Shown here: piece after piece, positions 1 to 64,000 of the stretch
Layout: each line of letters opens with the position of its first letter
Position numbering within the stretch: the first letter of the stretch is position 1
Source of the DNA: an uncultured Spirochaetota bacterium
GTDB taxonomy: Bacteria > Spirochaetota > Brevinematia > Brevinematales > JAOACQ01
Length of the DNA stretch: 64,000 nt
Reading direction: 5' to 3'
Assembly (NCBI GenBank): GCA_963768055.1
Contig: CAVYGN010000001.1
Span: 192,001-256,000 of the forward strand
Program-made: the position numbers and the translations under genes
The notes under the pieces: generated by a model
Told to the model about the DNA's origin: nothing
What the model saw: the letters and a program-made list of their open reading frames with translations, nothing else
Databases searched by the model: none

Positions 1-1
1 C

Positions 2-505
2 CTTTCCAAAACCGATATACCAATTGTTTATGTGGTTGACTCATATGGGGCAATGTACTCGGAGGATGTTACATTTCTTGTAAAGAAATATTTGAATGCC
101 ATGCCGGGGAAAACAGTGGGCATACATACCCATAATAACAGACAGCTGGCTTTCGGCAATACGATCCAGGCTATCGTTGACGGGGCGAACATGCTTGACG
201 GTTCGGTTTACGGGATCGGCCGGGGGCCGGGTAACTGCTGTCTGGAGCTGCTTTTAAGTTTTCTCCAGAATCCGAAATATAACTTGAGGCCGCTGCTTAA
301 ACTAATTCAGGAACATTACCTCCCTCTGAGGGAAAAGATCGAGTGGGGCTATATAATTCCTTATATGATCACAGGCATGCTGAACGAACATCCCAGGGTT
401 GCAATAGCTTACAGAGATTCACAGGAAAAAGATAATTTTCTGAAATTTTTCGATATGCTGACTACGCCTGAACCTGATGATTTGATCAAAAAACCTAAAT
501 TATGA
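2..505 (+). CDS. HMGL-like (DRE-TIM metallolyase) aldolase, 5'-partial
   Basis: VDSYG, GIHTHNNRQLAFGN and DGSVYGIGRGPGN motifs; the frame is open to the window start. Confidence 0.8.
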   Translation, partial: LSKTDIPIVYVVDSYGAMYSEDVTFLVKKYLNAMPGKTVGIHTHNNRQLAFGNTIQAIVDGANMLDGSVYGIGRGPGNCCLELLLSFLQNPKYNLRPLLKLIQEHYLPLREKIEWGYIIPYMITGMLNEHPRVAIAYRDSQEKDNFLKFFDMLTTPEPDDLIKKPKL

Positions 506-518
506 GTGAAAACGCCCC

Positions 519-1304
519 TTAATTAATCGGAATACCGGAAGCCACCAGAAGGTTCTTGACCCTGTTTACATTTTCCTGGGCTGTCGTGTACGAGGGATAG
601 TATTTAACAGCAATCTGGTAGTATTTATATGCCGTCTGCAGGTCATGAATGGATTCTACGGCCATAGCAAGATTATTATAAAAAACACATTTATCAGCCG
701 GGGGATTATTATTTGCAAAAAAAATCGCGGCTTTAAAAGCGGATTCGGCTTGATTGAAATTAGACATTTTAAGCAGGGTAAGCCCGATGCTGTTGTAAAT
801 ACCCGGATCAGAGGGCAATAGCATAAGAGCGAACTGATAGGATATAAGCGCATTCTGAAAGTCTCCCAGATATTTGTTCTCATCACCTACAATTACGCAC
901 CATCCCGCTGTACGGCCCAGGTTCTGAATGGCCTTGAGAGCTATTTTCAGCCTTTCATTATGTTTACCGGCATTATAATAATATGTGATAAGCCGGTTAT
1001 ACAGGTCACCCCTTTTAGGATTGGCATCTATTGCAGCAAGGAGCCTGTTTTCATCGCTCTGTACCGGCTGGACATCCGGTTTTTTTACAGGCTGTTTGAC
1101 AGGTTCGGTTTTATTTGTCTGAACGTTCGGTTCGGGTTTAACTTCTACAAGAGCGGATGATGACTGCGCCGTTTCATCTTTCGTGTCTTCCTGAATTACC
1201 GAACCGGCGCTGCTTTGAGTTTCAGTTGAATTCGAATCCTGGGGATAAATTCTTATGCAGGGTAATAGCGCCAGAAGTGCGAGAGTAAGAATTGTTTTCT
1301 TCAT
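519..1304 (-). CDS. Exported TPR-repeat protein
   Basis: N-terminal signal peptide, low-complexity linker, several TPR-like helical repeats (e.g. IYNSIGLTLLKM, FYNNLAMA). Confidence 0.75.
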   Translation of the reverse strand: MKKTILTLALLALLPCIRIYPQDSNSTETQSSAGSVIQEDTKDETAQSSSALVEVKPEPNVQTNKTEPVKQPVKKPDVQPVQSDENRLLAAIDANPKRGDLYNRLITYYYNAGKHNERLKIALKAIQNLGRTAGWCVIVGDENKYLGDFQNALISYQFALMLLPSDPGIYNSIGLTLLKMSNFNQAESAFKAAIFFANNNPPADKCVFYNNLAMAVESIHDLQTAYKYYQIAVKYYPSYTTAQENVNRVKNLLVASGIPIN

Positions 1305-1325
1305 AAGAGGCTCCTCTTACTATAC

Positions 1326-1409
1326 TGCCGAAGAGGGGACTTGAACCCCTATGAGATTGCTCCCACTGGATTTTGAGTCCAGCGCGTCTGCCAGTTCCGC
1401 CACTTCGGC
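1326..1409 (-). tRNA. tRNA-Leu(CAA)
   Basis: Reverse complement GCCGAAGTGGCGGAACTGGCAGACGCG-CTGGA-CT-CAA-AA-TCCAG...GGTTCAAGTCCCCTCTTCGGCA; long variable arm. Confidence 0.95.
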
Positions 1410-1420
1410 TGAATAAACAC

Positions 1421-2689
1421 TTATTTTATTTTTATTAACGGCAATTTCGCCTTCGGCTTAAATTCCGCTTTTTTCATAAGAAATTGAAGTGTTGCGTCCA
1501 TCTTAGCCGCTTCGAGTACGTTTTCCCATTCCTCGCGGCTTGATTTTTGTTTGAATTCATCAAGGCTCTGATCATGTTCTCTGGCGTGTGAACGGGCTAT
1601 CTTGTCTATCAAAGCCTGGTCGGGTTTGATGGAATACCTGGTCGAGATATCTTTTGCAGCGAAGTAAAAAACAATATTGTCATAAGTTTTAATTAAAAGA
1701 GAAGAAAATTCCGATTTTATTTTCGAGTCCGAAAGGAGGCCTTTCAGGGATAATTCCGTTACAAAAAAATTATTTTCAAGAAATTTTGAGGCTTCCTCTT
1801 TGGAACCTCTGAGGAATTCCGATTTCGGAAATTCCACTTTTGTTATTTTTGAAAAATATTCGGCAAGCGCGTTTCTCTTGCCGGAGTCGTTTAAACCCGA
1901 CAGTGTCTGCTCAAAACGCTTCCTGACGGCTTCCCTGTATTCGCCGACTGTTTTGTACGATGAAACTTCGGCGACAAGTTCGTCAGTAAGGTTCGGAGGG
2001 GAGGGTCTTTCAATTTTTACAATCTCCCCTTCCAGCTTTTCCCCTTCCAGATTTCCAATGATATCCGCGGTATATGTATCCAAATCGTCGAAATTCAAGG
2101 CTACGATATCACCCGTTTTACCTCCGATAAGTTTTTTCACGATCTTGCTGGAAAAAACAATTTCCTTTTCCCCTGTATAACCTTCGTTCCTTACGCTTAC
2201 TGTCACCATATCGTCTTCTTCGATTTTGCCCTTCACGGTTTCAAGGCTGCTGATCTCTCTTATAATTGTATAATCGATCATCTTATCATCATAATAATAT
2301 TCTTCGAACTCCAGGGCCAGGTTTTCTATATCTATATTTTCTATAACCTGCGGTACCGACTCAAAAACAAGAGAAAAAGAAAAAGGCTGATTTTTAGATA
2401 AATTCTTCAAGGGTTTAAACCGCGGTTCGGAGTAAAGGAGGACTCCGTCTTCATGAAGTTTGTCCGCCGTCTTTACAACCAAAGAACGTATGATCTCATT
2501 CATAACATCGTCAGGGAAATTTTTTTCAATCATATCCAGCGGAACTTTACCGGTTCTATATCCGGGCATCTGGGCTTTTTTTTGAATAGCGGTAAAAGCG
2601 CTTTCATAGGCCTTATCGACTTCTTCACCGTTGAAATGCACGAAAACCTGCCTTAGGCAGTCTTCATATTTCTTGATATAAATTTTCAT
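1421..2689 (-). CDS. tig: Trigger factor
   Basis: Ribosome-binding motif PGYRTGKVP and typical length; start moved to ATG 2689 behind AAGGAG because the longer ORF overlaps tRNA-Gly. Confidence 0.85.
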   Translation of the reverse strand: MKIYIKKYEDCLRQVFVHFNGEEVDKAYESAFTAIQKKAQMPGYRTGKVPLDMIEKNFPDDVMNEIIRSLVVKTADKLHEDGVLLYSEPRFKPLKNLSKNQPFSFSLVFESVPQVIENIDIENLALEFEEYYYDDKMIDYTIIREISSLETVKGKIEEDDMVTVSVRNEGYTGEKEIVFSSKIVKKLIGGKTGDIVALNFDDLDTYTADIIGNLEGEKLEGEIVKIERPSPPNLTDELVAEVSSYKTVGEYREAVRKRFEQTLSGLNDSGKRNALAEYFSKITKVEFPKSEFLRGSKEEASKFLENNFFVTELSLKGLLSDSKIKSEFSSLLIKTYDNIVFYFAAKDISTRYSIKPDQALIDKIARSHAREHDQSLDEFKQKSSREEWENVLEAAKMDATLQFLMKKAEFKPKAKLPLIKIK

Positions 2690-2734
2690 TATTCGAATGG
2701 CTCCTTTATAAAATGAAAAGTCACATAAAAAAAT

Positions 2735-2807
2735 AGCGGGAAACGGGATTCGAACCCGCGACATCTACCTTGGCAAGGTAGCGCTCTACCAACTGAGCTA
2801 TTCCCGC
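2735..2807 (-). tRNA. tRNA-Gly(GCC)
   Basis: GCGGGAATAGCTCAGTTGGTAGAGC...CT-GCC-type loop CCTTGCCAAGG...GGTTCGAATCCCGTTTCCCGCT cloverleaf. Confidence 0.95.
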
Positions 2808-2829
2808 ATATTTTATGAAAACATGCTCT

Positions 2830-2911
2830 TGCGAGTAGAGGGACTTGAACCCACACGCGTTACCGCACCAGATCCTAAGTCTGGCGTGTCTGCCAATTCC
2901 ACCATACTCGC
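2830..2911 (-). tRNA. tRNA-Leu(TAG)
   Basis: GCGAGTATGGTGGAATTGGCAGACACG-CCAGA-CT-TAG-GA-TCTGG...GGTTCAAGTCCCTCTACTCGCA. Confidence 0.95.
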
Positions 2912-2933
2912 GCTTCCCGGAGTTAAATCACTC

Positions 2934-3006
<73 letters not shown>

Positions 3007-3027
3007 ATTATCTATAAACTCGACCTC

Positions 3028-3101
3028 TGCGCCCGGCAGGACTCGAACCTGCGGCCTTCGGATTCGAAGTCCACTGCTCTATCCACCTGAGCTACGAGCG
3101 C
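3028..3101 (-). tRNA. tRNA-Arg(TCG)
   Basis: GCGCTCGTAGCTCAGGTGGATAGAGCA-GTGGA-CT-TCG-AA-TCCGA...GGTTCGAGTCCTGCCGGGCGCA. Confidence 0.9.
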
Positions 3102-3139
3102 TTATAAGCTTTTTCGGCGCCTTTGAGGTGAGCCTTCTG

Positions 3140-3213
3140 GGTGGACAATGGGATTTGAACCCACAGCCCCCGGTGCCACAGACCGGTGCTCTAACCGTTG
3201 AGCTATGTCCACC
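3140..3213 (-). tRNA. tRNA-His(GTG)
   Basis: G(-1)GTGGACATAGCTCAACGGTTAGAGCA...TCT-GTG-GCA...GGTTCAAATCCCATTGTCCACC; encoded G-1:C73. Confidence 0.95.
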
Positions 3214-3219
3214 AGGTAC

Positions 3220-3293
3220 TGCGCCTGACAGGAGTCGAACCTGTGGCCCACAGCTTAGAAGGCTGTTGCTCTATCCAGCTGAGCTACAGGCGC
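3220..3293 (-). tRNA. tRNA-Arg(TCT)
   Basis: GCGCCTGTAGCTCAGCTGGATAGAGCA-ACAGC-CT-TCT-AA-GCTGT...GGTTCGACTCCTGTCAGGCGCA. Confidence 0.95.
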
Positions 3294-3297
3294 GAAT

Positions 3298-3372
3298 TCG
3301 GGGCGAGAAGATTCGAACTTCCGGCCCCCTGCTCCCAAGGCAGGTGCGCTAACCGAACTGCGCTACACCCCG
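3298..3372 (-). tRNA. tRNA-Pro(TGG)
   Basis: CGGGGTGTAGCGCAGTTCGGTTAGCGCA-CCTGC-CT-TGG-GA-GCAGG...AGTTCGAATCTTCTCGCCCCGA. Confidence 0.95.
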
Positions 3373-3409
3373 AAAAACAACAAACCTCCAGTTCAATATT
3401 GGGAAAAAT

Positions 3410-3438
3410 ATTTTAATAGATTTTAAGGGGCATGTCAA
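3410..3438 (-). promoter_or_regulatory. sigma70 promoter of the tRNA-tig operon
   Basis: TTGACA-17 nt-TAAAAT, about 40 nt upstream of tRNA-Pro. Confidence 0.75.
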
Positions 3439-3502
3439 ATTTTAGGGCGCTTCTACCCTTCGGGCCCTTCGGATAGGAAGTAAAGATCAGGCGGGAATCC
3501 TT

Positions 3503-6091
3503 TTATTCGATTGACAACTGCCCGTTCTTTTCAGTTATGTTGATCGTACAGCCTTCTTTAAAGTTGCCGGACAAAATTTCCAGGGAGAGCCTGTCCAGTA
3601 TCAGTTTTTGTATGACCCTTTTCAGGGGCCTTGCTCCGAAATTCTGGTCATAACCGAGTTCCGCCAATAGTTTTTTAGCACTCATAGACACGTTCAGTTT
3701 CATCTTGCTATCCTCAATCCTCTTTCTTACATAAGAAAGCTGTATGTCTACGATTTGAAGTATGTCGCTTTCCGTAAGCCCGTTGAATGTGATGATTTCA
3801 TCGATCCTGTTCAGAAATTCCGGCCTGAACTGTGTTTTGAGCAGGCCCATTACTTCGTCCACAACTTTTTCAGCTTTGGGGGAATTTTGTGAAAATCCCT
3901 TTATCTGCAGGACGTTGGAACCGATATTAGAGGTCATTATTATAATAGTGTTGGTAAAATTGACAGTCCTTCCCTGCCCGTCGGTAAGGCGGCCGTCGTC
4001 CATTATCTGGAGCAGGATATTGAAAACGTCAGGGTGTGCTTTTTCAATCTCGTCAAAAAGGATAACGGTGTAGGGCCTTCTCCTGATTATCTCAGTCAGC
4101 TGTCCCCCCTCCTCGTAGCCTACATATCCGGGAGGCGCGCCTATAAGACGCTGAACCGAAAATTTTTCCATATATTCGCTCATATCCATGCGGACCAGCG
4201 CTTTTTCAGTATCAAATAGAAATTCGGCAAGAGCCTTTGAAAGTTCTGTCTTTCCAACCCCTGTAGGCCCAAGGAACATAAAACTACCTATAGGCCTGTT
4301 TTCCTCCTGGACACCCGCGCGCGATCGGCGGACCGCGTTGGCTACAGCCTGAATGGCGGTTTCCTGGCCGATGACTCTCTTCTTGAGCACCTCCTCAAGA
4401 TGGATCAGCTTTTGCTTTTCAGATTCGAGCATTCTCGCGACAGGAATGCCTGTCCAGTCCGATACTGTTCTGGCAATATCCTCCTCGGTGATCTCCTCCC
4501 TTAGCATGGGTGAATCGCCCTGCATCTCGCGGAGTTTGGACTGCAGTTCTTTTAACTCCTTTTCATTTTCGGGTATGAAACCGTATCTTATTTCAGCCAC
4601 CTTATTCAGATCGCCGGCCCTTTCCAGGCGTTCTTCCTCCTGGTGCTGGCGGTCCATTTCCTGAGTGATGTCCTTGATCCTTCTTATTATACCCTTCTCA
4701 TTATCCCACCTGGTTTTTAATGCTTTAGATTTTTCCTGGAGCTCGGATATCTCTTTTTCGAGTTCTCCCAGTCTTTCAGCGTTTTCAGGCTTATTTTCTT
4801 TGGATAGGGCCTGCTTTTCTATTGAAAAACTGAGTATCTTTCTGTCAAGGTCGTCAAGAAGCTGGGGCTGGCTTTCAATTTCAAGCCGTATCTTCGAAGC
4901 GGCTTCGTCGACAAGATCGATCGCTTTGTCAGGCAGCCGCCTCTCGGTAATATAACGGACGGAAAGGTTTGTCGCGGCGATCAGGGCCGAATCCGCGATC
5001 CGTATTCCATGATGCGCTTCATATTTTTCTTTGAGGCCCCGGAGGATTGAGATTGTGTCCTCAACGGAAGGTTCGTTGACATAGACCGGCTGGAAACGGC
5101 GTTCAAAGGCCTTGTCTTTTTCTATATATCGCCTGTATTCGTCCGTGGTGGTAGCGCCTATTACTTTGATTTCACCCCTCGCAAGGGCGGGTTTGAGCAT
5201 ATTGCCTGCGTCTACAGCGCCTTCAGCATTTCCGGCCCCGACTACGGTATGAAGTTCATCGATGAATAATATGGATTCGCCGTTAGAGTCGGCAGCTTCC
5301 TTTAGAAGCGCTTTAAGCCGTTCTTCGAAATCGCCCCTGAATTTTGTACCCGCGATCATCATTCCGAGATCCAGGGCGAGTATTCTTTTATTTTTAAGGC
5401 TTTCGGGGACGTCACCGGACGCGATACGCCTGGCAATGCCCTCTACAATAGCGGTTTTTCCGACCCCGGCTTCCCCGATCAGTACGGGGTTATTTTTTGT
5501 ACGGCGGGAAAGGACCTGCATTGAGCGGCGGATTTCCATATTCCTGCCTATTACCGGATCAAGTTTTCCCTGCCTGGCCATTTCTGTCAGGTCCCGGCTG
5601 TATTTTTCGAGGGCTTTGTATTTTGTTTCAGGGGTCTCGTCTGTAACTCTCTGATTACCCCTTAAATTTTTAATGGCGAGAAGAATGCTGTCGTAATTGA
5701 GGTTAGCCTGGCGGAACATTTCCTGGAGAGAGGCGTCTTTTGAGTCCAGAATACCCAGGAGTATGTGTTCCGTGCTGATATAATCGTCATGAAGCCTGGT
5801 GGCCTCTCCGACCGCATTTTCAAGGGCTTCGTTAAGTTCTTTTGTCAAATATGTCTGGCCGACTCCAAAAATTTTTGGTTTTCTTTGAAGTCTTTCTTCC
5901 AGAAGGGCTGTAAGTTTTGATAAATTGATTTCTATGCTCTGAAGGATGGGTTTTACCAATCCCTCTTCCTGGTTAAGAAGAGAAACAAAAAGATGCTCGA
6001 CATCTATACTCTGATGATTGTATGAATTCGCCAATTCACCGGATTTTTCAAGGGCTTCCCTGGCCCTGACAGTCATTTTGTTCAAATTCAT
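3503..6091 (-). CDS. clpB: ATP-dependent chaperone ClpB
   Basis: Two AAA+ modules ([16 protein letters not shown]), Clp N domain, coiled-coil middle domain, ~862 aa. Confidence 0.97.
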
Positions 6092-6121
6092 CAACAGCTC
6101 CCATAAAAATAAGATTTATTA

Positions 6122-6150
6122 AATCTAATTCTTTAAATATAATATGTCAA
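6122..6150 (-). promoter_or_regulatory. Putative sigma70 promoter of clpB
   Basis: TTGACA-17 nt-TAGATT. Confidence 0.55.
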
Positions 6151-6238
6151 GGGGCCGGTCTAAAAAAGCTATGAATAGTATGAATAGTTATTGCTTGGTT
6201 GGCGCAGCCTATTTATAATAAAGGAAAAGGAGGCTGTC

Positions 6239-7051
6239 ATGAAACTTATCGATAAAGTGATTGTAATAACAGGTTCGACACGAGGTTCCGGAAGGGTCAT
6301 TGCCGAGGCTTGCGCCCATGAAGGGGCCAGGGTGGTGATAACCTCCCGAAATGAGCAGGCTGTTGCAGAAATTGCCGGAAGATTAAAAAATCAAGGCTTA
6401 AATGCAATAGGTATATCGGCAGATGTTTCAAATCCGGCAGACCTCAAAAAGTTATTTCAATATACGATCAAAGAATTTGGAAAGATAGATGTCTGGATAA
6501 ATAATGCAGGTTTATCAGGCGGCTACAGATACCTTCATGATTTAACCAGCGAGGAAATATCCGATATTATCAATACTAACCTGACCGGCCTGGTTGATGC
6601 CTGCAGGATGATTCTTGATTATTTCATTAATCAAAAAGGAGGCATACTTATCAATATGAGCGGCCGCGGCGGCCGCAGTGAATCCTCTCCTTATACGGCT
6701 GTATACGCATGTACAAAAGCCGCTATTTCAAACCTGACAAAAAGTCTTGCCGCCGAATACAGAAAATATCCTGTATCTATACACTATGTTTTACCCGGTA
6801 TGATGCAGACTGATTTTTATGTCGATATAAAAGTCAGCCGGGGCTTTGAGAATACTGAAAAAACAATCCGGCTGGTCATGAACGCATTCGGGACCCCGCT
6901 TGATACTGTCGCCAGGCTTTTCGTTAAAATATCCGGCCAGAAACCGGGAAGGTTTACCGGGAAGGCCTATTCGACAATGAACAGTGTAAGGATGTTAATT
7001 GGAATAGGAAAGATGATATGGTACAGGATAACCGGGAAAATAAAAAGCTAG
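6239..7051 (+). CDS. SDR-family oxidoreductase
   Basis: TGSTRGSG, NNAG and YACTK motifs; AGGAGG RBS before ATG 6239. Confidence 0.9.
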   Translation: MKLIDKVIVITGSTRGSGRVIAEACAHEGARVVITSRNEQAVAEIAGRLKNQGLNAIGISADVSNPADLKKLFQYTIKEFGKIDVWINNAGLSGGYRYLHDLTSEEISDIINTNLTGLVDACRMILDYFINQKGGILINMSGRGGRSESSPYTAVYACTKAAISNLTKSLAAEYRKYPVSIHYVLPGMMQTDFYVDIKVSRGFENTEKTIRLVMNAFGTPLDTVARLFVKISGQKPGRFTGKAYSTMNSVRMLIGIGKMIWYRITGKIKS

Positions 7052-7431
7052 GGTATGCCGGAGGGCTCCCCCAATATCCGTTCGATTATTTGAAGTAAAT
7101 CGTCTATATTAAACGGCTTGTACATGCAATCAAATGCTCCAAGTTTCATAGCTTCCGATTCGAATACAAAATTGGGGTCGGAACTGCTGCTGAAAATAAC
7201 GACAACAAGTTCCGGTTTAATTTCTTTTATTATTTTAAGAGCCTCCGGACCCCTCATGACAGGCATATGAACATCCAGAAAAACAATATCCAGGTTATTC
7301 TTTTTTACTATTTCGACAGCTTCTTCTCCATCATGGGCTGTAAAAACTTCAAAACCCCGGGGTTCAAGAATAAAGCGGAATAAATCGCGTATTCCCTCTT
7401 CATCGTCTGCAATTAATATTTTTTTATCCAT
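7048..7431 (-). CDS. Single-domain response regulator
   Basis: IADDE, phospho-Asp in FLDVHMP, KPF. Confidence 0.9.
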   Translation of the reverse strand: MDKKILIADDEEGIRDLFRFILEPRGFEVFTAHDGEEAVEIVKKNNLDIVFLDVHMPVMRGPEALKIIKEIKPELVVVIFSSSSDPNFVFESEAMKLGAFDCMYKPFNIDDLLQIIERILGEPSGIP

Positions 7432-9256
7432 TATATCCCTCTTTTAACGGCAGTTTAATTGTAAATATAGATCCTTTATTTAACACGCTTTCGACTTCGA
7501 TAGTTCCATTATGTTTTTTAATGATCTCATAGCACAAACTCAAACCCAATCCTGTTCCGCTGCCGATTTCTTTCGTGGTAAAAAAGGGTTCAAATATATG
7601 TTTCATTATTTCTTCACTCATTCCTATACCTGTGTCGCTTATTTTGAGTTCTATAAAATTTTTAATCCGCCTCGTTGTTAACTTCAAAATTCCGCCGTCA
7701 GGCATTGCATCCATAGCGTTGTTGCATAAATTTACAATTAACTGCTGTAACTGGTTTTTATTGGCTGTTATTAAAGGCAAATTATCTTGATATTCTTTAA
7801 TAATATCTACGCTTTTTATCTTTCCACGGGCTCCAATAAAAGATAATGTTCCGTCAATTGACTGGTTTATATCGATTTCTTCGGACTTCGTCTTCTCCAC
7901 CCTTGAAAATGTCAATAGATCAAAAATTATTTTCCTGCACCGTACCGCTTCCCGCTCTATCGATTTTAACGGCATATAGAGAGGATCGGTATTTTTTATT
8001 ATTTTTAATATGCTCTGGACAAACCCGAGAATAACCCCCATCGGATTATTGATCTCATGAGCTACGCCGCCAGCAAGCTGCCCGACTGCGGCCATTTTCT
8101 CAGACTGGATCAACTGGAGTTGAGTCGTCCTTAACCTGTCATATGCATCCTGCAATTCCAGGGCTTTTAACTGAAACGCTTCGGTTCTGGCTTTTTCCAC
8201 CGCAAGCTCCCGTTCCCTTTCCTGTAATTGCAATAACTCTCTCATATCTCTGGCAACGCCGACTATGCCTATATAATTTTCTTCCTTATCCATCAGCGCC
8301 GAGCCTGAAAAGCTGACCGGAATGTATTCGCCATTTTTGGTTCTAAAAGAAATTTGCTCATTTCTGAAAGACTCTTCTTTAAATAACATATCCCATTTAA
8401 CGGTGGCCTTTAGTCCGGAGAAAAGCTTTTCAGCCCGGCTTCCGATAATTTCATCCCGCACATAACCGAGAAGGTTCAATACGGCGTTGTTAGTTTCAAT
8501 GATCTTTTCTTCCCTGTCGATAAGGATCAGGGAATCACTCATTGTTGAAAGAATATCAGAAGCCGCATAGGCCGGTGTGAGGGTCATAAATTTTTGAATG
8601 GTTATTGAGTATACTATCCAGGCCGATAGCAAAACTGTTATAATCGGAAGGAAAAGCGGTATGATATTATGAGGCAGTAATATTTCGGCAATTGTCCCAA
8701 TAATGAGAACGACCAATGCTGAAATAATAATCGATTTCACCCGTTTTTTTTCATTAGATTTTCTTTTTTTTGCAAAAATAAGACCCAGTGTCAGAGCAAG
8801 GATCGTAAATAAAACATAATATGCGAAGAAAAGGGGGGGCCAGATCGATGAAGACCAAACGGGAGTCCATCCGTATGTCTGTTTAATTAAGTTATTTGCC
8901 AGATGACCGGTCCACTGCATATATGAGAAAAAAACAGGGAATAAGAATATTAGCGGATAAACGTACCATTTCATGAATTTTTTTTCATTCAATCTTGTTG
9001 AAAAATAAGATAGCAATATGGCGAAAACTGCAAAACTGCACCAGCCGAAAGAAGAAATATTCAGCCATAATATCGCTTTTTTAATATCCGTCGAGTTTTG
9101 TAAAAACAAAGACGTCAAATTCCAGATTGCAAAACAGAAAATAAGTGATGCGCAAGCTCTATTTGCCGCCGCTCTCGGATTTTTTGATAAAATAAAAAAG
9201 ATCAGCCATACGCAGATTAGAAAAGAAAAATAATATGTTAAATAAAAAAGATTCAT
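7424..9256 (-). CDS. 7TM-PAS sensor histidine kinase
   Basis: ~7 TM helices, PAS, H-box GVAHEINNP, N/G1/F/G2 boxes. Confidence 0.92.
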   Translation of the reverse strand: MNLFYLTYYFSFLICVWLIFFILSKNPRAAANRACASLIFCFAIWNLTSLFLQNSTDIKKAILWLNISSFGWCSFAVFAILLSYFSTRLNEKKFMKWYVYPLIFLFPVFFSYMQWTGHLANNLIKQTYGWTPVWSSSIWPPLFFAYYVLFTILALTLGLIFAKKRKSNEKKRVKSIIISALVVLIIGTIAEILLPHNIIPLFLPIITVLLSAWIVYSITIQKFMTLTPAYAASDILSTMSDSLILIDREEKIIETNNAVLNLLGYVRDEIIGSRAEKLFSGLKATVKWDMLFKEESFRNEQISFRTKNGEYIPVSFSGSALMDKEENYIGIVGVARDMRELLQLQERERELAVEKARTEAFQLKALELQDAYDRLRTTQLQLIQSEKMAAVGQLAGGVAHEINNPMGVILGFVQSILKIIKNTDPLYMPLKSIEREAVRCRKIIFDLLTFSRVEKTKSEEIDINQSIDGTLSFIGARGKIKSVDIIKEYQDNLPLITANKNQLQQLIVNLCNNAMDAMPDGGILKLTTRRIKNFIELKISDTGIGMSEEIMKHIFEPFFTTKEIGSGTGLGLSLCYEIIKKHNGTIEVESVLNKGSIFTIKLPLKEGYNG

Positions 9257-9258
9257 CC

Positions 9259-10491
9259 TTAAACCAATTTACCCGAATCGAAAATTTTCACGAATGCATT
9301 TACAGCCGCGGGATCAAACTGCTTGTTGCTGTAAAATATCAGTTTTTCTTTTGCTTCTTCCTTTGTCAAAGCCTTTCGGAAAGGACATTCTGAAATCATT
9401 GCCTCATAAGCGCATGCCACGGCAATTATCCTGGCTTCCAGACTGATTTCATTGATTATTTTACCGTTTATGAATGTTTTTCCCTGATCATGCATTTGAG
9501 AAGACGACCGGATTTTATTTATTTCCCGAACTGAGAGTCCCATTTCTTCGGCTATTGCCACTGCAATTTTTGCAGCATGTTCAGTTGTATAATCGTCTTT
9601 ATCAAATGCCGCACCCGTCAAGGATCCTACGGTCGTTATATATAAAGTATTTAATTCATTAAACAATTTGGCATTTTTAACAGCCAGCGCTATTTGTGAA
9701 GCGAATATGCCGGCCTTTCTCAGGTCGTTTTCTGTAAAATTCTCTACATCTTTAATCCGGTTGATATTGAGAATACCCATCACTTCGGATTTATCGATCA
9801 ACGGTATGACCATTGATGAATTAAAACGCGGATCCTTAACCAGATCCCCATTTAAAAGCAAAGGCTGCTTTTCCTTTACTGCCCAGCCCGCTATACTCTC
9901 CCTGGCTTCCAACCCGGCCTTATTATTGGAGTCTTCGGCAATATCGAAAGAGGCTGCGGCAATATAGAGTTTCTTCTCATCATCAAGCAGCATAAGGGAA
10001 GCGGTATCCGATTTAAGAACCTTCATCGTTAAATTTATCGATATTTTGAAAAGACTTTCGAATTCCAGGGTCGAAAGAATAGCCTTGCTTATCTCATAAA
10101 GAGCTATAGTTTCTTTCAATCTCCTTTTCTCAATGGCATTTTCCACAACAATTGTTATCTCGTCGACGCTATTTGGTTTTGTAATGAAATCGCACGCGCC
10201 TTTCCTCAAAGTTTCAATAGCCAATTCAATGGTGCCGTATCCTGTGCTTATTATTACCTCGATATCCGAGTCAATCTTTTTGATTTGTTCCAGCACAGCG
10301 ACTCCATTCATTTCAGGCATCATTATATCGACAATTGCGATGTCAAATCTCTCTTTTTTTATTCTTTCAATGCCCTCTTTTCCGCTTTGTGCTGAAGAAA
10401 CAAGATAACCCTGCCGTCCCAATTCAAAAGACAGCCAGTCCCGTATTCCTTCTTCGTCATCGATGACCAAAATTTTTTTTTCAAGATTCAT
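9259..10491 (-). CDS. Response regulator with GAF and internally deleted HD-GYP domain
   Basis: REC, GAF-like middle region, MHDQGK...EARIIAVA but no HHE/GYP segment. Confidence 0.8.
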   Translation of the reverse strand: MNLEKKILVIDDEEGIRDWLSFELGRQGYLVSSAQSGKEGIERIKKERFDIAIVDIMMPEMNGVAVLEQIKKIDSDIEVIISTGYGTIELAIETLRKGACDFITKPNSVDEITIVVENAIEKRRLKETIALYEISKAILSTLEFESLFKISINLTMKVLKSDTASLMLLDDEKKLYIAAASFDIAEDSNNKAGLEARESIAGWAVKEKQPLLLNGDLVKDPRFNSSMVIPLIDKSEVMGILNINRIKDVENFTENDLRKAGIFASQIALAVKNAKLFNELNTLYITTVGSLTGAAFDKDDYTTEHAAKIAVAIAEEMGLSVREINKIRSSSQMHDQGKTFINGKIINEISLEARIIAVACAYEAMISECPFRKALTKEEAKEKLIFYSNKQFDPAAVNAFVKIFDSGKLV

Positions 10492-10512
10492 ATGTTCCCA
10501 TCCTTCCTTTAT

Positions 10513-12354
10513 TCATATTAAGCCTGATTTCGGCAATTTGATAACAAACACTGCCCCTTTATCAGGTTCGCTTGAAGCCTCTATCGTTCCGTTATGATTT
10601 TGGATGATCTCAAAACAAAAACTCAATCCCAGCCCGGTTCCCTTACCCGCTTCCTTAGTTGTAAAAAAGGGTTCAAACAGGTGTTTCTTTACCTCTTCGG
10701 TCATACCCTTTCCAGTGTCCGAAACCTCTATCAAAATCCGATCTCCTGTGTCTTTTGTGCTAAGCTTTATATTTCCACCCTCGGGCATAGCATCGATAGC
10801 ATTATTGCAAAGATTTACTATGACCTGCTGTATCTGGTTCTTGTTGGCAATTATACGGGGTATTCCAGTCCCGTATTCTTTAATTATACTGATGCTTTTT
10901 ACTTTTGCAAGTCCCTCTACAAAAGATAATGTATCTTCTATGGTATGGTTTATATCAATTTCTTCGGCTTTTGTTTTATCCACCCTGGAAAATGTCAATA
11001 AGTCCCCTACCAGTTTCCGGCACCTCAAAGCCTCGCGTTCGATTGATTTCAACGGCATATAGAGCAGATCACCCGCTTTTATTCCCTTCACTATGCTTTG
11101 CGCAAACCCGAGTATAACTCCCATCGGATTATTGATCTCATGAGCTACTCCTCCCGCCAGCTGACCTACAGCAGCCATTTTCTCCGACTGGATCAACTGA
11201 GTTTGAGTTGTACTTAATTTATCATAAGCTTCCTGCAATTCCAGGGCTCTTTCCTGAAACACCTCTGTCCGGGCTTTTTCTGCGGCAAGCTCCTTTTCTT
11301 TTTTCTGCAGCAATAAAATCTCTCGCATATCCCTGGCTACTCCTACTACGCCTATTAAATCGCCCTCTTTATCTTTCATGGTCGATACTGAAAGGCTGAC
11401 TGGAATATCCTCACCTTTTTTTGTCCTAAAAAAAATCTGATGCCTGTCGAAAGATTTTTCTTTAAGCATTGCCGATTCTTTGCCCTCTAAAAATTGCCAT
11501 GCGCCTTCCGGGAACAGGATTGAAGCCGGACTCCCTGTTAATTCCTCACTTGTATATCCCAGCAGGGTCAAGGCGGCATTATTAACTTCGATGATTTTCC
11601 CCTCCGGACTTATGAGGACAAGAGAATCGCTCATAGTGGCGAGAATATCGGAAGCCGCGTAAGCTGGTGTAATGGTCATGAATCTATATTTAGTTATTCC
11701 ATAAATAATTGCGCTGACCAGGATAAGCGCCAAAATGGAACCTGACGGGGGGATGCTATAAATATTAAGCCTGGGAAGAACAATATCCATAAGCGACGCT
11801 GATAAAAAAAAGATCATACCGGAAGAAATAGTTAATATTATCCTTCTTTTTTCAAATGAATACCTTCTTTTTTTTAAAGTCGTATAACCGATATATAATA
11901 CGGTAATTGGAATCGAACAATAATAAGCATAAAAAAACCATGGCCAAACGGATTTTGACCACATAATCGACCACCCGTAGGATTGCCTTAATAGATCGGA
12001 AACCAGGTATCCCGTCCATTGTTTATATATAAAAAAAACAGGAATTAAAAAGATCAAATAGAAATACCATTTCCATAATATTTTATCATTATTCGATAAG
12101 ACAAGAGATAACCAGAGGGCGAAGACTGCGATACTGCACCAGCCGAATGAGGAAATATTCAGCCAAATGATGGCAATATCATGTGAAACCGATCCCTGGA
12201 TAAATGTAAAAGCAAGATTCCAGATAGCAATACTGGATATAAGTAAAATGCAGACTAATTTGGATAGGACTTTAAAATTCTTTGACACTACAAAAAAAAT
12301 CATCCATAAGTTGACAAGGAAAGCAGTGAAAAGGGACAGAGATAATAGACTCAT
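10513..12354 (-). CDS. 7TM-PAS sensor histidine kinase (paralog of 7424-9256)
   Basis: Same architecture; identical QSEKMAAVGQLAGGVAHEINNPMGVILGF segment. Confidence 0.92.
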   Translation of the reverse strand: MSLLSLSLFTAFLVNLWMIFFVVSKNFKVLSKLVCILLISSIAIWNLAFTFIQGSVSHDIAIIWLNISSFGWCSIAVFALWLSLVLSNNDKILWKWYFYLIFLIPVFFIYKQWTGYLVSDLLRQSYGWSIMWSKSVWPWFFYAYYCSIPITVLYIGYTTLKKRRYSFEKRRIILTISSGMIFFLSASLMDIVLPRLNIYSIPPSGSILALILVSAIIYGITKYRFMTITPAYAASDILATMSDSLVLISPEGKIIEVNNAALTLLGYTSEELTGSPASILFPEGAWQFLEGKESAMLKEKSFDRHQIFFRTKKGEDIPVSLSVSTMKDKEGDLIGVVGVARDMREILLLQKKEKELAAEKARTEVFQERALELQEAYDKLSTTQTQLIQSEKMAAVGQLAGGVAHEINNPMGVILGFAQSIVKGIKAGDLLYMPLKSIEREALRCRKLVGDLLTFSRVDKTKAEEIDINHTIEDTLSFVEGLAKVKSISIIKEYGTGIPRIIANKNQIQQVIVNLCNNAIDAMPEGGNIKLSTKDTGDRILIEVSDTGKGMTEEVKKHLFEPFFTTKEAGKGTGLGLSFCFEIIQNHNGTIEASSEPDKGAVFVIKLPKSGLI

Positions 12355-12454
12355 CTAATCACACCCCCGTCTATGGTGGACAAGATGTTAAACAGTTATT
12401 TTAATGCAAATAAATATTCTGTCAAGAATTATTATCGTTAATCCCCAGGTTATA

Positions 12455-13784
12455 TCACTGTTCAGATTGGTTTAACTGGCTGTCTTGGGATGTTCCCGGG
12501 TTATACGGATTGCCGTTCCCGTCGAACATATCAAAAGACTGGTCATTAAGTTTCAAGATTATCTCAAGCGGCCTTCCATTGTTCGGATTTGAAAACATCA
12601 CATCCTGAACCCCTGAAGCCAGGTAAACCGGGTTAAAAGCCGGCGGATTCGACGTATCATACAGGAAAGCATCCTGTGTATCCGCAACAACTTTTACAAT
12701 GCGTGTATTGTCAGGGCTTGTGAAATTACGAATATTGCCGTTATCAGGCACCACCACTGCGACATTGTCCTCTGCCGAGTTGCAGGGTATATAGCTTGAG
12801 TTGTTATAACAATAAAGGTCACCCATATGATAGGGATCCTGCCACCACCAGAAACCGTTATTCCAGAAACACCAGCGATCATAATCAGCATCATACCACC
12901 ACCAGCGATTATTGAAATTGCGCGTCCAGAAGAATTTATTTCCCAGATACCAGCCATACCAGTGATAACCGGAATTATCGATGTAGTGGCAATAGTTAAA
13001 ATTTTTGTCCTTATGCCAATAGTAGTTGTTGACACGGTTTTCAGTCTGGTTGAAATTGTTTATTCTGTCCTGCCACTCGATACTTCCGACCAATGTCATT
13101 TGCGACCGGACCATATTGTCATTGAAATTCCGGGGAGAAAAGGCCGTAGCGTTCAGGGGATGATTATCAAAACCGTCTTTTGGATAGGCAATAAAAGAAT
13201 GTTCCCTGTCTGTATGGATAACTTCTTCTCTGTTTACAATATAACCCGGTTCCGATGCAACGCCGAGTTTCTGCAGTTTTTTTCGTATATAATTTGGTTC
13301 ATACGGGTGATGGTGGACTACATTAGCGGTATTGACACCCGGACGGTTGTCTGATTGAATGGACCTGGGAACAGGCTTGGGCTGGTTATTATTCCGGAAT
13401 TGGCCCTGCGGTAATGGCTTGGGCTGGTTATTATTCCGGAATTGGCCCTGCGGTAATGGCTTGGGCTGGTTATTATTCCGGATTTGGTCCTGAGGTACCG
13501 GCTTGTTATTAGGCTGAAACTGAAGTTTGCCGTAAACCGGGGGCTGTTTTATCCCCTGCCCGGCAGGATTCTGTTTCTGTTGTGATGGAAAATTCTGATT
13601 ATGGCCGCCGCTCGATGGATGGTTCATATTAATTAATACTTGTTGATTTTTTGTGCCCGTCTGTTTGTTCTGGTTATTGTTCTTCGTAACAGCCGTTTTC
13701 TGGGGTTTCGCGCTGGTTAGCCGCAATAATATATGAGGCAAAAACTAAAATTGACGTCAGGATAATCGCTGCCAAGCGTTTCAT
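12455..13784 (-). pseudogene. Secreted Gln/Asn/Pro-repeat, Trp-rich hypothetical protein with an apparent frameshift after the signal peptide
   Basis: RBS GAGGTG and ATG 13784 encode MKRLAAIILTSILVFASYIIAA..., out of frame by one base with the 428-codon ORF ending at 12455. Confidence 0.6.
13374..13499. repeat. 42-bp tandem repeat (two exact copies, one degenerate) encoding NNNQPKPLPQGQFR
   Basis: GGCTTGGGCTGGTTATTATTCCGGAATTGGCCCTGCGGTAAT repeated. Confidence 0.9.
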
Positions 13785-13923
13785 ATTTCACCTCGTTCTT
13801 ATATTCGGTATTCGGAATAAATACCCGGTAAAAAATTATAATCAACGGCTTATGAAAATGCAAGCATCGGCAGTCGACAGTCAGTTTCGACTGATTGTTG
13901 ACTTTCGACTTCAGACTTTGTTA

Positions 13924-14541
13924 CGTATTGCCTCATTAAGAAATCTTCTTGAAATGTGTTTCGGTTGCCTCATCAAAAATCTACGTGAAATTATTCTTCT
14001 TTTTTTGAATTTCCTCCATCATGCCCCACCAGATCAACCTCAATAAACCCGGGAATAGTGTCGTCCCAATCAGCGAATGTCTTTATGGGTATCATGTGTT
14101 TTAGAAGCGTCCCGGGCTTTGTGTGCGATATGCCTTTCAGCGCAAGTTTTTTTCTTTCCGTTTTCAACTTCCGGTCGATTGTGGCAGGACTGATAGATGA
14201 AAGTTTTTGTTTAACTTCAGCATCAAAATATTTAATTTTAAATCTTTCCAGATTATTGATAGCTTCGTTTAATACAGGCTTCAGCCTTTTCCCACAGATA
14301 AAATCCATTAATTTCCAAATATATTTCAGGGCTTTTACAACTGCATCGTCATAAACAGGTTTTCTCTTATGAGGAGATTTAAATCTTGAATCGGCTTTAA
14401 AAAAGATTTCTTTCATCGTTAGCCTCTCCATTGTCTTCCTTCTGTATTGACACATGCGGAAGATTTTCTTAGACTATTTCGAGTAGATTTTTAATTGAGG
14501 CAACGATTCGTTTTTAAGAAGATTTTTGATGAGGTAATTCG
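13924..14541 (-). mobile_element. Internally deleted insertion sequence with ~70-bp imperfect inverted ends and a 5-bp TGTTA target duplication
   Basis: Left end CGTATTGCCTCATTAAGAAATCTTCTT...; right end reverse complement CGAATTACCTCATCAAAAATCTTCTT...; TGTTA at 13919-13923 and 14542-14546. Confidence 0.8.
13991..14431 (-). pseudogene. Truncated integrase-type (DDE) transposase
   Basis: ICGKRLKP, ISPATIDRKL, TKPGTLLK and PGFIEVDLVGHDGG motifs; stops right after the first catalytic Asp region. Confidence 0.8.
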
Positions 14542-14546
14542 TGTTA

Positions 14547-14575
14547 TTGACAAATAGGATGTCTGATTATATGAT
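14547..14575 (+). promoter_or_regulatory. sigma70 promoter of the LuxR pair
   Basis: TTGACA-17 nt-TATGAT directly after the IS target duplication. Confidence 0.7.
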
Positions 14576-14601
14576 TATTCCTTCCGGAGGTTATAAAACG
14601 G

Positions 14602-15489
14602 ATGCTGTATGCCCTGGTGATCGGTTATTTTTTAATCGGAGCCGCCGGTATAGCCCTTATCATTATGCTGCTAGTGTATTCAATCTTGCGGAAAAACCGG
14701 CTGATTTTTTATCTTTTTATATTAGTATTATCCCTCGAATTGATTTTAGAAGCCAATAGCATTAATTTTTTTCTTAAATTATTGTATTTGTATTTCCCTG
14801 ACTGGATAGGCGCTCCCGTCATCGGCTGTGCCGGATATATTATATTTCTCGCCGCCGTTCCCCTTCTTTATTTTGAAATACTGAAAATTAATCCTGTGAA
14901 GGCTCTTAAGATGCTCTTTTATATTCCGAGCCTTTTTTTTATGATGCTTTCAGCCGCTGTTTTCATTATTCCAGATTATCAAAATACCCGGATGATATCG
15001 CTGGAATATACCATCCTGCAATCCGCTTCATGGATCTTTTCCTCAGTTATTTCAATTTTAATGCTTACCCGCAAGAAATCTTCAATAGACGCCTGGTTTC
15101 CGCAGATTGCAGCTTTTCTTGTCCTGTCCCCGATTCTTATTTTTATAAGCCGTTATACACTTTTACCTGTTATTGCAGGTAACGGTACCGTTGCGTATCT
15201 GCTTTTCCTGCTTCAGGTAGCCGCTTTATTATCGTGGATGGCCGTTTTGATAGCGGGAATCAGGGCGAACAGGAAAATTTCGGGTATTTCCGTAAAGATT
15301 CCCGAACATTTCGGCTTGACTGCAAGGGAGTCTGAAGTCGCCGTTCTGGTTATTCATGGATTATCCAATCTTGAGATCGCCGGAAAATTATCGATTTCGC
15401 CGGAGACTGTCAAGAAACACGTTCAGAATATATTTCAAAAAACGAACAGTGAAAGCAAGATCGACCTGGCTAATAAATCTGTCCAATGA
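14602..15489 (+). CDS. Membrane-anchored LuxR-family HTH regulator
   Basis: ~7 TM helices, then LTARESEV...GLSNLEIA...ISPETVKKHVQNIFQK. Confidence 0.88.
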   Translation: MLYALVIGYFLIGAAGIALIIMLLVYSILRKNRLIFYLFILVLSLELILEANSINFFLKLLYLYFPDWIGAPVIGCAGYIIFLAAVPLLYFEILKINPVKALKMLFYIPSLFFMMLSAAVFIIPDYQNTRMISLEYTILQSASWIFSSVISILMLTRKKSSIDAWFPQIAAFLVLSPILIFISRYTLLPVIAGNGTVAYLLFLLQVAALLSWMAVLIAGIRANRKISGISVKIPEHFGLTARESEVAVLVIHGLSNLEIAGKLSISPETVKKHVQNIFQKTNSESKIDLANKSVQ

Positions 15490-16403
15490 TGCCCTTTTAC
15501 CAGAACCCGGTTCTTTTTTATTTTTTCTTCTTTTTGATCTCGCTGGGCTTTTTTATTATCTGTCTTTCATTTTATTATTCGGGTATACTTAAATCCAGGC
15601 TTTTACTTTTTTACAGCGTTTTTTTGGTCTGCTGGACATTGGATGTATTTATCGAGTTTATAATATTATACTGGTTTATCAATATTTTCAGCCCCTATTA
15701 TTTTCTGACTATTTATATTATCCTGATGTTCTTAAACAGCATGCTATATTATTTAATACCGGGATTCTTTTTTGAACTCGTCGGCAGGAAACTTTTTACT
15801 CCTGTCAGGTATTTTTTTATTCTTACCGGGATAATCACCTTTTTATTCCCGATATTTATCTATTTTCAAGAACGGTCGTTTTGGGCAAAAACATACCAGA
15901 TAGTCTTGGGGATGAGAATTTCGCTTATAACTGTTTCTATATCCTATGCGCTTTTAATGCTTGTTTCAATTCCCATGGTCATCAGAAACAGGCCCCGCTC
16001 CTTCCGGTCTTTTTTTGTTATTCTTTCCTCAATATACATTATTTTTGTACCCTTTTTCATTATGGATATCATGGACCTGAAGGGAAACTTTCTTGCAAGG
16101 GTTATTCACGGTATGGACAACGTAAATTCAATAATGCTTTTTTTCTTATTTTTGACCATCCTGAATCTTTCTTACGGGATTCTTTTCTTTTTAAAAATAC
16201 CGAATCCCGGTTCATCAACATTCTATCTTTCTAAACGGGAAAAGGAGATAGCCTCTCTTTTGATATCCGGAATTTCATATAAAGAAATTTCAGCCAGATT
16301 TTTCATATCTGAAAAAACAGTCAAATCCCATGCCTATAATATCTACCGGAAAACAGGATCTCACAACCGCGTTGAACTCAGGCGAAAGCTTTTAACCGGA
16401 TGA
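15486..16403 (+). CDS. Membrane-anchored LuxR-family HTH regulator
   Basis: ~7 TM helices, then LSKREKEI...ISEKTVKSHAYNIYRK. Confidence 0.88.
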   Translation: MMPFYQNPVLFYFFFFLISLGFFIICLSFYYSGILKSRLLLFYSVFLVCWTLDVFIEFIILYWFINIFSPYYFLTIYIILMFLNSMLYYLIPGFFFELVGRKLFTPVRYFFILTGIITFLFPIFIYFQERSFWAKTYQIVLGMRISLITVSISYALLMLVSIPMVIRNRPRSFRSFFVILSSIYIIFVPFFIMDIMDLKGNFLARVIHGMDNVNSIMLFFLFLTILNLSYGILFFLKIPNPGSSTFYLSKREKEIASLLISGISYKEISARFFISEKTVKSHAYNIYRKTGSHNRVELRRKLLTG

Positions 16404-16525
16404 ACCGATATTTTCAATCTACCCCTAAATCCTTATTTTTATCCTTTCCTACTTTCGGGTAATAGCCTTCGGGCCTGCGGATATGATAATATTTAAATAT
16501 TACTATTTCCGGGGCAGGAGCTGTT

Positions 16526-17446
16526 ATGATTACAAAAGCATCTTTAAAAAATAAGGAGATTATAAGCGGCTTCCTGTTTATGAGCCCTTTTTTTATACTT
16601 ATGGCGGTATTTGTAGTAACAGTATTTATCGACGGATTTATTATCAGCCTGAGCGACGCCAGGGGGATGAGCTTCGGGCATTACATCGGTTTCGATAATT
16701 TTACCAGGGTGCCTCCCGACTTGGGTTTCCTATTATCGATATTCAATACCGTAAAGATCTCCTTTACCTGCCTCCTGACGCAGGTGCCTATGGCCTTCCT
16801 CCTTGCATGCTGGATCAATTCCATACCATTCAAGAAGATCCAGGCACTCATCCAGGCGGCGTTTTTTGTACCTTGCCTTATGACTACAATGATAGTGGGT
16901 ATTCTCTTTCAGATGCTTTTCACAAGGGACCCTTTTACAGGGGGGCCTGATTTTATGAACTGGTTCTTCGGGCTGCTTCACCTTCCCCATAATTTCCAGT
17001 GGATGCTCGACAGGGACAACGAGTTTTTCATGGTAGTCTTCGCTTCCTTCTGGCAGAACATAGGATTCGAAGCCGTTTTATTCCTCGCCTATTTACAGGC
17101 GATCAATCATGACCTTTACGAAGCTGCCAGGATCGACGGGGCCAATTCGATACAGATATTCTTCAATATAAAAATACCCCTGATGCGGCCCGCCCTTACT
17201 TATGTTATTGTCACATCATTAGTTGCCAGCTTTCTGATGAACGAACTGACTTTAAGGCTTTTCCCCGGCGGCCCGTATAAGAGCGGCATAACGATCATAA
17301 ATTATATCTTATACCAGTTGATGTTGAACCAGAAAATGGATCTCGCCCTCGGTGCGGCCGAAGGGATTATCGCCTTCTTTATAATAATGGGGGTGAGCCT
17401 TCTGCAAATTCCTATTTTCGGGTTGGGAAGGGCGCATGAAGAATAA
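16526..17446 (+). CDS. Carbohydrate ABC transporter permease (MalF-like)
   Basis: GFDNF motif, EAA loop LYEAARIDGA, 6 TM helices. Confidence 0.9.
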   Translation: MITKASLKNKEIISGFLFMSPFFILMAVFVVTVFIDGFIISLSDARGMSFGHYIGFDNFTRVPPDLGFLLSIFNTVKISFTCLLTQVPMAFLLACWINSIPFKKIQALIQAAFFVPCLMTTMIVGILFQMLFTRDPFTGGPDFMNWFFGLLHLPHNFQWMLDRDNEFFMVVFASFWQNIGFEAVLFLAYLQAINHDLYEAARIDGANSIQIFFNIKIPLMRPALTYVIVTSLVASFLMNELTLRLFPGGPYKSGITIINYILYQLMLNQKMDLALGAAEGIIAFFIIMGVSLLQIPIFGLGRAHEE

Positions 17447-19493
17447 TAAAGGGCTGTCAGGGGCCGACGGAGTAAGGGCGATAGCATGCCTGATGGTCAT
17501 TTTTCATCATGTCGCCCAGAGGCTGGCTTTATACGACCAGGCGGGATGGGCACAGGAAATCCTTAAATTTTTTTTACTGGGGAACAGCGGGGTAAGCTTC
17601 TTCTTCGTCCTAAGCGGCTACCTGCTGGCTTTCCCGTTCTGGAACTCTTACCTGGAAGGGGGTGAATTTCCGGGATTAAAACAGTATGCCGTGAGGCGTG
17701 CCGCCAGGATCATGCCGGGGTATTACACCGCTTTGATCATATCAACTATCCTGGGTATTATATACCTTCCGGATTCTCGGCTTATATTTTTAAGGTTTTT
17801 TACGGGAATGACCTTTACTTCCGGATTTCATTATTTTACCCTGTTTCCTTCACTGATTGACGGCCCCTTATGGTCTATAAGTTTCGAGGTTTTCTGCTAT
17901 GTCCTGCTTCCCGTCTTCATGGCTGTTCTCTTCTTTTTCACCGGGAAAAAGCGGTCTTTTTCCAAGGCCGTTATATTCTGGATCGGGGCGGAAATATTCA
18001 TCCTTGCCGCCAACGGCCTCGTGCATGTCTTCTTCACCCCCGACAGTTTATACAGGGGCTGGGAATACGGCGTCACCGGAGGGTCGAAATGGTGGATGCC
18101 CAACTACAACCCTGTCGGGTTTTTCGCGCATTTCATGATGGGGGTCCTGGCATCCGGGGTGACGGTCAGGCTGGGAAAGCCTTCGGCATTGAAGGAAAGG
18201 TTATATAAAAAGGGTTTATTCGACATAGCCGCCATGCTTTTCCTGGTGTCGATAGTTTTATTATTATGGACGGTCAGGAACGAGGAAGAGTTTTCCATAG
18301 GCCTCCAGGGCCAGCCTTATTATTTCCCTTACATGACGATCCTTATTGGGGGGCTCCTGGTAACACTGGCGCATTCGAAATTTATTGGGGGCTGGCTTGA
18401 CAATCCCTTCTTCCGCTTCACGGCTAAGATTTCGTTCGGCCTTTACATATGGCATTATATTGTTATCAATTTTGTAAATTTTTACTTTGAGCGTTCATAT
18501 TATGAAAGCGGCATGAGGAACTGGGCGCCGTGGCTTATCACTTCGCTTGTTATGATCGCAGTTTCTTACATTATTGCAACTCTTTCCTATTATTTCCTTG
18601 AAAAGCCCTATATGGACAGGGCCCATCAAAGGCTGACGCGGCCTAAACCGGAATTCCGGATAAGGACAAAAATAAGACCCGGTTCTGTATTGAGCACGGT
18701 TCTTCTTTGCCTTCTTTCCCTTGTATTTATGTACCCTCTGGTCTGGCTCATCGACGCATCGCTTCGCCCTCAGCTCGAGATATGGCGAAACCCTCCGGTT
18801 TTGTTCCAAAAACCGATCTGGGAGTCGGTTTCGAGCTATACAAACCTTTCATACCGGATCAGTTTTTGGGGCTGGGGGAATGCCGGACTCCACCTTTTTA
18901 ATTCCGCTGTTATTACCTCGTCAGTTATTGTTTTAACCTTGATCATAAGTTCGATGTGCGCTTATGCGCTGGTTTTTATCAGGTTCCCGGGAAGAAAAAT
19001 TTTACTAGCCCTTGCGATAAGTTCGATTATGATACCGATGAATACGCTTCTTGTTTCTATCTTCAAGGTTTATATCGACCTTCATCTTTTAAACAGCTGG
19101 ATAGGCCTGATACTTCAATCGTCACTGTCGGGATTGGGCGTTTTCCTTTTACGGCAGTATTTCATCAAAATTCCCGTATCTTTCATTGAAACCGCAAGGA
19201 TGGACGGTGCCGGCCACCTGCAGATATGGTGGCATATCATCCTGCCGATGGCAAGGCCTGCTCTGGCTGCGCTTGCTATAATTCAATTCAGGCTGGCATG
19301 GAACGATTTTTTATTGCCGGCGGTTGTTTTGAGGGACATGAATCGTACAACCCTGCCCATATTGTTATATTTTATGGGCGGTTCAGGTCCGGGGCTCGCT
19401 ACCGGATTTATCGCCATAATGATACCCCTAAGCCTGTTTATAAAGTTCCATCGCCAGTTTATCGAGGGTTTCACAGGCGGTCTGAAAAGCTGA
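17436..19493 (+). CDS. Acyltransferase-3 (OafA-like) fused to a carbohydrate ABC permease (MalG-like)
   Basis: N-half: DGVRAIACLMVIFHH, FFVLSGY, RRAARIMP, WSISFE, ISFGLYIWH, YYFLEKP; C-half: FIETARMDGA, WNDFLLP. Confidence 0.85.
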   Translation: MKNNKGLSGADGVRAIACLMVIFHHVAQRLALYDQAGWAQEILKFFLLGNSGVSFFFVLSGYLLAFPFWNSYLEGGEFPGLKQYAVRRAARIMPGYYTALIISTILGIIYLPDSRLIFLRFFTGMTFTSGFHYFTLFPSLIDGPLWSISFEVFCYVLLPVFMAVLFFFTGKKRSFSKAVIFWIGAEIFILAANGLVHVFFTPDSLYRGWEYGVTGGSKWWMPNYNPVGFFAHFMMGVLASGVTVRLGKPSALKERLYKKGLFDIAAMLFLVSIVLLLWTVRNEEEFSIGLQGQPYYFPYMTILIGGLLVTLAHSKFIGGWLDNPFFRFTAKISFGLYIWHYIVINFVNFYFERSYYESGMRNWAPWLITSLVMIAVSYIIATLSYYFLEKPYMDRAHQRLTRPKPEFRIRTKIRPGSVLSTVLLCLLSLVFMYPLVWLIDASLRPQLEIWRNPPVLFQKPIWESVSSYTNLSYRISFWGWGNAGLHLFNSAVITSSVIVLTLIISSMCAYALVFIRFPGRKILLALAISSIMIPMNTLLVSIFKVYIDLHLLNSWIGLILQSSLSGLGVFLLRQYFIKIPVSFIETARMDGAGHLQIWWHIILPMARPALAALAIIQFRLAWNDFLLPAVVLRDMNRTTLPILLYFMGGSGPGLATGFIAIMIPLSLFIKFHRQFIEGFTGGLKS

Positions 19494-19512
19494 TTTAAAA
19501 AGGGAGTCGCCT

Positions 19513-21003
19513 ATGGAGAAGGTCACGATCATTATTTTAGCTCTTCTTTGTTCGGGTTATATAATAATTTCAGCGGTTACTTACAATATCCCAAAACCGG
19601 CATCAACTGAACTGGATGTTTATACCGATCCGGGATACTGGAAAAATCAGGCCCTTAAGGATATAATACCTTTCTGGGAGAAGACCATCGATAGGAAGAA
19701 CGGGGGGTTTTATTGCGATGTTATGAGGGATGGGAACGTCGATCCGACTAACGGGAAATATCCCATGATGATCTCTGAGATCGTTTACGGATTTTCCGCC
19801 GCCTACATGCTCAGCGGGGACGGTAAATACCTCGAATATGCAGGTCATGCCCTTGACTACCTGACAAATTACGGGTGGGATAAGGTAAATGGAGGGTGGA
19901 ACTCTTACCTTGACACAAGCAATCTTCCGGCTACGAATGATTTTATGCCCAATCTTTACATCAAATATATGTATGTACAGGATTACTGCAGCCTCGGCCC
20001 CGTTTTTTATTATATGGCAACCGGCGATAAAAACTCGCTTGAATATGTAAAAAAAACGCATGACCTTATCCGGGAGCATGCATGGGACTCTCAAAACGGG
20101 GGATACTTTTCGGAGGTCAGCACCAACTGGCTCATGTCTACAACTATGAAATCGATCAGCGCACAGATCGACACATGCTCCTATCTTATCTATTATTACC
20201 TTGCCTTGAGGGATAAGAGCCTTTTAACCGACCTTATAAGACTAGCCGGCTTAGTAAGGACCCATATGATAGACCCGGAAACCGGATTCGCCGGCGAAAA
20301 CTTCGACATATACTGGAGATCTCAGGAACAGACTCTTTCCACTATGAATAACCTTGAAACAGGGTGGGTAATGATGCGGTCTTATAACCTGACAAAGATC
20401 CAAAAATTTGAGGATACGGCTGAAAAAATATTGCAGGTCCAGATCTCGAATAATTGGGATACGAGGTATTCAGGGTGGTATTCAAGGTTCAACTTTACCA
20501 ATGCCCTTACAAATGATGAATCAAAAGACCTGTATTCGCTGGAAGAGGGGGACAAATTACTACTCACCCTTTACCGGCAAAGCAATAAAAAAGAATATCT
20601 GGACAGGTTCAGGGAAAGTGCCTGGTTCTGGGACAAATACATAGTAGACCATAAATACGGCGAATGCCATCCGGAGGTGGCCAGGGACGGAAGGACCTGG
20701 TATTCTGAAATAAAAGGAGGTATTTATAAATCGGCGTCCAATACGATGGAACATGCCCTTTTCAATTATCTTTACCTGAGCCTTTACGTGGAAAAAAAAG
20801 AGCCGTCGCTTTATTTCAGGATCGGCTCGGCTAAGGCCGGGGAGAGGCATTATGTAATGCTGACTGAAGACAACGATGTTGTAATAAAAAGAGTGACGAT
20901 CGACGGCAAAGACTGGCCGCTTTTCAATTCTAAAGAGGGTTATGTGACACTCCCTGAGGGCCGTAATCTAAAGATAATGGTCACATATGCGCAGTTAAAA
21001 TAA
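19513..21003 (+). CDS. Exported AGE/cellobiose 2-epimerase-family protein
   Basis: Signal/TM segment; IIPFW..IDRKNGGF, YGFSAAY, WDKVNGGW and WDSQNGGYF (alpha/alpha)6 repeats. Confidence 0.75.
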   Translation: MEKVTIIILALLCSGYIIISAVTYNIPKPASTELDVYTDPGYWKNQALKDIIPFWEKTIDRKNGGFYCDVMRDGNVDPTNGKYPMMISEIVYGFSAAYMLSGDGKYLEYAGHALDYLTNYGWDKVNGGWNSYLDTSNLPATNDFMPNLYIKYMYVQDYCSLGPVFYYMATGDKNSLEYVKKTHDLIREHAWDSQNGGYFSEVSTNWLMSTTMKSISAQIDTCSYLIYYYLALRDKSLLTDLIRLAGLVRTHMIDPETGFAGENFDIYWRSQEQTLSTMNNLETGWVMMRSYNLTKIQKFEDTAEKILQVQISNNWDTRYSGWYSRFNFTNALTNDESKDLYSLEEGDKLLLTLYRQSNKKEYLDRFRESAWFWDKYIVDHKYGECHPEVARDGRTWYSEIKGGIYKSASNTMEHALFNYLYLSLYVEKKEPSLYFRIGSAKAGERHYVMLTEDNDVVIKRVTIDGKDWPLFNSKEGYVTLPEGRNLKIMVTYAQLK

Positions 21004-21043
21004 ATGGACTTGCCGGTTTGCCGGCAACAAGAGGAGCTGTAGA

Positions 21044-21421
21044 ATGAAAATTAGTTTTTGCGGCCTGGTTACGGTGAATTGGTCGCCACAGAATCCATGG
21101 ATTAACAATGAATCGGATATAATCAATAATCCGGGACATCCATCGAAAACCAGGAATAAAGACGATAATATGAAGAATGTGGATCTGAACAGGCTTGTCG
21201 ACCCGGCCGATCCCGTTAATAAAATCTGGAGGAAAAAACCGGACAGGATTGCGGATGCGCTCGGGGAATTGAAAGACGCCGGAGTAGTCGTGCTCTGGAG
21301 GCCCATGCAGGAGATGAACGGGATATGGTTCTGGTGGGGTATAGCTTCGCATCCGCACAATCCGGAACCTTATATCAAGGTTTACAGGGACATGTTCGAG
21401 TATATTCGAAAGAGCTTATGA
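21044..21421 (+). pseudogene. GH26 beta-mannanase internal fragment
   Basis: VVLWRPMQEMNGIWFWWG matches the GH26 acid/base motif; 125 aa lacks both termini. Confidence 0.7.
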
Positions 21422-21585
21422 ATATCCCCGGAATTCTCAACAGGGGGCAGTTAACATGGTCGAATTATTCCGCAAATAAGGTTTTCGATACAAATTGATA
21501 AAATATCAAAATTTCAACGAATATAAATCCCTTTAAGTAACCCGTTGGGTCAAATTTAATTCTACTCGAAATCATATTCGAATAA

Positions 21586-21614
21586 TTGACCCGGCGGATA
21601 AATTTTATTACTAT
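21586..21614 (+). promoter_or_regulatory. Putative sigma70 promoter
   Basis: TTGACC-17 nt-TACTAT. Confidence 0.5.
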
Positions 21615-21640
21615 TGACCAGTCAAATAACGGAGGATATT

Positions 21641-22375
21641 ATGATAAAATGGCTTTTAATCTTATTACTGGCGCCTGCCTTTTCATTCTCTATAACCGCT
21701 GAAGAGATAGTACGAGCTGTTGATAAGAATATGGTTTTCGATAATGAGAAGGGTACGGCGGTAATGATCATAAACAGGGAAGGGAAAAAAATATCAAAAA
21801 CCTTTAACCTGTATGCCAGGAAAAAAGGCGACGGTAACGAGTCTTTTTCCGAATTTACAAATCCCGAAGACAAGGGTACTAAATACCTCAAGATAGATAA
21901 TGAGCTCTGGATATACCTCCCTGACGCCGATGATGTTTTGAAGATTTCAGGGCATATGCTCAGGCAGGGAATGATGGGAAGCGATATTTCATACGAGGAT
22001 ATGATGAGAAACGAGGATTTATTCAGCAGGTATTCGGCCGTAATGACGGGGGAAACGAACATAGAAGGGGTGAAATGCTACGATGTTACAATTACCGCAA
22101 AGGTTGAAGATGTTTCTTATTACAGGGAAAGGCTCGTGGTCGACGAGGAAAGGATGGTTGAGCTTGAAAGGGATCTCTATGCAAAGAGCGGCAGGCTTTT
22201 GAAGATATTTTCACAGAAAGGGATAAAATCGTTTAACGGAAGGTTTTACCCGACAATTATTACGGTTAAAGATATGAAAAGGGAAGATTCCCTGACAACG
22301 ATAGAACTGCAGAACCTTGACTTTGAAACTTCTCTTCCCCAGGGAATATTTTCGAGGCAGAACCTTAAAAAATAA
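21641..22375 (+). CDS. Outer-membrane lipoprotein-sorting (LolA-like) protein
   Basis: Signal peptide; PEDKGTKYLK..LWIYLP and MMGSDISYED motifs; GGAGG RBS. Confidence 0.85.
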   Translation: MIKWLLILLLAPAFSFSITAEEIVRAVDKNMVFDNEKGTAVMIINREGKKISKTFNLYARKKGDGNESFSEFTNPEDKGTKYLKIDNELWIYLPDADDVLKISGHMLRQGMMGSDISYEDMMRNEDLFSRYSAVMTGETNIEGVKCYDVTITAKVEDVSYYRERLVVDEERMVELERDLYAKSGRLLKIFSQKGIKSFNGRFYPTIITVKDMKREDSLTTIELQNLDFETSLPQGIFSRQNLKK

Positions 22376-22438
22376 TCTTCCGGACGAACAGTTCCCGGCC
22401 GAATGGGATAGCAAAAAGATATTAAAAGGAGGCTTTCT

Positions 22439-23128
22439 ATGCTTCTCGAGGTTAAAAATTTAAATAAAACCTATCAATCGGGCAACATTGGTTTTCAGGC
22501 CCTGCATGATATCAATTTATCGATAGACAGGGGGGAATTTACCGCTATCTGCGGCCCGTCGGGCTCGGGTAAAACAACCCTTCTCAATATAATCGGCTGC
22601 ATCGACAGCTCCGATTCGGGCCAGGTTCTCCTTGACGGAGTGGATCTTTCGGGCAAAAAATCCCTCGATCTTGCCCTCCTGAGGCGCGAATATTTCGGAT
22701 TCATATTTCAGACTTACAACCTGATACCTGTACTTACATCATATGAAAACATCGAATTGCCGATGAAACTTCTGAAAAAATACCGTGATCCGGAAATAAA
22801 AAAGAGGGTGCTGGAAGTCATGGAGAAGGTAGGGTTGTCGGGCCTTGAGCACAGGAAACCCCTGGAGCTTTCAGGCGGACAGCAGCAGAGGGTTTCGATA
22901 GCCAGGGCGCTTGTAAAAAAACCGAAGATGATCCTTGCCGACGAACCTACGGCAAATCTCGATTCGGCTAACGGCGAATCGATCGTCCGCCTTATGCATG
23001 AAATGAACGATAAAGAAGGCGTGACCTTCGTGTTTTCGACTCATGACCAGCTTATTATGAAACATGCCAGAAGGCTTATAAATATCCGCGACGGACGGGT
23101 TGAAAGCGATATTCCCGTGAAAGCATGA
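22439..23128 (+). CDS. ABC transporter ATP-binding protein (LolD/MacB type)
   Basis: GPSGSGKT, LSGGQQQR, DEPTANLD. Confidence 0.93.
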   Translation: MLLEVKNLNKTYQSGNIGFQALHDINLSIDRGEFTAICGPSGSGKTTLLNIIGCIDSSDSGQVLLDGVDLSGKKSLDLALLRREYFGFIFQTYNLIPVLTSYENIELPMKLLKKYRDPEIKKRVLEVMEKVGLSGLEHRKPLELSGGQQQRVSIARALVKKPKMILADEPTANLDSANGESIVRLMHEMNDKEGVTFVFSTHDQLIMKHARRLINIRDGRVESDIPVKA

Positions 23129-23162
23129 GTCCTGTAGGGAAGTCTGAAATTGGAGGTCTTCT

Positions 23163-24383
23163 ATGAAGTATCTTTTTTCGATAGCGTTTAAAAATGTCAT
23201 AAGATATCGAAGGAGAACGACCCTGACATCGCTTGTTCTGGCATTCGGAATAATGATCTTTATATTTATGTCCGGGCTATTAAAGGGTTTCGATGATAAG
23301 TCGTTCGAGAACCAGATCCAGTTCGAGACCGGCGACTTCAAGATCAGGAGCGCCTCTTTCGACGAGGAATCTCCGCTGGATATCAGTAATTTTATAACGA
23401 ACTACAGGAATGCTGAAAGCATCCTCGATACAAAGCCGTATGTGATCAGTTATACCGAGAGGCTCTCCTTTTCAGCCGATCTCGATAATGGCAAGGAATC
23501 CACTCCCATAGTTGTGATAGCAATCGATCCCCGGCGCGAGGATACGGTTTTTACCACATCGAACTTTATAATAAAGGGCGGTCTTGAGAATGAGGGAGCC
23601 GTGCTCGGTGAAAGCCTTGCCAGGGCACTGAAGGTTTCAATAGGAGACCAGGTATTCGTGACTTTCAGGAACGCCCAGGGAACATACGACTCGGTAGAGC
23701 TTAATGTTTCAGGAATTATTAATGCGCCGGATCCCCAGGTCAATAATTCCACAATATATATGAGCATCTTCGATGCGTGGAAGTATCTGAACACTGACAG
23801 GGTAACGGAGCTCGTTCTGAAAACAAAAGATTACAAGGGTTACAAAAAATATGAACCCGATCTTATGAGCAGCATGAGCGGTATGAAGGTATACGATTGG
23901 GAGGAGCTCGGTAAGGATTTCATAGCTATCGGCCAGGCAAAATCGAAGTCGATAGGCATACTGTTGTTTTTTATAGCCATAATAGCTGTTATAGGGATAA
24001 TAAACACGATGCTTATGTCGGTATTCGAGAAAAAAAGGGAGATAGGAACTATGAAGGCACTGGGAATGACAGACGGCGAAATTAAATATATTTTTGTTTA
24101 TGAAGGGCTTTTAATAGGGGTCATAGGGACGATTATCGGGCTTGCTGCGGGCATCCTGATCAATCTTTATTTTGCGATCAACGGTATGGACGTATCGGCA
24201 ATGATGGGTTCCAATATCGATATCGGCTGGAAGGTTATGGGTGTCGTCAAATCGGGCTGGGATGCGGCTTCAATCATAAGGGCCGTTATAGTCAGCCTCG
24301 TTGTGAGCGTTGCCGCAAGTTATTACCCGGCAGGCAAGACTGCAAAACTTCAGCCCGCGGAATGCCTCAGGTCTATCCAGTAA
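23163..24383 (+). CDS. FtsX/LolC-type ABC permease
   Basis: N-terminal TM, periplasmic domain, EKKREIGTMKALG motif. Confidence 0.9.
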   Translation: MKYLFSIAFKNVIRYRRRTTLTSLVLAFGIMIFIFMSGLLKGFDDKSFENQIQFETGDFKIRSASFDEESPLDISNFITNYRNAESILDTKPYVISYTERLSFSADLDNGKESTPIVVIAIDPRREDTVFTTSNFIIKGGLENEGAVLGESLARALKVSIGDQVFVTFRNAQGTYDSVELNVSGIINAPDPQVNNSTIYMSIFDAWKYLNTDRVTELVLKTKDYKGYKKYEPDLMSSMSGMKVYDWEELGKDFIAIGQAKSKSIGILLFFIAIIAVIGIINTMLMSVFEKKREIGTMKALGMTDGEIKYIFVYEGLLIGVIGTIIGLAAGILINLYFAINGMDVSAMMGSNIDIGWKVMGVVKSGWDAASIIRAVIVSLVVSVAASYYPAGKTAKLQPAECLRSIQ

Positions 24384-24402
24384 GGGCCGGAAGGAGGTTC
24401 AT

Positions 24403-25629
24403 ATGGGTTCCAATTTCAAATTTGCCTTAAGAAACGTTTTCAGGAACAGCCGCAGGTCTTTATTGACTGCGACCTCGATTTTCACTGCGGCGGTTATCGT
24501 CGCGCTTCTGATCGGCGTTTTAAACGGATTCCTGGATAATATCGACAATAACTATATCGATTACCAGACGGGTAATCTCAAAATAACCTCGCAGGATTAT
24601 ATCAATGATGAAAAGTTCCTGCCTGTCGATGACACCATGGCCGGCACGGAAGGGCTTATATCGAATATAAAAACTGTTCCCGGAGTCGACGCAGTCGAGC
24701 AGAGGATAAGGTTCGGCATTCTTCTGGGCAATGACCAGGACACCGTCCAGGCTTTCGGGATCGGAGCCGACCTTGACAGCCCCCGGCTCGACCTCTCGGA
24801 CAAGCTGGTAACCCCCTTGCAGGGTAAACCCGGCAGGATCGAGAAAGAGGGACTGTACCTTGGATATGAACTGGCAGCCAGGCTTCATCTGAAGCCCGGA
24901 GACGAGATACTTATCGCCACGAAGACTACGACGGGAGGCCTTAACGGCATCAAGGCCCGTGTAAAAGGACTTTTAAGCTTCGGCGTAGGGGTTTTTGACC
25001 GCAAGTTTTTCTACCTTGACCTGCCGAACGCGAGAAAATTATTGAAAATGCAGGGTCTCGATACGGAGATTCTGATCTTTACAAAGAGAGGATATTCAAT
25101 ATCAGCGGTAGAGGGAAAAATAACCCCCTTTATACCGAAAGACGATTCGATCAGGAACATCGGGGACCAGATTGGCGGCCTTTATTATCTTCTTGAAAGC
25201 GCGAGATATATCTATTACTTCTTCGACCTTCTTGTCATACTTCTAGCCTCCTTTGTCATAATAACCACAATGATGCAGGCCGTTTTTGAAAGGATGCGTG
25301 AAATAGGCACGTTGAAGGCAATGGGTATGACCGACAGGCAGATATTTGCAAGTTTTACGCTGGAGGGAGCGATTATAGGAATTATCGGTGCGCTTCCGGG
25401 AGGAATACTGGGGTATATTTTAGTACTGTGGCTCTCTGTAACCGGATTAGATTTCAAATCGACGTCCAATATGGACCTGCCGTTTAGCTTTATAATCCGC
25501 CCTTACATAGGGATAGAAGTTCTTATACTCTCGGTAATCATGGCCGTTGTCATGTCAAGCATTGCCGCTATGATACCCGCCAGGAGCGCCGGGCGCCTTA
25601 TGCCTGCCGAGGCCCTGAGAAAGCTTTGA
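24403..25629 (+). CDS. FtsX/LolE-type ABC permease
   Basis: ERMREIGTLKAMG motif; AAGGAGG RBS before ATG 24403. Confidence 0.9.
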   Translation: MGSNFKFALRNVFRNSRRSLLTATSIFTAAVIVALLIGVLNGFLDNIDNNYIDYQTGNLKITSQDYINDEKFLPVDDTMAGTEGLISNIKTVPGVDAVEQRIRFGILLGNDQDTVQAFGIGADLDSPRLDLSDKLVTPLQGKPGRIEKEGLYLGYELAARLHLKPGDEILIATKTTTGGLNGIKARVKGLLSFGVGVFDRKFFYLDLPNARKLLKMQGLDTEILIFTKRGYSISAVEGKITPFIPKDDSIRNIGDQIGGLYYLLESARYIYYFFDLLVILLASFVIITTMMQAVFERMREIGTLKAMGMTDRQIFASFTLEGAIIGIIGALPGGILGYILVLWLSVTGLDFKSTSNMDLPFSFIIRPYIGIEVLILSVIMAVVMSSIAAMIPARSAGRLMPAEALRKL

Positions 25630-27972
25630 CAGGTCATTCACCAGTGAATCCGGTATTTTTTGACGAATATTAAAAATGCCTTCCCAGGGGTCTTTTTTGA
25701 TTTTTTTCAAACGACCGTCGATATTCTGCACAGTAAATTGGTCAAATCTTAAATCTCCGGTCAATTCTTTCCAGTGAAGGGGCATTGAAACAGGTGCGTT
25801 TTTTCTCGCCCTGGCGGCATACGGAGCCGCCCATGTCGCTCCCGGAGTATTCCGGAAAAAATCGATAAATATTTTCCCGTTCCTGACAGATTTCGACATC
25901 GTGGCCGTTAGAAAATCCGGCCATTTTTCCACGAATTTATCGGCGATATAATGAGAAATATCCTTGATATCATTCCATCCAAGCGTTCGTTCTATCGGAA
26001 CGACAAGATGAAGGCCTTTTCCGCCGGTGGTTTTCACAAAGCTTTCAAGCCCGTACTGCCGCAGAAGTTCCCTGAAATTCAGGGCGGCGGCCGTGACAAA
26101 TTCGGGCTTGATATCGGGAGCCGGGTCAAGGTCGAAAACCATCCTGTCCGGTTTATCCCGATGTCCGGCCGTAATATCCATAATATGAAATTCGACGACC
26201 CCGAGCTGAACCAGGGACAGCAGCGAATTAACATCGTTAATAGTGATATAAAATTTAAAAGTATCTTTTTTCTGGAGCTGAAAAGTTTTAACGGTGTCCG
26301 GGAGCCCTTCCATCGGGTGCTTTTGAAAAAAGCATTGGTCTATGTTTTCCGTACAGCGGACAAGCACAAGCGGGCGGTCCGCGATATGGGGAAGCATCAG
26401 TTCCGCGATTTTTTCATAATAAAGAATAAGCTCGAGTTTGGTAATGTCCGGATCTTTAAAAATTATCTTATCGGGGTGTGAAATTGAAACCCCGGAAATA
26501 ACAGGAGATTTAATCTTACTTTCAGGTTTTTCAAGCACAACATCCGAAGGCCTTTTATCCTCCCTTAAACCCAGGAAAGAGGCATGCCGGAGCAGTAAAT
26601 CCGATGTCATATTCATGAAAGCCACCTCGGCTATCAGTTCGGGTCTGACCCAGACGGCTTCATCCATGCTTTTCATATTATAAAAAGGGGAACCCGGGAT
26701 CTTTAACGGATTTAATTTTTTAAAAATGGAATCCAATGCCCTGCTGTTAAAACCGGTCCCCACTTTGCCGCAATAAATAAGGTTTCCCTGACGATAAAAC
26801 CCGAGGAGCAGGGCGCTGAATTCGGACCGGCTTCCCCGGGGCTTTGTAAATCCCCCTATTACAAATTCCTGGCGTTTCAGGCATTTGATTTTGATCCAGC
26901 TGTTAGCCCGCTTTTCTTCATAAACACTTGTTATGTCTTTAGCCATGATGCCTTCCAGGGAAAGGCGGCAGGCGTTTTGTAAAATTTCCCCGACAGGGCC
27001 CTGACCGGCAAGGTGGCCGCTTAAAATCAAAGGCCCATTGTTATTATTTGCCAGGATCCGTTCAAGCAATCTTTTTCTTTCAGCCAGGGGGGCTTTTTTT
27101 ATATCATAACCGTTATAGTAGATAATATCGAAAATTATATATTGAAGCCTGTCATCCCTCCCGTCGCTTAGATCGCTTTGAAGCAGTTCGAAACTGCTGA
27201 CCCCCTTTTCATCAGGGGCTATTATTTCACCGTCGAGAATGCCGCTTTCGATCGGAAGATCCAGGCAGGACTGTGCGACGTTTTTAAATTTATCCGTCCA
27301 GTCGTACCCGTTTCTTGTGACAAGCTTTACTTTTCCATGATCTATATAACTCATAATGCGGTAGCCGTCATACTTGATCTCATAAATCCAGGAATCCCCC
27401 GCGGGTGGCTTTTCATTCGCGGCTGCCAGTTGAGGTTTGACTAAAGCGGGCATTGGCGATTTTAAGGCTTTTCCGGTTTTCAATATGTCAATATCGGATT
27501 CGGGATCATCGCTGTCTTTGATCAGGAGCCAATCTTTTTCATTATTTTTCATCCTGACAAGGGTCCATTTACCATTGAGTTTTTTTCCCTGCAGAATGAA
27601 TTTAATAGTACCGTCCTTATATGCGTTCAACGGATCTTTTTCCAGGGGCTTCCATTTTCCTTTGTCCCATATGGTAACTTTACCGGCCCCGTATTCTCCC
27701 TTGGGGATATCGCCCTCGAAGCCGGCGTACTCAAGCGGATGGTCTTCCACATTTACGGCAAGCCTTTTCTCGGATGGAACAAGGCTTGGGCCTTTGGGGA
27801 CGGCCCAGCTTTTAAGGACTCCGCCCATTTCCAGACGCAGGTCGTAATGAAGCCTCCGGGCCGAATGCTTATGAACTACAAAACGGTTTTTTTCATCCGG
27901 CCTTATATTATTTCCACGGGGCTCCGACGTCCTTGAAAACGCCCTTTTTTTTCTATAATCTGATAGAGCCAT
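25555..27972 (-). CDS. ligD: NHEJ DNA ligase D (phosphoesterase-ligase-polymerase)
   Basis: HYDLRLE/SWAVPKGP, EIKYDGYR, EGIMAK, FDLDP and KTTGGKGLH motifs. Confidence 0.95.
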   Translation of the reverse strand: MALSDYRKKRAFSRTSEPRGNNIRPDEKNRFVVHKHSARRLHYDLRLEMGGVLKSWAVPKGPSLVPSEKRLAVNVEDHPLEYAGFEGDIPKGEYGAGKVTIWDKGKWKPLEKDPLNAYKDGTIKFILQGKKLNGKWTLVRMKNNEKDWLLIKDSDDPESDIDILKTGKALKSPMPALVKPQLAAANEKPPAGDSWIYEIKYDGYRIMSYIDHGKVKLVTRNGYDWTDKFKNVAQSCLDLPIESGILDGEIIAPDEKGVSSFELLQSDLSDGRDDRLQYIIFDIIYYNGYDIKKAPLAERKRLLERILANNNNGPLILSGHLAGQGPVGEILQNACRLSLEGIMAKDITSVYEEKRANSWIKIKCLKRQEFVIGGFTKPRGSRSEFSALLLGFYRQGNLIYCGKVGTGFNSRALDSIFKKLNPLKIPGSPFYNMKSMDEAVWVRPELIAEVAFMNMTSDLLLRHASFLGLREDKRPSDVVLEKPESKIKSPVISGVSISHPDKIIFKDPDITKLELILYYEKIAELMLPHIADRPLVLVRCTENIDQCFFQKHPMEGLPDTVKTFQLQKKDTFKFYITINDVNSLLSLVQLGVVEFHIMDITAGHRDKPDRMVFDLDPAPDIKPEFVTAAALNFRELLRQYGLESFVKTTGGKGLHLVVPIERTLGWNDIKDISHYIADKFVEKWPDFLTATMSKSVRNGKIFIDFFRNTPGATWAAPYAARARKNAPVSMPLHWKELTGDLRFDQFTVQNIDGRLKKIKKDPWEGIFNIRQKIPDSLVNDLSKLSQGLGRHKAPGAPGGYHSGNA

Positions 27973-28058
27973 GTTATAACCTTTGGTTTATTTAAGGGCT
28001 GTTCTAAAATCAGTCGACAGTCGACAGCCGACCTTAGACTGGATTATTAGAAGTGCCC

Positions 28059-28889
28059 TTAAGCTATTTTCTTGTGGTTTTTAACGTTTTTTCCGCTCAT
28101 TTCCCGCTGTTTGACGCTTTTCTGCAGAATCTCCATGAAATCACTGTACCTTGCAAAAGCCACAGCTTTTGGAGCCTTTATTACTGCGTCCGGCTGCTTT
28201 ATTTTTTTGTCGATCAATTCAAAGAGTTTCTCGGAATATTCATCATTGTATTTTTCGGGCTGCCAGGCGCCGCTCATCATTTCAATAAGTTTGCCGGCTA
28301 TATTCATTTCACTTTCAGTTATTTTATATTTTGAAGGGGGTTCCCCCGGGAATTCAAATTCGCTCAGTTCTTTGATCTCATTTTTGAACAATAATAAATC
28401 CAGGGCCAGCGCGTTTCCCACCGGCATGATAACGCTTAAATATTGCCTTTTACTTATGACAACTTTGGCAATTCCGGCTTTATGGGTTTTTTTCAAAATT
28501 TCCCTTAGAAGTACGTATCCCTTTTCATCCTTTTTTTCGCTCACCAGATAGTACGGTTTATGGTAGAAGAGCGTATTAATATCGCCGAGTTCCACGAACT
28601 CTTCAATGTTAATAATCTGATTGGCTTCAACGGCGGCCTTTTCAAAATCCTCATCGCTCATGATAACATATTTATCTTTTTCATATTCATAGCCCTTAAC
28701 GATGTCAGCCCAGGGAACCTCTTCGCCTGTTTCTTCATTGACCCTCAGGTTTTTAACCCGCTTATTATTTTTCCTGTCAATGAAATGAAAACTTGGACCG
28801 GCATTCGATTCGTTTATCGCAGTAAAAAGAGTGACGGGTATACTGACAAGCCCGAAAGTGATATAGCCTTTCCAGATTGGATGTGTCAT
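28059..28889 (-). CDS. ku: NHEJ Ku protein
   Basis: IWKGYITFGLVSIPV, IVKGYEY and KPYYL motifs; adjacent to ligD. Confidence 0.95.
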   Translation of the reverse strand: MTHPIWKGYITFGLVSIPVTLFTAINESNAGPSFHFIDRKNNKRVKNLRVNEETGEEVPWADIVKGYEYEKDKYVIMSDEDFEKAAVEANQIINIEEFVELGDINTLFYHKPYYLVSEKKDEKGYVLLREILKKTHKAGIAKVVISKRQYLSVIMPVGNALALDLLLFKNEIKELSEFEFPGEPPSKYKITESEMNIAGKLIEMMSGAWQPEKYNDEYSEKLFELIDKKIKQPDAVIKAPKAVAFARYSDFMEILQKSVKQREMSGKNVKNHKKIA

Positions 28890-29020
28890 GACGAGCCTCC
28901 TTTTAAAGCTAATTAAATAAGCTGTATTAGTCAATTCGAAGGGGGCTTATTGAATTCGGCAGGGCTGTTCTGCAATAATGCAAGCATAATAATTAAAATA
29001 CAAAAAAGCGCTTCATGGTA

Positions 29021-29049
29021 TTGACAATCAAAAATCTTTGTGATAAAAT
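29021..29049 (+). promoter_or_regulatory. sigma70 promoter (extended -10) of the RiPP operon
   Basis: TTGACA-17 nt-TAAAAT with TGn before the -10. Confidence 0.7.
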
Positions 29050-29151
29050 AACTTTACCTTAATAAATCAATCTTTAATGGCTTGTTATTTAATACTCTGA
29101 AAAAGTTAACCTGTTAAAATAAGATGATTTCAAAAGAGAAAAGGACTGCAT

Positions 29152-29418
29152 GTGAGTTATCAAATTGCGAAGAATATCTCGTATAGGGCTCTTGACGATA
29201 GTGTCGTCGTTTTAAACCTTAAAAGCGGTTATTATTATATCCTCAATACAACCTCAAGCTGTATATGGGACTCTCTTTTCGCAAAAAAGATGGATATTGC
29301 AGGTACGCTTGATAACCTTGCCGGTTTATATTCTGATATTAAACGGGAAACCCTGGAAAAGGATGTGAGTGAGGAAATTAATTACTGGATTAAAGAAAAA
29401 CTGATTTTAGCCTCATAA
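29152..29418 (+). CDS. PqqD-family RiPP recognition element (RRE)
   Basis: 88 aa; VVLNLKSGYYYILNTTSSCIW...LEKDV...WIKEKLI pattern of PqqD/lasso B1. Confidence 0.88.
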   Translation: MSYQIAKNISYRALDDSVVVLNLKSGYYYILNTTSSCIWDSLFAKKMDIAGTLDNLAGLYSDIKRETLEKDVSEEINYWIKEKLILAS

Positions 29419-29445
29419 AACAAATTCTGTTAAAGGGGGATACAT

Positions 29446-29595
29446 ATGCAGAAAACCGAAGAAAAAGCCCTGAAAACTTTGTCTTATGTTAAGCCGAAGA
29501 CAAAGAAGCACAAACCCGTCGACATAGTTAAGGGATCGGGTTCGTTATATTATTACAGTCTTTATTACACTTACTACTACTACTATTATTATTGA
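29446..29595 (+). CDS. Putative RiPP precursor peptide, 49 aa, poly-Tyr core
   Basis: AAGGGGG RBS, ATG 29446, TGA 29593-29595; MQKTEEKALKTLSYVKPKTKKHKPVDIVKGSGSLYYYSLYYTYYYYYYY; lies between the RRE and the first radical SAM gene. Confidence 0.88.
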   Translation: MQKTEEKALKTLSYVKPKTKKHKPVDIVKGSGSLYYYSLYYTYYYYYYY

Positions 29596-29625
29596 TCTTT
29601 TTCTTTCCGCCTAGTAACTGAGCAT

Positions 29626-31035
29626 ATGAACTTGCATATGATCGATACCATCCTTAAAAATGAGAGAGGAGGGTCTTCGTTCTTCAATGTGGCTCTGATA
29701 GAGCTCCTTGGCGGAATTTCAGGCGATCCGTATAATAGTAAGGGTTGGGATTGTTTTTTAACGAATTTGCTTAGGGGAAAAATTCGCCCCGATTCAAGAG
29801 AAGTGAGGCGGTTTTTCCCCTTTTTATCAGTTAACGTAACCCCCATTCATGGAGATGTTTCGGACAGTCATGAGATAGATAGTTATGCTTACCTTTATGA
29901 GCGTGAAAGCCTGTTCTTAAAGAAGCTTGAAGGATTTCTTATCGGTAACAAATCCGAAATAAAAGAATACTCCAAATCTCTCGGTTCGATTTTTATTCTC
30001 AGGGATGAAATTCGCGGAATATTGAGCCGGATAATTGATAATGACAAACTTTCTGTCTTTTTTAGGGATAAGGGGGCTATAAAGGGCAAAAAACAGATAA
30101 CCTTTGTGCCTACGTTCAGATGTCCGATGAAGTGTTCATATTGTGTGAATAAGGATATTACCTTTAAGGATATGAGTTACAGACATTTTACCTCAGCACT
30201 GAGGTGGCTTGACAATAATGGATGCGATATCGTGAGTTTCAGCGGGGGTGAACCGACCTCGCATGAACGTTTCAGCGAAATGATATTATCGTTATCCGAA
30301 AAGTACGAGATACATTTTGCGACAAACCTCATGTTTGGGCCCGGCGTAAGGAATGTGTTGTATAATGAAAGCGTTACCTCGCTTACCGTTCATATGCCGG
30401 GTCCGGGGGAACAATCGAGGGAACAGAGGGAGCTTTTCATCGATAATCTCAGGGCTTTTAAATTACAGAAAAAGAAAATGAGGTTCAGGTATAATATATC
30501 GAGGTTCGAGGATGAAAAAACCTGGGAACCTCTTTTAACATTTGTTAAAAGCATGGGGCATAATATAATCAATTTCGCCCTTACGGTGCCAGGGCGCAGC
30601 CGGACAAATGAATTTGTAAACACGGGGGAGCTGAATAAAATGGGAGGAGTCGCGAAAAATTTCATAGAATACTCCGGAATAAGAAATGTGAAGGTAAATA
30701 TTTCAAAGCCTATACCTCCATGCTGCATTTCAGACGAGAAAGACCCCATAGATATTTATCCGACGATTTGCAATATATATAAGGAGGATTACACTATAAA
30801 TACCACCATCCTTCCGGATTTAAGCGTATCGCCATGCTTTGCTGTAATGAAAAAGTTCAAAATGCTGACTGATTATAAAGACTGGGACGGTATCAGGAAA
30901 GATGTAAAACCTTATGTCACAAGTCTTATTCAAAAGCCGCTGCTTGACAAATGCGGGAAGTGTTACCTGTTTATGAGGGGAATTTGCATGGGCGGATGCC
31001 TCGGCTATAAAACAGACGGCGGGTATGATGCTTGA
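29626..31035 (+). CDS. Radical SAM/SPASM-type maturase with N-terminal extension
   Basis: CPMKCSYC, GGEPT, C-terminal CGKCYLFMRGICMGGC. Confidence 0.88.
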   Translation: MNLHMIDTILKNERGGSSFFNVALIELLGGISGDPYNSKGWDCFLTNLLRGKIRPDSREVRRFFPFLSVNVTPIHGDVSDSHEIDSYAYLYERESLFLKKLEGFLIGNKSEIKEYSKSLGSIFILRDEIRGILSRIIDNDKLSVFFRDKGAIKGKKQITFVPTFRCPMKCSYCVNKDITFKDMSYRHFTSALRWLDNNGCDIVSFSGGEPTSHERFSEMILSLSEKYEIHFATNLMFGPGVRNVLYNESVTSLTVHMPGPGEQSREQRELFIDNLRAFKLQKKKMRFRYNISRFEDEKTWEPLLTFVKSMGHNIINFALTVPGRSRTNEFVNTGELNKMGGVAKNFIEYSGIRNVKVNISKPIPPCCISDEKDPIDIYPTICNIYKEDYTINTTILPDLSVSPCFAVMKKFKMLTDYKDWDGIRKDVKPYVTSLIQKPLLDKCGKCYLFMRGICMGGCLGYKTDGGYDA

Positions 31036-32002
31036 CATTGGCGACATATTCAGGACATTTGCCGGGCGTGTTCAGAAACTCAAAAATTTATTATTTTTTG
31101 CACCAAGCTCGATCATCATAGAGCCGACCAATGCATGCAATCTGTCATGCAGGATTTGCGCCGCCTCTGAAATGCTCGTAAGGAATGACTCCGGCAGGGG
31201 ATTTATGGATTATAAACTCTTTGAGGAAATATTAAAAAAAATAAAAAGGCCCGATCAAAAAATACATCTGTATTTCAGGGGGGAACCGCTTCTTCATCCG
31301 GAAATAATCTCTTTTATCGCTGAAAGCTCCCGGCATGGTTTTTTTACCACCATTTCGACAAATTCGCTTTTGATGAATGAAGAAATGTGTGAAAGGCTTA
31401 TATCCTCGGGCCTGGACAGGCTTCAGATAAATTATGACAATATCCTGGAAGAGGATTACCCGATGATCCGGGGCATCGATGAAGCGGACACTGTCCTGAG
31501 GAACATAATGATGATCCAGGAGATGAAAACTAAACTGCATAGCGAGAAGCCTGAACTCATTATTAAGGCTGTAAACCCGGGGCATAAACCGGGCATGATA
31601 AGAAAGTACATGGAATTTCTTAAACTTAAAGGGATAAAAGGCAAAGCATGCATTACCGGCTATTTTGTCTGGCCCGGAACTTTGCCCCTCGATGAATTTG
31701 AAATAAACTGGCTGCCCGCGCCGAGGGTCTGCCCCATTTTTAACCAGGGAGCGGCGGTCACTTTCGATGGCAGGGTCCTGGCCTGCAGCTATGATTACAT
31801 GGAGGCCAGCTTTATCGGGAATATCCTGGATTTTAAATCTTTAAACAGCGTTTACAGTGATCCGGGCTATAAAAATTTCAGGAAAAAGATATTATTAAAG
31901 AAATACAATGAGCTTGCCCCATGTAAAAGCTGTTTAATGCCTATGACCCCTATAGCATATAAGGAATTCGAACTGGGAGGCTTAGATAAACCGGATGCCT
32001 AA
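31025..32002 (+). CDS. Radical SAM protein with SPASM/Twitch-type C-terminus
   Basis: CNLSCRIC, GEPLLHP, CPIF...DGRVLAC...IGNI...CKSC. Confidence 0.9.
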   Translation: MMLDIGDIFRTFAGRVQKLKNLLFFAPSSIIIEPTNACNLSCRICAASEMLVRNDSGRGFMDYKLFEEILKKIKRPDQKIHLYFRGEPLLHPEIISFIAESSRHGFFTTISTNSLLMNEEMCERLISSGLDRLQINYDNILEEDYPMIRGIDEADTVLRNIMMIQEMKTKLHSEKPELIIKAVNPGHKPGMIRKYMEFLKLKGIKGKACITGYFVWPGTLPLDEFEINWLPAPRVCPIFNQGAAVTFDGRVLACSYDYMEASFIGNILDFKSLNSVYSDPGYKNFRKKILLKKYNELAPCKSCLMPMTPIAYKEFELGGLDKPDA

Positions 32003-32948
32003 TTTATTTATAACGAACGTATGCAACCTTGACTGCAATTACTGTTTTGCCAAAGGGATGCTGGGTGAGAAGGGAGTGAATGAGTTCTCGCTGGATGAAA
32101 TTAAAACCGCGGCTTCTTTCGTCAGATCCTCAGGCAAGGGCGAGAATAAAAAAAATAATATTATTTCCATTCTCGGCGGAGAACCGACCCTTCATTCGAA
32201 ATTCAGGGATATTATCGATTATCTGACCGGTAATGGATTTATTGTCAAGCTTTTTACCAACGGCACTTTTCCTGCGGCGATTTCTGATTACCTGAAAAGT
32301 CTTAAGCCCGGCCTTTTATATATTATACTTAATATGAACCGCCGGGAAAATTATTCTGATGTGAAGTGGAACAACCTTGAGCGTAACCTGCGTACATTGA
32401 ATTCTATGATTACCCTGGGGATGACTATTTATGAGAAGAAATTCGATTACAGGACCATCCTTCAGTATATCGAAACATATGATTTGAGGAAAGAGATAAG
32501 GCTTGGTATTTCCCTGCCCATTGTCAACGGAATAAATGAATTCGTCAGGTTTGATGATGTAAGGGAAATCGGCGGACGGATTGTCGAATTCAGCGGGGAA
32601 GCCTTTAAAAAGGGCATAATCGTCGGCTTTGACTGCGGATATGTCATGTGCATGTTCACAAGGAAGGAGCTCGGCATATTGCAGTCGAATAATGCGAATC
32701 TGAATTTTCTGTGCGACGGGGCGATCGATATCGGGAAGAACGGGCGTGTATGGAGGTGTTTCCCGTTATACAGCATCTATAATACCAATATCGGGAAATT
32801 TGATTCGGTAAGATCGCTCAAAGAATATTACAACTCGGCTCTGCCTGCGAAAGTAAAGGGGATATCCGGGAATTGCTCAGACTGCGATTATTTTAAAAGG
32901 CGTATTTGCTCCGGAGGATGCTATGGATTTGAATTTATACAGCAATGA
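31995..32948 (+). CDS. Radical SAM/SPASM maturase
   Basis: CNLDCNYC, GGEPTLH, FDCGYVMC, CDGAIDI...RCFP, CSDC...CSGGC. Confidence 0.9.
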   Translation: MPNLFITNVCNLDCNYCFAKGMLGEKGVNEFSLDEIKTAASFVRSSGKGENKKNNIISILGGEPTLHSKFRDIIDYLTGNGFIVKLFTNGTFPAAISDYLKSLKPGLLYIILNMNRRENYSDVKWNNLERNLRTLNSMITLGMTIYEKKFDYRTILQYIETYDLRKEIRLGISLPIVNGINEFVRFDDVREIGGRIVEFSGEAFKKGIIVGFDCGYVMCMFTRKELGILQSNNANLNFLCDGAIDIGKNGRVWRCFPLYSIYNTNIGKFDSVRSLKEYYNSALPAKVKGISGNCSDCDYFKRRICSGGCYGFEFIQQ

Positions 32949-33705
32949 TATGACAGTCCGGCTGTCTGCAGGAAAACGGCGTAAAAGTTTCCCCGACAGA
33001 CTGCCCGAGCTCAAAGGAATCCTTGAAATAAACGGCATTAAAAATGTCATTATTACATGCGGCCGGGACATTCAATATAATATTGATATGATGTCGCTGG
33101 TCATGGACAAATTCAACGTGTGGCTTGAATGCGATCCCGGGGATTATCTCCTTTATAGCAAGGCCGTCAAAGAGATCTCGCCACGCAGGGCGACGGTCAT
33201 GCCGGGATTCAGGCTTGATGGCGAAGGGATCTCCGGCTTCAGGCTGTTCATGAAGAACACTGACTTTGACATGGAATTGTCGGTGTTCATAAAGACCGAT
33301 AAAAAGAATAATGAGGACGGTAAAACGGTTTTAAGGGAAATGATGTTAATTGCGGGAGAGAGGCCTGTAACTTTCTATTGGGATTGCGGGCTGTTATTCT
33401 GCGATTTCAATGATGAGGAGCTGCTGGGATATTTTATTGAAAAGGGGAGTATGATGAGGTTTTACTGCGCGCCTGTGATGAATATAGACACAGGGTTTAA
33501 AATGAGTTTCTGCCCTTCCCTTAAATTGCGCGGCATGGATATTTTGAAGAACAGTCTTTTTATGGAGAAATCCGGCAAAGCACTGAAAAAGCTGGATTCG
33601 TACTGGAACTTCGGGATATTCGGAAAATGTTCTTCATGTCCTAATTTTCTTAAAGTCTGCTCCGGCGGCTGTAAAGCGGCAGTTAAAGAGAGTTTTCAAA
33701 ACTAA
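32923..33705 (+). CDS. Degenerate radical SAM paralog retaining SPASM cysteines
   Basis: No CxxxCxxC or GGE; WDCGLLFC, YCAP...FCP and CSSC...CSGGC align with the neighbouring enzymes. Confidence 0.75.
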   Translation: MDLNLYSNDMTVRLSAGKRRKSFPDRLPELKGILEINGIKNVIITCGRDIQYNIDMMSLVMDKFNVWLECDPGDYLLYSKAVKEISPRRATVMPGFRLDGEGISGFRLFMKNTDFDMELSVFIKTDKKNNEDGKTVLREMMLIAGERPVTFYWDCGLLFCDFNDEELLGYFIEKGSMMRFYCAPVMNIDTGFKMSFCPSLKLRGMDILKNSLFMEKSGKALKKLDSYWNFGIFGKCSSCPNFLKVCSGGCKAAVKESFQN

Positions 33706-33724
33706 TTATCACAAGGCGGTAAAT

Positions 33725-34684
33725 ATGCCAAATCTTATGATTACCAATTATTGCAATCTTGCATGCCCTTATTGTTTCGGCATTGAGCAGATGAGCCCGA
33801 ACTGCTCCCCGCAATTTATGACGCGCGATACATACTTGGATCTTCTCGGATGGATGAAAACATCGGAGCTCGATTATTTTCATCTTATGGGCGGCGAGCC
33901 TACGCTCCACGAGGATTTTCTCTGGATGCTGGAGAAGGCTTCGGAAAAGGGTTTCAAAGTGGATGTGTTTTCAAACGGAATAACAGATTTTTCTGATGAT
34001 GAGATCAAAATGATAAAGGAAAAATCCCGATTCTGGATCGTAAATGTAAACGATCCGAAAAACTACAGCGCGGATAAGGTCGCAAGGCTTGAGAAATTGC
34101 TTAAGGGCCTGAACGACAGTGCATCCATCACCTTTAATATAACGGATGAAGATTATGATCCTTCCTATGTAATAGATTATATAAACAATTTCAAGCTGAG
34201 GAGGGATATAAAGCTGGGTATCGCCCTTCCGACACTAAACCAGGAAAATAAGTTTGCATCAACCGAGGATTTTGCCGGATTGTCCAGAACAGTTGTCGAA
34301 TTGTCCTACAGGATGAAAAAAGAAAAAATAATGGGCGAGTTCGAATGCGGCGTCCCGCACTGTTTTTTCAATAATAGGCAGAGGACAATTATAAAAAAGA
34401 ATAACTTTGCCAGTTTTTCCCAGTGCTGTTCCATGCTCGATATCCTTCCCGATGGAAATGCCATATATTGTCTTCCCCTTGCCAAACTACTGAAGGAACA
34501 TTATTCCAGATTCAAAACCTACCTTGAATTATGGACCTATTTCCAGGATTATTACAGGCCTTATCGAAGCGCAGGGTATAAAAAGGAATGCCTGACCTGC
34601 AAGTGGAAGTGGAGCTGCAATGGAAGCTGCCTTTCACGGATAATGCCTTATTATATCGGGGCAGGTGATGAAGCAAAGCTTTAA
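33725..34684 (+). CDS. Radical SAM/SPASM maturase
   Basis: CNLACPYC, GGEPTLH, FECGVPHC, CCSMLDI...YCLP, CLTC...CNGSC; paralog of 31995-32948. Confidence 0.9.
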   Translation: MPNLMITNYCNLACPYCFGIEQMSPNCSPQFMTRDTYLDLLGWMKTSELDYFHLMGGEPTLHEDFLWMLEKASEKGFKVDVFSNGITDFSDDEIKMIKEKSRFWIVNVNDPKNYSADKVARLEKLLKGLNDSASITFNITDEDYDPSYVIDYINNFKLRRDIKLGIALPTLNQENKFASTEDFAGLSRTVVELSYRMKKEKIMGEFECGVPHCFFNNRQRTIIKKNNFASFSQCCSMLDILPDGNAIYCLPLAKLLKEHYSRFKTYLELWTYFQDYYRPYRSAGYKKECLTCKWKWSCNGSCLSRIMPYYIGAGDEAKL

Positions 34685-36419
34685 TGCGGTCTTATTTATC
34701 AAAAGCATAATGAAGTTCCTCTCCCCGTACATCAGAAGATACGGGAATCTAATAATAATCGGCGCGGCTATTTCATGCACCATGGCGCTTGTTAACTACT
34801 TCAACTTAAGGATCATTAAAAACGTATTTGACGAGAAATTATACAACAGCGGGTTATTAACAATCGGCAGGTCTTTATCAATGGTGCTGGGAGCTTTTCT
34901 TATGTACTACGGATTAAACTATTTCTTAACAAACATGAATAACAACATAATGCTTTCGATTAACCGAGATATAATCAGGGATTTCTATATGAGAATCTGC
35001 AGTTTTTCAATGATCTTGATGAACGAATTTTCCCCGGGCCGGCTTATGACGTTATTATTGAATGATATAGTCCAGATTACTCCTTTCGTCAATCTTATAT
35101 TCATCGAGCTGGTTAAAAGTTCATTGATCTCTGCTGTAATACTTGTATATCTTTTCAGCATATCCTGGGCTTCGGCTATAATACCCCTTGTTATGATTAT
35201 GGTTTTCCTTTTAATAAACAGGTATTTCAATTCGCGGATGCGAAAGATGAAGCCGGCGATCCAGAAAACCCTTGAAATGTTCAATAATAAGCTTCTTGAC
35301 CATTTCCAGGGAATTAAGATCCTCAAGGTATACGACCTCGACGATTATGAAAAGGGAAGGTTTTCAGAATTAAACCAGACGGTTACAAGCCAGAACCGCG
35401 GTATTCTTAAGATGGAGAATTTAAAGAAGAACACCGCCGAAATCCTTGCCGTTCTTTTCATATGCGCCGCCGCCTTCACCGGATTTATGCTTGTCAGGGA
35501 GAATATTGTCACGGCGGGGATTGTTGCGGCTGTTTTATTCGCCTGTTTTATCCTGAATAATGAACTCAAGACCATGTTTGAAATATTTTCACGGGTTTCC
35601 CTTATGTCCGTTCATCTGGAAAGGATTGAAAAGGCTTTTAAAATATCCGGAGAGAGCCCCGGCTATTCAGGCAAAGAGGGGTTAAAGACCATACTTAATG
35701 ATCCGGTAACGTCCATCTGCTTTGAGAATGTGGATTTTAAGTACTACTCTAACTATATCCTCAAATCCGTGAACTGTGTTTTTAATACCGGGGCGGTAAT
35801 AGGGATAACAGGCGAATCCGGCTTTGGCAAATCTACAATGCTGAATCTGATGCTCGGACTTATAGCCCCGGGCGAGGGGGCAATAAAGATAAACGGCATG
35901 CCCCTTGAAAGTCTCGAGGTTAAAAATTATTTGAAACACATATCTTATCTTTCGCAGAGGCCGTTTTTATTCCAGGGCTCTTTTAAGGATAATATCGCTT
36001 TCGGCGAGCGGGAAGTCGACATTGAAAAGATGGTCAGGGCTGCAAAATCCGCGAACATTCACAAGTTTATCACAGCTACCCCCATGGGTTATGATACTGT
36101 GATTTCCGAGGGAGGACTTTCAATATCCGAAGGGGAGAAAAAAAGGGTTGAAGTCGCCAGGGCCATATATAAGGATTCTTCAGTTATTGTATTTGACGAA
36201 CCTACGGAAAGCCTTGATCTTAATAATAAGTTTGCCATCGTCGACATGATCAAATCCCTCAGGGAAAAGATCATCGTCGTGGTCAGCCATGATCTTTATA
36301 CCCTTGAAAGGTGCGACAGCTGGCTAATGATAACCCAGGATAAGCGGGTCAAGGAGATCAATGCTTTCGAAAAGCTTTATGAGGAAATAATGGGCGGGAA
36401 TAAACCCTATGAGTCATAA
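34668..36419 (+). CDS. ABC exporter (fused permease-ATPase, no C39 peptidase domain)
   Basis: 6 TM helices; GESGFGKS, divergent signature ISEGEKKR, FDEPT. Confidence 0.9.
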   Translation: MKQSFNAVLFIKSIMKFLSPYIRRYGNLIIIGAAISCTMALVNYFNLRIIKNVFDEKLYNSGLLTIGRSLSMVLGAFLMYYGLNYFLTNMNNNIMLSINRDIIRDFYMRICSFSMILMNEFSPGRLMTLLLNDIVQITPFVNLIFIELVKSSLISAVILVYLFSISWASAIIPLVMIMVFLLINRYFNSRMRKMKPAIQKTLEMFNNKLLDHFQGIKILKVYDLDDYEKGRFSELNQTVTSQNRGILKMENLKKNTAEILAVLFICAAAFTGFMLVRENIVTAGIVAAVLFACFILNNELKTMFEIFSRVSLMSVHLERIEKAFKISGESPGYSGKEGLKTILNDPVTSICFENVDFKYYSNYILKSVNCVFNTGAVIGITGESGFGKSTMLNLMLGLIAPGEGAIKINGMPLESLEVKNYLKHISYLSQRPFLFQGSFKDNIAFGEREVDIEKMVRAAKSANIHKFITATPMGYDTVISEGGLSISEGEKKRVEVARAIYKDSSVIVFDEPTESLDLNNKFAIVDMIKSLREKIIVVVSHDLYTLERCDSWLMITQDKRVKEINAFEKLYEEIMGGNKPYES

Positions 36420-36903
36420 TAACGACGCCCGGCCCGGTTTTTTTAGTTCCTATTTGCTGGGACTGAGGATCGCGGGCATAAAAAAGTTTTTCAAGGGAAA
36501 TATAACTGCCATCGTACGCTCGCTTAGATTGATAGGCAGAGGGCATTTTATCAATAAAAGCGATTACATTGAGTTAAAAAAACTTCTATCGAGGGTCTAC
36601 ATATTTTCGCCCTGGATGTGGAAACAGAAGTGCCTCTACATCTCGCTTATGGAATATTATTTCTGCCCGGGCGCAGTCCTGAACATCGGGTTTGATATTT
36701 CGGAAATGAAAAATGAAGGACATTGCTGGATTACTATGGACGGGCTTATCCCTGATAAAGACCAGGAGAATCTGTGGTTTTCCAATCATTACAGGATATA
36801 TTTTTCAAGAAAAGGCGATGTGATATACTGGCTGCCGGCAAAGTACAGGGAAACTGAAAAGGTTTCAAAATTATTCGGTTTTATGAAGGGGGTAAGGCAA
36901 TGA
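36409..36903 (+). CDS. Lasso-peptide B2-like (transglutaminase-fold) leader peptidase
   Basis: KCLYISL...LNIG...GHCWITMDG, matching the CL..S / HAW catalytic pattern. Confidence 0.72.
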   Translation: MSHNNDARPGFFSSYLLGLRIAGIKKFFKGNITAIVRSLRLIGRGHFINKSDYIELKKLLSRVYIFSPWMWKQKCLYISLMEYYFCPGAVLNIGFDISEMKNEGHCWITMDGLIPDKDQENLWFSNHYRIYFSRKGDVIYWLPAKYRETEKVSKLFGFMKGVRQ

Positions 36904-38345
36904 AGAGGGTCGCTCTTATATCCCTCAATGTGAGGGGCTATTATTCGACAGCCCTGGACCTTATATCCGGCTATGCCCTGGGGGACAGCGAGATAAGAGA
37001 AAACTACTCCTTTCGTATTTATAATGTTTCCATGAAAATTGTTAAAAAGGTCCGGCTTTATAAGCCGGGGTTCGCCGATTTTTTTATCGGCTTATTTAAA
37101 GACTGCCTGCTGTTTAATTTTAAACAAGCCGATATACGGATTAAACAAGCGCTCGAATATAACGGATTCTATGTCAGGGTTTCTGAAGCCATGTCGAGGC
37201 TGGCTGCTTCAATAAAGATCCTCGCTGGTTTTCCTGATATTGTAGGGTTTTCATGCAGCGTATGGAATATCCGGGAATCTCTAAGAACAGCGGCTTTGAT
37301 AAAAAAGTTCAGACCCGGGGTGATTCTGGTCTTCGGCGGGCAGGAGGTGACCAATTCGGGGCCTGCTTTTGCCGCTGCTTATCCCTTTATCGATTATGTC
37401 GTCGATGGGGAAGGCGAACAGACCTTCAAAGAAATTCTTCTTTCGCTGCTTAAACAAAAGCAGGCTCAAACAGCTCCCATACCCGGATGCGCGGTGAATG
37501 GCGCCCCGTTTATTAAAAGAGAGCCGATAGCCGATCTTGGCGGTGTGCCGACCCCTTACCTGTCGCTGATAAAGAACAAGAAAATGATGAAGGTTGTCCT
37601 GGGATCGAAACTCGGATGCATGATAGAGTCTTCAAGAGGCTGCCCGTTCAAATGCACCTTCTGCTTCGAATCCGACCGTTTTAATTCTGTGCGCTACAGG
37701 CCTTTAAAAAATATCACTGATGAATTAATGCTATTATCATCTCTTGGCGCTTATGGTTTTCATATTCTCGACCCGACCCTCTGCGGACTGAATAAGGGCA
37801 GGACCAGGGAGATAGCTGACATAATCCGCAGCATAGAGGGCCATGAAAATTTTAAAATTTCAGTAGAGGTATACCTCGATTACCTGATCGAGGGGATGAT
37901 CGGCGATCTCGATGTGTTTTATTCTTTTGATGCCGGGCTCCAGACTGTAAATCCCCATGTTTTAAAAAAGATAAGGCGGGTATGGAACCAGGAGCGGTTT
38001 ACACGAGGGTTTTCACTGCTCAAGCAGTTAAAAGGAAAGATTATTGCGGTGTACCTGATTTTCGGCCTGCCTGGGGAATCCTATTTCAGCTTCATAAAAA
38101 GCGTCATTTACGTTTTAAGCCTTGAGCCCGATTTATTTTATGTTAACAAGTTAAGCCTCCTCTCCGGTACGTCCCTGAGGAGGGACGCTCCGGCCTTAAA
38201 ACTGGATTACTCGGAGTCTCCTCCTTATCATATCAAATCCACCCCGGATTTTTCCGAAGAGGAGATAGGGCTTTGCGATATATTCACCAAGAGCATGATG
38301 TGGGAATTCAACACATACAATTATAGGAGAAGTATTAATGCTTGA
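36900..38345 (+). CDS. Cobalamin-dependent radical SAM protein
   Basis: DIVGFSCSVWN, VFGGQE, DGEGE, SRGCPFKCTFC, IFGLPGE. Confidence 0.92.
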   Translation: MKRVALISLNVRGYYSTALDLISGYALGDSEIRENYSFRIYNVSMKIVKKVRLYKPGFADFFIGLFKDCLLFNFKQADIRIKQALEYNGFYVRVSEAMSRLAASIKILAGFPDIVGFSCSVWNIRESLRTAALIKKFRPGVILVFGGQEVTNSGPAFAAAYPFIDYVVDGEGEQTFKEILLSLLKQKQAQTAPIPGCAVNGAPFIKREPIADLGGVPTPYLSLIKNKKMMKVVLGSKLGCMIESSRGCPFKCTFCFESDRFNSVRYRPLKNITDELMLLSSLGAYGFHILDPTLCGLNKGRTREIADIIRSIEGHENFKISVEVYLDYLIEGMIGDLDVFYSFDAGLQTVNPHVLKKIRRVWNQERFTRGFSLLKQLKGKIIAVYLIFGLPGESYFSFIKSVIYVLSLEPDLFYVNKLSLLSGTSLRRDAPALKLDYSESPPYHIKSTPDFSEEEIGLCDIFTKSMMWEFNTYNYRRSINA

Positions 38346-39246
38346 TTATCATAATACTTGCGTCTGCGAGGGAGCGCCATGGTACGGCAATATACCTGTT
38401 ATTAATGAGGAGGGGTGTTCAGCCCTTCCGAAAGAATCGGTGATAAAGGATATAAGGGGCGGAAGAGAAAAAGGAAATATAGCACTTACAGGGGGCGAAC
38501 CGCTCATGCATCCGGATATCATGGATTTTATTTTTGAATCCGCCTGCCTGGGTTACCGGAGAATAAAGCTGATGACTGGCGGCAGTAGATTAGCCGATAC
38601 AGGTTTTCTGAAATCGCTGATCTACGCCGGCGTTTACTTGTTTGAAATCCCGGCATGCAGCCCGGATGACCTGACAAAAAAAGATCCTGTCAGATCGGTT
38701 AGAAAATCCTCGGAAGGGCTCAGGAACATCAGGAAAATAGCAGAACTTGACACATATTTTTACAACATATATGTCGCCCTCGTTTTGCCGGTTTGTTCCC
38801 TGAACTATGGAATTCTTGAAGAAATACTTGGTGCAGTGATAGAAGACGTCAAAGTCGACAGGGTTATATTCTGCTGGGGAGAGCCGGGTTTCGATATCCG
38901 GAAAGCGGGTTTATCCCTGGGCGGGGCGATCGGGAAATGCGTTAAAAACAAGATATGGGCATTTACGCGGGGGATCCCCCTTTGCGCCATTCCCGGAAAT
39001 CATATATACCATATGGAAGAGCTGTATGTTTCCGGCGCTCCGGATACGGGTTTCGACCTTTCAGGGCCATGCAGGGAATGCTGGGCTAGAAGTCTGTGCC
39101 GGAGATTACCCGGCCCGCTTGCTTCCTTCAAATATGCGTGGAATCCGAGGGCTGTCGAAGCTGAAAAATATACTCCTTATGTAAAGGACATCCTGGAAAA
39201 GGGATACGTTTTTGATGCTGAAAATGAAAAACTTTACAGCTCATAA
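38338..39246 (+). CDS. Degenerate radical SAM-like protein
   Basis: LTGGEPLMHP, GIPLC and CREC...LC present; N-terminal motif reduced to CVC. Confidence 0.65.
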   Translation: MLDYHNTCVCEGAPWYGNIPVINEEGCSALPKESVIKDIRGGREKGNIALTGGEPLMHPDIMDFIFESACLGYRRIKLMTGGSRLADTGFLKSLIYAGVYLFEIPACSPDDLTKKDPVRSVRKSSEGLRNIRKIAELDTYFYNIYVALVLPVCSLNYGILEEILGAVIEDVKVDRVIFCWGEPGFDIRKAGLSLGGAIGKCVKNKIWAFTRGIPLCAIPGNHIYHMEELYVSGAPDTGFDLSGPCRECWARSLCRRLPGPLASFKYAWNPRAVEAEKYTPYVKDILEKGYVFDAENEKLYSS

Positions 39247-40384
39247 AGGCTTGCCGGAAAACCGCGCTATCGTCCTGACAGCCCTTGACTGTCATGATAA
39301 TCCTTATCTCGATGATAAAATAAGAGAAGCGGTAAAAGGGATCAAAGACTGGAATTATGTGGCCTTCCATCTTGTCCACCATGGCACGGCCGGCATGTTT
39401 GCAAGGCATGGGGCACGGCTGGGCCTGGAAAATAATATAGACGAAAATTTCCTCCGGGAAATCAGGCTTCGCGACAAGCTTTTCAGGTTCAGAAACGCCA
39501 GGTATTATAAAGAAATGTCCAGGATATCCTCCCTTTTCGAAAAAAACAGGGTATCAATGACTTTTGTAAAGGGCGCACAATTAGTAGCCGCAGGGCTCAT
39601 AGAGCCGGAAAACAGGTTCATGAACGATATCGACTGCATTGTGCCCATTGAAGAAGCGGGCAAGGCCAGGGAACTGCTCCTTGGCGGCGGATATGCCGAG
39701 CAGGGAGAAAATGATTTCGACTGCCGGTATGACCTTAAAGGGGAGATGAGGTTTATTAACATAGAAGACAGGGAAATTTCTGTAGATATAAACATCCTTC
39801 TCAATAAAAACCGGGAACTCCTGCATTGCTACCCTTTAAAGACAGAGGATATGCTCTCCCGTTTAACATGGAAGGCCGGAAAAGGCCTTTCATACAATGA
39901 AATTGAAAACGAATTCCATTTTATATATTGCCTCTACCACCATGCGGCGCTGAATTATTTCTGGAGGCTGAATTGGCTTAACGACCTTTATATCATGTTC
40001 AAAAAAGCTAATATCGAAAGATTATTTTCATATGCATCCAGGTACAAGCTTGGAAGGGTCCTGGACCTTTTCCTCGATATTCTTTCGGCGCATTATGATA
40101 TAAATACTCCCCGGAAATCAAAGGGGATCAATATAGGGCTCAGGAGGCTTTATCTCGATCCTTCATGTTCATTTGCGGACCTTGAAACGATCGACAGGAA
40201 CGAATCGGTCCGCATATTCATGATAGACAGAGTACTCGACCGCATAATATTTTTAATCATGAAGGTCTTTTCTTCTCCCGAAACCCTGAGGATTTATTAT
40301 AATTTGAACCCTTCTTCCGGCATATTTTATGTTTACGGAGTACATGTTAAGAATTTATTTAAAAGAATAATAACTAAAAGGTGA
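39215..40384 (+). CDS. Nucleotidyltransferase (lasso/RiPP-cluster-associated type)
   Basis: VKGA...RFMNDIDC motif, HHA...RLNWLNDL. Confidence 0.82.
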   Translation: MLKMKNFTAHKGLPENRAIVLTALDCHDNPYLDDKIREAVKGIKDWNYVAFHLVHHGTAGMFARHGARLGLENNIDENFLREIRLRDKLFRFRNARYYKEMSRISSLFEKNRVSMTFVKGAQLVAAGLIEPENRFMNDIDCIVPIEEAGKARELLLGGGYAEQGENDFDCRYDLKGEMRFINIEDREISVDINILLNKNRELLHCYPLKTEDMLSRLTWKAGKGLSYNEIENEFHFIYCLYHHAALNYFWRLNWLNDLYIMFKKANIERLFSYASRYKLGRVLDLFLDILSAHYDINTPRKSKGINIGLRRLYLDPSCSFADLETIDRNESVRIFMIDRVLDRIIFLIMKVFSSPETLRIYYNLNPSSGIFYVYGVHVKNLFKRIITKR

Positions 40385-41415
40385 ATTTGATTATGGAAGA
40401 CCGCGCTGGCAGGTTTTTTTCTGGAAGGCTGAAATGCACCCTCGCCCTGAATATTCATGGGACTCTCCTCCATTTATTATGCGACGACCGCAAGCTTCTC
40501 CAGCTTATAAAAAGGCATCTGAAGACCTACTGGGTAGGGCTTGAAAAAGGAAAAAAACCGGACATGGCCTGTTCCATTATTACCCTTCCCCGTAATGACT
40601 TCGATACAGTCCTTGGAAATTATAAAAGAATGAAAAAAATCAAAAACGACGAGGACCTTGATATCAGGTACGGTAAGGCCGGGCCGGAATATGTTTTTGG
40701 AGTAAATGGGGAATGCATCATCCTGTTCAATGGATCAGATGACGACTGCTGCTGTATATTGCTTAAAACAGACGATGGCGGAATACTTGAACCTATGATA
40801 TTTATGGATATCCTTCTGATAGAATGGCTTAAAAACAGAGGGTTTTATTTTATTCATGCCTCGGGCGTCTGCTCCGGAGGCAGGGCTTTTCTTTTTATCG
40901 GGCCGTCGGGAAGCGGCAAATCTACGGCGTCCCTTATAGGCGCTTACAGCGGGCTGGATTTTCTCGGCGACGACCTGATCATTTTAAAAAAATCAGAAAG
41001 CGGTTTTTACGCTTATTCCTATAATGTTAACGTGAAAGTCAACAGGGACATTATGGAGAAAATGGATTATTTTTCCCGGCCTATTTTCCGCGGGAAAAAA
41101 TATGATACGCTTCAGTTCAGCCTTAAAAAACATTTCAGGGTGGATATTTGCAAAAAAGCGCCCGTAGAAAAAATTTATTTTATAAAAAAGAATAACCCTT
41201 TATGCGTCCTGAGCACGGTGGAGGCATACCCTTTGCTGTTAAAGTCAGTCTGCTTTCCGGGGCGGGACAGGTTTAAGCTGGAGCATTTTCAATTATTTCA
41301 GGATTTTTTAAGGTCTGTCAAGTCCTTTACTGTCGGGCATGAAGATATTAATAATAATTTTGCCGCGCTGGTAACCCCTGATATATCCTCTATGCGGCTT
41401 CGCGGAAAGCTTTAA
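40381..41415 (+). CDS. HPr-kinase-like P-loop kinase
   Basis: IHASGV, GPSGSGKST, FLGDD. Confidence 0.82.
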   Translation: MNLIMEDRAGRFFSGRLKCTLALNIHGTLLHLLCDDRKLLQLIKRHLKTYWVGLEKGKKPDMACSIITLPRNDFDTVLGNYKRMKKIKNDEDLDIRYGKAGPEYVFGVNGECIILFNGSDDDCCCILLKTDDGGILEPMIFMDILLIEWLKNRGFYFIHASGVCSGGRAFLFIGPSGSGKSTASLIGAYSGLDFLGDDLIILKKSESGFYAYSYNVNVKVNRDIMEKMDYFSRPIFRGKKYDTLQFSLKKHFRVDICKKAPVEKIYFIKKNNPLCVLSTVEAYPLLLKSVCFPGRDRFKLEHFQLFQDFLRSVKSFTVGHEDINNNFAALVTPDISSMRLRGKL

Positions 41416-42086
41416 ATCTTTTTTGAATGCAGAATATCCTGATCTTCAAACATCATATCAATTTCTATATTATAAGATAAGATTATATTTTCAGTATTTT
41501 CAACAGATTCGGGAATTTTATCAAATATCTTATTGAATGCATCGACCGCTTCGGGGGAAAACTGGTCACCTGAGTGGTTATTTATCTCTTTATAAGCATA
41601 TTCATAAGAGAGCTTCTTTCGATAAGTCCTGTTCGAAGTAATTGCATCAAAACTATCAGCGACGGCAATAATACGTGATTGAAAAGGTATGTCTTCACCG
41701 GAAAGATTTGAGGGATAGCCCAGCCCGTCAAATCTTTCATGATGGTATAAAACAATTTCCGCTATTTCATTGAATATTGGAAGATGTTTTAGGATGGTGT
41801 TACCTATCGCCGAGTGTTTTTGTATAATGAATAATTCATTTTTATCAAGAGCACCGGGTTTGTTCAAAATAAAATCAGGGATACCTATCTTTCCTATATC
41901 ATGCATATGGGCGGCATAATGAATGATTTCAATTTGATTATCGGGCAAATTCATTTCTTCCGCAATCAGCAACGATACGGCTGCAACCCTTTCAGAATGT
42001 GAATAAGTATATGGATCGCGGAAATTCAGAATATTATTGACAATATCTATTAATTCATCTACAGAAAGATTGTGATCTTTTATCAT
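41412..42086 (-). CDS. HD-GYP cyclic-di-GMP phosphodiesterase
   Basis: HDIGK, HHERFDGLGYP, AVADSFDA. Confidence 0.92.
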   Translation of the reverse strand: MIKDHNLSVDELIDIVNNILNFRDPYTYSHSERVAAVSLLIAEEMNLPDNQIEIIHYAAHMHDIGKIGIPDFILNKPGALDKNELFIIQKHSAIGNTILKHLPIFNEIAEIVLYHHERFDGLGYPSNLSGEDIPFQSRIIAVADSFDAITSNRTYRKKLSYEYAYKEINNHSGDQFSPEAVDAFNKIFDKIPESVENTENIILSYNIEIDMMFEDQDILHSKKI

Positions 42087-42312
42087 TAAATATCTTCCCC
42101 TTTGATTTACTACAATATACCGGGACAGTAAACTTTGAAAACGCCGGTGCATGATTATAACATGGAGTTTAATGTTTTGCGGTTTTATTATACTTCATAA
42201 TTATTTTGTCTTATATTCGGTCGAAATATCGGCCAATATGAATTTACCTCTTGACTCGATATTAAAAATAAGATACAATCAGTCATTAAAGAATATTAAT
42301 AGCGGTATCAAA

Positions 42313-42645
42313 ATGGAACAGATGTTTTACGAAGGAAATTACAGTGTTGCTGTTAAAAATGGGACTGTAGAAATCATCGGGAAAGTCGATTCCATAGATT
42401 ACTCGAAGTTAATATCATATCTGAGTACGAATATCGATCAGTCAGGTTTTGAAAATATCAGTATCGATTTCAGAAAAGCAATTTTCATCAATTCCCTTGG
42501 TATTAAAGTTTTCGCGCGTTTCATTTATACCGCTAAGAGCAGAATTGTTTTAATAATCGATTCCTCCATTGAATGGCAGAATATCGCAATCGCACCGCTA
42601 GTTAATATCAGACCGGATGGGCAGGCTATCTTAAGGGCTTATTAA
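42313..42645 (+). CDS. STAS-like (slr1659-type) anti-anti-sigma-like protein
   Basis: IDFRKAIFINSLGI...WQ; paralog of 43580-43903. Confidence 0.65.
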   Translation: MEQMFYEGNYSVAVKNGTVEIIGKVDSIDYSKLISYLSTNIDQSGFENISIDFRKAIFINSLGIKVFARFIYTAKSRIVLIIDSSIEWQNIAIAPLVNIRPDGQAILRAY

Positions 42646-42663
42646 ATAAGGCTGCTGTTTTTG

Positions 42664-43356
42664 TTATTTATATATCTTCCTGATAGAAGCGACAATTATC
42701 CCCAGGATGTATTTTTTATCATCTTTCCCAAAGTTTTTCATATTAATTATATCATCATTTTCAAGCACGGTATTTTGAGATTCCGATAATGAATGAAGAA
42801 ACTTTTCAATCATATTCTGGTTGACCTGTATGGAATAAAAGGAATCTCCGGTACTGTTGAATAGCTGGCAAATTTCAATTTTGTTTCCACTGCGCATGGC
42901 ATAATATCTTTTATCTACAACCCGGCTGAAACCCCGGCGAATGATATGTGTGATATTTTCCGCCTCTTTAAATAGAAAATAGATATTGTCGATTTCTTCC
43001 TGGGTAAGGTTTGATATTTTGTCATCAAAGATATCATTATCGATGATATCCAGCGAAACCTTTTCATATTTGTAAGTGTTGTTCCAATCGTCAAAAGCAA
43101 AAAGCAACTCATCTTTTGAAAAATCAGAGAAGATCCTGAGTGAAATCAAAGGGCTCCTGGCAGGCAGGAAATATTCGACTGGTTGTTTAAAAACTATGGA
43201 AAGTTTTTCAATATCTTCATATTGGGGCATTCTCTCATTTTGCTCCCATTTTGAAACAAGATTGGACGATACCTTCAATTGATCGGCTAATTCTATTTGC
43301 GTCCAGTTTTCTTTTTTTCTGAACATTCTTATTTTATCGCCGATAGTCATAAACAT
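42664..43356 (-). CDS. XRE-family HTH transcriptional regulator
   Basis: IGDKIRMFRKKENWTQIELAD...VSKWEQNERMP. Confidence 0.88.
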   Translation of the reverse strand: MFMTIGDKIRMFRKKENWTQIELADQLKVSSNLVSKWEQNERMPQYEDIEKLSIVFKQPVEYFLPARSPLISLRIFSDFSKDELLFAFDDWNNTYKYEKVSLDIIDNDIFDDKISNLTQEEIDNIYFLFKEAENITHIIRRGFSRVVDKRYYAMRSGNKIEICQLFNSTGDSFYSIQVNQNMIEKFLHSLSESQNTVLENDDIINMKNFGKDDKKYILGIIVASIRKIYK

Positions 43357-43480
43357 TTCCTTGTATTATTTTACTATATATAAATTATTATTTCAAGAGA
43401 AAAGAAAATTTTATTAAAAAATTAATTTCAAATTATTACAATGTTTTATTATATATTAATAAAATACAATAATAATTGAT

Positions 43481-43504
43481 AAAATGTACATTATTGTACA
43501 TTTT
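43481..43504. promoter_or_regulatory. Perfect 10-bp inverted repeat, candidate operator
   Basis: AAAATGTACA-TTAT-TGTACATTTT. Confidence 0.55.
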
Positions 43505-43507
43505 CTA

Positions 43508-43536
43508 TTGACAAAAAAATTTACTTGTGATAATAT
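43508..43536 (+). promoter_or_regulatory. sigma70 promoter of the STAS/c-di-GMP operon
   Basis: TTGACA-17 nt-TAATAT with TGn extension. Confidence 0.6.
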
Positions 43537-43579
43537 AGGATAATAGCGCATAAGGTATTATTAATTCTGGAGGCAGATT

Positions 43580-43903
43580 ATGGAGTATAAAGACGAGGCG
43601 TTCACAATTACTTTTGAAGGAACGAAAATTTCGTTTAAAGGTAAAATCGAAAAATCGAATTATGAAGATCTATCGGCCTTTCTCAAAAAGGTTGATAATA
43701 ATGTCAACGATACCGAAATACAGGTTGATCTTCGCCAGCTTGATTTTCTGAACTCCAGCGGTATAAGGAGCCTTGCGGTATTTTTCCTTGAATCAAAAAA
43801 GAATATCAGGATTATCATAGATCCGGGCAAGACCTGGCAAAAGGTCGGAATTACTCCTCTTGAAAGTTTAAGAGAAGCAGGAAAGGTAAAAGTTTCCGAA
43901 TAA
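43580..43903 (+). CDS. STAS-like (slr1659-type) protein
   Basis: VDLRQLDFLNSSGIRSL...TWQ. Confidence 0.75.
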   Translation: MEYKDEAFTITFEGTKISFKGKIEKSNYEDLSAFLKKVDNNVNDTEIQVDLRQLDFLNSSGIRSLAVFFLESKKNIRIIIDPGKTWQKVGITPLESLREAGKVKVSE

Positions 43904-43923
43904 ATATATTTTGAGAGGGATTT

Positions 43924-44451
43924 ATGGAAGATACTACTGATTACCAGAATATCAAAAAACATCAGGATTTTGAATATTTTTTCCGTTTTATGAAAACGGA
44001 AGATAATTTTGAAGAATTATGGAGGATGAAATCAAGTGCGCGTGAAAGCTTAAAAGAATGGCTGATGTCTACTCACGCTGTCCCGAAAAAGGCTGAAGTA
44101 ATTTCAAATTCGGCAAGCGAACTTATTGAGAATTGTATTAAATATTCAATAATGAACGCCCACTCATTCGTATATATTCAGGTAATGGGAAAGACAGTCA
44201 CAATTGAGACGATGAATTCATCAAACCCCGAACAAAAAAGTAAGATCGCAGAATACATGCATTTCATAAATACTAATTCCAAGGACAATCCCACAAGATT
44301 ATATCTGGAAAAGATAGCAGAATCGGTCCATACAGGTAAAAGCCAGATCGGACTTCTCAAGATTCTGATGGAAACTAAAGGCACCCTGGAAATGGTTGAC
44401 CATCCGGGAGAGGAAAATATTGTTCACATCAGGGTCAGGATGAACGTCTGA
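43924..44451 (+). CDS. GHKL-like anti-sigma/SiaB-type kinase (slr1658-like)
   Basis: N-box ASELIENCIKYS and G-box SQIGLLKI. Confidence 0.65.
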   Translation: MEDTTDYQNIKKHQDFEYFFRFMKTEDNFEELWRMKSSARESLKEWLMSTHAVPKKAEVISNSASELIENCIKYSIMNAHSFVYIQVMGKTVTIETMNSSNPEQKSKIAEYMHFINTNSKDNPTRLYLEKIAESVHTGKSQIGLLKILMETKGTLEMVDHPGEENIVHIRVRMNV

Positions 44452-44476
44452 GTTCCGGCTTTAGGGGGATAAGATC

Positions 44477-44995
44477 TTGACTGATGATATCAGGTATAGG
44501 GAAACCAGAGATTTTGAATACTATTTTCGTTTTAAGAAACTCCCTGAAAACTTTGAGGAACTATGGAGAATGAAATCATCGGCCCGGGAAAGCCTCAAGG
44601 AATGGCTTGTTGCAGTTAAAGCCGGATTCAAAACGGCTGAAGTGATCGCGAATTCGGCCAGTGAACTTATAGAGAACTGCATTAAATATTCCGTTATAAA
44701 CACCTTTTCTTCTATTTATATCTCGGTCATGGACGGCTTTGTACGGATAGAAACAGTCAACACCGCGTCTGATAATAACAAAAAGGTGCTGACACAATTC
44801 ATAGAAATTATTAATTCTCAGAAGGAATCCCTTGCATCTCTATTTTTAAAAAAAATCATGGACTATGCAGAAAACATTACCAGTCAGATAGGCCTTATTA
44901 AGATAATGATGGAATCGAGGGGCGTTATCCGCCTTATCGACAATAGTAAAGAAAACGATATTGTTTGTCTCAGGTTTGAAATGAAAACAAATTAA
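44477..44995 (+). CDS. GHKL-like anti-sigma/SiaB-type kinase paralog
   Basis: Shares NFEELWRMKSSARESLKEWL and ASELIENCIKYS with the upstream gene; TTG start with AGGGGG RBS. Confidence 0.65.
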   Translation: MTDDIRYRETRDFEYYFRFKKLPENFEELWRMKSSARESLKEWLVAVKAGFKTAEVIANSASELIENCIKYSVINTFSSIYISVMDGFVRIETVNTASDNNKKVLTQFIEIINSQKESLASLFLKKIMDYAENITSQIGLIKIMMESRGVIRLIDNSKENDIVCLRFEMKTN

Positions 44996-45010
44996 AGGGG
45001 CCTTTTTAAT

Positions 45011-46237
45011 ATGACTGAAATAGAAATCACCAGGGCAATTATAATTATAGCCTTATATCTATCCGTTGCCGCTTTATCTTTATTTTTACTTACCGGCAAA
45101 TATTCTGGTATAATATTATCGGCGATCGGCGCCCTGTGCCTTTTAATATTTATTCCGGCCGGTTCAATACCCGGTTACTCATTTGGGGCAGGAATCGTCC
45201 TGGAAGGGTTTATACTTTTTTTTTACCGGCTTAAGGAGAAGAGGGAGAAGTATTCTCTAATTAAGGATAAAGTTTCATATGAATCCGGTAATCAAATGAC
45301 TATTTTAAAGGATGACCTTGGAAGGAACCTGTCGGAAATTAACGGAATGATTAAAGCTTATTCAGGTAAAGTTGATACCCTTTTCTTTTCATCGCTGGAA
45401 TTGAATTCCAAGGTCAACAAGACTTATGAAGATTGGCAGCAGCTTATGGATTCCATTGAAGGTATCGACACCGAGGTCGATAAACAGGATAAGGTTGTCG
45501 AACTTGATATATTAAAACAGCAGGAGCTATACCGGAAACTTGAAAGCCTGATGGAAACCGTGCATAACGCCGGGGAAATCAATAAAGTTTTAAAAGATAA
45601 CGCTGAAATGGGAAAATCGGGCCTGAATACGGTTTCCGAATCAAACAAAAAGTTTTTTAATTACCAGAAAAAAATGACGGCTATTAATAAACTGATACTC
45701 GATATTGCGGTCAGGACACACATTCTCTCCCTGAACGCGTCTATCGAAGCTACAAAAGCCGGGAATTACGGCCATGGTTTTTCAATCGTGGCGGCGGAAG
45801 TAAGGCGCCTGGCGGATGAAACACGCCGTCAATCCGGAGAAATAAACAATCTAATTAGCGGCATGAACACTGAAATAGATGTCAGTATCCATGTAATGGA
45901 TGATGTATATAATAACCTCATGATGATATTGGAGGGCATCGAAAAGTCATACCCGGTTATTACCGGGATCGGCGAAGCGATGACTCAAATCATGGAAGGA
46001 GGGAAGCTGACACGGGAGAATATCCGTAGTTTGAAGCAGGGCATGTTTTTAATTAAAGAAAATACCGAAAAGGAAGGAAAGATAGCCCGGGATTATTATA
46101 ATACCTTTATCAGCTTGAAGGATTACTTTATCATGCTTGCAAAAACTATTGACGAATTGAAGGATTATAACCAGAAATCATTTAATTTTCTTAAGAACAT
46201 CGATTTCCTTAAAGATTCCCCTAAAATGGAGGGCTAG
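45011..46237 (+). CDS. Methyl-accepting chemotaxis-like protein
   Basis: N-terminal TMs; ILSLNASIEATKAG..GHGFSIVAAEVRRLA. Confidence 0.85.
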   Translation: MTEIEITRAIIIIALYLSVAALSLFLLTGKYSGIILSAIGALCLLIFIPAGSIPGYSFGAGIVLEGFILFFYRLKEKREKYSLIKDKVSYESGNQMTILKDDLGRNLSEINGMIKAYSGKVDTLFFSSLELNSKVNKTYEDWQQLMDSIEGIDTEVDKQDKVVELDILKQQELYRKLESLMETVHNAGEINKVLKDNAEMGKSGLNTVSESNKKFFNYQKKMTAINKLILDIAVRTHILSLNASIEATKAGNYGHGFSIVAAEVRRLADETRRQSGEINNLISGMNTEIDVSIHVMDDVYNNLMMILEGIEKSYPVITGIGEAMTQIMEGGKLTRENIRSLKQGMFLIKENTEKEGKIARDYYNTFISLKDYFIMLAKTIDELKDYNQKSFNFLKNIDFLKDSPKMEG

Positions 46238-46238
46238 C

Positions 46239-47243
46239 ATGGATAGAGCTGCAAATCCTGATATCCTTGAAAAAATGCTGGCGGGAATATCCGATGCAGT
46301 CATATATACCGATCTTAAATTGAAAATTTACTTTTATAAGGGCGGGGCTCAAAAAATTTTTGGTTATCTTGAAAGTGAGGTTAAAGGAAAAGAGCTGTCA
46401 TTCCTGATAGACAATATAGCAACAATTTATAAGGAATCAGTTAATTTTGGCCCGGTCAAAGACTTAATATGCAAAAACAAGGATGGAAAGGACGTTAAAG
46501 CTGACCTGATAAACTGTACGGTGTCCGAAAGAGAGGGAATAGTATGGATTTTCAGGGAACAGACTGAAAGGAACCTTGTTGAGATTTTTCTTGATATGTA
46601 TCATGACAATATTGAAAGGGAACTTTTGCGCCAGGTCAATGAAAAAACTCATGCCCTTGAAAATCTAACCCTCGCACTTGTCAATGCCCTTGAAAACGCC
46701 AACCTCCTGAACGATACCGAGACGGGCAGTCATATTATAAGGGTAAGCGAGTTTTCCGGCCTTCTTGCCGAATGCCTGAATGCAAGCCCTGACTTTATTA
46801 AACGGATCAAGCTTTATTCCCCTCTCCATGACGCAGGAAAGGTCGGCATTCCCGACCGGCTGTTGAAAAAACATGGAAGATATACGCCTTCGGAAGCAAA
46901 ACTCATGCAGGAGCATGTCATAATTGGAGGCAGGATGCTTGAGAGTAAGGAAATCGACGATATGGCTAGAAATATTGTGCTTTACCATCATGAAAAATGG
47001 GATGGAAGCGGTTATGTTAAAGGCCTTAAAGGCGAAGAAATACCTTATGAAGCGAGGATAGTCGCTGTAGCAGATATATACGACGCCCTGCTTTCGAAGA
47101 GGGTGTATAAAGAGGCTTACCCGAAGGAAAAGGCGCATAAAATCATAAAAGAGCTGGGAGGAACCGAGCTTGATCCCGTTATCGTAAAGGCCCTGCTGGA
47201 TAATTCCGCCAGATTTGAAGATCTTTTCGACCGTAACAACTAA
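46239..47243 (+). CDS. PAS + HD-GYP phosphodiesterase
   Basis: ETGSHIIRV, LHDAGK, HHEKWDGSGY, AVADIYDAL. Confidence 0.9.
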   Translation: MDRAANPDILEKMLAGISDAVIYTDLKLKIYFYKGGAQKIFGYLESEVKGKELSFLIDNIATIYKESVNFGPVKDLICKNKDGKDVKADLINCTVSEREGIVWIFREQTERNLVEIFLDMYHDNIERELLRQVNEKTHALENLTLALVNALENANLLNDTETGSHIIRVSEFSGLLAECLNASPDFIKRIKLYSPLHDAGKVGIPDRLLKKHGRYTPSEAKLMQEHVIIGGRMLESKEIDDMARNIVLYHHEKWDGSGYVKGLKGEEIPYEARIVAVADIYDALLSKRVYKEAYPKEKAHKIIKELGGTELDPVIVKALLDNSARFEDLFDRNN

Positions 47244-47268
47244 AATTATTCAAGAGGTAGATAATTAT

Positions 47269-48339
47269 ATGCCCTATATAAAATTCTTTTTATTGATAAT
47301 AGCAGGTCTGGTTTTGCTGCTGGCGGGATGCGCAATATTCATTCTGGATTTCTTCGGAATAAACCCGGGCGGGATATCTATGGCCGTTGTCTTTACCTGC
47401 TTAATGTTGAATGTATGCCTGGGATTATATTATCTTGTAAAAAACTACAGTACATGGCAGTCTTTTAACAACGAGGAGTTTAAAGAAAAATTCATACCGG
47501 GTCCGGGAATGATGCTGGAAATAATGCATCATGCGATTGTACAGAAAAAGGCTATTATTCAACTTGAGAATGCGATCGAGGAGGATAAAAAGATCGATAA
47601 CGCAATGGCGAAATACTTTGACGCTCTCTATACGGAACTCCTGAAACTGGCAGACCAGAGGGAAAAGGAATTACAAAAAGACAAGTTTATCGACAGGGTT
47701 ATGGAAGCCATCTATGATAATATTCACATTGCCCTTCATGATATGGTAAATGAGAAAACCAATAACCTTGAAGAAGCCCAGAATACTATAAAGAAATATG
47801 AAACATATATAAAGGAAATAATTCATGAAAAAACAAAAAAACTTAATGAAGAAAACTTGAAATTGAGGGAGATGGCAATCACCGATGATCTGACCGGTTT
47901 GTGCAACCGCAGGGGTTTTATGATGTTAACCCAGGAAAGAATGAATGAAGCGGTACGGCAGAAACAAAGAATATCTCTTCTGTTTATTGATATTGATAAC
48001 TTCAAGGGAATTAATGACGCATTCGGTCATGATGAAGGCGACTATCTTCTTAAGCAGACTGCCAAAGTGCTCTGCAGCAGCCTGAGGAGTGATGATATAA
48101 TAAGCAGGTATGGCGGAGATGAGTTTGTCGTTTTTATGCAGTCGGTAGATACGGATGCGGTCATAACGAGAATCGATCAGAATTGTGAAAAATTCAACAG
48201 GGATTCTTCAAAGGTTTATAAGTTATCGCTCTCAATAGGGAACTGTTCGCTTTTCCCTGATTCGCAGAATGCCATTGACATTATGATCAGGGAGGCTGAC
48301 AATAAAATGTACCTTAATAAATCGATCAGAAAAAGATAG
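47269..48339 (+). CDS. Membrane-anchored diguanylate cyclase
   Basis: 2 TM helices, coiled coil, DDLTGLCNRR, RYGGDEF. Confidence 0.92.
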   Translation: MPYIKFFLLIIAGLVLLLAGCAIFILDFFGINPGGISMAVVFTCLMLNVCLGLYYLVKNYSTWQSFNNEEFKEKFIPGPGMMLEIMHHAIVQKKAIIQLENAIEEDKKIDNAMAKYFDALYTELLKLADQREKELQKDKFIDRVMEAIYDNIHIALHDMVNEKTNNLEEAQNTIKKYETYIKEIIHEKTKKLNEENLKLREMAITDDLTGLCNRRGFMMLTQERMNEAVRQKQRISLLFIDIDNFKGINDAFGHDEGDYLLKQTAKVLCSSLRSDDIISRYGGDEFVVFMQSVDTDAVITRIDQNCEKFNRDSSKVYKLSLSIGNCSLFPDSQNAIDIMIREADNKMYLNKSIRKR

Positions 48340-48347
48340 GGAATCTT

Positions 48348-49967
48348 ATGGAAAAAAGAATAAATGGCGACCTGGCCTCATCCGTTATTGCCGACTCGAG
48401 CATGGGTATATTGATCTTAACAAAAGAACTGAAATGCATATATGTTAATCCTGCAGTCGAAAAAATAACCGGGTACGCCCCTGAGACGCTAATAAATACC
48501 AAAGCATTGACAACGCTTTACAATGTTGATGAAAAATATAGAGATATTGAAAATATTTTTTTAAATATGAAGGATAAGGATGTAATCGAAAAGGATGTTA
48601 AAATAATCAAAAAAAGCGGCGATCCAGTCTCTATCAATATGTCGGGTTTTGGAACGAAGACAAGGGCAGGGGATTTTCTGATCATGATTATCCAGGACAT
48701 CTCGAACAAAAAGGTCGTTGAAAAAATGCTCGAATCGAGTATTGACGGCTTCATACAAACAACTATAAACCTCGATCAGGCAATAAAGACAATAAATGAA
48801 CAGAAAAATGCGCTTGATCTCTATAAAAAAAATATTGAGAGGGAGCTCGATATAGCCCGGTCAGTACAGAGAAACATAACTCCGGAAAATTTTTTTTCAA
48901 ACGATTTTGTCAGCATGTGGGGTGCTTCCATGCCAAGCACAGAACTCTCCGGGGATTATTTCGATTATTTTATGTTCGACACATCGAAACTTGGAGTAGT
49001 TATAGCGGATGTTTCAGGTCATGGGGTGCCTTCGGCTCTGATTACAACAATGATCAAGGTTTGTTTCGATCGTTATGCCAGGGAATATGTGGAAGTTGAA
49101 AATGTCTTCAAACTTGTAAATAAAGAGATTGTAAATATCCTCAGGGATACCGGTTTTTATCTGACCGCATTTTACAGTGTAATAGATCTTGATATTATGA
49201 CTATCTCATGTGCAAGCGCCGGCCATGACTCCGCCCTGTGCTATTATCCTGAAAATGATGAAGTGATCGAAATCGGTATAACCGGTAAGGGAAGCATTAT
49301 AGGATGTTTTGATAATGCGGAGTATGAGTCCCGCAAGTATAACCTTAAAAAAGGCTGCAAACTTATCTTTTTTACCGACGGCTTTACGGAGGCCCGTAAT
49401 AAGAACGGAGAATTTTTCGGGAAAAACCGCTTGAAAGAGTATTTAAAGGAAAACAACAAACTTCCAGCGAAGGATTTCGGCGAATCATTGATATGCCTTT
49501 TAGACAAATATTATGAAGGGGCTGAGCCGAACGACGATAGAACGCTTTTCATCATTGACATAATTAATGTTCCTGATTTAAATGCTATGCAGGGTGATAA
49601 AATAGAATCGATAATAGATACCGCTTTTAAAAACGGGCGTAAGTATATTAAAAATAAAGAATTTAATGCCGCTATCAATGAATTTCAAAAGGTAGTCGAT
49701 CTGGACAGCGGCAATTTCGGCGCTTATTCCTATCTGGGCCAAATCTTCGGAATTCTCAGGGACTTTAATAAGGCCGAGAAATTTCTTTCTAAATCAATTG
49801 AATTGAACAGCAGTTATATAGAGGGTTATTATTACATGGGAAGCTTATTGTATAATCAGAAGAGATTCACGGACGCTAAAGTTTACTGGATGAAATTGAA
49901 AAACATGGCTGATAATTTCAGGAATATCAACTACTATCTTAAAAAAATCGATCAGATGAATATCTAG
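48348..49967 (+). CDS. PAS-SpoIIE(PP2C)-TPR phosphatase
   Basis: SGDYFD, ADVSGHG, SAGH, FTDGFTE, DDRT; C-terminal TPRs. Confidence 0.9.
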   Translation: MEKRINGDLASSVIADSSMGILILTKELKCIYVNPAVEKITGYAPETLINTKALTTLYNVDEKYRDIENIFLNMKDKDVIEKDVKIIKKSGDPVSINMSGFGTKTRAGDFLIMIIQDISNKKVVEKMLESSIDGFIQTTINLDQAIKTINEQKNALDLYKKNIERELDIARSVQRNITPENFFSNDFVSMWGASMPSTELSGDYFDYFMFDTSKLGVVIADVSGHGVPSALITTMIKVCFDRYAREYVEVENVFKLVNKEIVNILRDTGFYLTAFYSVIDLDIMTISCASAGHDSALCYYPENDEVIEIGITGKGSIIGCFDNAEYESRKYNLKKGCKLIFFTDGFTEARNKNGEFFGKNRLKEYLKENNKLPAKDFGESLICLLDKYYEGAEPNDDRTLFIIDIINVPDLNAMQGDKIESIIDTAFKNGRKYIKNKEFNAAINEFQKVVDLDSGNFGAYSYLGQIFGILRDFNKAEKFLSKSIELNSSYIEGYYYMGSLLYNQKRFTDAKVYWMKLKNMADNFRNINYYLKKIDQMNI

Positions 49968-50124
49968 GGCCGTTCAAACAATAAAAAATTGTGTATTGTT
50001 TTGAATCCGGCGGAAAAGGGGATGCTCTGAGAGATCTCTCCGTTTCTCTGTGCCTCCGTGTAAAATTTGACACGACCGTTATGATGAATTATATTTTATC
50101 CGGTCTAACCGGCGGAGGTGATTT

Positions 50125-50280
50125 ATGAAAGTGAAAGATCCGGTATGCGGAATGGAATTTGAAAAATTTGAAGCACAGGCCGAATTCGAGATCGAGGACA
50201 AGGATTTCTATTTCTGTTCAACGGAATGCAGGGATGAATTTTGCAAAAACCCGAAGAAGTACATGAAGGCTGCGGTATAA
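50125..50280 (+). CDS. YHS-domain small metal-binding protein (51 aa)
   Basis: GGAGGTG RBS; MKVKDPVCGM...FYFCSTECRDEF.KNPKKY; upstream TTGACA-17-TATATT; below the ORF-track cutoff. Confidence 0.85.
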   Translation: MKVKDPVCGMEFEKFEAQAEFEIEDKDFYFCSTECRDEFCKNPKKYMKAAV

Positions 50281-50282
50281 AA

Positions 50283-50630
50283 TTATTTTTTATTTGTCAG
50301 CAGCAGGCTTTCATATTCCGACTTTATTTCTTTATTTTGCGGATAATCTTTAGGAATGATCTGCAGTGCCATCCGGAGCATATTAAGGTTGGGCTCCTGT
50401 CTGCACCATTTAGCGATATCTCCGGCTAAAATACAAGAGTATTTACTATTATGATATTTATTAAAAAAAACCGATGCGTCTTTTAATGACATAGATGATA
50501 AAACCCTTTCATATTCTTTTTTATCCTGCTCGAATAAGGTTAAATAAAGAACAATTGAAAACAAAATAAATAAAAAGATCGCTGAAAAAACCAAACGGCT
50601 TCTCTTGATCTTTGGATTATTTTTATCCAT
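50283..50630 (-). CDS. Small single-TM hypothetical protein (start uncertain)
   Basis: One hydrophobic helix; co-oriented downstream of the lipoprotein gene. Confidence 0.5.
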   Translation of the reverse strand: MDKNNPKIKRSRLVFSAIFLFILFSIVLYLTLFEQDKKEYERVLSSMSLKDASVFFNKYHNSKYSCILAGDIAKWCRQEPNLNMLRMALQIIPKDYPQNKEIKSEYESLLLTNKK

Positions 50631-50698
50631 GCAGTCCATTCCAAAAAAGCTTATATGGCCCCTTCGAGCCTTTATCGAGAAGGCCATATAATAAAGTT

Positions 50699-51169
50699 TT
50701 ACTTGAAAATATCTTCTTTAGATACAAGCTTGCAGGTTGTGATTTCCGGATATGCCCTATCCTGTAAAACCTCTTCCAGAGTCGGCCTTCCGATCCAAAC
50801 GCCCATCGATATCGATATATAAACATAGTAAGATTCGCCCTCTTTCACATCCATGAGTATTGAGCTCTCTGCCTCCGAGGCCATCTTCGACCAGAAACGG
50901 TATTTGCCGGGAGTGACGATAAGAGGATAGTAATAACCGTTTTCGATTTTTACGAATTCTTCTGTACTATCGTTTTCTTTTATACCCGCATCAACGGAGT
51001 GACCAAACATAGACCAGGGCCTGTAAAAATAAACAACAGCCTTCCCGGTTTCAATCGGGGTCGCTTTTATAAAAGCCGGCCCTGTTGCGGGCATGCCGCA
51101 GCTGTTTAGAATAAAAAATACCGCGGTAATTGTCATAAGCAGGATTATCGATTGGAATTTTTTTAACAT
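50699..51169 (-). CDS. DUF2846-like lipoprotein
   Basis: Lipobox LNSC; GKAVVYFYRP...NGYY...PGKY...GESYYV pattern; AGGAGG RBS. Confidence 0.7.
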   Translation of the reverse strand: MLKKFQSIILLMTITAVFFILNSCGMPATGPAFIKATPIETGKAVVYFYRPWSMFGHSVDAGIKENDSTEEFVKIENGYYYPLIVTPGKYRFWSKMASEAESSILMDVKEGESYYVYISISMGVWIGRPTLEEVLQDRAYPEITTCKLVSKEDIFK

Positions 51170-51367
51170 AAAACCTCCTATAATAAAATTAAATAAAATA
51201 ATTTTCTTCTTTAAAATATATACATATTACAACAGTCGTAGTATTGTAATAAAGTCATGAAAAAATTTCAAATAAATAAATTTATGTTAAAAAATATATT
51301 GATATTTATAATATATAAATTATAATGTCTAAGCTATTAGAAGGATATTTAACGGTAGGAGGATTTT

Positions 51368-51982
51368 ATGCAGTTCAGACCTTTTGAGAATGGGATCGAA
51401 GTGAACGGGCAGACTGTATTTTCAGTCGTGGACGGGCTTGGGCATTTCAAAAGTATCGCTAAAAACGTTCTTTTATCGGTAGGGATCGGTACTGAGGAAA
51501 ATGGGGAGTACAAGATAAACATGGAAGGATGGTACTCTCATGACAACTGGCTGAAAGCGTTCGAGAAAATAGCAAAAGAGATCGGAGATTTTACATTAAA
51601 GCAGATAGGCTTGAAAATTCCAGAAAACGCCAAATTTCCACCCTGGGTTAAAGACATCGACAGCGCTATTCAATCTATAGATATCGCATATCACATGAAC
51701 CACAGGAAAGAGGGCCTGGTCCTGTTCGATGTTAACACGGGAGTAATGAGAGAGGGGATCGGGCACTACGGTTACCAGAAGATCCCGGACCAGAATATGA
51801 TTATCAGCGAGTGCAAGAATCCTTATCCCTGCGCCTTCGATGAGGGGATCATAACTACAATGGCGAAAAAATTCGAGATTTCTGCCAGTGTTTCCCATGA
51901 CGACTCAAAGCCCTGCAGGAAAAACGGGGCCGACAGCTGCACATACATTATAACCTGGCGTCCCTCGGTGAGCATGGCTTAA
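51368..51982 (+). CDS. Conserved hypothetical protein with V4R-like C-terminus
   Basis: NPYPCAFDEGII...CRKNGADSCTY; AGGAGG RBS. Confidence 0.6.
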   Translation: MQFRPFENGIEVNGQTVFSVVDGLGHFKSIAKNVLLSVGIGTEENGEYKINMEGWYSHDNWLKAFEKIAKEIGDFTLKQIGLKIPENAKFPPWVKDIDSAIQSIDIAYHMNHRKEGLVLFDVNTGVMREGIGHYGYQKIPDQNMIISECKNPYPCAFDEGIITTMAKKFEISASVSHDDSKPCRKNGADSCTYIITWRPSVSMA

Positions 51983-51994
51983 AATTTCATAAGC

Positions 51995-52780
51995 CTAGGC
52001 CTGGTCCGCAAAGCTCCACCAGGAAAACGTTCCGAATAAACCGGCGGCGACCGCGGCGGAATAAATGATGTAACTTACAGTTCCCAGCCGGGCGTTTTCC
52101 GGACCGGCTATTCCTATGTAATATGCAGGGATGGCCCAGGGAAAATACTGGCCGTAACCCATCACCGATGATAAATTTGTTAAAGCGATGGTCAATATCA
52201 GGAAACCGATGGGGGGCAGAAAACCGCGCCCGGCGCTTGCAAAAAAAGCTACCGGCGTAATAAGAAGGATGATCATTGAACTTCCTGCCGCATAATCGGC
52301 AATCCATCCTACTAAAACTACGGGGTTCCAGCCCGGTAAAGAGAGCAATTGCCCTGTCAACAGCCAGAAGGGAAATATTATAGCCGCCAGTAGCAGGCAC
52401 CATATTGACGCCGCGATAAATTTTGACAGTACGATCGTATGCCGGGCGACAGGCAGAGCCAGAAGATCCTTTACGGTATGATCCGAATATTCCCTGCCGA
52501 ATATCCAGATCGTAACAAAACCGAAGCCGAGCAAACCCGCTATTGCCGTTACCTGTACAAGCATCATGTGATAATTCATCCAATCTGCTTTTCCAGCCGT
52601 AATTGCCGCTTTTGTTCCTATCAGGCCGTATTTCTTCGCGGATTCCGGATCTTTCATAATAAACATCATAAAACCGACAGCCAGTATAACAAAGAGCATA
52701 AACAGGATGGATACCCAGAAAATTTTAGATTTCAGTATTTTGAGGGCCTCCGCCCAGAGAGAAGCGGTCAAGCCTTTCAT
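51995..52780 (-). CDS. ABC-2 type permease (BcrB/lantibiotic-immunity-like)
   Basis: 6 TM helices; FGREYSDHTVKDLL and YFPWAIP motifs. Confidence 0.85.
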   Translation of the reverse strand: MKGLTASLWAEALKILKSKIFWVSILFMLFVILAVGFMMFIMKDPESAKKYGLIGTKAAITAGKADWMNYHMMLVQVTAIAGLLGFGFVTIWIFGREYSDHTVKDLLALPVARHTIVLSKFIAASIWCLLLAAIIFPFWLLTGQLLSLPGWNPVVLVGWIADYAAGSSMIILLITPVAFFASAGRGFLPPIGFLILTIALTNLSSVMGYGQYFPWAIPAYYIGIAGPENARLGTVSYIIYSAAVAAGLFGTFSWWSFADQA

Positions 52781-53712
52781 TGTATGCCTCCGTTCATCCC
52801 GACGGTCATTCCGACCGTCCTTAGAAAATAGGTTTCCAGGTCTTCTTCTTCGAGTTTCAGCATTACGGGAGGGCATCCGGCATGAACTAAAAGTTCGGAA
52901 ATCATTTCAGGATGGCTTAAAGCCTTTCCGCCTTTCAATTCAAGAACGCCATCCTCATTTAATTGAAAAGAATGCCCCTCCTTTTCCAGTGCCGCACCTG
53001 CCGCGTTTATATCAAGGGCCTTTATGAAAAGGCTCCTGCGCCTGTACAGGTCGAGCTTATCCGTGTCTACTTCCTGTATTATGCGTCCTTTATGGATGAT
53101 CCCGATCCGTGTAGCAAATTTCGATATCTCCCCCAGTATATGGCTTGATATAAAAATAGTCGTTCCATGGTTATGAGAAAGGTCTATCATCAGTTCCCGT
53201 ATTTCGGCAATTCCGGCCGGGTCAAGGCCGTTGGCCGGTTCGTCAAGGATCAAAATACCGGGATTGTGGATCATCGCTTTGGCGAGGCCCAGGCGCTGGG
53301 CATTTCCCAGAGATAGGTTTTTCGCCTTTCTATTCCGATACTGGACAAGCCGGAGTTTTTCCATGACCTGATCGACGCTTTCCCGGCTTTTTAAAAAACG
53401 GAGCCTGCGGACAATTTCAAGGTTTTCATAAACAGTAAGGTCAGGATATGAAAATGGGATCTCCACAAGGTATCCCGTATCCTTCCATAATGAAGTATCG
53501 CCCGCTCTGACCGGCTTGCCCTTAATATAAACAGCTCCCGAAGAGGGGCTTATCATACCCAGAAGCATCCTGATGGTCGTTGTTTTCCCGGCGCCGTTCA
53601 ACCCCAGAAAGCCGTATATTTCACCCTTTCTGACGCTGATGGATATATCATCCACAGCGGGTACCCTGCCGAAATTCTTCGACAGGCTGTCTGTTTTGAT
53701 AATCTCTTCCAT
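52777..53712 (-). CDS. ABC ATP-binding protein (BcrA-like)
   Basis: GLNGAGKT, LSLGNAQR, DEPANGLD. Confidence 0.92.
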   Translation of the reverse strand: MEEIIKTDSLSKNFGRVPAVDDISISVRKGEIYGFLGLNGAGKTTTIRMLLGMISPSSGAVYIKGKPVRAGDTSLWKDTGYLVEIPFSYPDLTVYENLEIVRRLRFLKSRESVDQVMEKLRLVQYRNRKAKNLSLGNAQRLGLAKAMIHNPGILILDEPANGLDPAGIAEIRELMIDLSHNHGTTIFISSHILGEISKFATRIGIIHKGRIIQEVDTDKLDLYRRRSLFIKALDINAAGAALEKEGHSFQLNEDGVLELKGGKALSHPEMISELLVHAGCPPVMLKLEEEDLETYFLRTVGMTVGMNGGIQ

Positions 53713-53729
53713 GTATATTAAACGCTCCT

Positions 53730-53946
53730 TTAGTCCGCTATAATAAGATAGCCGGCAAGCATATCGATTAAAAGCTCCTTTGTTCCTTCAAAGTCAATTT
53801 TTCCGATATCCTCGTGATGCATAATAAAATAAAACAGCGACAAAAAAAGACCGCTCAGGGCTTTCAGGTCAATCCTCCTGATCCAGCCCTTTTCCATCCA
53901 TGGGGTAAACAGCTTCGCTAAATCTCCGAAATTGCTATCCGCCGTT
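53730..53946 (-). pseudogene. 3' remnant of a probable TetR-family regulator
   Basis: WMEKGWIR...ELLIDMLA resembles TetR C-termini; position upstream of the bcrAB-like genes; no HTH. Confidence 0.45.
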
Positions 53947-54047
53947 TCAATCGAAGGTAAGGGTTTCCTGATCACGGAGTTTACGAACCCGTAGGTAATC
54001 CAGCCGTTGCCGCCGAAACCGTATTGTCGAATTTAGCCCCCAGGGGA
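53947..54047 (-). pseudogene. Collapsed remnant of a second C1 peptidase gene
   Basis: Encodes PLGAKFDNT joined to GWITYGFVNSVIR..LTFD*, matching the N- and C-terminal parts of 55351-56253. Confidence 0.75.
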
Positions 54048-55319
54048 TCAATGGGTCATTACTGACAGGCGGCCGCTGTAACCCCCGTCGGAAAAAGCGA
54101 CGTACGGGGTAGTGCCACAGACCGCCAGGGATGCGTAAGCCGAACCCCCCCATGAAAAATCCGGAAGGCCTACAGCCTGCCATGAAGATCCCGAATATTC
54201 CATTACGGTGACGCTGTTGACGGTCTGGCCGTTCGCGCTGTTTAGATTCATCTCGTCGATAAAACCTATGAAGGTATTGCCGGCGCTGTCGAAAGCCAGG
54301 CTGACGCTGTTGGCATAGGAGTTGTATATTGGACAGTTGCCTATGTAACACCACAGTCTGTTATTAAGCACTGAAACGCCGCCCCAGACAATTTCGTTTA
54401 AAGCCGCGTAAAGGTATCCGTCTTTGGCATTTACGGCTATAGCAGGGTACTGGGCCTGGTTATGGCCTATAGAAATAATGAATTCGGAACTCCATGAGGA
54501 AGAGGCGGTATTGCTTACAATAGCCGCGGGAAGGGTGGCAACGCTTAAATCGTAATATGCTACATATATATTGCCGCCGCCGTCTATGGCCATCGAAGTG
54601 TAAGCCGCCGCTCCGGGAGTTACGCCTGTTCCGATGGAAGACCATGAAGTGCCCGATCCGGAATACTTCATCACGGTTGCCTTGCCGCTGTTGGCCCCGT
54701 CACTGTAAACGATATAGGGTGTATTATTTTTATCGAGTTTGATGCAGGTATAGGCAGCCTTTCCAGCGGAGACCGTACCAATAGAAGACCAGGTGGTTGG
54801 GGTGCTGATATTGCATTGCATTACCGTGGCCTTGCCGCCGCTGGCGTAATCCTCGTAAACCACGTAAAGAATATTGGGAGTTGCGTTAGTGTCGATCGCG
54901 AGCGACACCCAGTCGGCCTGGCCCGCCGATATACCGGCGCTGTAGGTGCTCCCGCCTGCATACGACCAGCTTCCGCTGCTATATTCCATGACCAGCAGCT
55001 TTCCGCCTATGCTCGAATCCGAGAAGGCCGCGTAAAGATTGCCGGAGACGTCAAATGCGGCCGAAGTATATTTCGCCCTTCCGGGGGAAAAACCGGGCGC
55101 GCCGACATAGTTCCAGCCTGAATTCACAGGAGGCGTCCAGGGCGTTATCACAGTCGGGGTAGGATTGTAGCCGGAACTTGAACTGGAACTCGAGGATGAA
55201 CTCGAACTCGATCTTAAACTCGAACCTCCTTGATCCGATCCGGAACCCGGGGAATTCGAGCAGGAAAACATGAAAAACAAAAGTATAAAGACCGATAATG
55301 GGTAATTAGCAGTCCCCAT
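54048..55319 (-). CDS. Ser-rich-linker lipoprotein with beta-propeller-like repeats
   Basis: Lipobox FMFSC, poly-Ser linker, repeated W..VG...S.A.D....Y.AYSD...K..VM.Y units; GGAGG RBS. Confidence 0.75.
   Translation of the reverse strand: MGTANYPLSVFILLFFMFSCSNSPGSGSDQGGSSLRSSSSSSSSSSSSSGYNPTPTVITPWTPPVNSGWNYVGAPGFSPGRAKYTSAAFDVSGNLYAAFSDSSIGGKLLVMEYSSGSWSYAGGSTYSAGISAGQADWVSLAIDTNATPNILYVVYEDYASGGKATVMQCNISTPTTWSSIGTVSAGKAAYTCIKLDKNNTPYIVYSDGANSGKATVMKYSGSGTSWSSIGTGVTPGAAAYTSMAIDGGGNIYVAYYDLSVATLPAAIVSNTASSSWSSEFIISIGHNQAQYPAIAVNAKDGYLYAALNEIVWGGVSVLNNRLWCYIGNCPIYNSYANSVSLAFDSAGNTFIGFIDEMNLNSANGQTVNSVTVMEYSGSSWQAVGLPDFSWGGSAYASLAVCGTTPYVAFSDGGYSGRLSVMTH
54703..55148. repeat. Near-identical ~446-bp block, copy 1 (copy 2 at 56929-57374)
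   Basis: Direct comparison shows only about 2 substitutions. Confidence 0.9.
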
Positions 55320-55350
55320 CAAACCCTCCGCAGCGGTCATGCCGGAATTT

Positions 55351-56253
55351 TCAATTGAAGGTAAGGGCTTCCCTGATCACGGAATTTAAAAAGTTATAGC
55401 TTATCCAACCGTAGCCGCTTATGCCGTAGCCTGTAGTCCACGAGTTTACGAACTTGAACGCCCCTAGCGAATCGTCATAGCCTACGAGGCAGACGGCATG
55501 CCCGCCCCTGAAATAGCTGTATACATTGTAATAAGTTATCCCGCCTACAACTATCGTGGCGTTATTATAGGCGTTTGTCGTATCGTAAACCGGGTTTGAA
55601 GAGCTCAGGAGGTCGAAATCAGGCGTGTAGACCATAAAAGCTATCACGACCGGAGTCCCCGCCGCGAGGAGAGTTTTGATAGTGCCGGCGTCCTGGTTAA
55701 CGAACTCCCAGCCCATCTGGGGGTATTTGCCTGCCGTTGTTTTCGGAATTTGGGACCAGCTCGAATTATCGTAAGGAAAATCGTATAAATCGAAATGGTC
55801 GCGGGTGTCGCAGCCGTTAAGCATTATCAGGCTGAAGGCGTCGGAGGGGAAGGAGCCGTTGTCATAGCCCGTATTTATCTGGTAATAAAGCCAGGAAGGA
55901 GAAAACTCGTCCGCCAAAAGGGTAGGGTCCCAACCTTTTGCAACCGTCTCTATATAGGTTAAAAGGTAATAAGCCGTGGCCCAGGCGACGCAGTCCCCGT
56001 TATTTCCCTGGTCTCCGACCGGGGGCATATTGGCCGAGAGGTCGACGCTTGCCGGAAGCGTCCCCGGGGCTTTCAATGTCAGTTTTTTGGCAGCAAAAGA
56101 CGCCGAAGCGGTGTTGTCGAATTTGGCACCCAGGGGGTGCAGGCCCGATAATGTTTTATTGGACGGCCCGCTGTTGTCCGATGGGGAAAACGCCGAACAG
56201 GAAGCCAGGATTACAAAGAAGGCCGGTAAAATGCATTTAAATATGATTTTCAT
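55351..56253 (-). CDS. Papain-like C1 cysteine peptidase lipoprotein
   Basis: Lipobox LASC; QG..GDCVAWA, GGHAVCLVGYDD, NSW. Confidence 0.9.
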   Translation of the reverse strand: MKIIFKCILPAFFVILASCSAFSPSDNSGPSNKTLSGLHPLGAKFDNTASASFAAKKLTLKAPGTLPASVDLSANMPPVGDQGNNGDCVAWATAYYLLTYIETVAKGWDPTLLADEFSPSWLYYQINTGYDNGSFPSDAFSLIMLNGCDTRDHFDLYDFPYDNSSWSQIPKTTAGKYPQMGWEFVNQDAGTIKTLLAAGTPVVIAFMVYTPDFDLLSSSNPVYDTTNAYNNATIVVGGITYYNVYSYFRGGHAVCLVGYDDSLGAFKFVNSWTTGYGISGYGWISYNFLNSVIREALTFN

Positions 56254-56270
56254 AATAACCTCTAAATTTA

Positions 56271-57536
56271 TCAGTGGGACATTACTGACAGGCGGCCGCC
56301 GCAGCCCCCGTCCGAAAAGGCGACGTACGGGGTATTTTTATAAACCGCCAGGGAGGCGTAAGCCGAACCACCCCATGAAAAATCGGGAAGGCCTACAGCC
56401 TGCCATACTCCTAATCCGCCCGAAAACTTCATAACGGTGACGCTGTTGACGGTTTTACCGTCGGAGCTCCCGGTGTTCACCTCGTCGATAAAACCTACGT
56501 AAGTGTTATTGTAGCTGTCCCAATCAAGGCTGATGCTGTCCGCTTCGGTATAGTACGCGGGCAGGCTGACGCTGATATAGGACCACGAGCCAAGACCGTA
56601 ATTCTGCACCGTGACACCCCCCAGAAAAAGTTCGCTTAAAGCAATGTAAACTAGGCCGTCATGGGCATTCAGGGCTAAAGCGGGGTATTGGGCCTGGGTA
56701 TTGTCATATGAAACAGGAGTTTCGGCGCTCCACACAGCGCCGTTATAACTTACAACAGCCGCTATGAGGTTGTTGGCCAGATCGCAATAGGCCACAAATA
56801 TATTGCCGCTCCCGTCTATCGCCATCGTAGTGTAAGACGCCGCTCCGGGAGTTATGCCTGTCCCGACTGCCGACCAGATTCCTCCGGAATGCTTCATAAC
56901 GGTGGCCTTGCCGCCGTTGGCCCCATCGCTGTAAACGATATAGGGTGTATTATTTTTATCGAGTTTGATGCAGGTATAGGCAGCCTTTCCAGCGGAGACC
57001 GTACCAATAGAAGACCAGATGGTTGGGGTGCTGATATTGCATTGCATTACCGTGGCCTTGCCGCCGTTGGCGTAATCCTCGTAAACCACGTAAAGAATAT
57101 TGGGAGTTGCGTTAGTGTCGATCGCGAGCGACACCCAGTCGGCCTGGCCCGCCGATATACCGGCGCTGTAGGTGCTCCCGCCTGCATACGACCAGCTTCC
57201 GCTGCTATATTCCATGACCAGCAGCTTTCCGCCTATGCTCGAATCCGAGAAGGCCGCGTAAAGATTGCCGGAGACGTCAAATGCGGCCGAAGTATATTTC
57301 GCCCTTCCGGGGGAAAAACCGGGCGCGCCGACATAGTTCCAGCCTGAATTCACAGGAGGCGTCCAGGGCGTTATTATAGTCGGGGCCGGATTGTAGCCTG
57401 AACCGGAGCTCGAGGATGAACTTGACCTTGAACTCGAACCGAAACCCGAGCCGGGCCCCGCACCCGGCGACTGCGGGCATGAATAAAAAATCAATAAAAT
57501 TATAAGGATTGAACAAAGATTAATTACACGGCGCAT
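56271..57536 (-). CDS. Ser-rich-linker lipoprotein with beta-propeller-like repeats (paralog)
   Basis: Lipobox IFYSC; same repeat units as 54048-55319; AAAGGAGG RBS. Confidence 0.75.
   Translation of the reverse strand: MRRVINLCSILIILLIFYSCPQSPGAGPGSGFGSSSRSSSSSSSGSGYNPAPTIITPWTPPVNSGWNYVGAPGFSPGRAKYTSAAFDVSGNLYAAFSDSSIGGKLLVMEYSSGSWSYAGGSTYSAGISAGQADWVSLAIDTNATPNILYVVYEDYANGGKATVMQCNISTPTIWSSIGTVSAGKAAYTCIKLDKNNTPYIVYSDGANGGKATVMKHSGGIWSAVGTGITPGAASYTTMAIDGSGNIFVAYCDLANNLIAAVVSYNGAVWSAETPVSYDNTQAQYPALALNAHDGLVYIALSELFLGGVTVQNYGLGSWSYISVSLPAYYTEADSISLDWDSYNNTYVGFIDEVNTGSSDGKTVNSVTVMKFSGGLGVWQAVGLPDFSWGGSAYASLAVYKNTPYVAFSDGGCGGRLSVMSH
56929..57374. repeat. Near-identical ~446-bp block, copy 2
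   Basis: Matches 54703-55148 at offset 2226. Confidence 0.9.
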
Positions 57537-57619
57537 TATGCCTCCTTTGATCGTTATTATCATGAAACAATATATAAATTATACGTTGTTTTAACAAAAA
57601 AGATGAAATTTTGACTGAA

Positions 57620-57892
57620 TTATTTTAATGAAGCGTATGTAACCTCAATCTTTATATCATGCCCTTCCGGAAGGATCACATAACCTTCCTTAGGATTGAA
57701 GTTCGGCCAGTCTTTGCCGCCGATAGCAACGCTTTTTATAACAATATGGGGGTCTTCAGTCAGCATTACGTAATGCCTCTCGCCCGCTTTCGCGGAGCCT
57801 ATCCTGAAATAAAGCGATGGCTCCTTTTTTTCCACGTAAAGGCTGAGGTAAAGATAATTGAAAAGGGCATGTTCCATGGTGCGGTAAGCGGA
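57620..57892 (-). pseudogene. 3' remnant of an AGE-family epimerase paralog
   Basis: MEHALFNYLYLSLYVEKKEPSLYFRIGSAKAGERHYVMLTED is identical to the C-terminus of 19513-21003. Confidence 0.85.
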
Positions 57893-57975
57893 TTATATTT
57901 GAAATTTTCAATTCAAACATTCTAACATTAAATCGCCTTTTATAATAAACAGGAAAGGAGCCGGACGATAAGGCA

Positions 57976-60285
57976 TTAACAGGGCTCAATCCGCTGGCCG
58001 GCTTTTTTTTTCATCTTATCCTTATACAGCTCGCTGTCGGCGATCGCCATAATTTCGCTGAAGGTCAGAGGGTTCTTATGATCGAATTCAGCGGCGCCGA
58101 TGCTTATCGAGAGTTTATAAGGCTTCCCGCTCTTAAGATTGAATTCGTTAAGATTTTTACACAGCTTGTTTTTGATAAGGTCCAGATTCTCGCTGTAAGA
58201 ATCTATGACGATTACCGTAAACTCATCGCCGCCCATGCGTGCGACAATATCGGACTTTCTCAGGCAGTCATGAAATATTTGAGAAGTCGCCTTAAGCGCT
58301 AAGTCGCCTTCCTTATGTCCGTAATTATCGTTGATCGGTTTTAAACCGTCCATATCCGCGAAAAACACAAGGAAGTTTTTCTTATTCCTTATGGCCAGTT
58401 TTAACTGCTGTTCTCCAAGCTGAATGAATCCCCTCCTGTTGTATAATCCGGTCAATTCGTCCTTTAGAGAGAGATTGTAGAGGTTGTCGTTAATTTGTTT
58501 AAGTTCATCCAGGGTATCGCTTAATTTTTTCTCGGTCTTTTTCTGGTCCTTGAATATAAGCGCCCCTTTTATCGAGCTCGATATCTGGCCGCTTAATGTC
58601 GAATAGACAAGCCCTTTCGCAGTATCGGAATCGAAGATGATAAAGCCGAATATTTCATTGCCGAAAAAGAGGCTTTCGATAAGGAGGCTGTATCTTTTTC
58701 CTTTAACTCGCAGGGTTTCCGGCAGTAATTCAGAGGAAATGTACATCCTGTCGCTGTCGCCTATTTCTATAGGTCCATTATTATAGGCAAATATCAATCT
58801 TGCCCATTCCAGGGGATCTTTATCTTTCGAGGAATAATTTTGGGGTTTATCGAAAAAGGATATATAGCATGAATTAATGCCGAGGGATGGAAGCTCCTTT
58901 TCTATCGTATACATCAATTTGTCGATGTCGAACATTGTGATCAGCGTCTGGCTGATGCGGTATAAAATGGTCGCCTGTTTTTCCCCCATTACACGCTGGT
59001 ATAATGTCCTGCGCTTGACAGTTTCGCCGATCAGGATGGTTGAAGAATACCAGATATCGGAAGCCTTGTCCCTGGTCTCGTAATCCGTCATTAAAAACTG
59101 GGTCTGCGCTTTAAGTGACGCCAGGATTCCATGCCAGACCGAGATATCCATTTCATCGCTCGCGGATTCGCTTAATATGTCATTCAGGGTATTCAGGAAA
59201 ACATTTTCCCCTTCTTTAGCATTAAAAAGCTGTCCGGTAAAGGCTGACAGGAGCCTTTCGACCCGGATTTTAATTTTCCTTGTATTAAGACCAGCCGCTT
59301 TTACCGATTTCAGGGCTTCGCTTATTATATACTCTTTATGTTTTTTCAAGGCTATCCTGATTTCTTCGATGGTTAATACGGGAATGTCTGCTTGAATTTC
59401 AGTTTGTACGTAATCCGTGCATCCGCACGAATGCCTGATTATTATATCTGTTTCAGGAGTTTTGGCGGACGGTATTGAAACCCCTGCTATTTTTGCCATT
59501 ATCATATCGACTGCAATTTCACCTAATTTCTCAGTAGGCTGCTTTACAGTGGTAAGGGGCGGGTCGAACGCGTTAGCCTCTTCAATATCGTCGAAACCGG
59601 TAACTGCTATCCGTCCGGGTACCGGTATTTTTCTCCTTTTTAATTCCGATATGACCCCGAAAGCCATATTATCATTTGCGCAGACTATTGCGTCAGGCTT
59701 TTTTTTATTTTCATCGAAGATTTTCCTGACGGCATCGATTCCGGAGGGTTGAAGAAAATCCCCAACGGCGACAAGGCTCTCGTCGTAAATTATGCCGTTA
59801 TTTTCAAGCGCGTCCCGATAAGCGCGAAACCTTTCATCAGCCTCGGGGATGCCCTCCGGGCCTCGTACGAAAGCTATGCTTCTATACCCATGTGTTTTGA
59901 CGAGGTGTTCGGTGAGTTTCTTTATGCCGTCGTAATTCTCCACGTAGATGCTCGGTATTTTATCCAGCGGAGTGCCTATGCTGATCGTGGGTATAGGACT
60001 GAAATTTTTATGAAATTCATAAAGCTTTTCTATGCTTGTGTATGAACCGATCGAACCGGTAATAATAAGGCCGTTTATGTCCTTCCTGCCTATCAGTTGG
60101 TAGATATTATTCCGCTGGTATTCAAATTCATTATTCGGCGAATACTCGAGGGTGCCTCCGACAAAGCATATCAGGTTTGTCTTATGTTTTTTAGAGCCTT
60201 TGACAACCCCTTCCCAGATAGATGTCTGGTAATTGCCGAAGCTTACAACATTATCGATCAGGAAACCTAGAGTTATGACACCCAT
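57976..60285 (-). CDS. Diguanylate cyclase with N-terminal LacI-type sugar-binding domain
   Basis: AIVCANDNMA, VTGFDD, PPLTTVKQP; RMGGDEF. Confidence 0.9.
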   Translation of the reverse strand: MGVITLGFLIDNVVSFGNYQTSIWEGVVKGSKKHKTNLICFVGGTLEYSPNNEFEYQRNNIYQLIGRKDINGLIITGSIGSYTSIEKLYEFHKNFSPIPTISIGTPLDKIPSIYVENYDGIKKLTEHLVKTHGYRSIAFVRGPEGIPEADERFRAYRDALENNGIIYDESLVAVGDFLQPSGIDAVRKIFDENKKKPDAIVCANDNMAFGVISELKRRKIPVPGRIAVTGFDDIEEANAFDPPLTTVKQPTEKLGEIAVDMIMAKIAGVSIPSAKTPETDIIIRHSCGCTDYVQTEIQADIPVLTIEEIRIALKKHKEYIISEALKSVKAAGLNTRKIKIRVERLLSAFTGQLFNAKEGENVFLNTLNDILSESASDEMDISVWHGILASLKAQTQFLMTDYETRDKASDIWYSSTILIGETVKRRTLYQRVMGEKQATILYRISQTLITMFDIDKLMYTIEKELPSLGINSCYISFFDKPQNYSSKDKDPLEWARLIFAYNNGPIEIGDSDRMYISSELLPETLRVKGKRYSLLIESLFFGNEIFGFIIFDSDTAKGLVYSTLSGQISSSIKGALIFKDQKKTEKKLSDTLDELKQINDNLYNLSLKDELTGLYNRRGFIQLGEQQLKLAIRNKKNFLVFFADMDGLKPINDNYGHKEGDLALKATSQIFHDCLRKSDIVARMGGDEFTVIVIDSYSENLDLIKNKLCKNLNEFNLKSGKPYKLSISIGAAEFDHKNPLTFSEIMAIADSELYKDKMKKKAGQRIEPC

Positions 60286-60475
60286 AAATACCCCATCACA
60301 ATATTTTACCGTTTTATCGGAAATTTTACAATTGCGGAAGTGAAAAATAATTTGTAGCTTTTCAAACTCAGGCTGAATCAAATTAGGGCTGTAACAATGA
60401 ATTTATTGTGTTTTTTTTAGAATTGGAATAAACTTTTTCGGGTTTGGGGTAACATTTTTTTATTCGGAGATATTT

Positions 60476-62434
60476 ATGGGGTTTATTAAACGCCTGAATA
60501 TCGGTCTTATGATAGATGATCTTGACGGGGAATACCAGCGGACTATATGGGCAGGCATAGAAGAAACCGCTAAAAGAGCCGACGCAAATGTCATTTGTTT
60601 CGCAGGCGGCGAGATCGAAGCCCCTTACGAATACAGATATCTGCACAATGAGGCATACGGCCTTATTTCACCTGAAAACATCGACGGGCTTATCGTAGCG
60701 TCGACCGTGATGGCCACATACAGCGGGAATGAAAAGCTGAGGGAGTACTGCAGAAGGTTCGAACCCCTTCCAATGGTAAGTCTCGGCTTCAAACTGCCCG
60801 GCATGACCTCCATTGCCATTGAAAGTCAGGAAGGAATGTCGGAAGTGATGGACCATCTGATTGAACTCCATGGCTTCAGGAAATTCATATTCCTGGCAGG
60901 ACCTTCTTCAAATGAAGACGCTTCCAACAGGCAAAGGCTTTTCAAAGAAGCCCTGTCTTCGCATGGGATAGAAATTAATGACAATATGATTAAACAGGCC
61001 GGTTTCCGATCCAGCCTTGCCTTCGAGGTAGTTGGTGAACTTCTTCGGCAAGGGCATGATTTTGAGGCGATAGTGGCCGCGAACGATGATATGGCACAGG
61101 GAGCAATGAAAGCCCTCGAGGCGGGAAATATAGTTTTACCCGACCAGGTTTCGGTTACCGGTTTCGACGATATAGACAGTTCAAGGTTCATGATACTGCC
61201 GCTGACGACAGTCCGCCAGCCTACCTTTGAAATGTCGAAAAGGGCCGCCGAGCTCCTGTTGAAAAAAATAAATGGGGAAAACTGCCCGGACCTCGAATTG
61301 TTCAAGACCAAGTTAGTAATACGCCGCTCCTGCGGATGCTTTTCACATGAGACGTCCGAAGCTGCGATCCCCGGAGGGGGCGGAGGGGAGGCAGATTTTT
61401 TCAAAATCAAAACATCGATCATATCTGAAATACGGGAAATCTATTCCCCCTTCGGCACTCCGATACCGAAATCCGAACTGCTCAACCAGGTCCTTGACGC
61501 TTTTAAAGCCGCATTATCCGGCGAAACCACTAAGAACACATTCCTGCTTATTCTTGACAGGACGCTGAGGCAGTCATCCATCGAGGGCGTCGGCGATACT
61601 GTCTGGGAGCATTTTATATCCATTACAAGGAAGAACGTGATACCGAATTATTACGGCCGGACCGAAACGCTGATCAAGGCTGAAAACATGCTGCACCAGT
61701 CGAGAATTTTAATTAAGGATATGGCCAATCAGATCCAGTCGAATATAAGGTTCCAGGCGGCTGAAAGCGCGAAGACGCTTCAATATGTTATAGATACTTT
61801 GATCGGTTCATTCGACTTACCGACGCTGCTCAAAAACCTTGCGGGGGAATTGCCGAAGATAGGCATAAAAATCTGTTATCTATCACTGCATGCCTCGGAA
61901 GATAAAAAATTTAAAGAAGCCAGGCTTTTATTGGGTTTCAATGAAAAAGGAAGAATAAGTCTGGATGACAAGGGCTATTTTTACCGTGCGGATCAGCTTT
62001 TCCCGCGAGATTTATTGGATCATGAAATAAGATACAATTTCATTGTTGAAACACTTGTATTCAAAACAGAACAGCTCGGTTTCATCATTTTTGAGTTCAA
62101 TCCCCATGCGGGGATCTCGAGCCTGGCTTTAAGCGAATTGATCAGGAGCGCGCTCAAGGCTTCAATGATGGTCCAGGAAATACTCGAAAAGGATAAGGAG
62201 TTGTCCACCCTGGACCGGTTGAAAAAAGATTTCATAGCTAACATAACCCATGATTTCAGGTCGCATGTTACAGTGATTATGAACTCTGCCGAACTTGGCC
62301 GTAGTTACGATAATCCTGAGAATTTCGGCGAAGTCCTGAAAAGGTACGAAACTATCTATAATGCAGCTGTAAAGGTTAAAATGACTATAGACAGGCTGCT
62401 GGAACTGGCGAGCATGGACGTCAAAAACATCTGA
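60476..62434 (+). CDS. LacI-type sensor with HisKA, truncated before the HATPase domain (probable pseudogene)
   Basis: AANDDMA, TGFDD, PLTTVRQP; FIANITHDFRS H-box, then stop. Confidence 0.75.
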   Translation: MGFIKRLNIGLMIDDLDGEYQRTIWAGIEETAKRADANVICFAGGEIEAPYEYRYLHNEAYGLISPENIDGLIVASTVMATYSGNEKLREYCRRFEPLPMVSLGFKLPGMTSIAIESQEGMSEVMDHLIELHGFRKFIFLAGPSSNEDASNRQRLFKEALSSHGIEINDNMIKQAGFRSSLAFEVVGELLRQGHDFEAIVAANDDMAQGAMKALEAGNIVLPDQVSVTGFDDIDSSRFMILPLTTVRQPTFEMSKRAAELLLKKINGENCPDLELFKTKLVIRRSCGCFSHETSEAAIPGGGGGEADFFKIKTSIISEIREIYSPFGTPIPKSELLNQVLDAFKAALSGETTKNTFLLILDRTLRQSSIEGVGDTVWEHFISITRKNVIPNYYGRTETLIKAENMLHQSRILIKDMANQIQSNIRFQAAESAKTLQYVIDTLIGSFDLPTLLKNLAGELPKIGIKICYLSLHASEDKKFKEARLLLGFNEKGRISLDDKGYFYRADQLFPRDLLDHEIRYNFIVETLVFKTEQLGFIIFEFNPHAGISSLALSELIRSALKASMMVQEILEKDKELSTLDRLKKDFIANITHDFRSHVTVIMNSAELGRSYDNPENFGEVLKRYETIYNAAVKVKMTIDRLLELASMDVKNI

Positions 62435-62791
62435 TAGCCGGCTTTATTTAAACACGAGCATCGTGGAAGTCTTTTATTGACGATCGTATCGATGAGCTTT
62501 TTTGCTTCCCCCTTCATAAACCATCCTCCTTTAAAGGCTGAAAAAATTTTAAATATACCAACAATTATTACCTTCGGCAAGGCATAAAAATATTTTTTTT
62601 ATACTAAAATAATATCTATCGGTGTGCCGTCTTATTAAGCAATATTGCCTGTTTATTAATCAATATTTATCCCAATGATTAAAAATTAGATGTCGTATTG
62701 ATTTTAAAAAATGACGCCCTGCAGGCCTTTAATTCAATAAATTCAGGCACATGCCCCTTGTATGATCCCGTCCGGAAGGTAAATGAAATAT

Positions 62792-62806
62792 TGGTATATA
62801 TCTTGC
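62792..62806 (+). promoter_or_regulatory. Putative sigma54 -24/-12 promoter of amtB
   Basis: TGGTAT-ATATC-TTGC (GG-N10-GC). Confidence 0.55.
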
Positions 62807-62862
62807 CGGAGGGTCTGAAAGAAGAAAGAAAAAAGAAGACAGAAAGAAGAAGGGAGGTATTT

Positions 62863-64000
62863 ATGTTTAAGAGATTCATGTGTATCTTGCCGGTGCTGAT
62901 GCTGCCTGCTGTGATTTTCGCGCAGGATAAAGGCGCAGCTCAGATCAATCCGGGCGATTCCGCCTGGCTGCTTACATCGAGCGCACTGGTGCTGCTTATG
63001 ACAATGCCGGGTCTCGCGCTCTTTTACGGCGGTATGGTCAGGAAAAAGAACATTCTCTCTACAATGTATTACAGTTTTGCCGCTGCTGTAATAGTCAGCG
63101 CCCTCTGGGTTATCGTTCAATACAGTCTGTCATTTGGCGGGGACACAGGCGGAATAATAGGCAACCTTGATAAGATCTTTTTCAAGGGTGTAACCCGTAA
63201 CAGTGTTTGGGGCGGGGGCGCCATTCCCGAGCTGGTTTTTGCCGCTTTTCAGCTTATGTTCGCGATCATCACGGTTGCGCTTATATCCGGGGCCCTGGTT
63301 GAAAGATTGAATTTCGGGGCATGGACCGTGTTTATCATCCTATGGACGCTGATCGTTTATACGCCGCTGGCCCACTGGGTCTGGGGAGGCGGATGGCTTT
63401 CAAGGCTTGGAGATTTTTTAGGGGCTCCCGGGCTCGGCACTCTTGATTTCGCCGGCGGGCTCGTGGTCCATCTTTCATCCGGAATTTCTGCACTCGTAGC
63501 GGTCCTGTATCTCGGGGAAAGGGCCAATTTCAAAAAAGACCCAGTCATGCCCAACAGCATAACCATGACTTTTATCGGCGCCGGCCTGTTATGGTTCGGC
63601 TGGTTCGGTTTCAATGCCGGCAGCGCGTTGTCAGCAGGCGGATTGGCCGGCAGCGCTTTTATGGCGACCAATACGGCAGCCGCTTTCGGGGCGATTACCT
63701 GGATGCTGATCGAATGGATAAGAATTAAAAAACCCAGTGTTATCGGCGGAACAAGCGGACTTGTGGCCGGACTTGCGACAATCACGCCTGCGGCAGGTTT
63801 TGTCGATATACCGGGGGCGATAATAATCGGCATACTTGCCGGATTATTTACATATTTCTTCGTAGCTATAGTTAAAAAAGCCTTAGGATACGATGATTCC
63901 CTCGATGCCTTCGGCATCCATGGAGTAAGCGGCACATTGGGATTACTTCTTACAGGACTTCTTGCAAATCCGTTAGTGGGCGGGGCTGCAGGCTTGTTTT
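62863..64000 (+). CDS. amtB: Ammonium transporter, 3'-partial
   Basis: GGAGG RBS; MFKRF...GDSAWLLTSSALVLLMTMPGLALFYGGMVRKKN, DFAGG.VVH, WFGWFGFNAG, DDSLDAFGIHG; missed by the ORF track because it has no stop in the window. Confidence 0.95.
   Translation, partial: MFKRFMCILPVLMLPAVIFAQDKGAAQINPGDSAWLLTSSALVLLMTMPGLALFYGGMVRKKNILSTMYYSFAAAVIVSALWVIVQYSLSFGGDTGGIIGNLDKIFFKGVTRNSVWGGGAIPELVFAAFQLMFAIITVALISGALVERLNFGAWTVFIILWTLIVYTPLAHWVWGGGWLSRLGDFLGAPGLGTLDFAGGLVVHLSSGISALVAVLYLGERANFKKDPVMPNSITMTFIGAGLLWFGWFGFNAGSALSAGGLAGSAFMATNTAAAFGAITWMLIEWIRIKKPSVIGGTSGLVAGLATITPAAGFVDIPGAIIIGILAGLFTYFFVAIVKKALGYDDSLDAFGIHGVSGTLGLLLTGLLANPLVGGAAGLF

Follow-up and report, generated by a model that had tools for sequence, protein, structure and literature searches.

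A candidate radical SAM peptide operon with a tyrosine-rich precursor and lasso-type leader-handling genes

Here, we report a 13-gene operon that probably makes a ribosomal, post-translationally modified and exported peptide of a so-far undescribed family. It lies on the + strand of the window (the whole stretch of DNA analyzed, 64,000 nucleotides), and its best reading is a new radical SAM (rSAM) RiPP family using lasso-type leader handling. This analysis established which genes the operon holds, that the precursor family is conserved and that this family is co-conserved with the enzymes; a model of leader binding by the RRE lends support. A first-pass annotation had not recognized the system among characterized RiPP classes, and this stood: none of the enzymes maps to a characterized pathway or reaches any NCBIfam cut-off, all such matches being far below, and a literature search found no description of such a system.

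Thirteen tightly packed ORFs were placed at window positions 29152 to 41415 (+ strand) from ORF coordinates and translations, and the single, tightly coupled and mostly overlapping operon described earlier was recovered in the same gene order. Neighboring genes overlap by 4 to 35 nt at 9 of 12 junctions and are spaced by 19 to 30 nt at the other 3, as computed from longest-ORF starts, so true gene starts may be further downstream. The sigma-70 promoter proposed ahead of the operon was also found (29021..29049, + strand; TTGACA, 17 nt, TAAAAT, with TG before the −10 element); it matches at 11 of 12 positions, is the best + strand site between 28800 and 42300, and is a consensus match only. The upstream neighbors are Ku and LigD and the downstream neighbor is an HD-domain gene, all on the − strand.

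The precursor gene (29446..29595, + strand; 49 aa), single copy in the genome, is preceded by a strong Shine-Dalgarno site (AAGGGGGA) and encodes a peptide whose conserved leader contains Y14-x-x-P17 and whose tail is rich in Tyr (12 Tyr among the 19 residues from 31 to 49). Profile searches returned 10 homologues, for a family of 11 members with a common leader motif, Y-x-[KS]-P-x-[TM]-x-K-[HF]…G-S, in which the Y and P of Y-x-x-P are invariant. Because these 10 share the leader and the Tyr-rich tails, the Tyr-rich ORF is beyond chance and, on comparative sequence grounds, is a real gene. Core limits were set by a fixed 17-residue spacing from the leader motif Tyr, a rule given in the available text of PMC10368454. 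With this spacing, the predicted leader/core junction is G then S in 10 of 11 precursors, and in the precursor of locus L021 a Thr falls at −2, where canonical lasso leaders also have it. The family cores, 8 to 39 residues long, contain 135 Tyr in 264 residues (51%), with [ST]-L-Y-Y units. A sactipeptide or ranthipeptide was rejected for missing thioether core Cys (none in the window core or in 8 of 11 cores, one each in the other three). At the gene level, the elements of the general RiPP definition were found: a conserved leader, a variable core, and a small precursor beside an RRE and modifying enzymes.

Tyr-rich small ORFs, which the first-pass annotation had tied to these enzymes, also lie beside them in homologous clusters at L093/L096, L011 and L021. 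Gene context was counted over four loci; outside this count stand the other seven precursors, which lie on short contigs or on two others, a 16,687-bp JGI contig (holding P0157 and P0002) and a Prevotellaceae contig (holding P0162). In the Elusimicrobiota MAG (L093/L096), ten enzyme genes keep the window order (rS2, rS3, SPASM-only, rS4, ABC, B2, B12-rSAM, degenerate rSAM, NTP5 and HprK) at 28 to 60% identity. Four components occur at 4/4 context loci and are thus also retained in Gammaproteobacteria and Syntrophobacteraceae MAGs: the precursor, NTP_transf_5, an HprK-like protein and an rSAM/SPASM of the rS3 type. PqqD and B2 occur at 3/4. The enzyme set is therefore plastic, since searches with two-sequence HMMs found neither PqqD nor B2 in L011, and no rS1 ortholog was found in the L093 genome. 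The rare and patchy occurrence of the family in differently named environmental lineages suggests horizontal spread.

Leader handling would begin with a PqqD-family RRE (29152..29418, + strand; 88 aa), which matches PF05402 above cut-off (E, 1.5e-9) and is 53% identical to its L093 ortholog; matches to lasso_PqqD_Bac (E, 2e-7) and to the lasso-specific models NF033536 and NF033530 are below cut-offs only. This protein is probably the leader-binding chaperone. Built on shallow, self-made alignments, a model of the PqqD-precursor complex scored 0.73 (best control, 0.01), a mark attained in 116 of 157 solved complexes and in 2 of 215 mismatched pairs; this score may stem from likeness to solved RRE-leader complexes. 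Three runs agreed in at least 82% of contacts (partner pLDDT, at least 56), with the conserved leader docked and a modeled interface of precursor residues 11 to 25, 27 and 39.

A lasso-B2-like (transglutaminase-like) putative Cys protease (36409..36903, + strand; 164 aa) was assigned from a sub-threshold match to NF033537 (E, 1.1e-4; 22.5 bits, cut-off 33), from the match of its L021 homologue to PF13471 above cut-off, and from Cys75 and His105, invariant in 3/3 sequences; its structural model (pLDDT, 44.6) was too poor for use. The ABC exporter (34665..36419, + strand; ABC_membrane and ABC_tran) is a fused permease and ATPase with no peptidase domain and is 46% identical to its L093 ortholog.

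The first-pass annotation had described a seven-member radical SAM assembly line. Seven rSAM-like proteins are encoded, but translations read directly retain CX3CX2C in only five (rS1, rS2, rS3, rS4 and the B12-rSAM), leaving five intact enzymes and two pseudo-enzymes, a 260-aa SPASM-only protein and a 302-aa degenerate rSAM. Pfam called a Radical_SAM domain in the five intact enzymes and the degenerate rSAM, and SPASM only in rS2.

rS1 (29626..31035, + strand; 469 aa) is extended by 155 aa at its N-terminus and carries a Cys-rich, SPASM-like motif at its C-terminus, with one homologue (P0002, 51% identity) and an L011 ortholog (E, 4e-38). rS2 (31025..32002, + strand; 325 aa; Radical_SAM E, 6e-19; SPASM E, 5e-7) is 41% identical to its ortholog in L096. 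Its match to W_rSAM_matur (E, 3e-30; 105.5 bits, cut-off 380) is the top score among the best 25 listed per protein. rS3 (31995..32948, + strand; 317 aa) and rS4 (33725..34684, + strand; 319 aa), each with a SPASM-type Cys motif, are paralogs (30% identity). rS3 is 60% identical to its ortholog in L093 and 31% to that in L011, with a tblastn match to L021 (E, 2e-43), and rS4 is 54% identical to its L093 ortholog. The solved structures nearest rS3 are Tes, CteB, SuiB, SkfB and anSME, and the rS3-family profile matches two of these, the peptide-modifying SPASM enzymes SuiB and anSME, along its entire length. This family comprises 222 clusters at E ≤ 1e-30; since its members (L013 to L040) sit mostly in other contexts, without HprK, NTP5, PqqD or B2, the rSAM family says nothing specific on Tyr chemistry.

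The SPASM-only protein (32923..33705, + strand; TIGR04085 E, 0.0035) is related to the C-terminal half of rS3 and keeps the SPASM cysteines, a motif conserved in its L093 ortholog (32% identity). The degenerate rSAM (38338..39246, + strand), whose nearest paralog is rS2, keeps a GGEP motif, and its L093 ortholog (39% identity) has lost CX3CX2C too; both pseudo-enzymes thus keep their degenerate state in the Elusimicrobiota MAG. The class-B, methyltransferase-like B12-binding radical SAM protein (36900..38345, + strand; B12-binding and Radical_SAM) is 43% identical to its L093 ortholog, matches the KedN5 subfamily below cut-off (E, 2.6e-27), and has the methylases TokK and CysS as its nearest solved structures. 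Among the best 25 NCBIfam matches listed for each of rS1 to rS4, the B12-rSAM and the degenerate rSAM, no score at cut-off was found for PapB, DynA, WgkB, StsB, SkfB, GggB, CbpB, ScmE/F, GeoRSP, PqqE or MftC.

The last two genes encode an NTP_transf_5 nucleotidyltransferase-fold protein (39212..40384, + strand; PF14907 E, 1.6e-27), whose Atlas neighbors are all PF14907 and whose gene is also in L093, L011 and L021, and an HprK-like P-loop kinase (40381..41415, + strand; HprK_rel_B E, 6.6e-10, below cut-off). The HprK-related kinase A/B models (TIGR04352 and TIGR04355) gave the kinase 38.6 (HprK_rel_B) and 22.7 bits, under the cut-off of 200. A Walker A motif (G-x-S-G-x-G-K-x-T) is invariant in 6/6 kinase sequences, as is a DD pair. 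Foldseek searches with the kinase model, which is of moderate quality (pLDDT, 63.6), gave PEPCK and HprK/P as the best matches (TM-scores, only 0.22 to 0.47), which points to likeness at the superfamily level only. Present at 4/4 context loci, the kinase and nucleotidyltransferase look like core parts and not optional tailoring. HprK-related kinase A/B, GeoRSP and SynChlorMet cassette rSAM/SPASM systems, which we take to be NCBIfam computational systems, likewise join an HprK-like P-loop protein to PqqD and rSAM/SPASM, but scores here are far from theirs (HprK_rel_B, 38.6 versus 200 bits; GeoRSP_rSAM, 23.9 versus 400; ScmF, 32.2 versus 400). A literature search on these systems found no experimental paper. 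Similar HprK-like, PqqD and rSAM/SPASM combinations occur at L051, L055 and L057, where no Tyr-rich precursor was seen.

The chemistry throughout, including the crosslinking, epimerization, methylation and phosphorylation proposed in the first-pass annotation, is inferred, as are the site of cleavage and the role of the product. The RRE would bind the 49-aa precursor via its conserved leader (about residues 11 to 25, with Y14-x-x-P17) and then hand it to the enzymes. Modification of the Tyr/Ser/Thr/Leu core (about residues 31 to 49) would fall to three or four rSAM enzymes of the SPASM type, most likely giving C-C or C-O crosslinks at Tyr rings or beta-carbons in [ST]-L-Y-Y and T-Y-Y-Y units. 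C-methyl groups are probably added by the class-B B12 enzyme, with the two pseudo-enzymes probably acting as non-catalytic partners. By analogy with PsmK/PsmN in pseudomycoidin, the HprK-like kinase and NTP_transf_5 would phosphorylate a hydroxyl and then transfer a nucleotidyl or glycosyl group. The B2-like protease would remove the leader, between G30 and S31 provided that the −17 spacing of lasso leaders holds here, and the ABC transporter would export the product.

More tentatively, and with doubt prevailing, this could be a new RiPP class in which a lasso-type leader module (B1 RRE, B2 protease, kinase and nucleotidyltransferase) is uncoupled from the cyclase and joined to an rSAM line. 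The poly-Tyr core would become a ladder of Tyr-derived crosslinks (polycyclophane or polyether) with B12-dependent C-methylation and phospho-, nucleotidyl- or glycosyl-hydroxyls, and the two pseudo-rSAMs would be obligate non-catalytic partners. If the main prediction of a modified-peptide operon holds, it would give a new RiPP scaffold made almost entirely of tyrosine, with several new radical SAM reactions to assign, and the first clear case of a lasso leader-recognition/cleavage module that operates in the absence of a lasso cyclase. The leader motif permits class-specific genome mining, and the system is a natural test of the role of conserved pseudo-rSAM partners; it also bears on the role of the widespread HprK-like and NTP_transf_5 pair outside lasso clusters.

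The strongest rival, though an unlikely one, is that the peptide serves as a sacrificial scaffold in making a small Tyr-derived cofactor or metabolite: Tyr units, crosslinked or decarboxylated, would be cut out of it, and the peptide would not itself be the product. A PqqD-type chaperone with rSAM/SPASM enzymes and a Tyr-containing ribosomal peptide follows PQQ and mycofactocin logic, and the [ST]-L-Y-Y units, being repeated, could represent several cores. The weak NCBIfam matches include PqqE (TIGR02109) and the mycofactocin maturase (TIGR03962), but their scores lie far below cut-offs. Five of 11 precursors end in Tyr, yet the core and its C-terminus are variable (SG, HER, HYH, LF). GT9 glycosyltransferases in L011 and L021 recall mycofactocin. 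Against this rival stand a dedicated ABC exporter in the window and L093, an outer-membrane efflux protein in L011, and the single encoded protease, which is of leader-peptidase type.

Very improbable is a reading in which the small ORF is a regulator or bystander and the enzymes act on another protein, a lipid or a glycan. It draws on the best rS2 matches (the non-RiPP maturases of W_rSAM_matur, and Tes-type lipid enzymes), on the occurrence of most of the rS3 family without this peptide, and on the GT9 genes. Against it, the peptide accompanies the enzymes at 4/4 context loci from differently named taxa, its gene directly follows the RRE gene at two of the four, and the RRE-leader model passes its controls.

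A lasso cluster was ruled out by the lack of a cyclase in the genome (no Asn_synthase domain in the 13 operon proteins and no PF00733 above cut-off genome-wide, at 94.75% completeness) and of an acidic acceptor in the window core. The occurrence of kinase, nucleotidyltransferase and B1/B2 genes in lasso clusters, cited in the first-pass annotation, is backed by the available text of PMC9266682, PMC7533575 and PMC10368454. In those sources, as far as available, lasso kinases carry out B1-dependent phosphorylation, with PsmN-dependent hexosylation of phospho-Ser (PMC10368454 and PMC9266682), and lasso clusters of Firmicutes typically include kinase, nucleotidyltransferase and ABC genes (PMC7533575). 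The phosphorylated or glycosylated lasso clusters (paeninodin, pseudomycoidin and Bsf) share with the operon these three gene types (HPr-kinase-like and nucleotidyltransferase-like genes and an ABC exporter), a split B1 (PqqD RRE) and B2 (Cys protease, putative in the operon), and a leader Y-x-x-P 17 residues from the predicted cut site; here, five radical SAM enzymes stand in place of a cyclase, and T or M, not L, occupies position six of the motif. A variant lasso cluster, with B1/B2 cutting the leader and an unrecognized enzyme forming the macrolactam, fits these likenesses but is scarcely credible given no cyclase, no Asp/Glu in the window core or in 8 of 11 cores, and lasso-model matches that are all below cut-off.

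A new rSAM family with lasso-type leader handling, our preferred reading, resembles SPASM RiPPs (streptide/SuiB, dynobactin/DynA, darobactin and the cyclophane-forming YhhB type) in its small precursor, RRE and rSAM/SPASM maturases, and rS4, in its C-terminal part, matches the DynA model (E, 1e-9). It differs from aromatic-crosslinking SPASM RiPPs in NCBIfam scores (20 to 50 bits versus cut-offs of 340 to 650), in its Tyr-rich quasi-repeat core, in combining four SPASM paralogs with two pseudo-enzymes in one operon, and in its kinase and nucleotidyltransferase as core components. For aminopyruvatide, the available text describes a crosslink by a P450 and involvement of an MNIO, neither enzyme type being encoded in the window operon, and the B12-rSAM scored 49.6 bits against ApyD (cut-off, 750). 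The Tyr-Leu-Tyr motif paired with a B12 radical SAM enzyme is shared with that system (YLY in ApyA, with ApyD), as far as its available description goes.

The window carries 13 ORFs on one strand at 29152-41415 (+), with 9 of the 12 junctions (computed with longest-ORF starts) overlapping by 4 to 35 nt and the other 3 being gaps of 19 to 30 nt. Ku and LigD genes (-) lie upstream and an HD-domain gene (-) downstream; the top sigma-70-like match of the region, a consensus match only, is at 29021-29049 (TTGACA, 17 nt, TAAAAT, with TG upstream; 11/12 positions). Pfam and NCBIfam searches gave, in order and all on the + strand, PqqD (gene 1), a 49-aa ORF of no family (gene 2), rS1 (gene 3; 469 aa, Radical_SAM), rS2 (gene 4; 325 aa, Radical_SAM plus SPASM), rS3 (gene 5; 317 aa), a 260-aa protein with a SPASM-type C-terminus only (gene 6), rS4 (gene 7; 319 aa), an ABC exporter (gene 8), a 164-aa protein that matches lasso B2 below threshold (gene 9), a B12-binding radical SAM (rSAM) protein (gene 10), a 302-aa protein with a Radical_SAM match (gene 11), NTP_transf_5 (gene 12), and an HprK-related P-loop protein (gene 13). 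ORF coordinates and both family databases confirmed the operon and gene order reported in the first-pass annotation. It had also counted seven rSAM-like members; in the translations, CX3CX2C was intact in five (rS1 to rS4 and the B12-rSAM) and missing from the 260-aa and 302-aa proteins. A C-terminal CxxCx5-6CxxxC motif was found in rS1, rS3, rS4, and the 260-aa protein.

The 49-aa ORF, the putative Tyr-rich precursor, has a strong Shine-Dalgarno site (AAGGGGGA) just 5' of its ATG and occurs once in the genome. Two homologues emerged when 5.8 billion protein clusters were searched with a word index, and a search with a five-sequence profile brought the family to 11 members, a lower bound because the search relies on shared 5-residue words. 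A Tyr and a Pro spaced three residues apart were common to all 11 precursors, and nearly all carried Y-x-[KS]-P-x-[TM]-x-K-[HF] followed by G-S, beyond which the tails were composed of Tyr, Ser, Thr, Leu, and Gly. A passage in PMC10368454 gives 17 residues as the spacing from the lasso YxxPxL motif to the cleavage site; by this analogy, a putative cleavage site was placed and cores were defined by cutting each precursor 17 residues past the invariant Tyr. G then S stood at the core junction in 10/11 precursors; for the window precursor, the predicted cut falls between G30 and S31. In the precursor of the Syntrophobacteraceae relative, the spacing places Thr at -2, where canonical lasso precursors carry it. 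Tyr made up 135 of the 264 residues over the 11 cores; 8/11 cores lacked acidic residues, 8/11 lacked Cys, and [ST]-L-Y units numbered 0 to 6 per core. One further precursor-pattern match (L012) had no Tyr-rich frame and was rejected as a chance match. None of 401 sampled Bacteroidales genomes gave a match to the precursor profile, a weak negative from a sample lacking a positive control genome.

Gene context was available for four loci: the window, an Elusimicrobiota metagenome-assembled genome (MAG; L093/L096), a Gammaproteobacteria MAG (L011), and a Syntrophobacteraceae MAG (L021). Of the remaining family members, P0162 (MDR1543751.1) is encoded on a 22,688-bp contig of a Prevotellaceae MAG, P0157 on a JGI contig, and P0004, P0005, P0160, P0161, and P0163 on short contigs. 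The Elusimicrobiota locus encodes PqqD (53% identity) and a 56-aa precursor on one strand, with a convergent enzyme operon of ten genes ordered as in the window: rS2 (41% identity), rS3 (60%), SPASM-only protein (32%), rS4 (54%), ABC exporter (46%), B2 (33%), B12-rSAM (43%), degenerate rSAM (39%), NTP_transf_5 (38%), and HprK-like protein (28%). A search of this genome for an rS1 ortholog was negative. The Gammaproteobacteria locus encodes a precursor, an rS3-type rSAM (31%), a hypothetical protein, an HprK-like protein, an rS1-type rSAM (27%, E 4e-38), GT9, a PapB-like rSAM, an outer-membrane efflux protein, and NTP_transf_5. At the Syntrophobacteraceae locus, a precursor with four terminal Tyr residues was accompanied by a B2 homologue (PF13471), PqqD, a formyltransferase, a 669-aa HprK-like fusion, an rS3-type rSAM, GT9, and NTP_transf_5. 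The precursor, rS3-type rSAM/SPASM, HprK-like protein, and NTP_transf_5 were present in all four loci and therefore form the constant set; PqqD and B2 were present in three of the four, and the genes beyond these are modular.

A modeled PqqD-precursor complex, built on shallow custom alignments, scored 0.73 in 3/3 runs, whereas the highest-scoring of three controls reached 0.01, passing a mark reached by 116/157 solved complexes versus 2/215 mismatched pairs. The runs shared at least 82% of contacts (partner pLDDT, at least 56), and the confident interface joined PqqD residues 25 to 35 and 59 to 82 with precursor residues 11 to 25, the conserved leader. Since RRE-leader complexes have already been solved, this pass may reflect resemblance to them. 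Passages in PMC9266682, PMC10368454, and PMC7533575 describe lasso kinases that phosphorylate precursor Ser residues, acceleration of this step by B1, which also aids B2, and a requirement for the nucleotidyltransferase homologue PsmN in hexose addition to phospho-Ser. The HprK-like model (pLDDT 63.6) matched PEPCK and HprK/P structurally, and its Walker A motif and DD pair were invariant in 6/6 relatives. In the B2-like putative Cys protease, Cys75 and His105 were invariant in 3/3 sequences; its model (pLDDT 44.6) was too poor for use. A PDB sequence search with the HprK-like protein, NTP_transf_5, and B2 returned nothing useful. Tyr hydroxyls are also nucleotidylated by NTase-fold enzymes (GlnE and GlnD).

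Beyond the matches at the context loci, rS1 had one other homologue, P0002 (51% identity). P0002 and the precursor homologue P0157 probably lie on one contig, because they share a source and each is reported on a 16,687-bp JGI contig. No rS1 relatives were recovered in two metagenome contig scans (queried with the rS1 alignment and with P0002), and rS1 was absent at ortholog level from the 40 close relatives examined. Its N-terminal extension showed no resemblance to PqqD in hhalign (probability 0.08), a weak negative from a two-sequence profile. The first genome scan with rS2 returned only rSAMs of 26% identity in unrelated contexts (L001 and L002). The rS3 family comprised 222 clusters at E ≤ 1e-30, its genomic contexts mostly differed from that of the window, and, apart from the Syntrophobacteraceae locus, loci L013 to L040 gave no HMM match to HprK, NTP_transf_5, PqqD, B2, or precursor; the family is broader than the Tyr-peptide system. 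Its profile matched SuiB and anSME over the full length, whereas the matches to CteB, SkfB, Tes, and MoaA spanned the core. For the B12-rSAM, the methylases TokK and CysS came closest. In BLAST comparisons, the SPASM-only protein most resembled the C-terminal half of rS3, and the closest paralog of the degenerate rSAM (the 302-aa protein) was rS2. Both degenerate proteins retained this state and their remaining motifs in the Elusimicrobiota ortholog, which argues that these pseudo-enzymes are functional rather than decaying. In other phyla, an rS3-type rSAM/SPASM gene lies directly 3' of a 100- to 160-aa ORF with a twin-arginine-like N-terminus (L018, 7630-8951; L022, 7297-8951, with an additional PqqD-like ORF; L025, 7495-8999), an arrangement that looks like a separate, apparently unnamed rSAM protein-modification system.

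The leader-handling and hydroxyl-decorating genes of the window system are those of phosphorylated lasso clusters. A lasso cluster was nonetheless ruled out, because an Asn-synthetase-type cyclase was absent from both the operon and the genome (94.75% complete) and the window core offers no residue to accept the macrolactam. Among the matches listed, scores fell far under the cut-offs of curated NCBIfam rSAM, PqqE, MftC, GeoRSP, Scm, and HprK-related families, and these assignments were rejected. A thioether RiPP was ruled out by the lack of Cys in the window core. The predicted core chemistry would have to be supplied by the SPASM and B12 radical SAM enzymes, and the system would work like a hybrid of lasso-type leader handling and decoration with radical SAM core chemistry. 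A full-text literature search, with subscription journals outside its scope, yielded no description of a Tyr-rich rSAM precursor or of this gene combination, and PF14907 (NTP_transf_5) appeared, within the same limits, in a phosphonate paper only. We class the system as a predicted RiPP pathway in which modules of known type are newly combined and the precursor family is new, and infer its chemistry, cleavage site, pseudo-enzyme role, and biological function; the RiPP interpretation first proposed from sequence is supported as far as computation reaches.

The N-terminal part of RpoB from the source genome matched four named MAGs at 44 to 50% identity, values that do not fix its lineage. In a sample of 401 genomes from the window's phylum, the degenerate rSAM had its sole ortholog-level match in the source genome itself (E 8e-214) and weak generic matches in four others; of 401 sampled Elusimicrobiota genomes, one (G041) had an ortholog-level match. 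The Tyr-peptide cluster is patchy over lineages of different names, a pattern consistent with horizontal transfer. A second Elusimicrobiota genome (G523) carried a different multi-rSAM locus. In a genome of the same genus as the source, an rSAM cluster unrelated to the Tyr-peptide cluster (L104; G001:C3:175000-194000) repeats a cassette in which rSAM genes are joined by genes for polytopic membrane proteins and glycosyltransferases. In Byssovorax and Pyrinomonadaceae MAGs (L051, L055, and L057), HprK-like genes with NTP_transf_5 or PqqD adjoin other rSAM/SPASM genes; no Tyr-rich ORF was seen in these clusters and no gene scored above its NCBIfam cut-off. The HprK-like/NTase/rSAM theme extends beyond the Tyr-peptide family. 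Parts of 29021-33000 were shared with seven DNA runs from two studies labeled as freshwater sediment and peat metagenomes (largest word share, 0.47); no RNA runs were listed for this stretch.

Elsewhere in the window, just downstream of the Tyr-peptide operon, an HTH_3 regulator (42664-43356, -) precedes a signaling operon (43924-49967, +) encoding DUF6272, a 172-aa ORF of unknown function, MCP, HD-domain, GGDEF, and PAS-SpoIIE-TPR proteins. At 7424-12354 (-), a response regulator that carries GAF and HD domains is encoded between two paralogous histidine kinases of the 7TM-PAS type (610 and 613 aa). At 51995-57563 (-), a papain-family C1 peptidase (55351-56253) lies between two 430-aa ORFs that lack Pfam matches, with an ABC-2 permease/ATPase pair alongside; GC content in this region (0.50 to 0.52) exceeds that of the remaining window.
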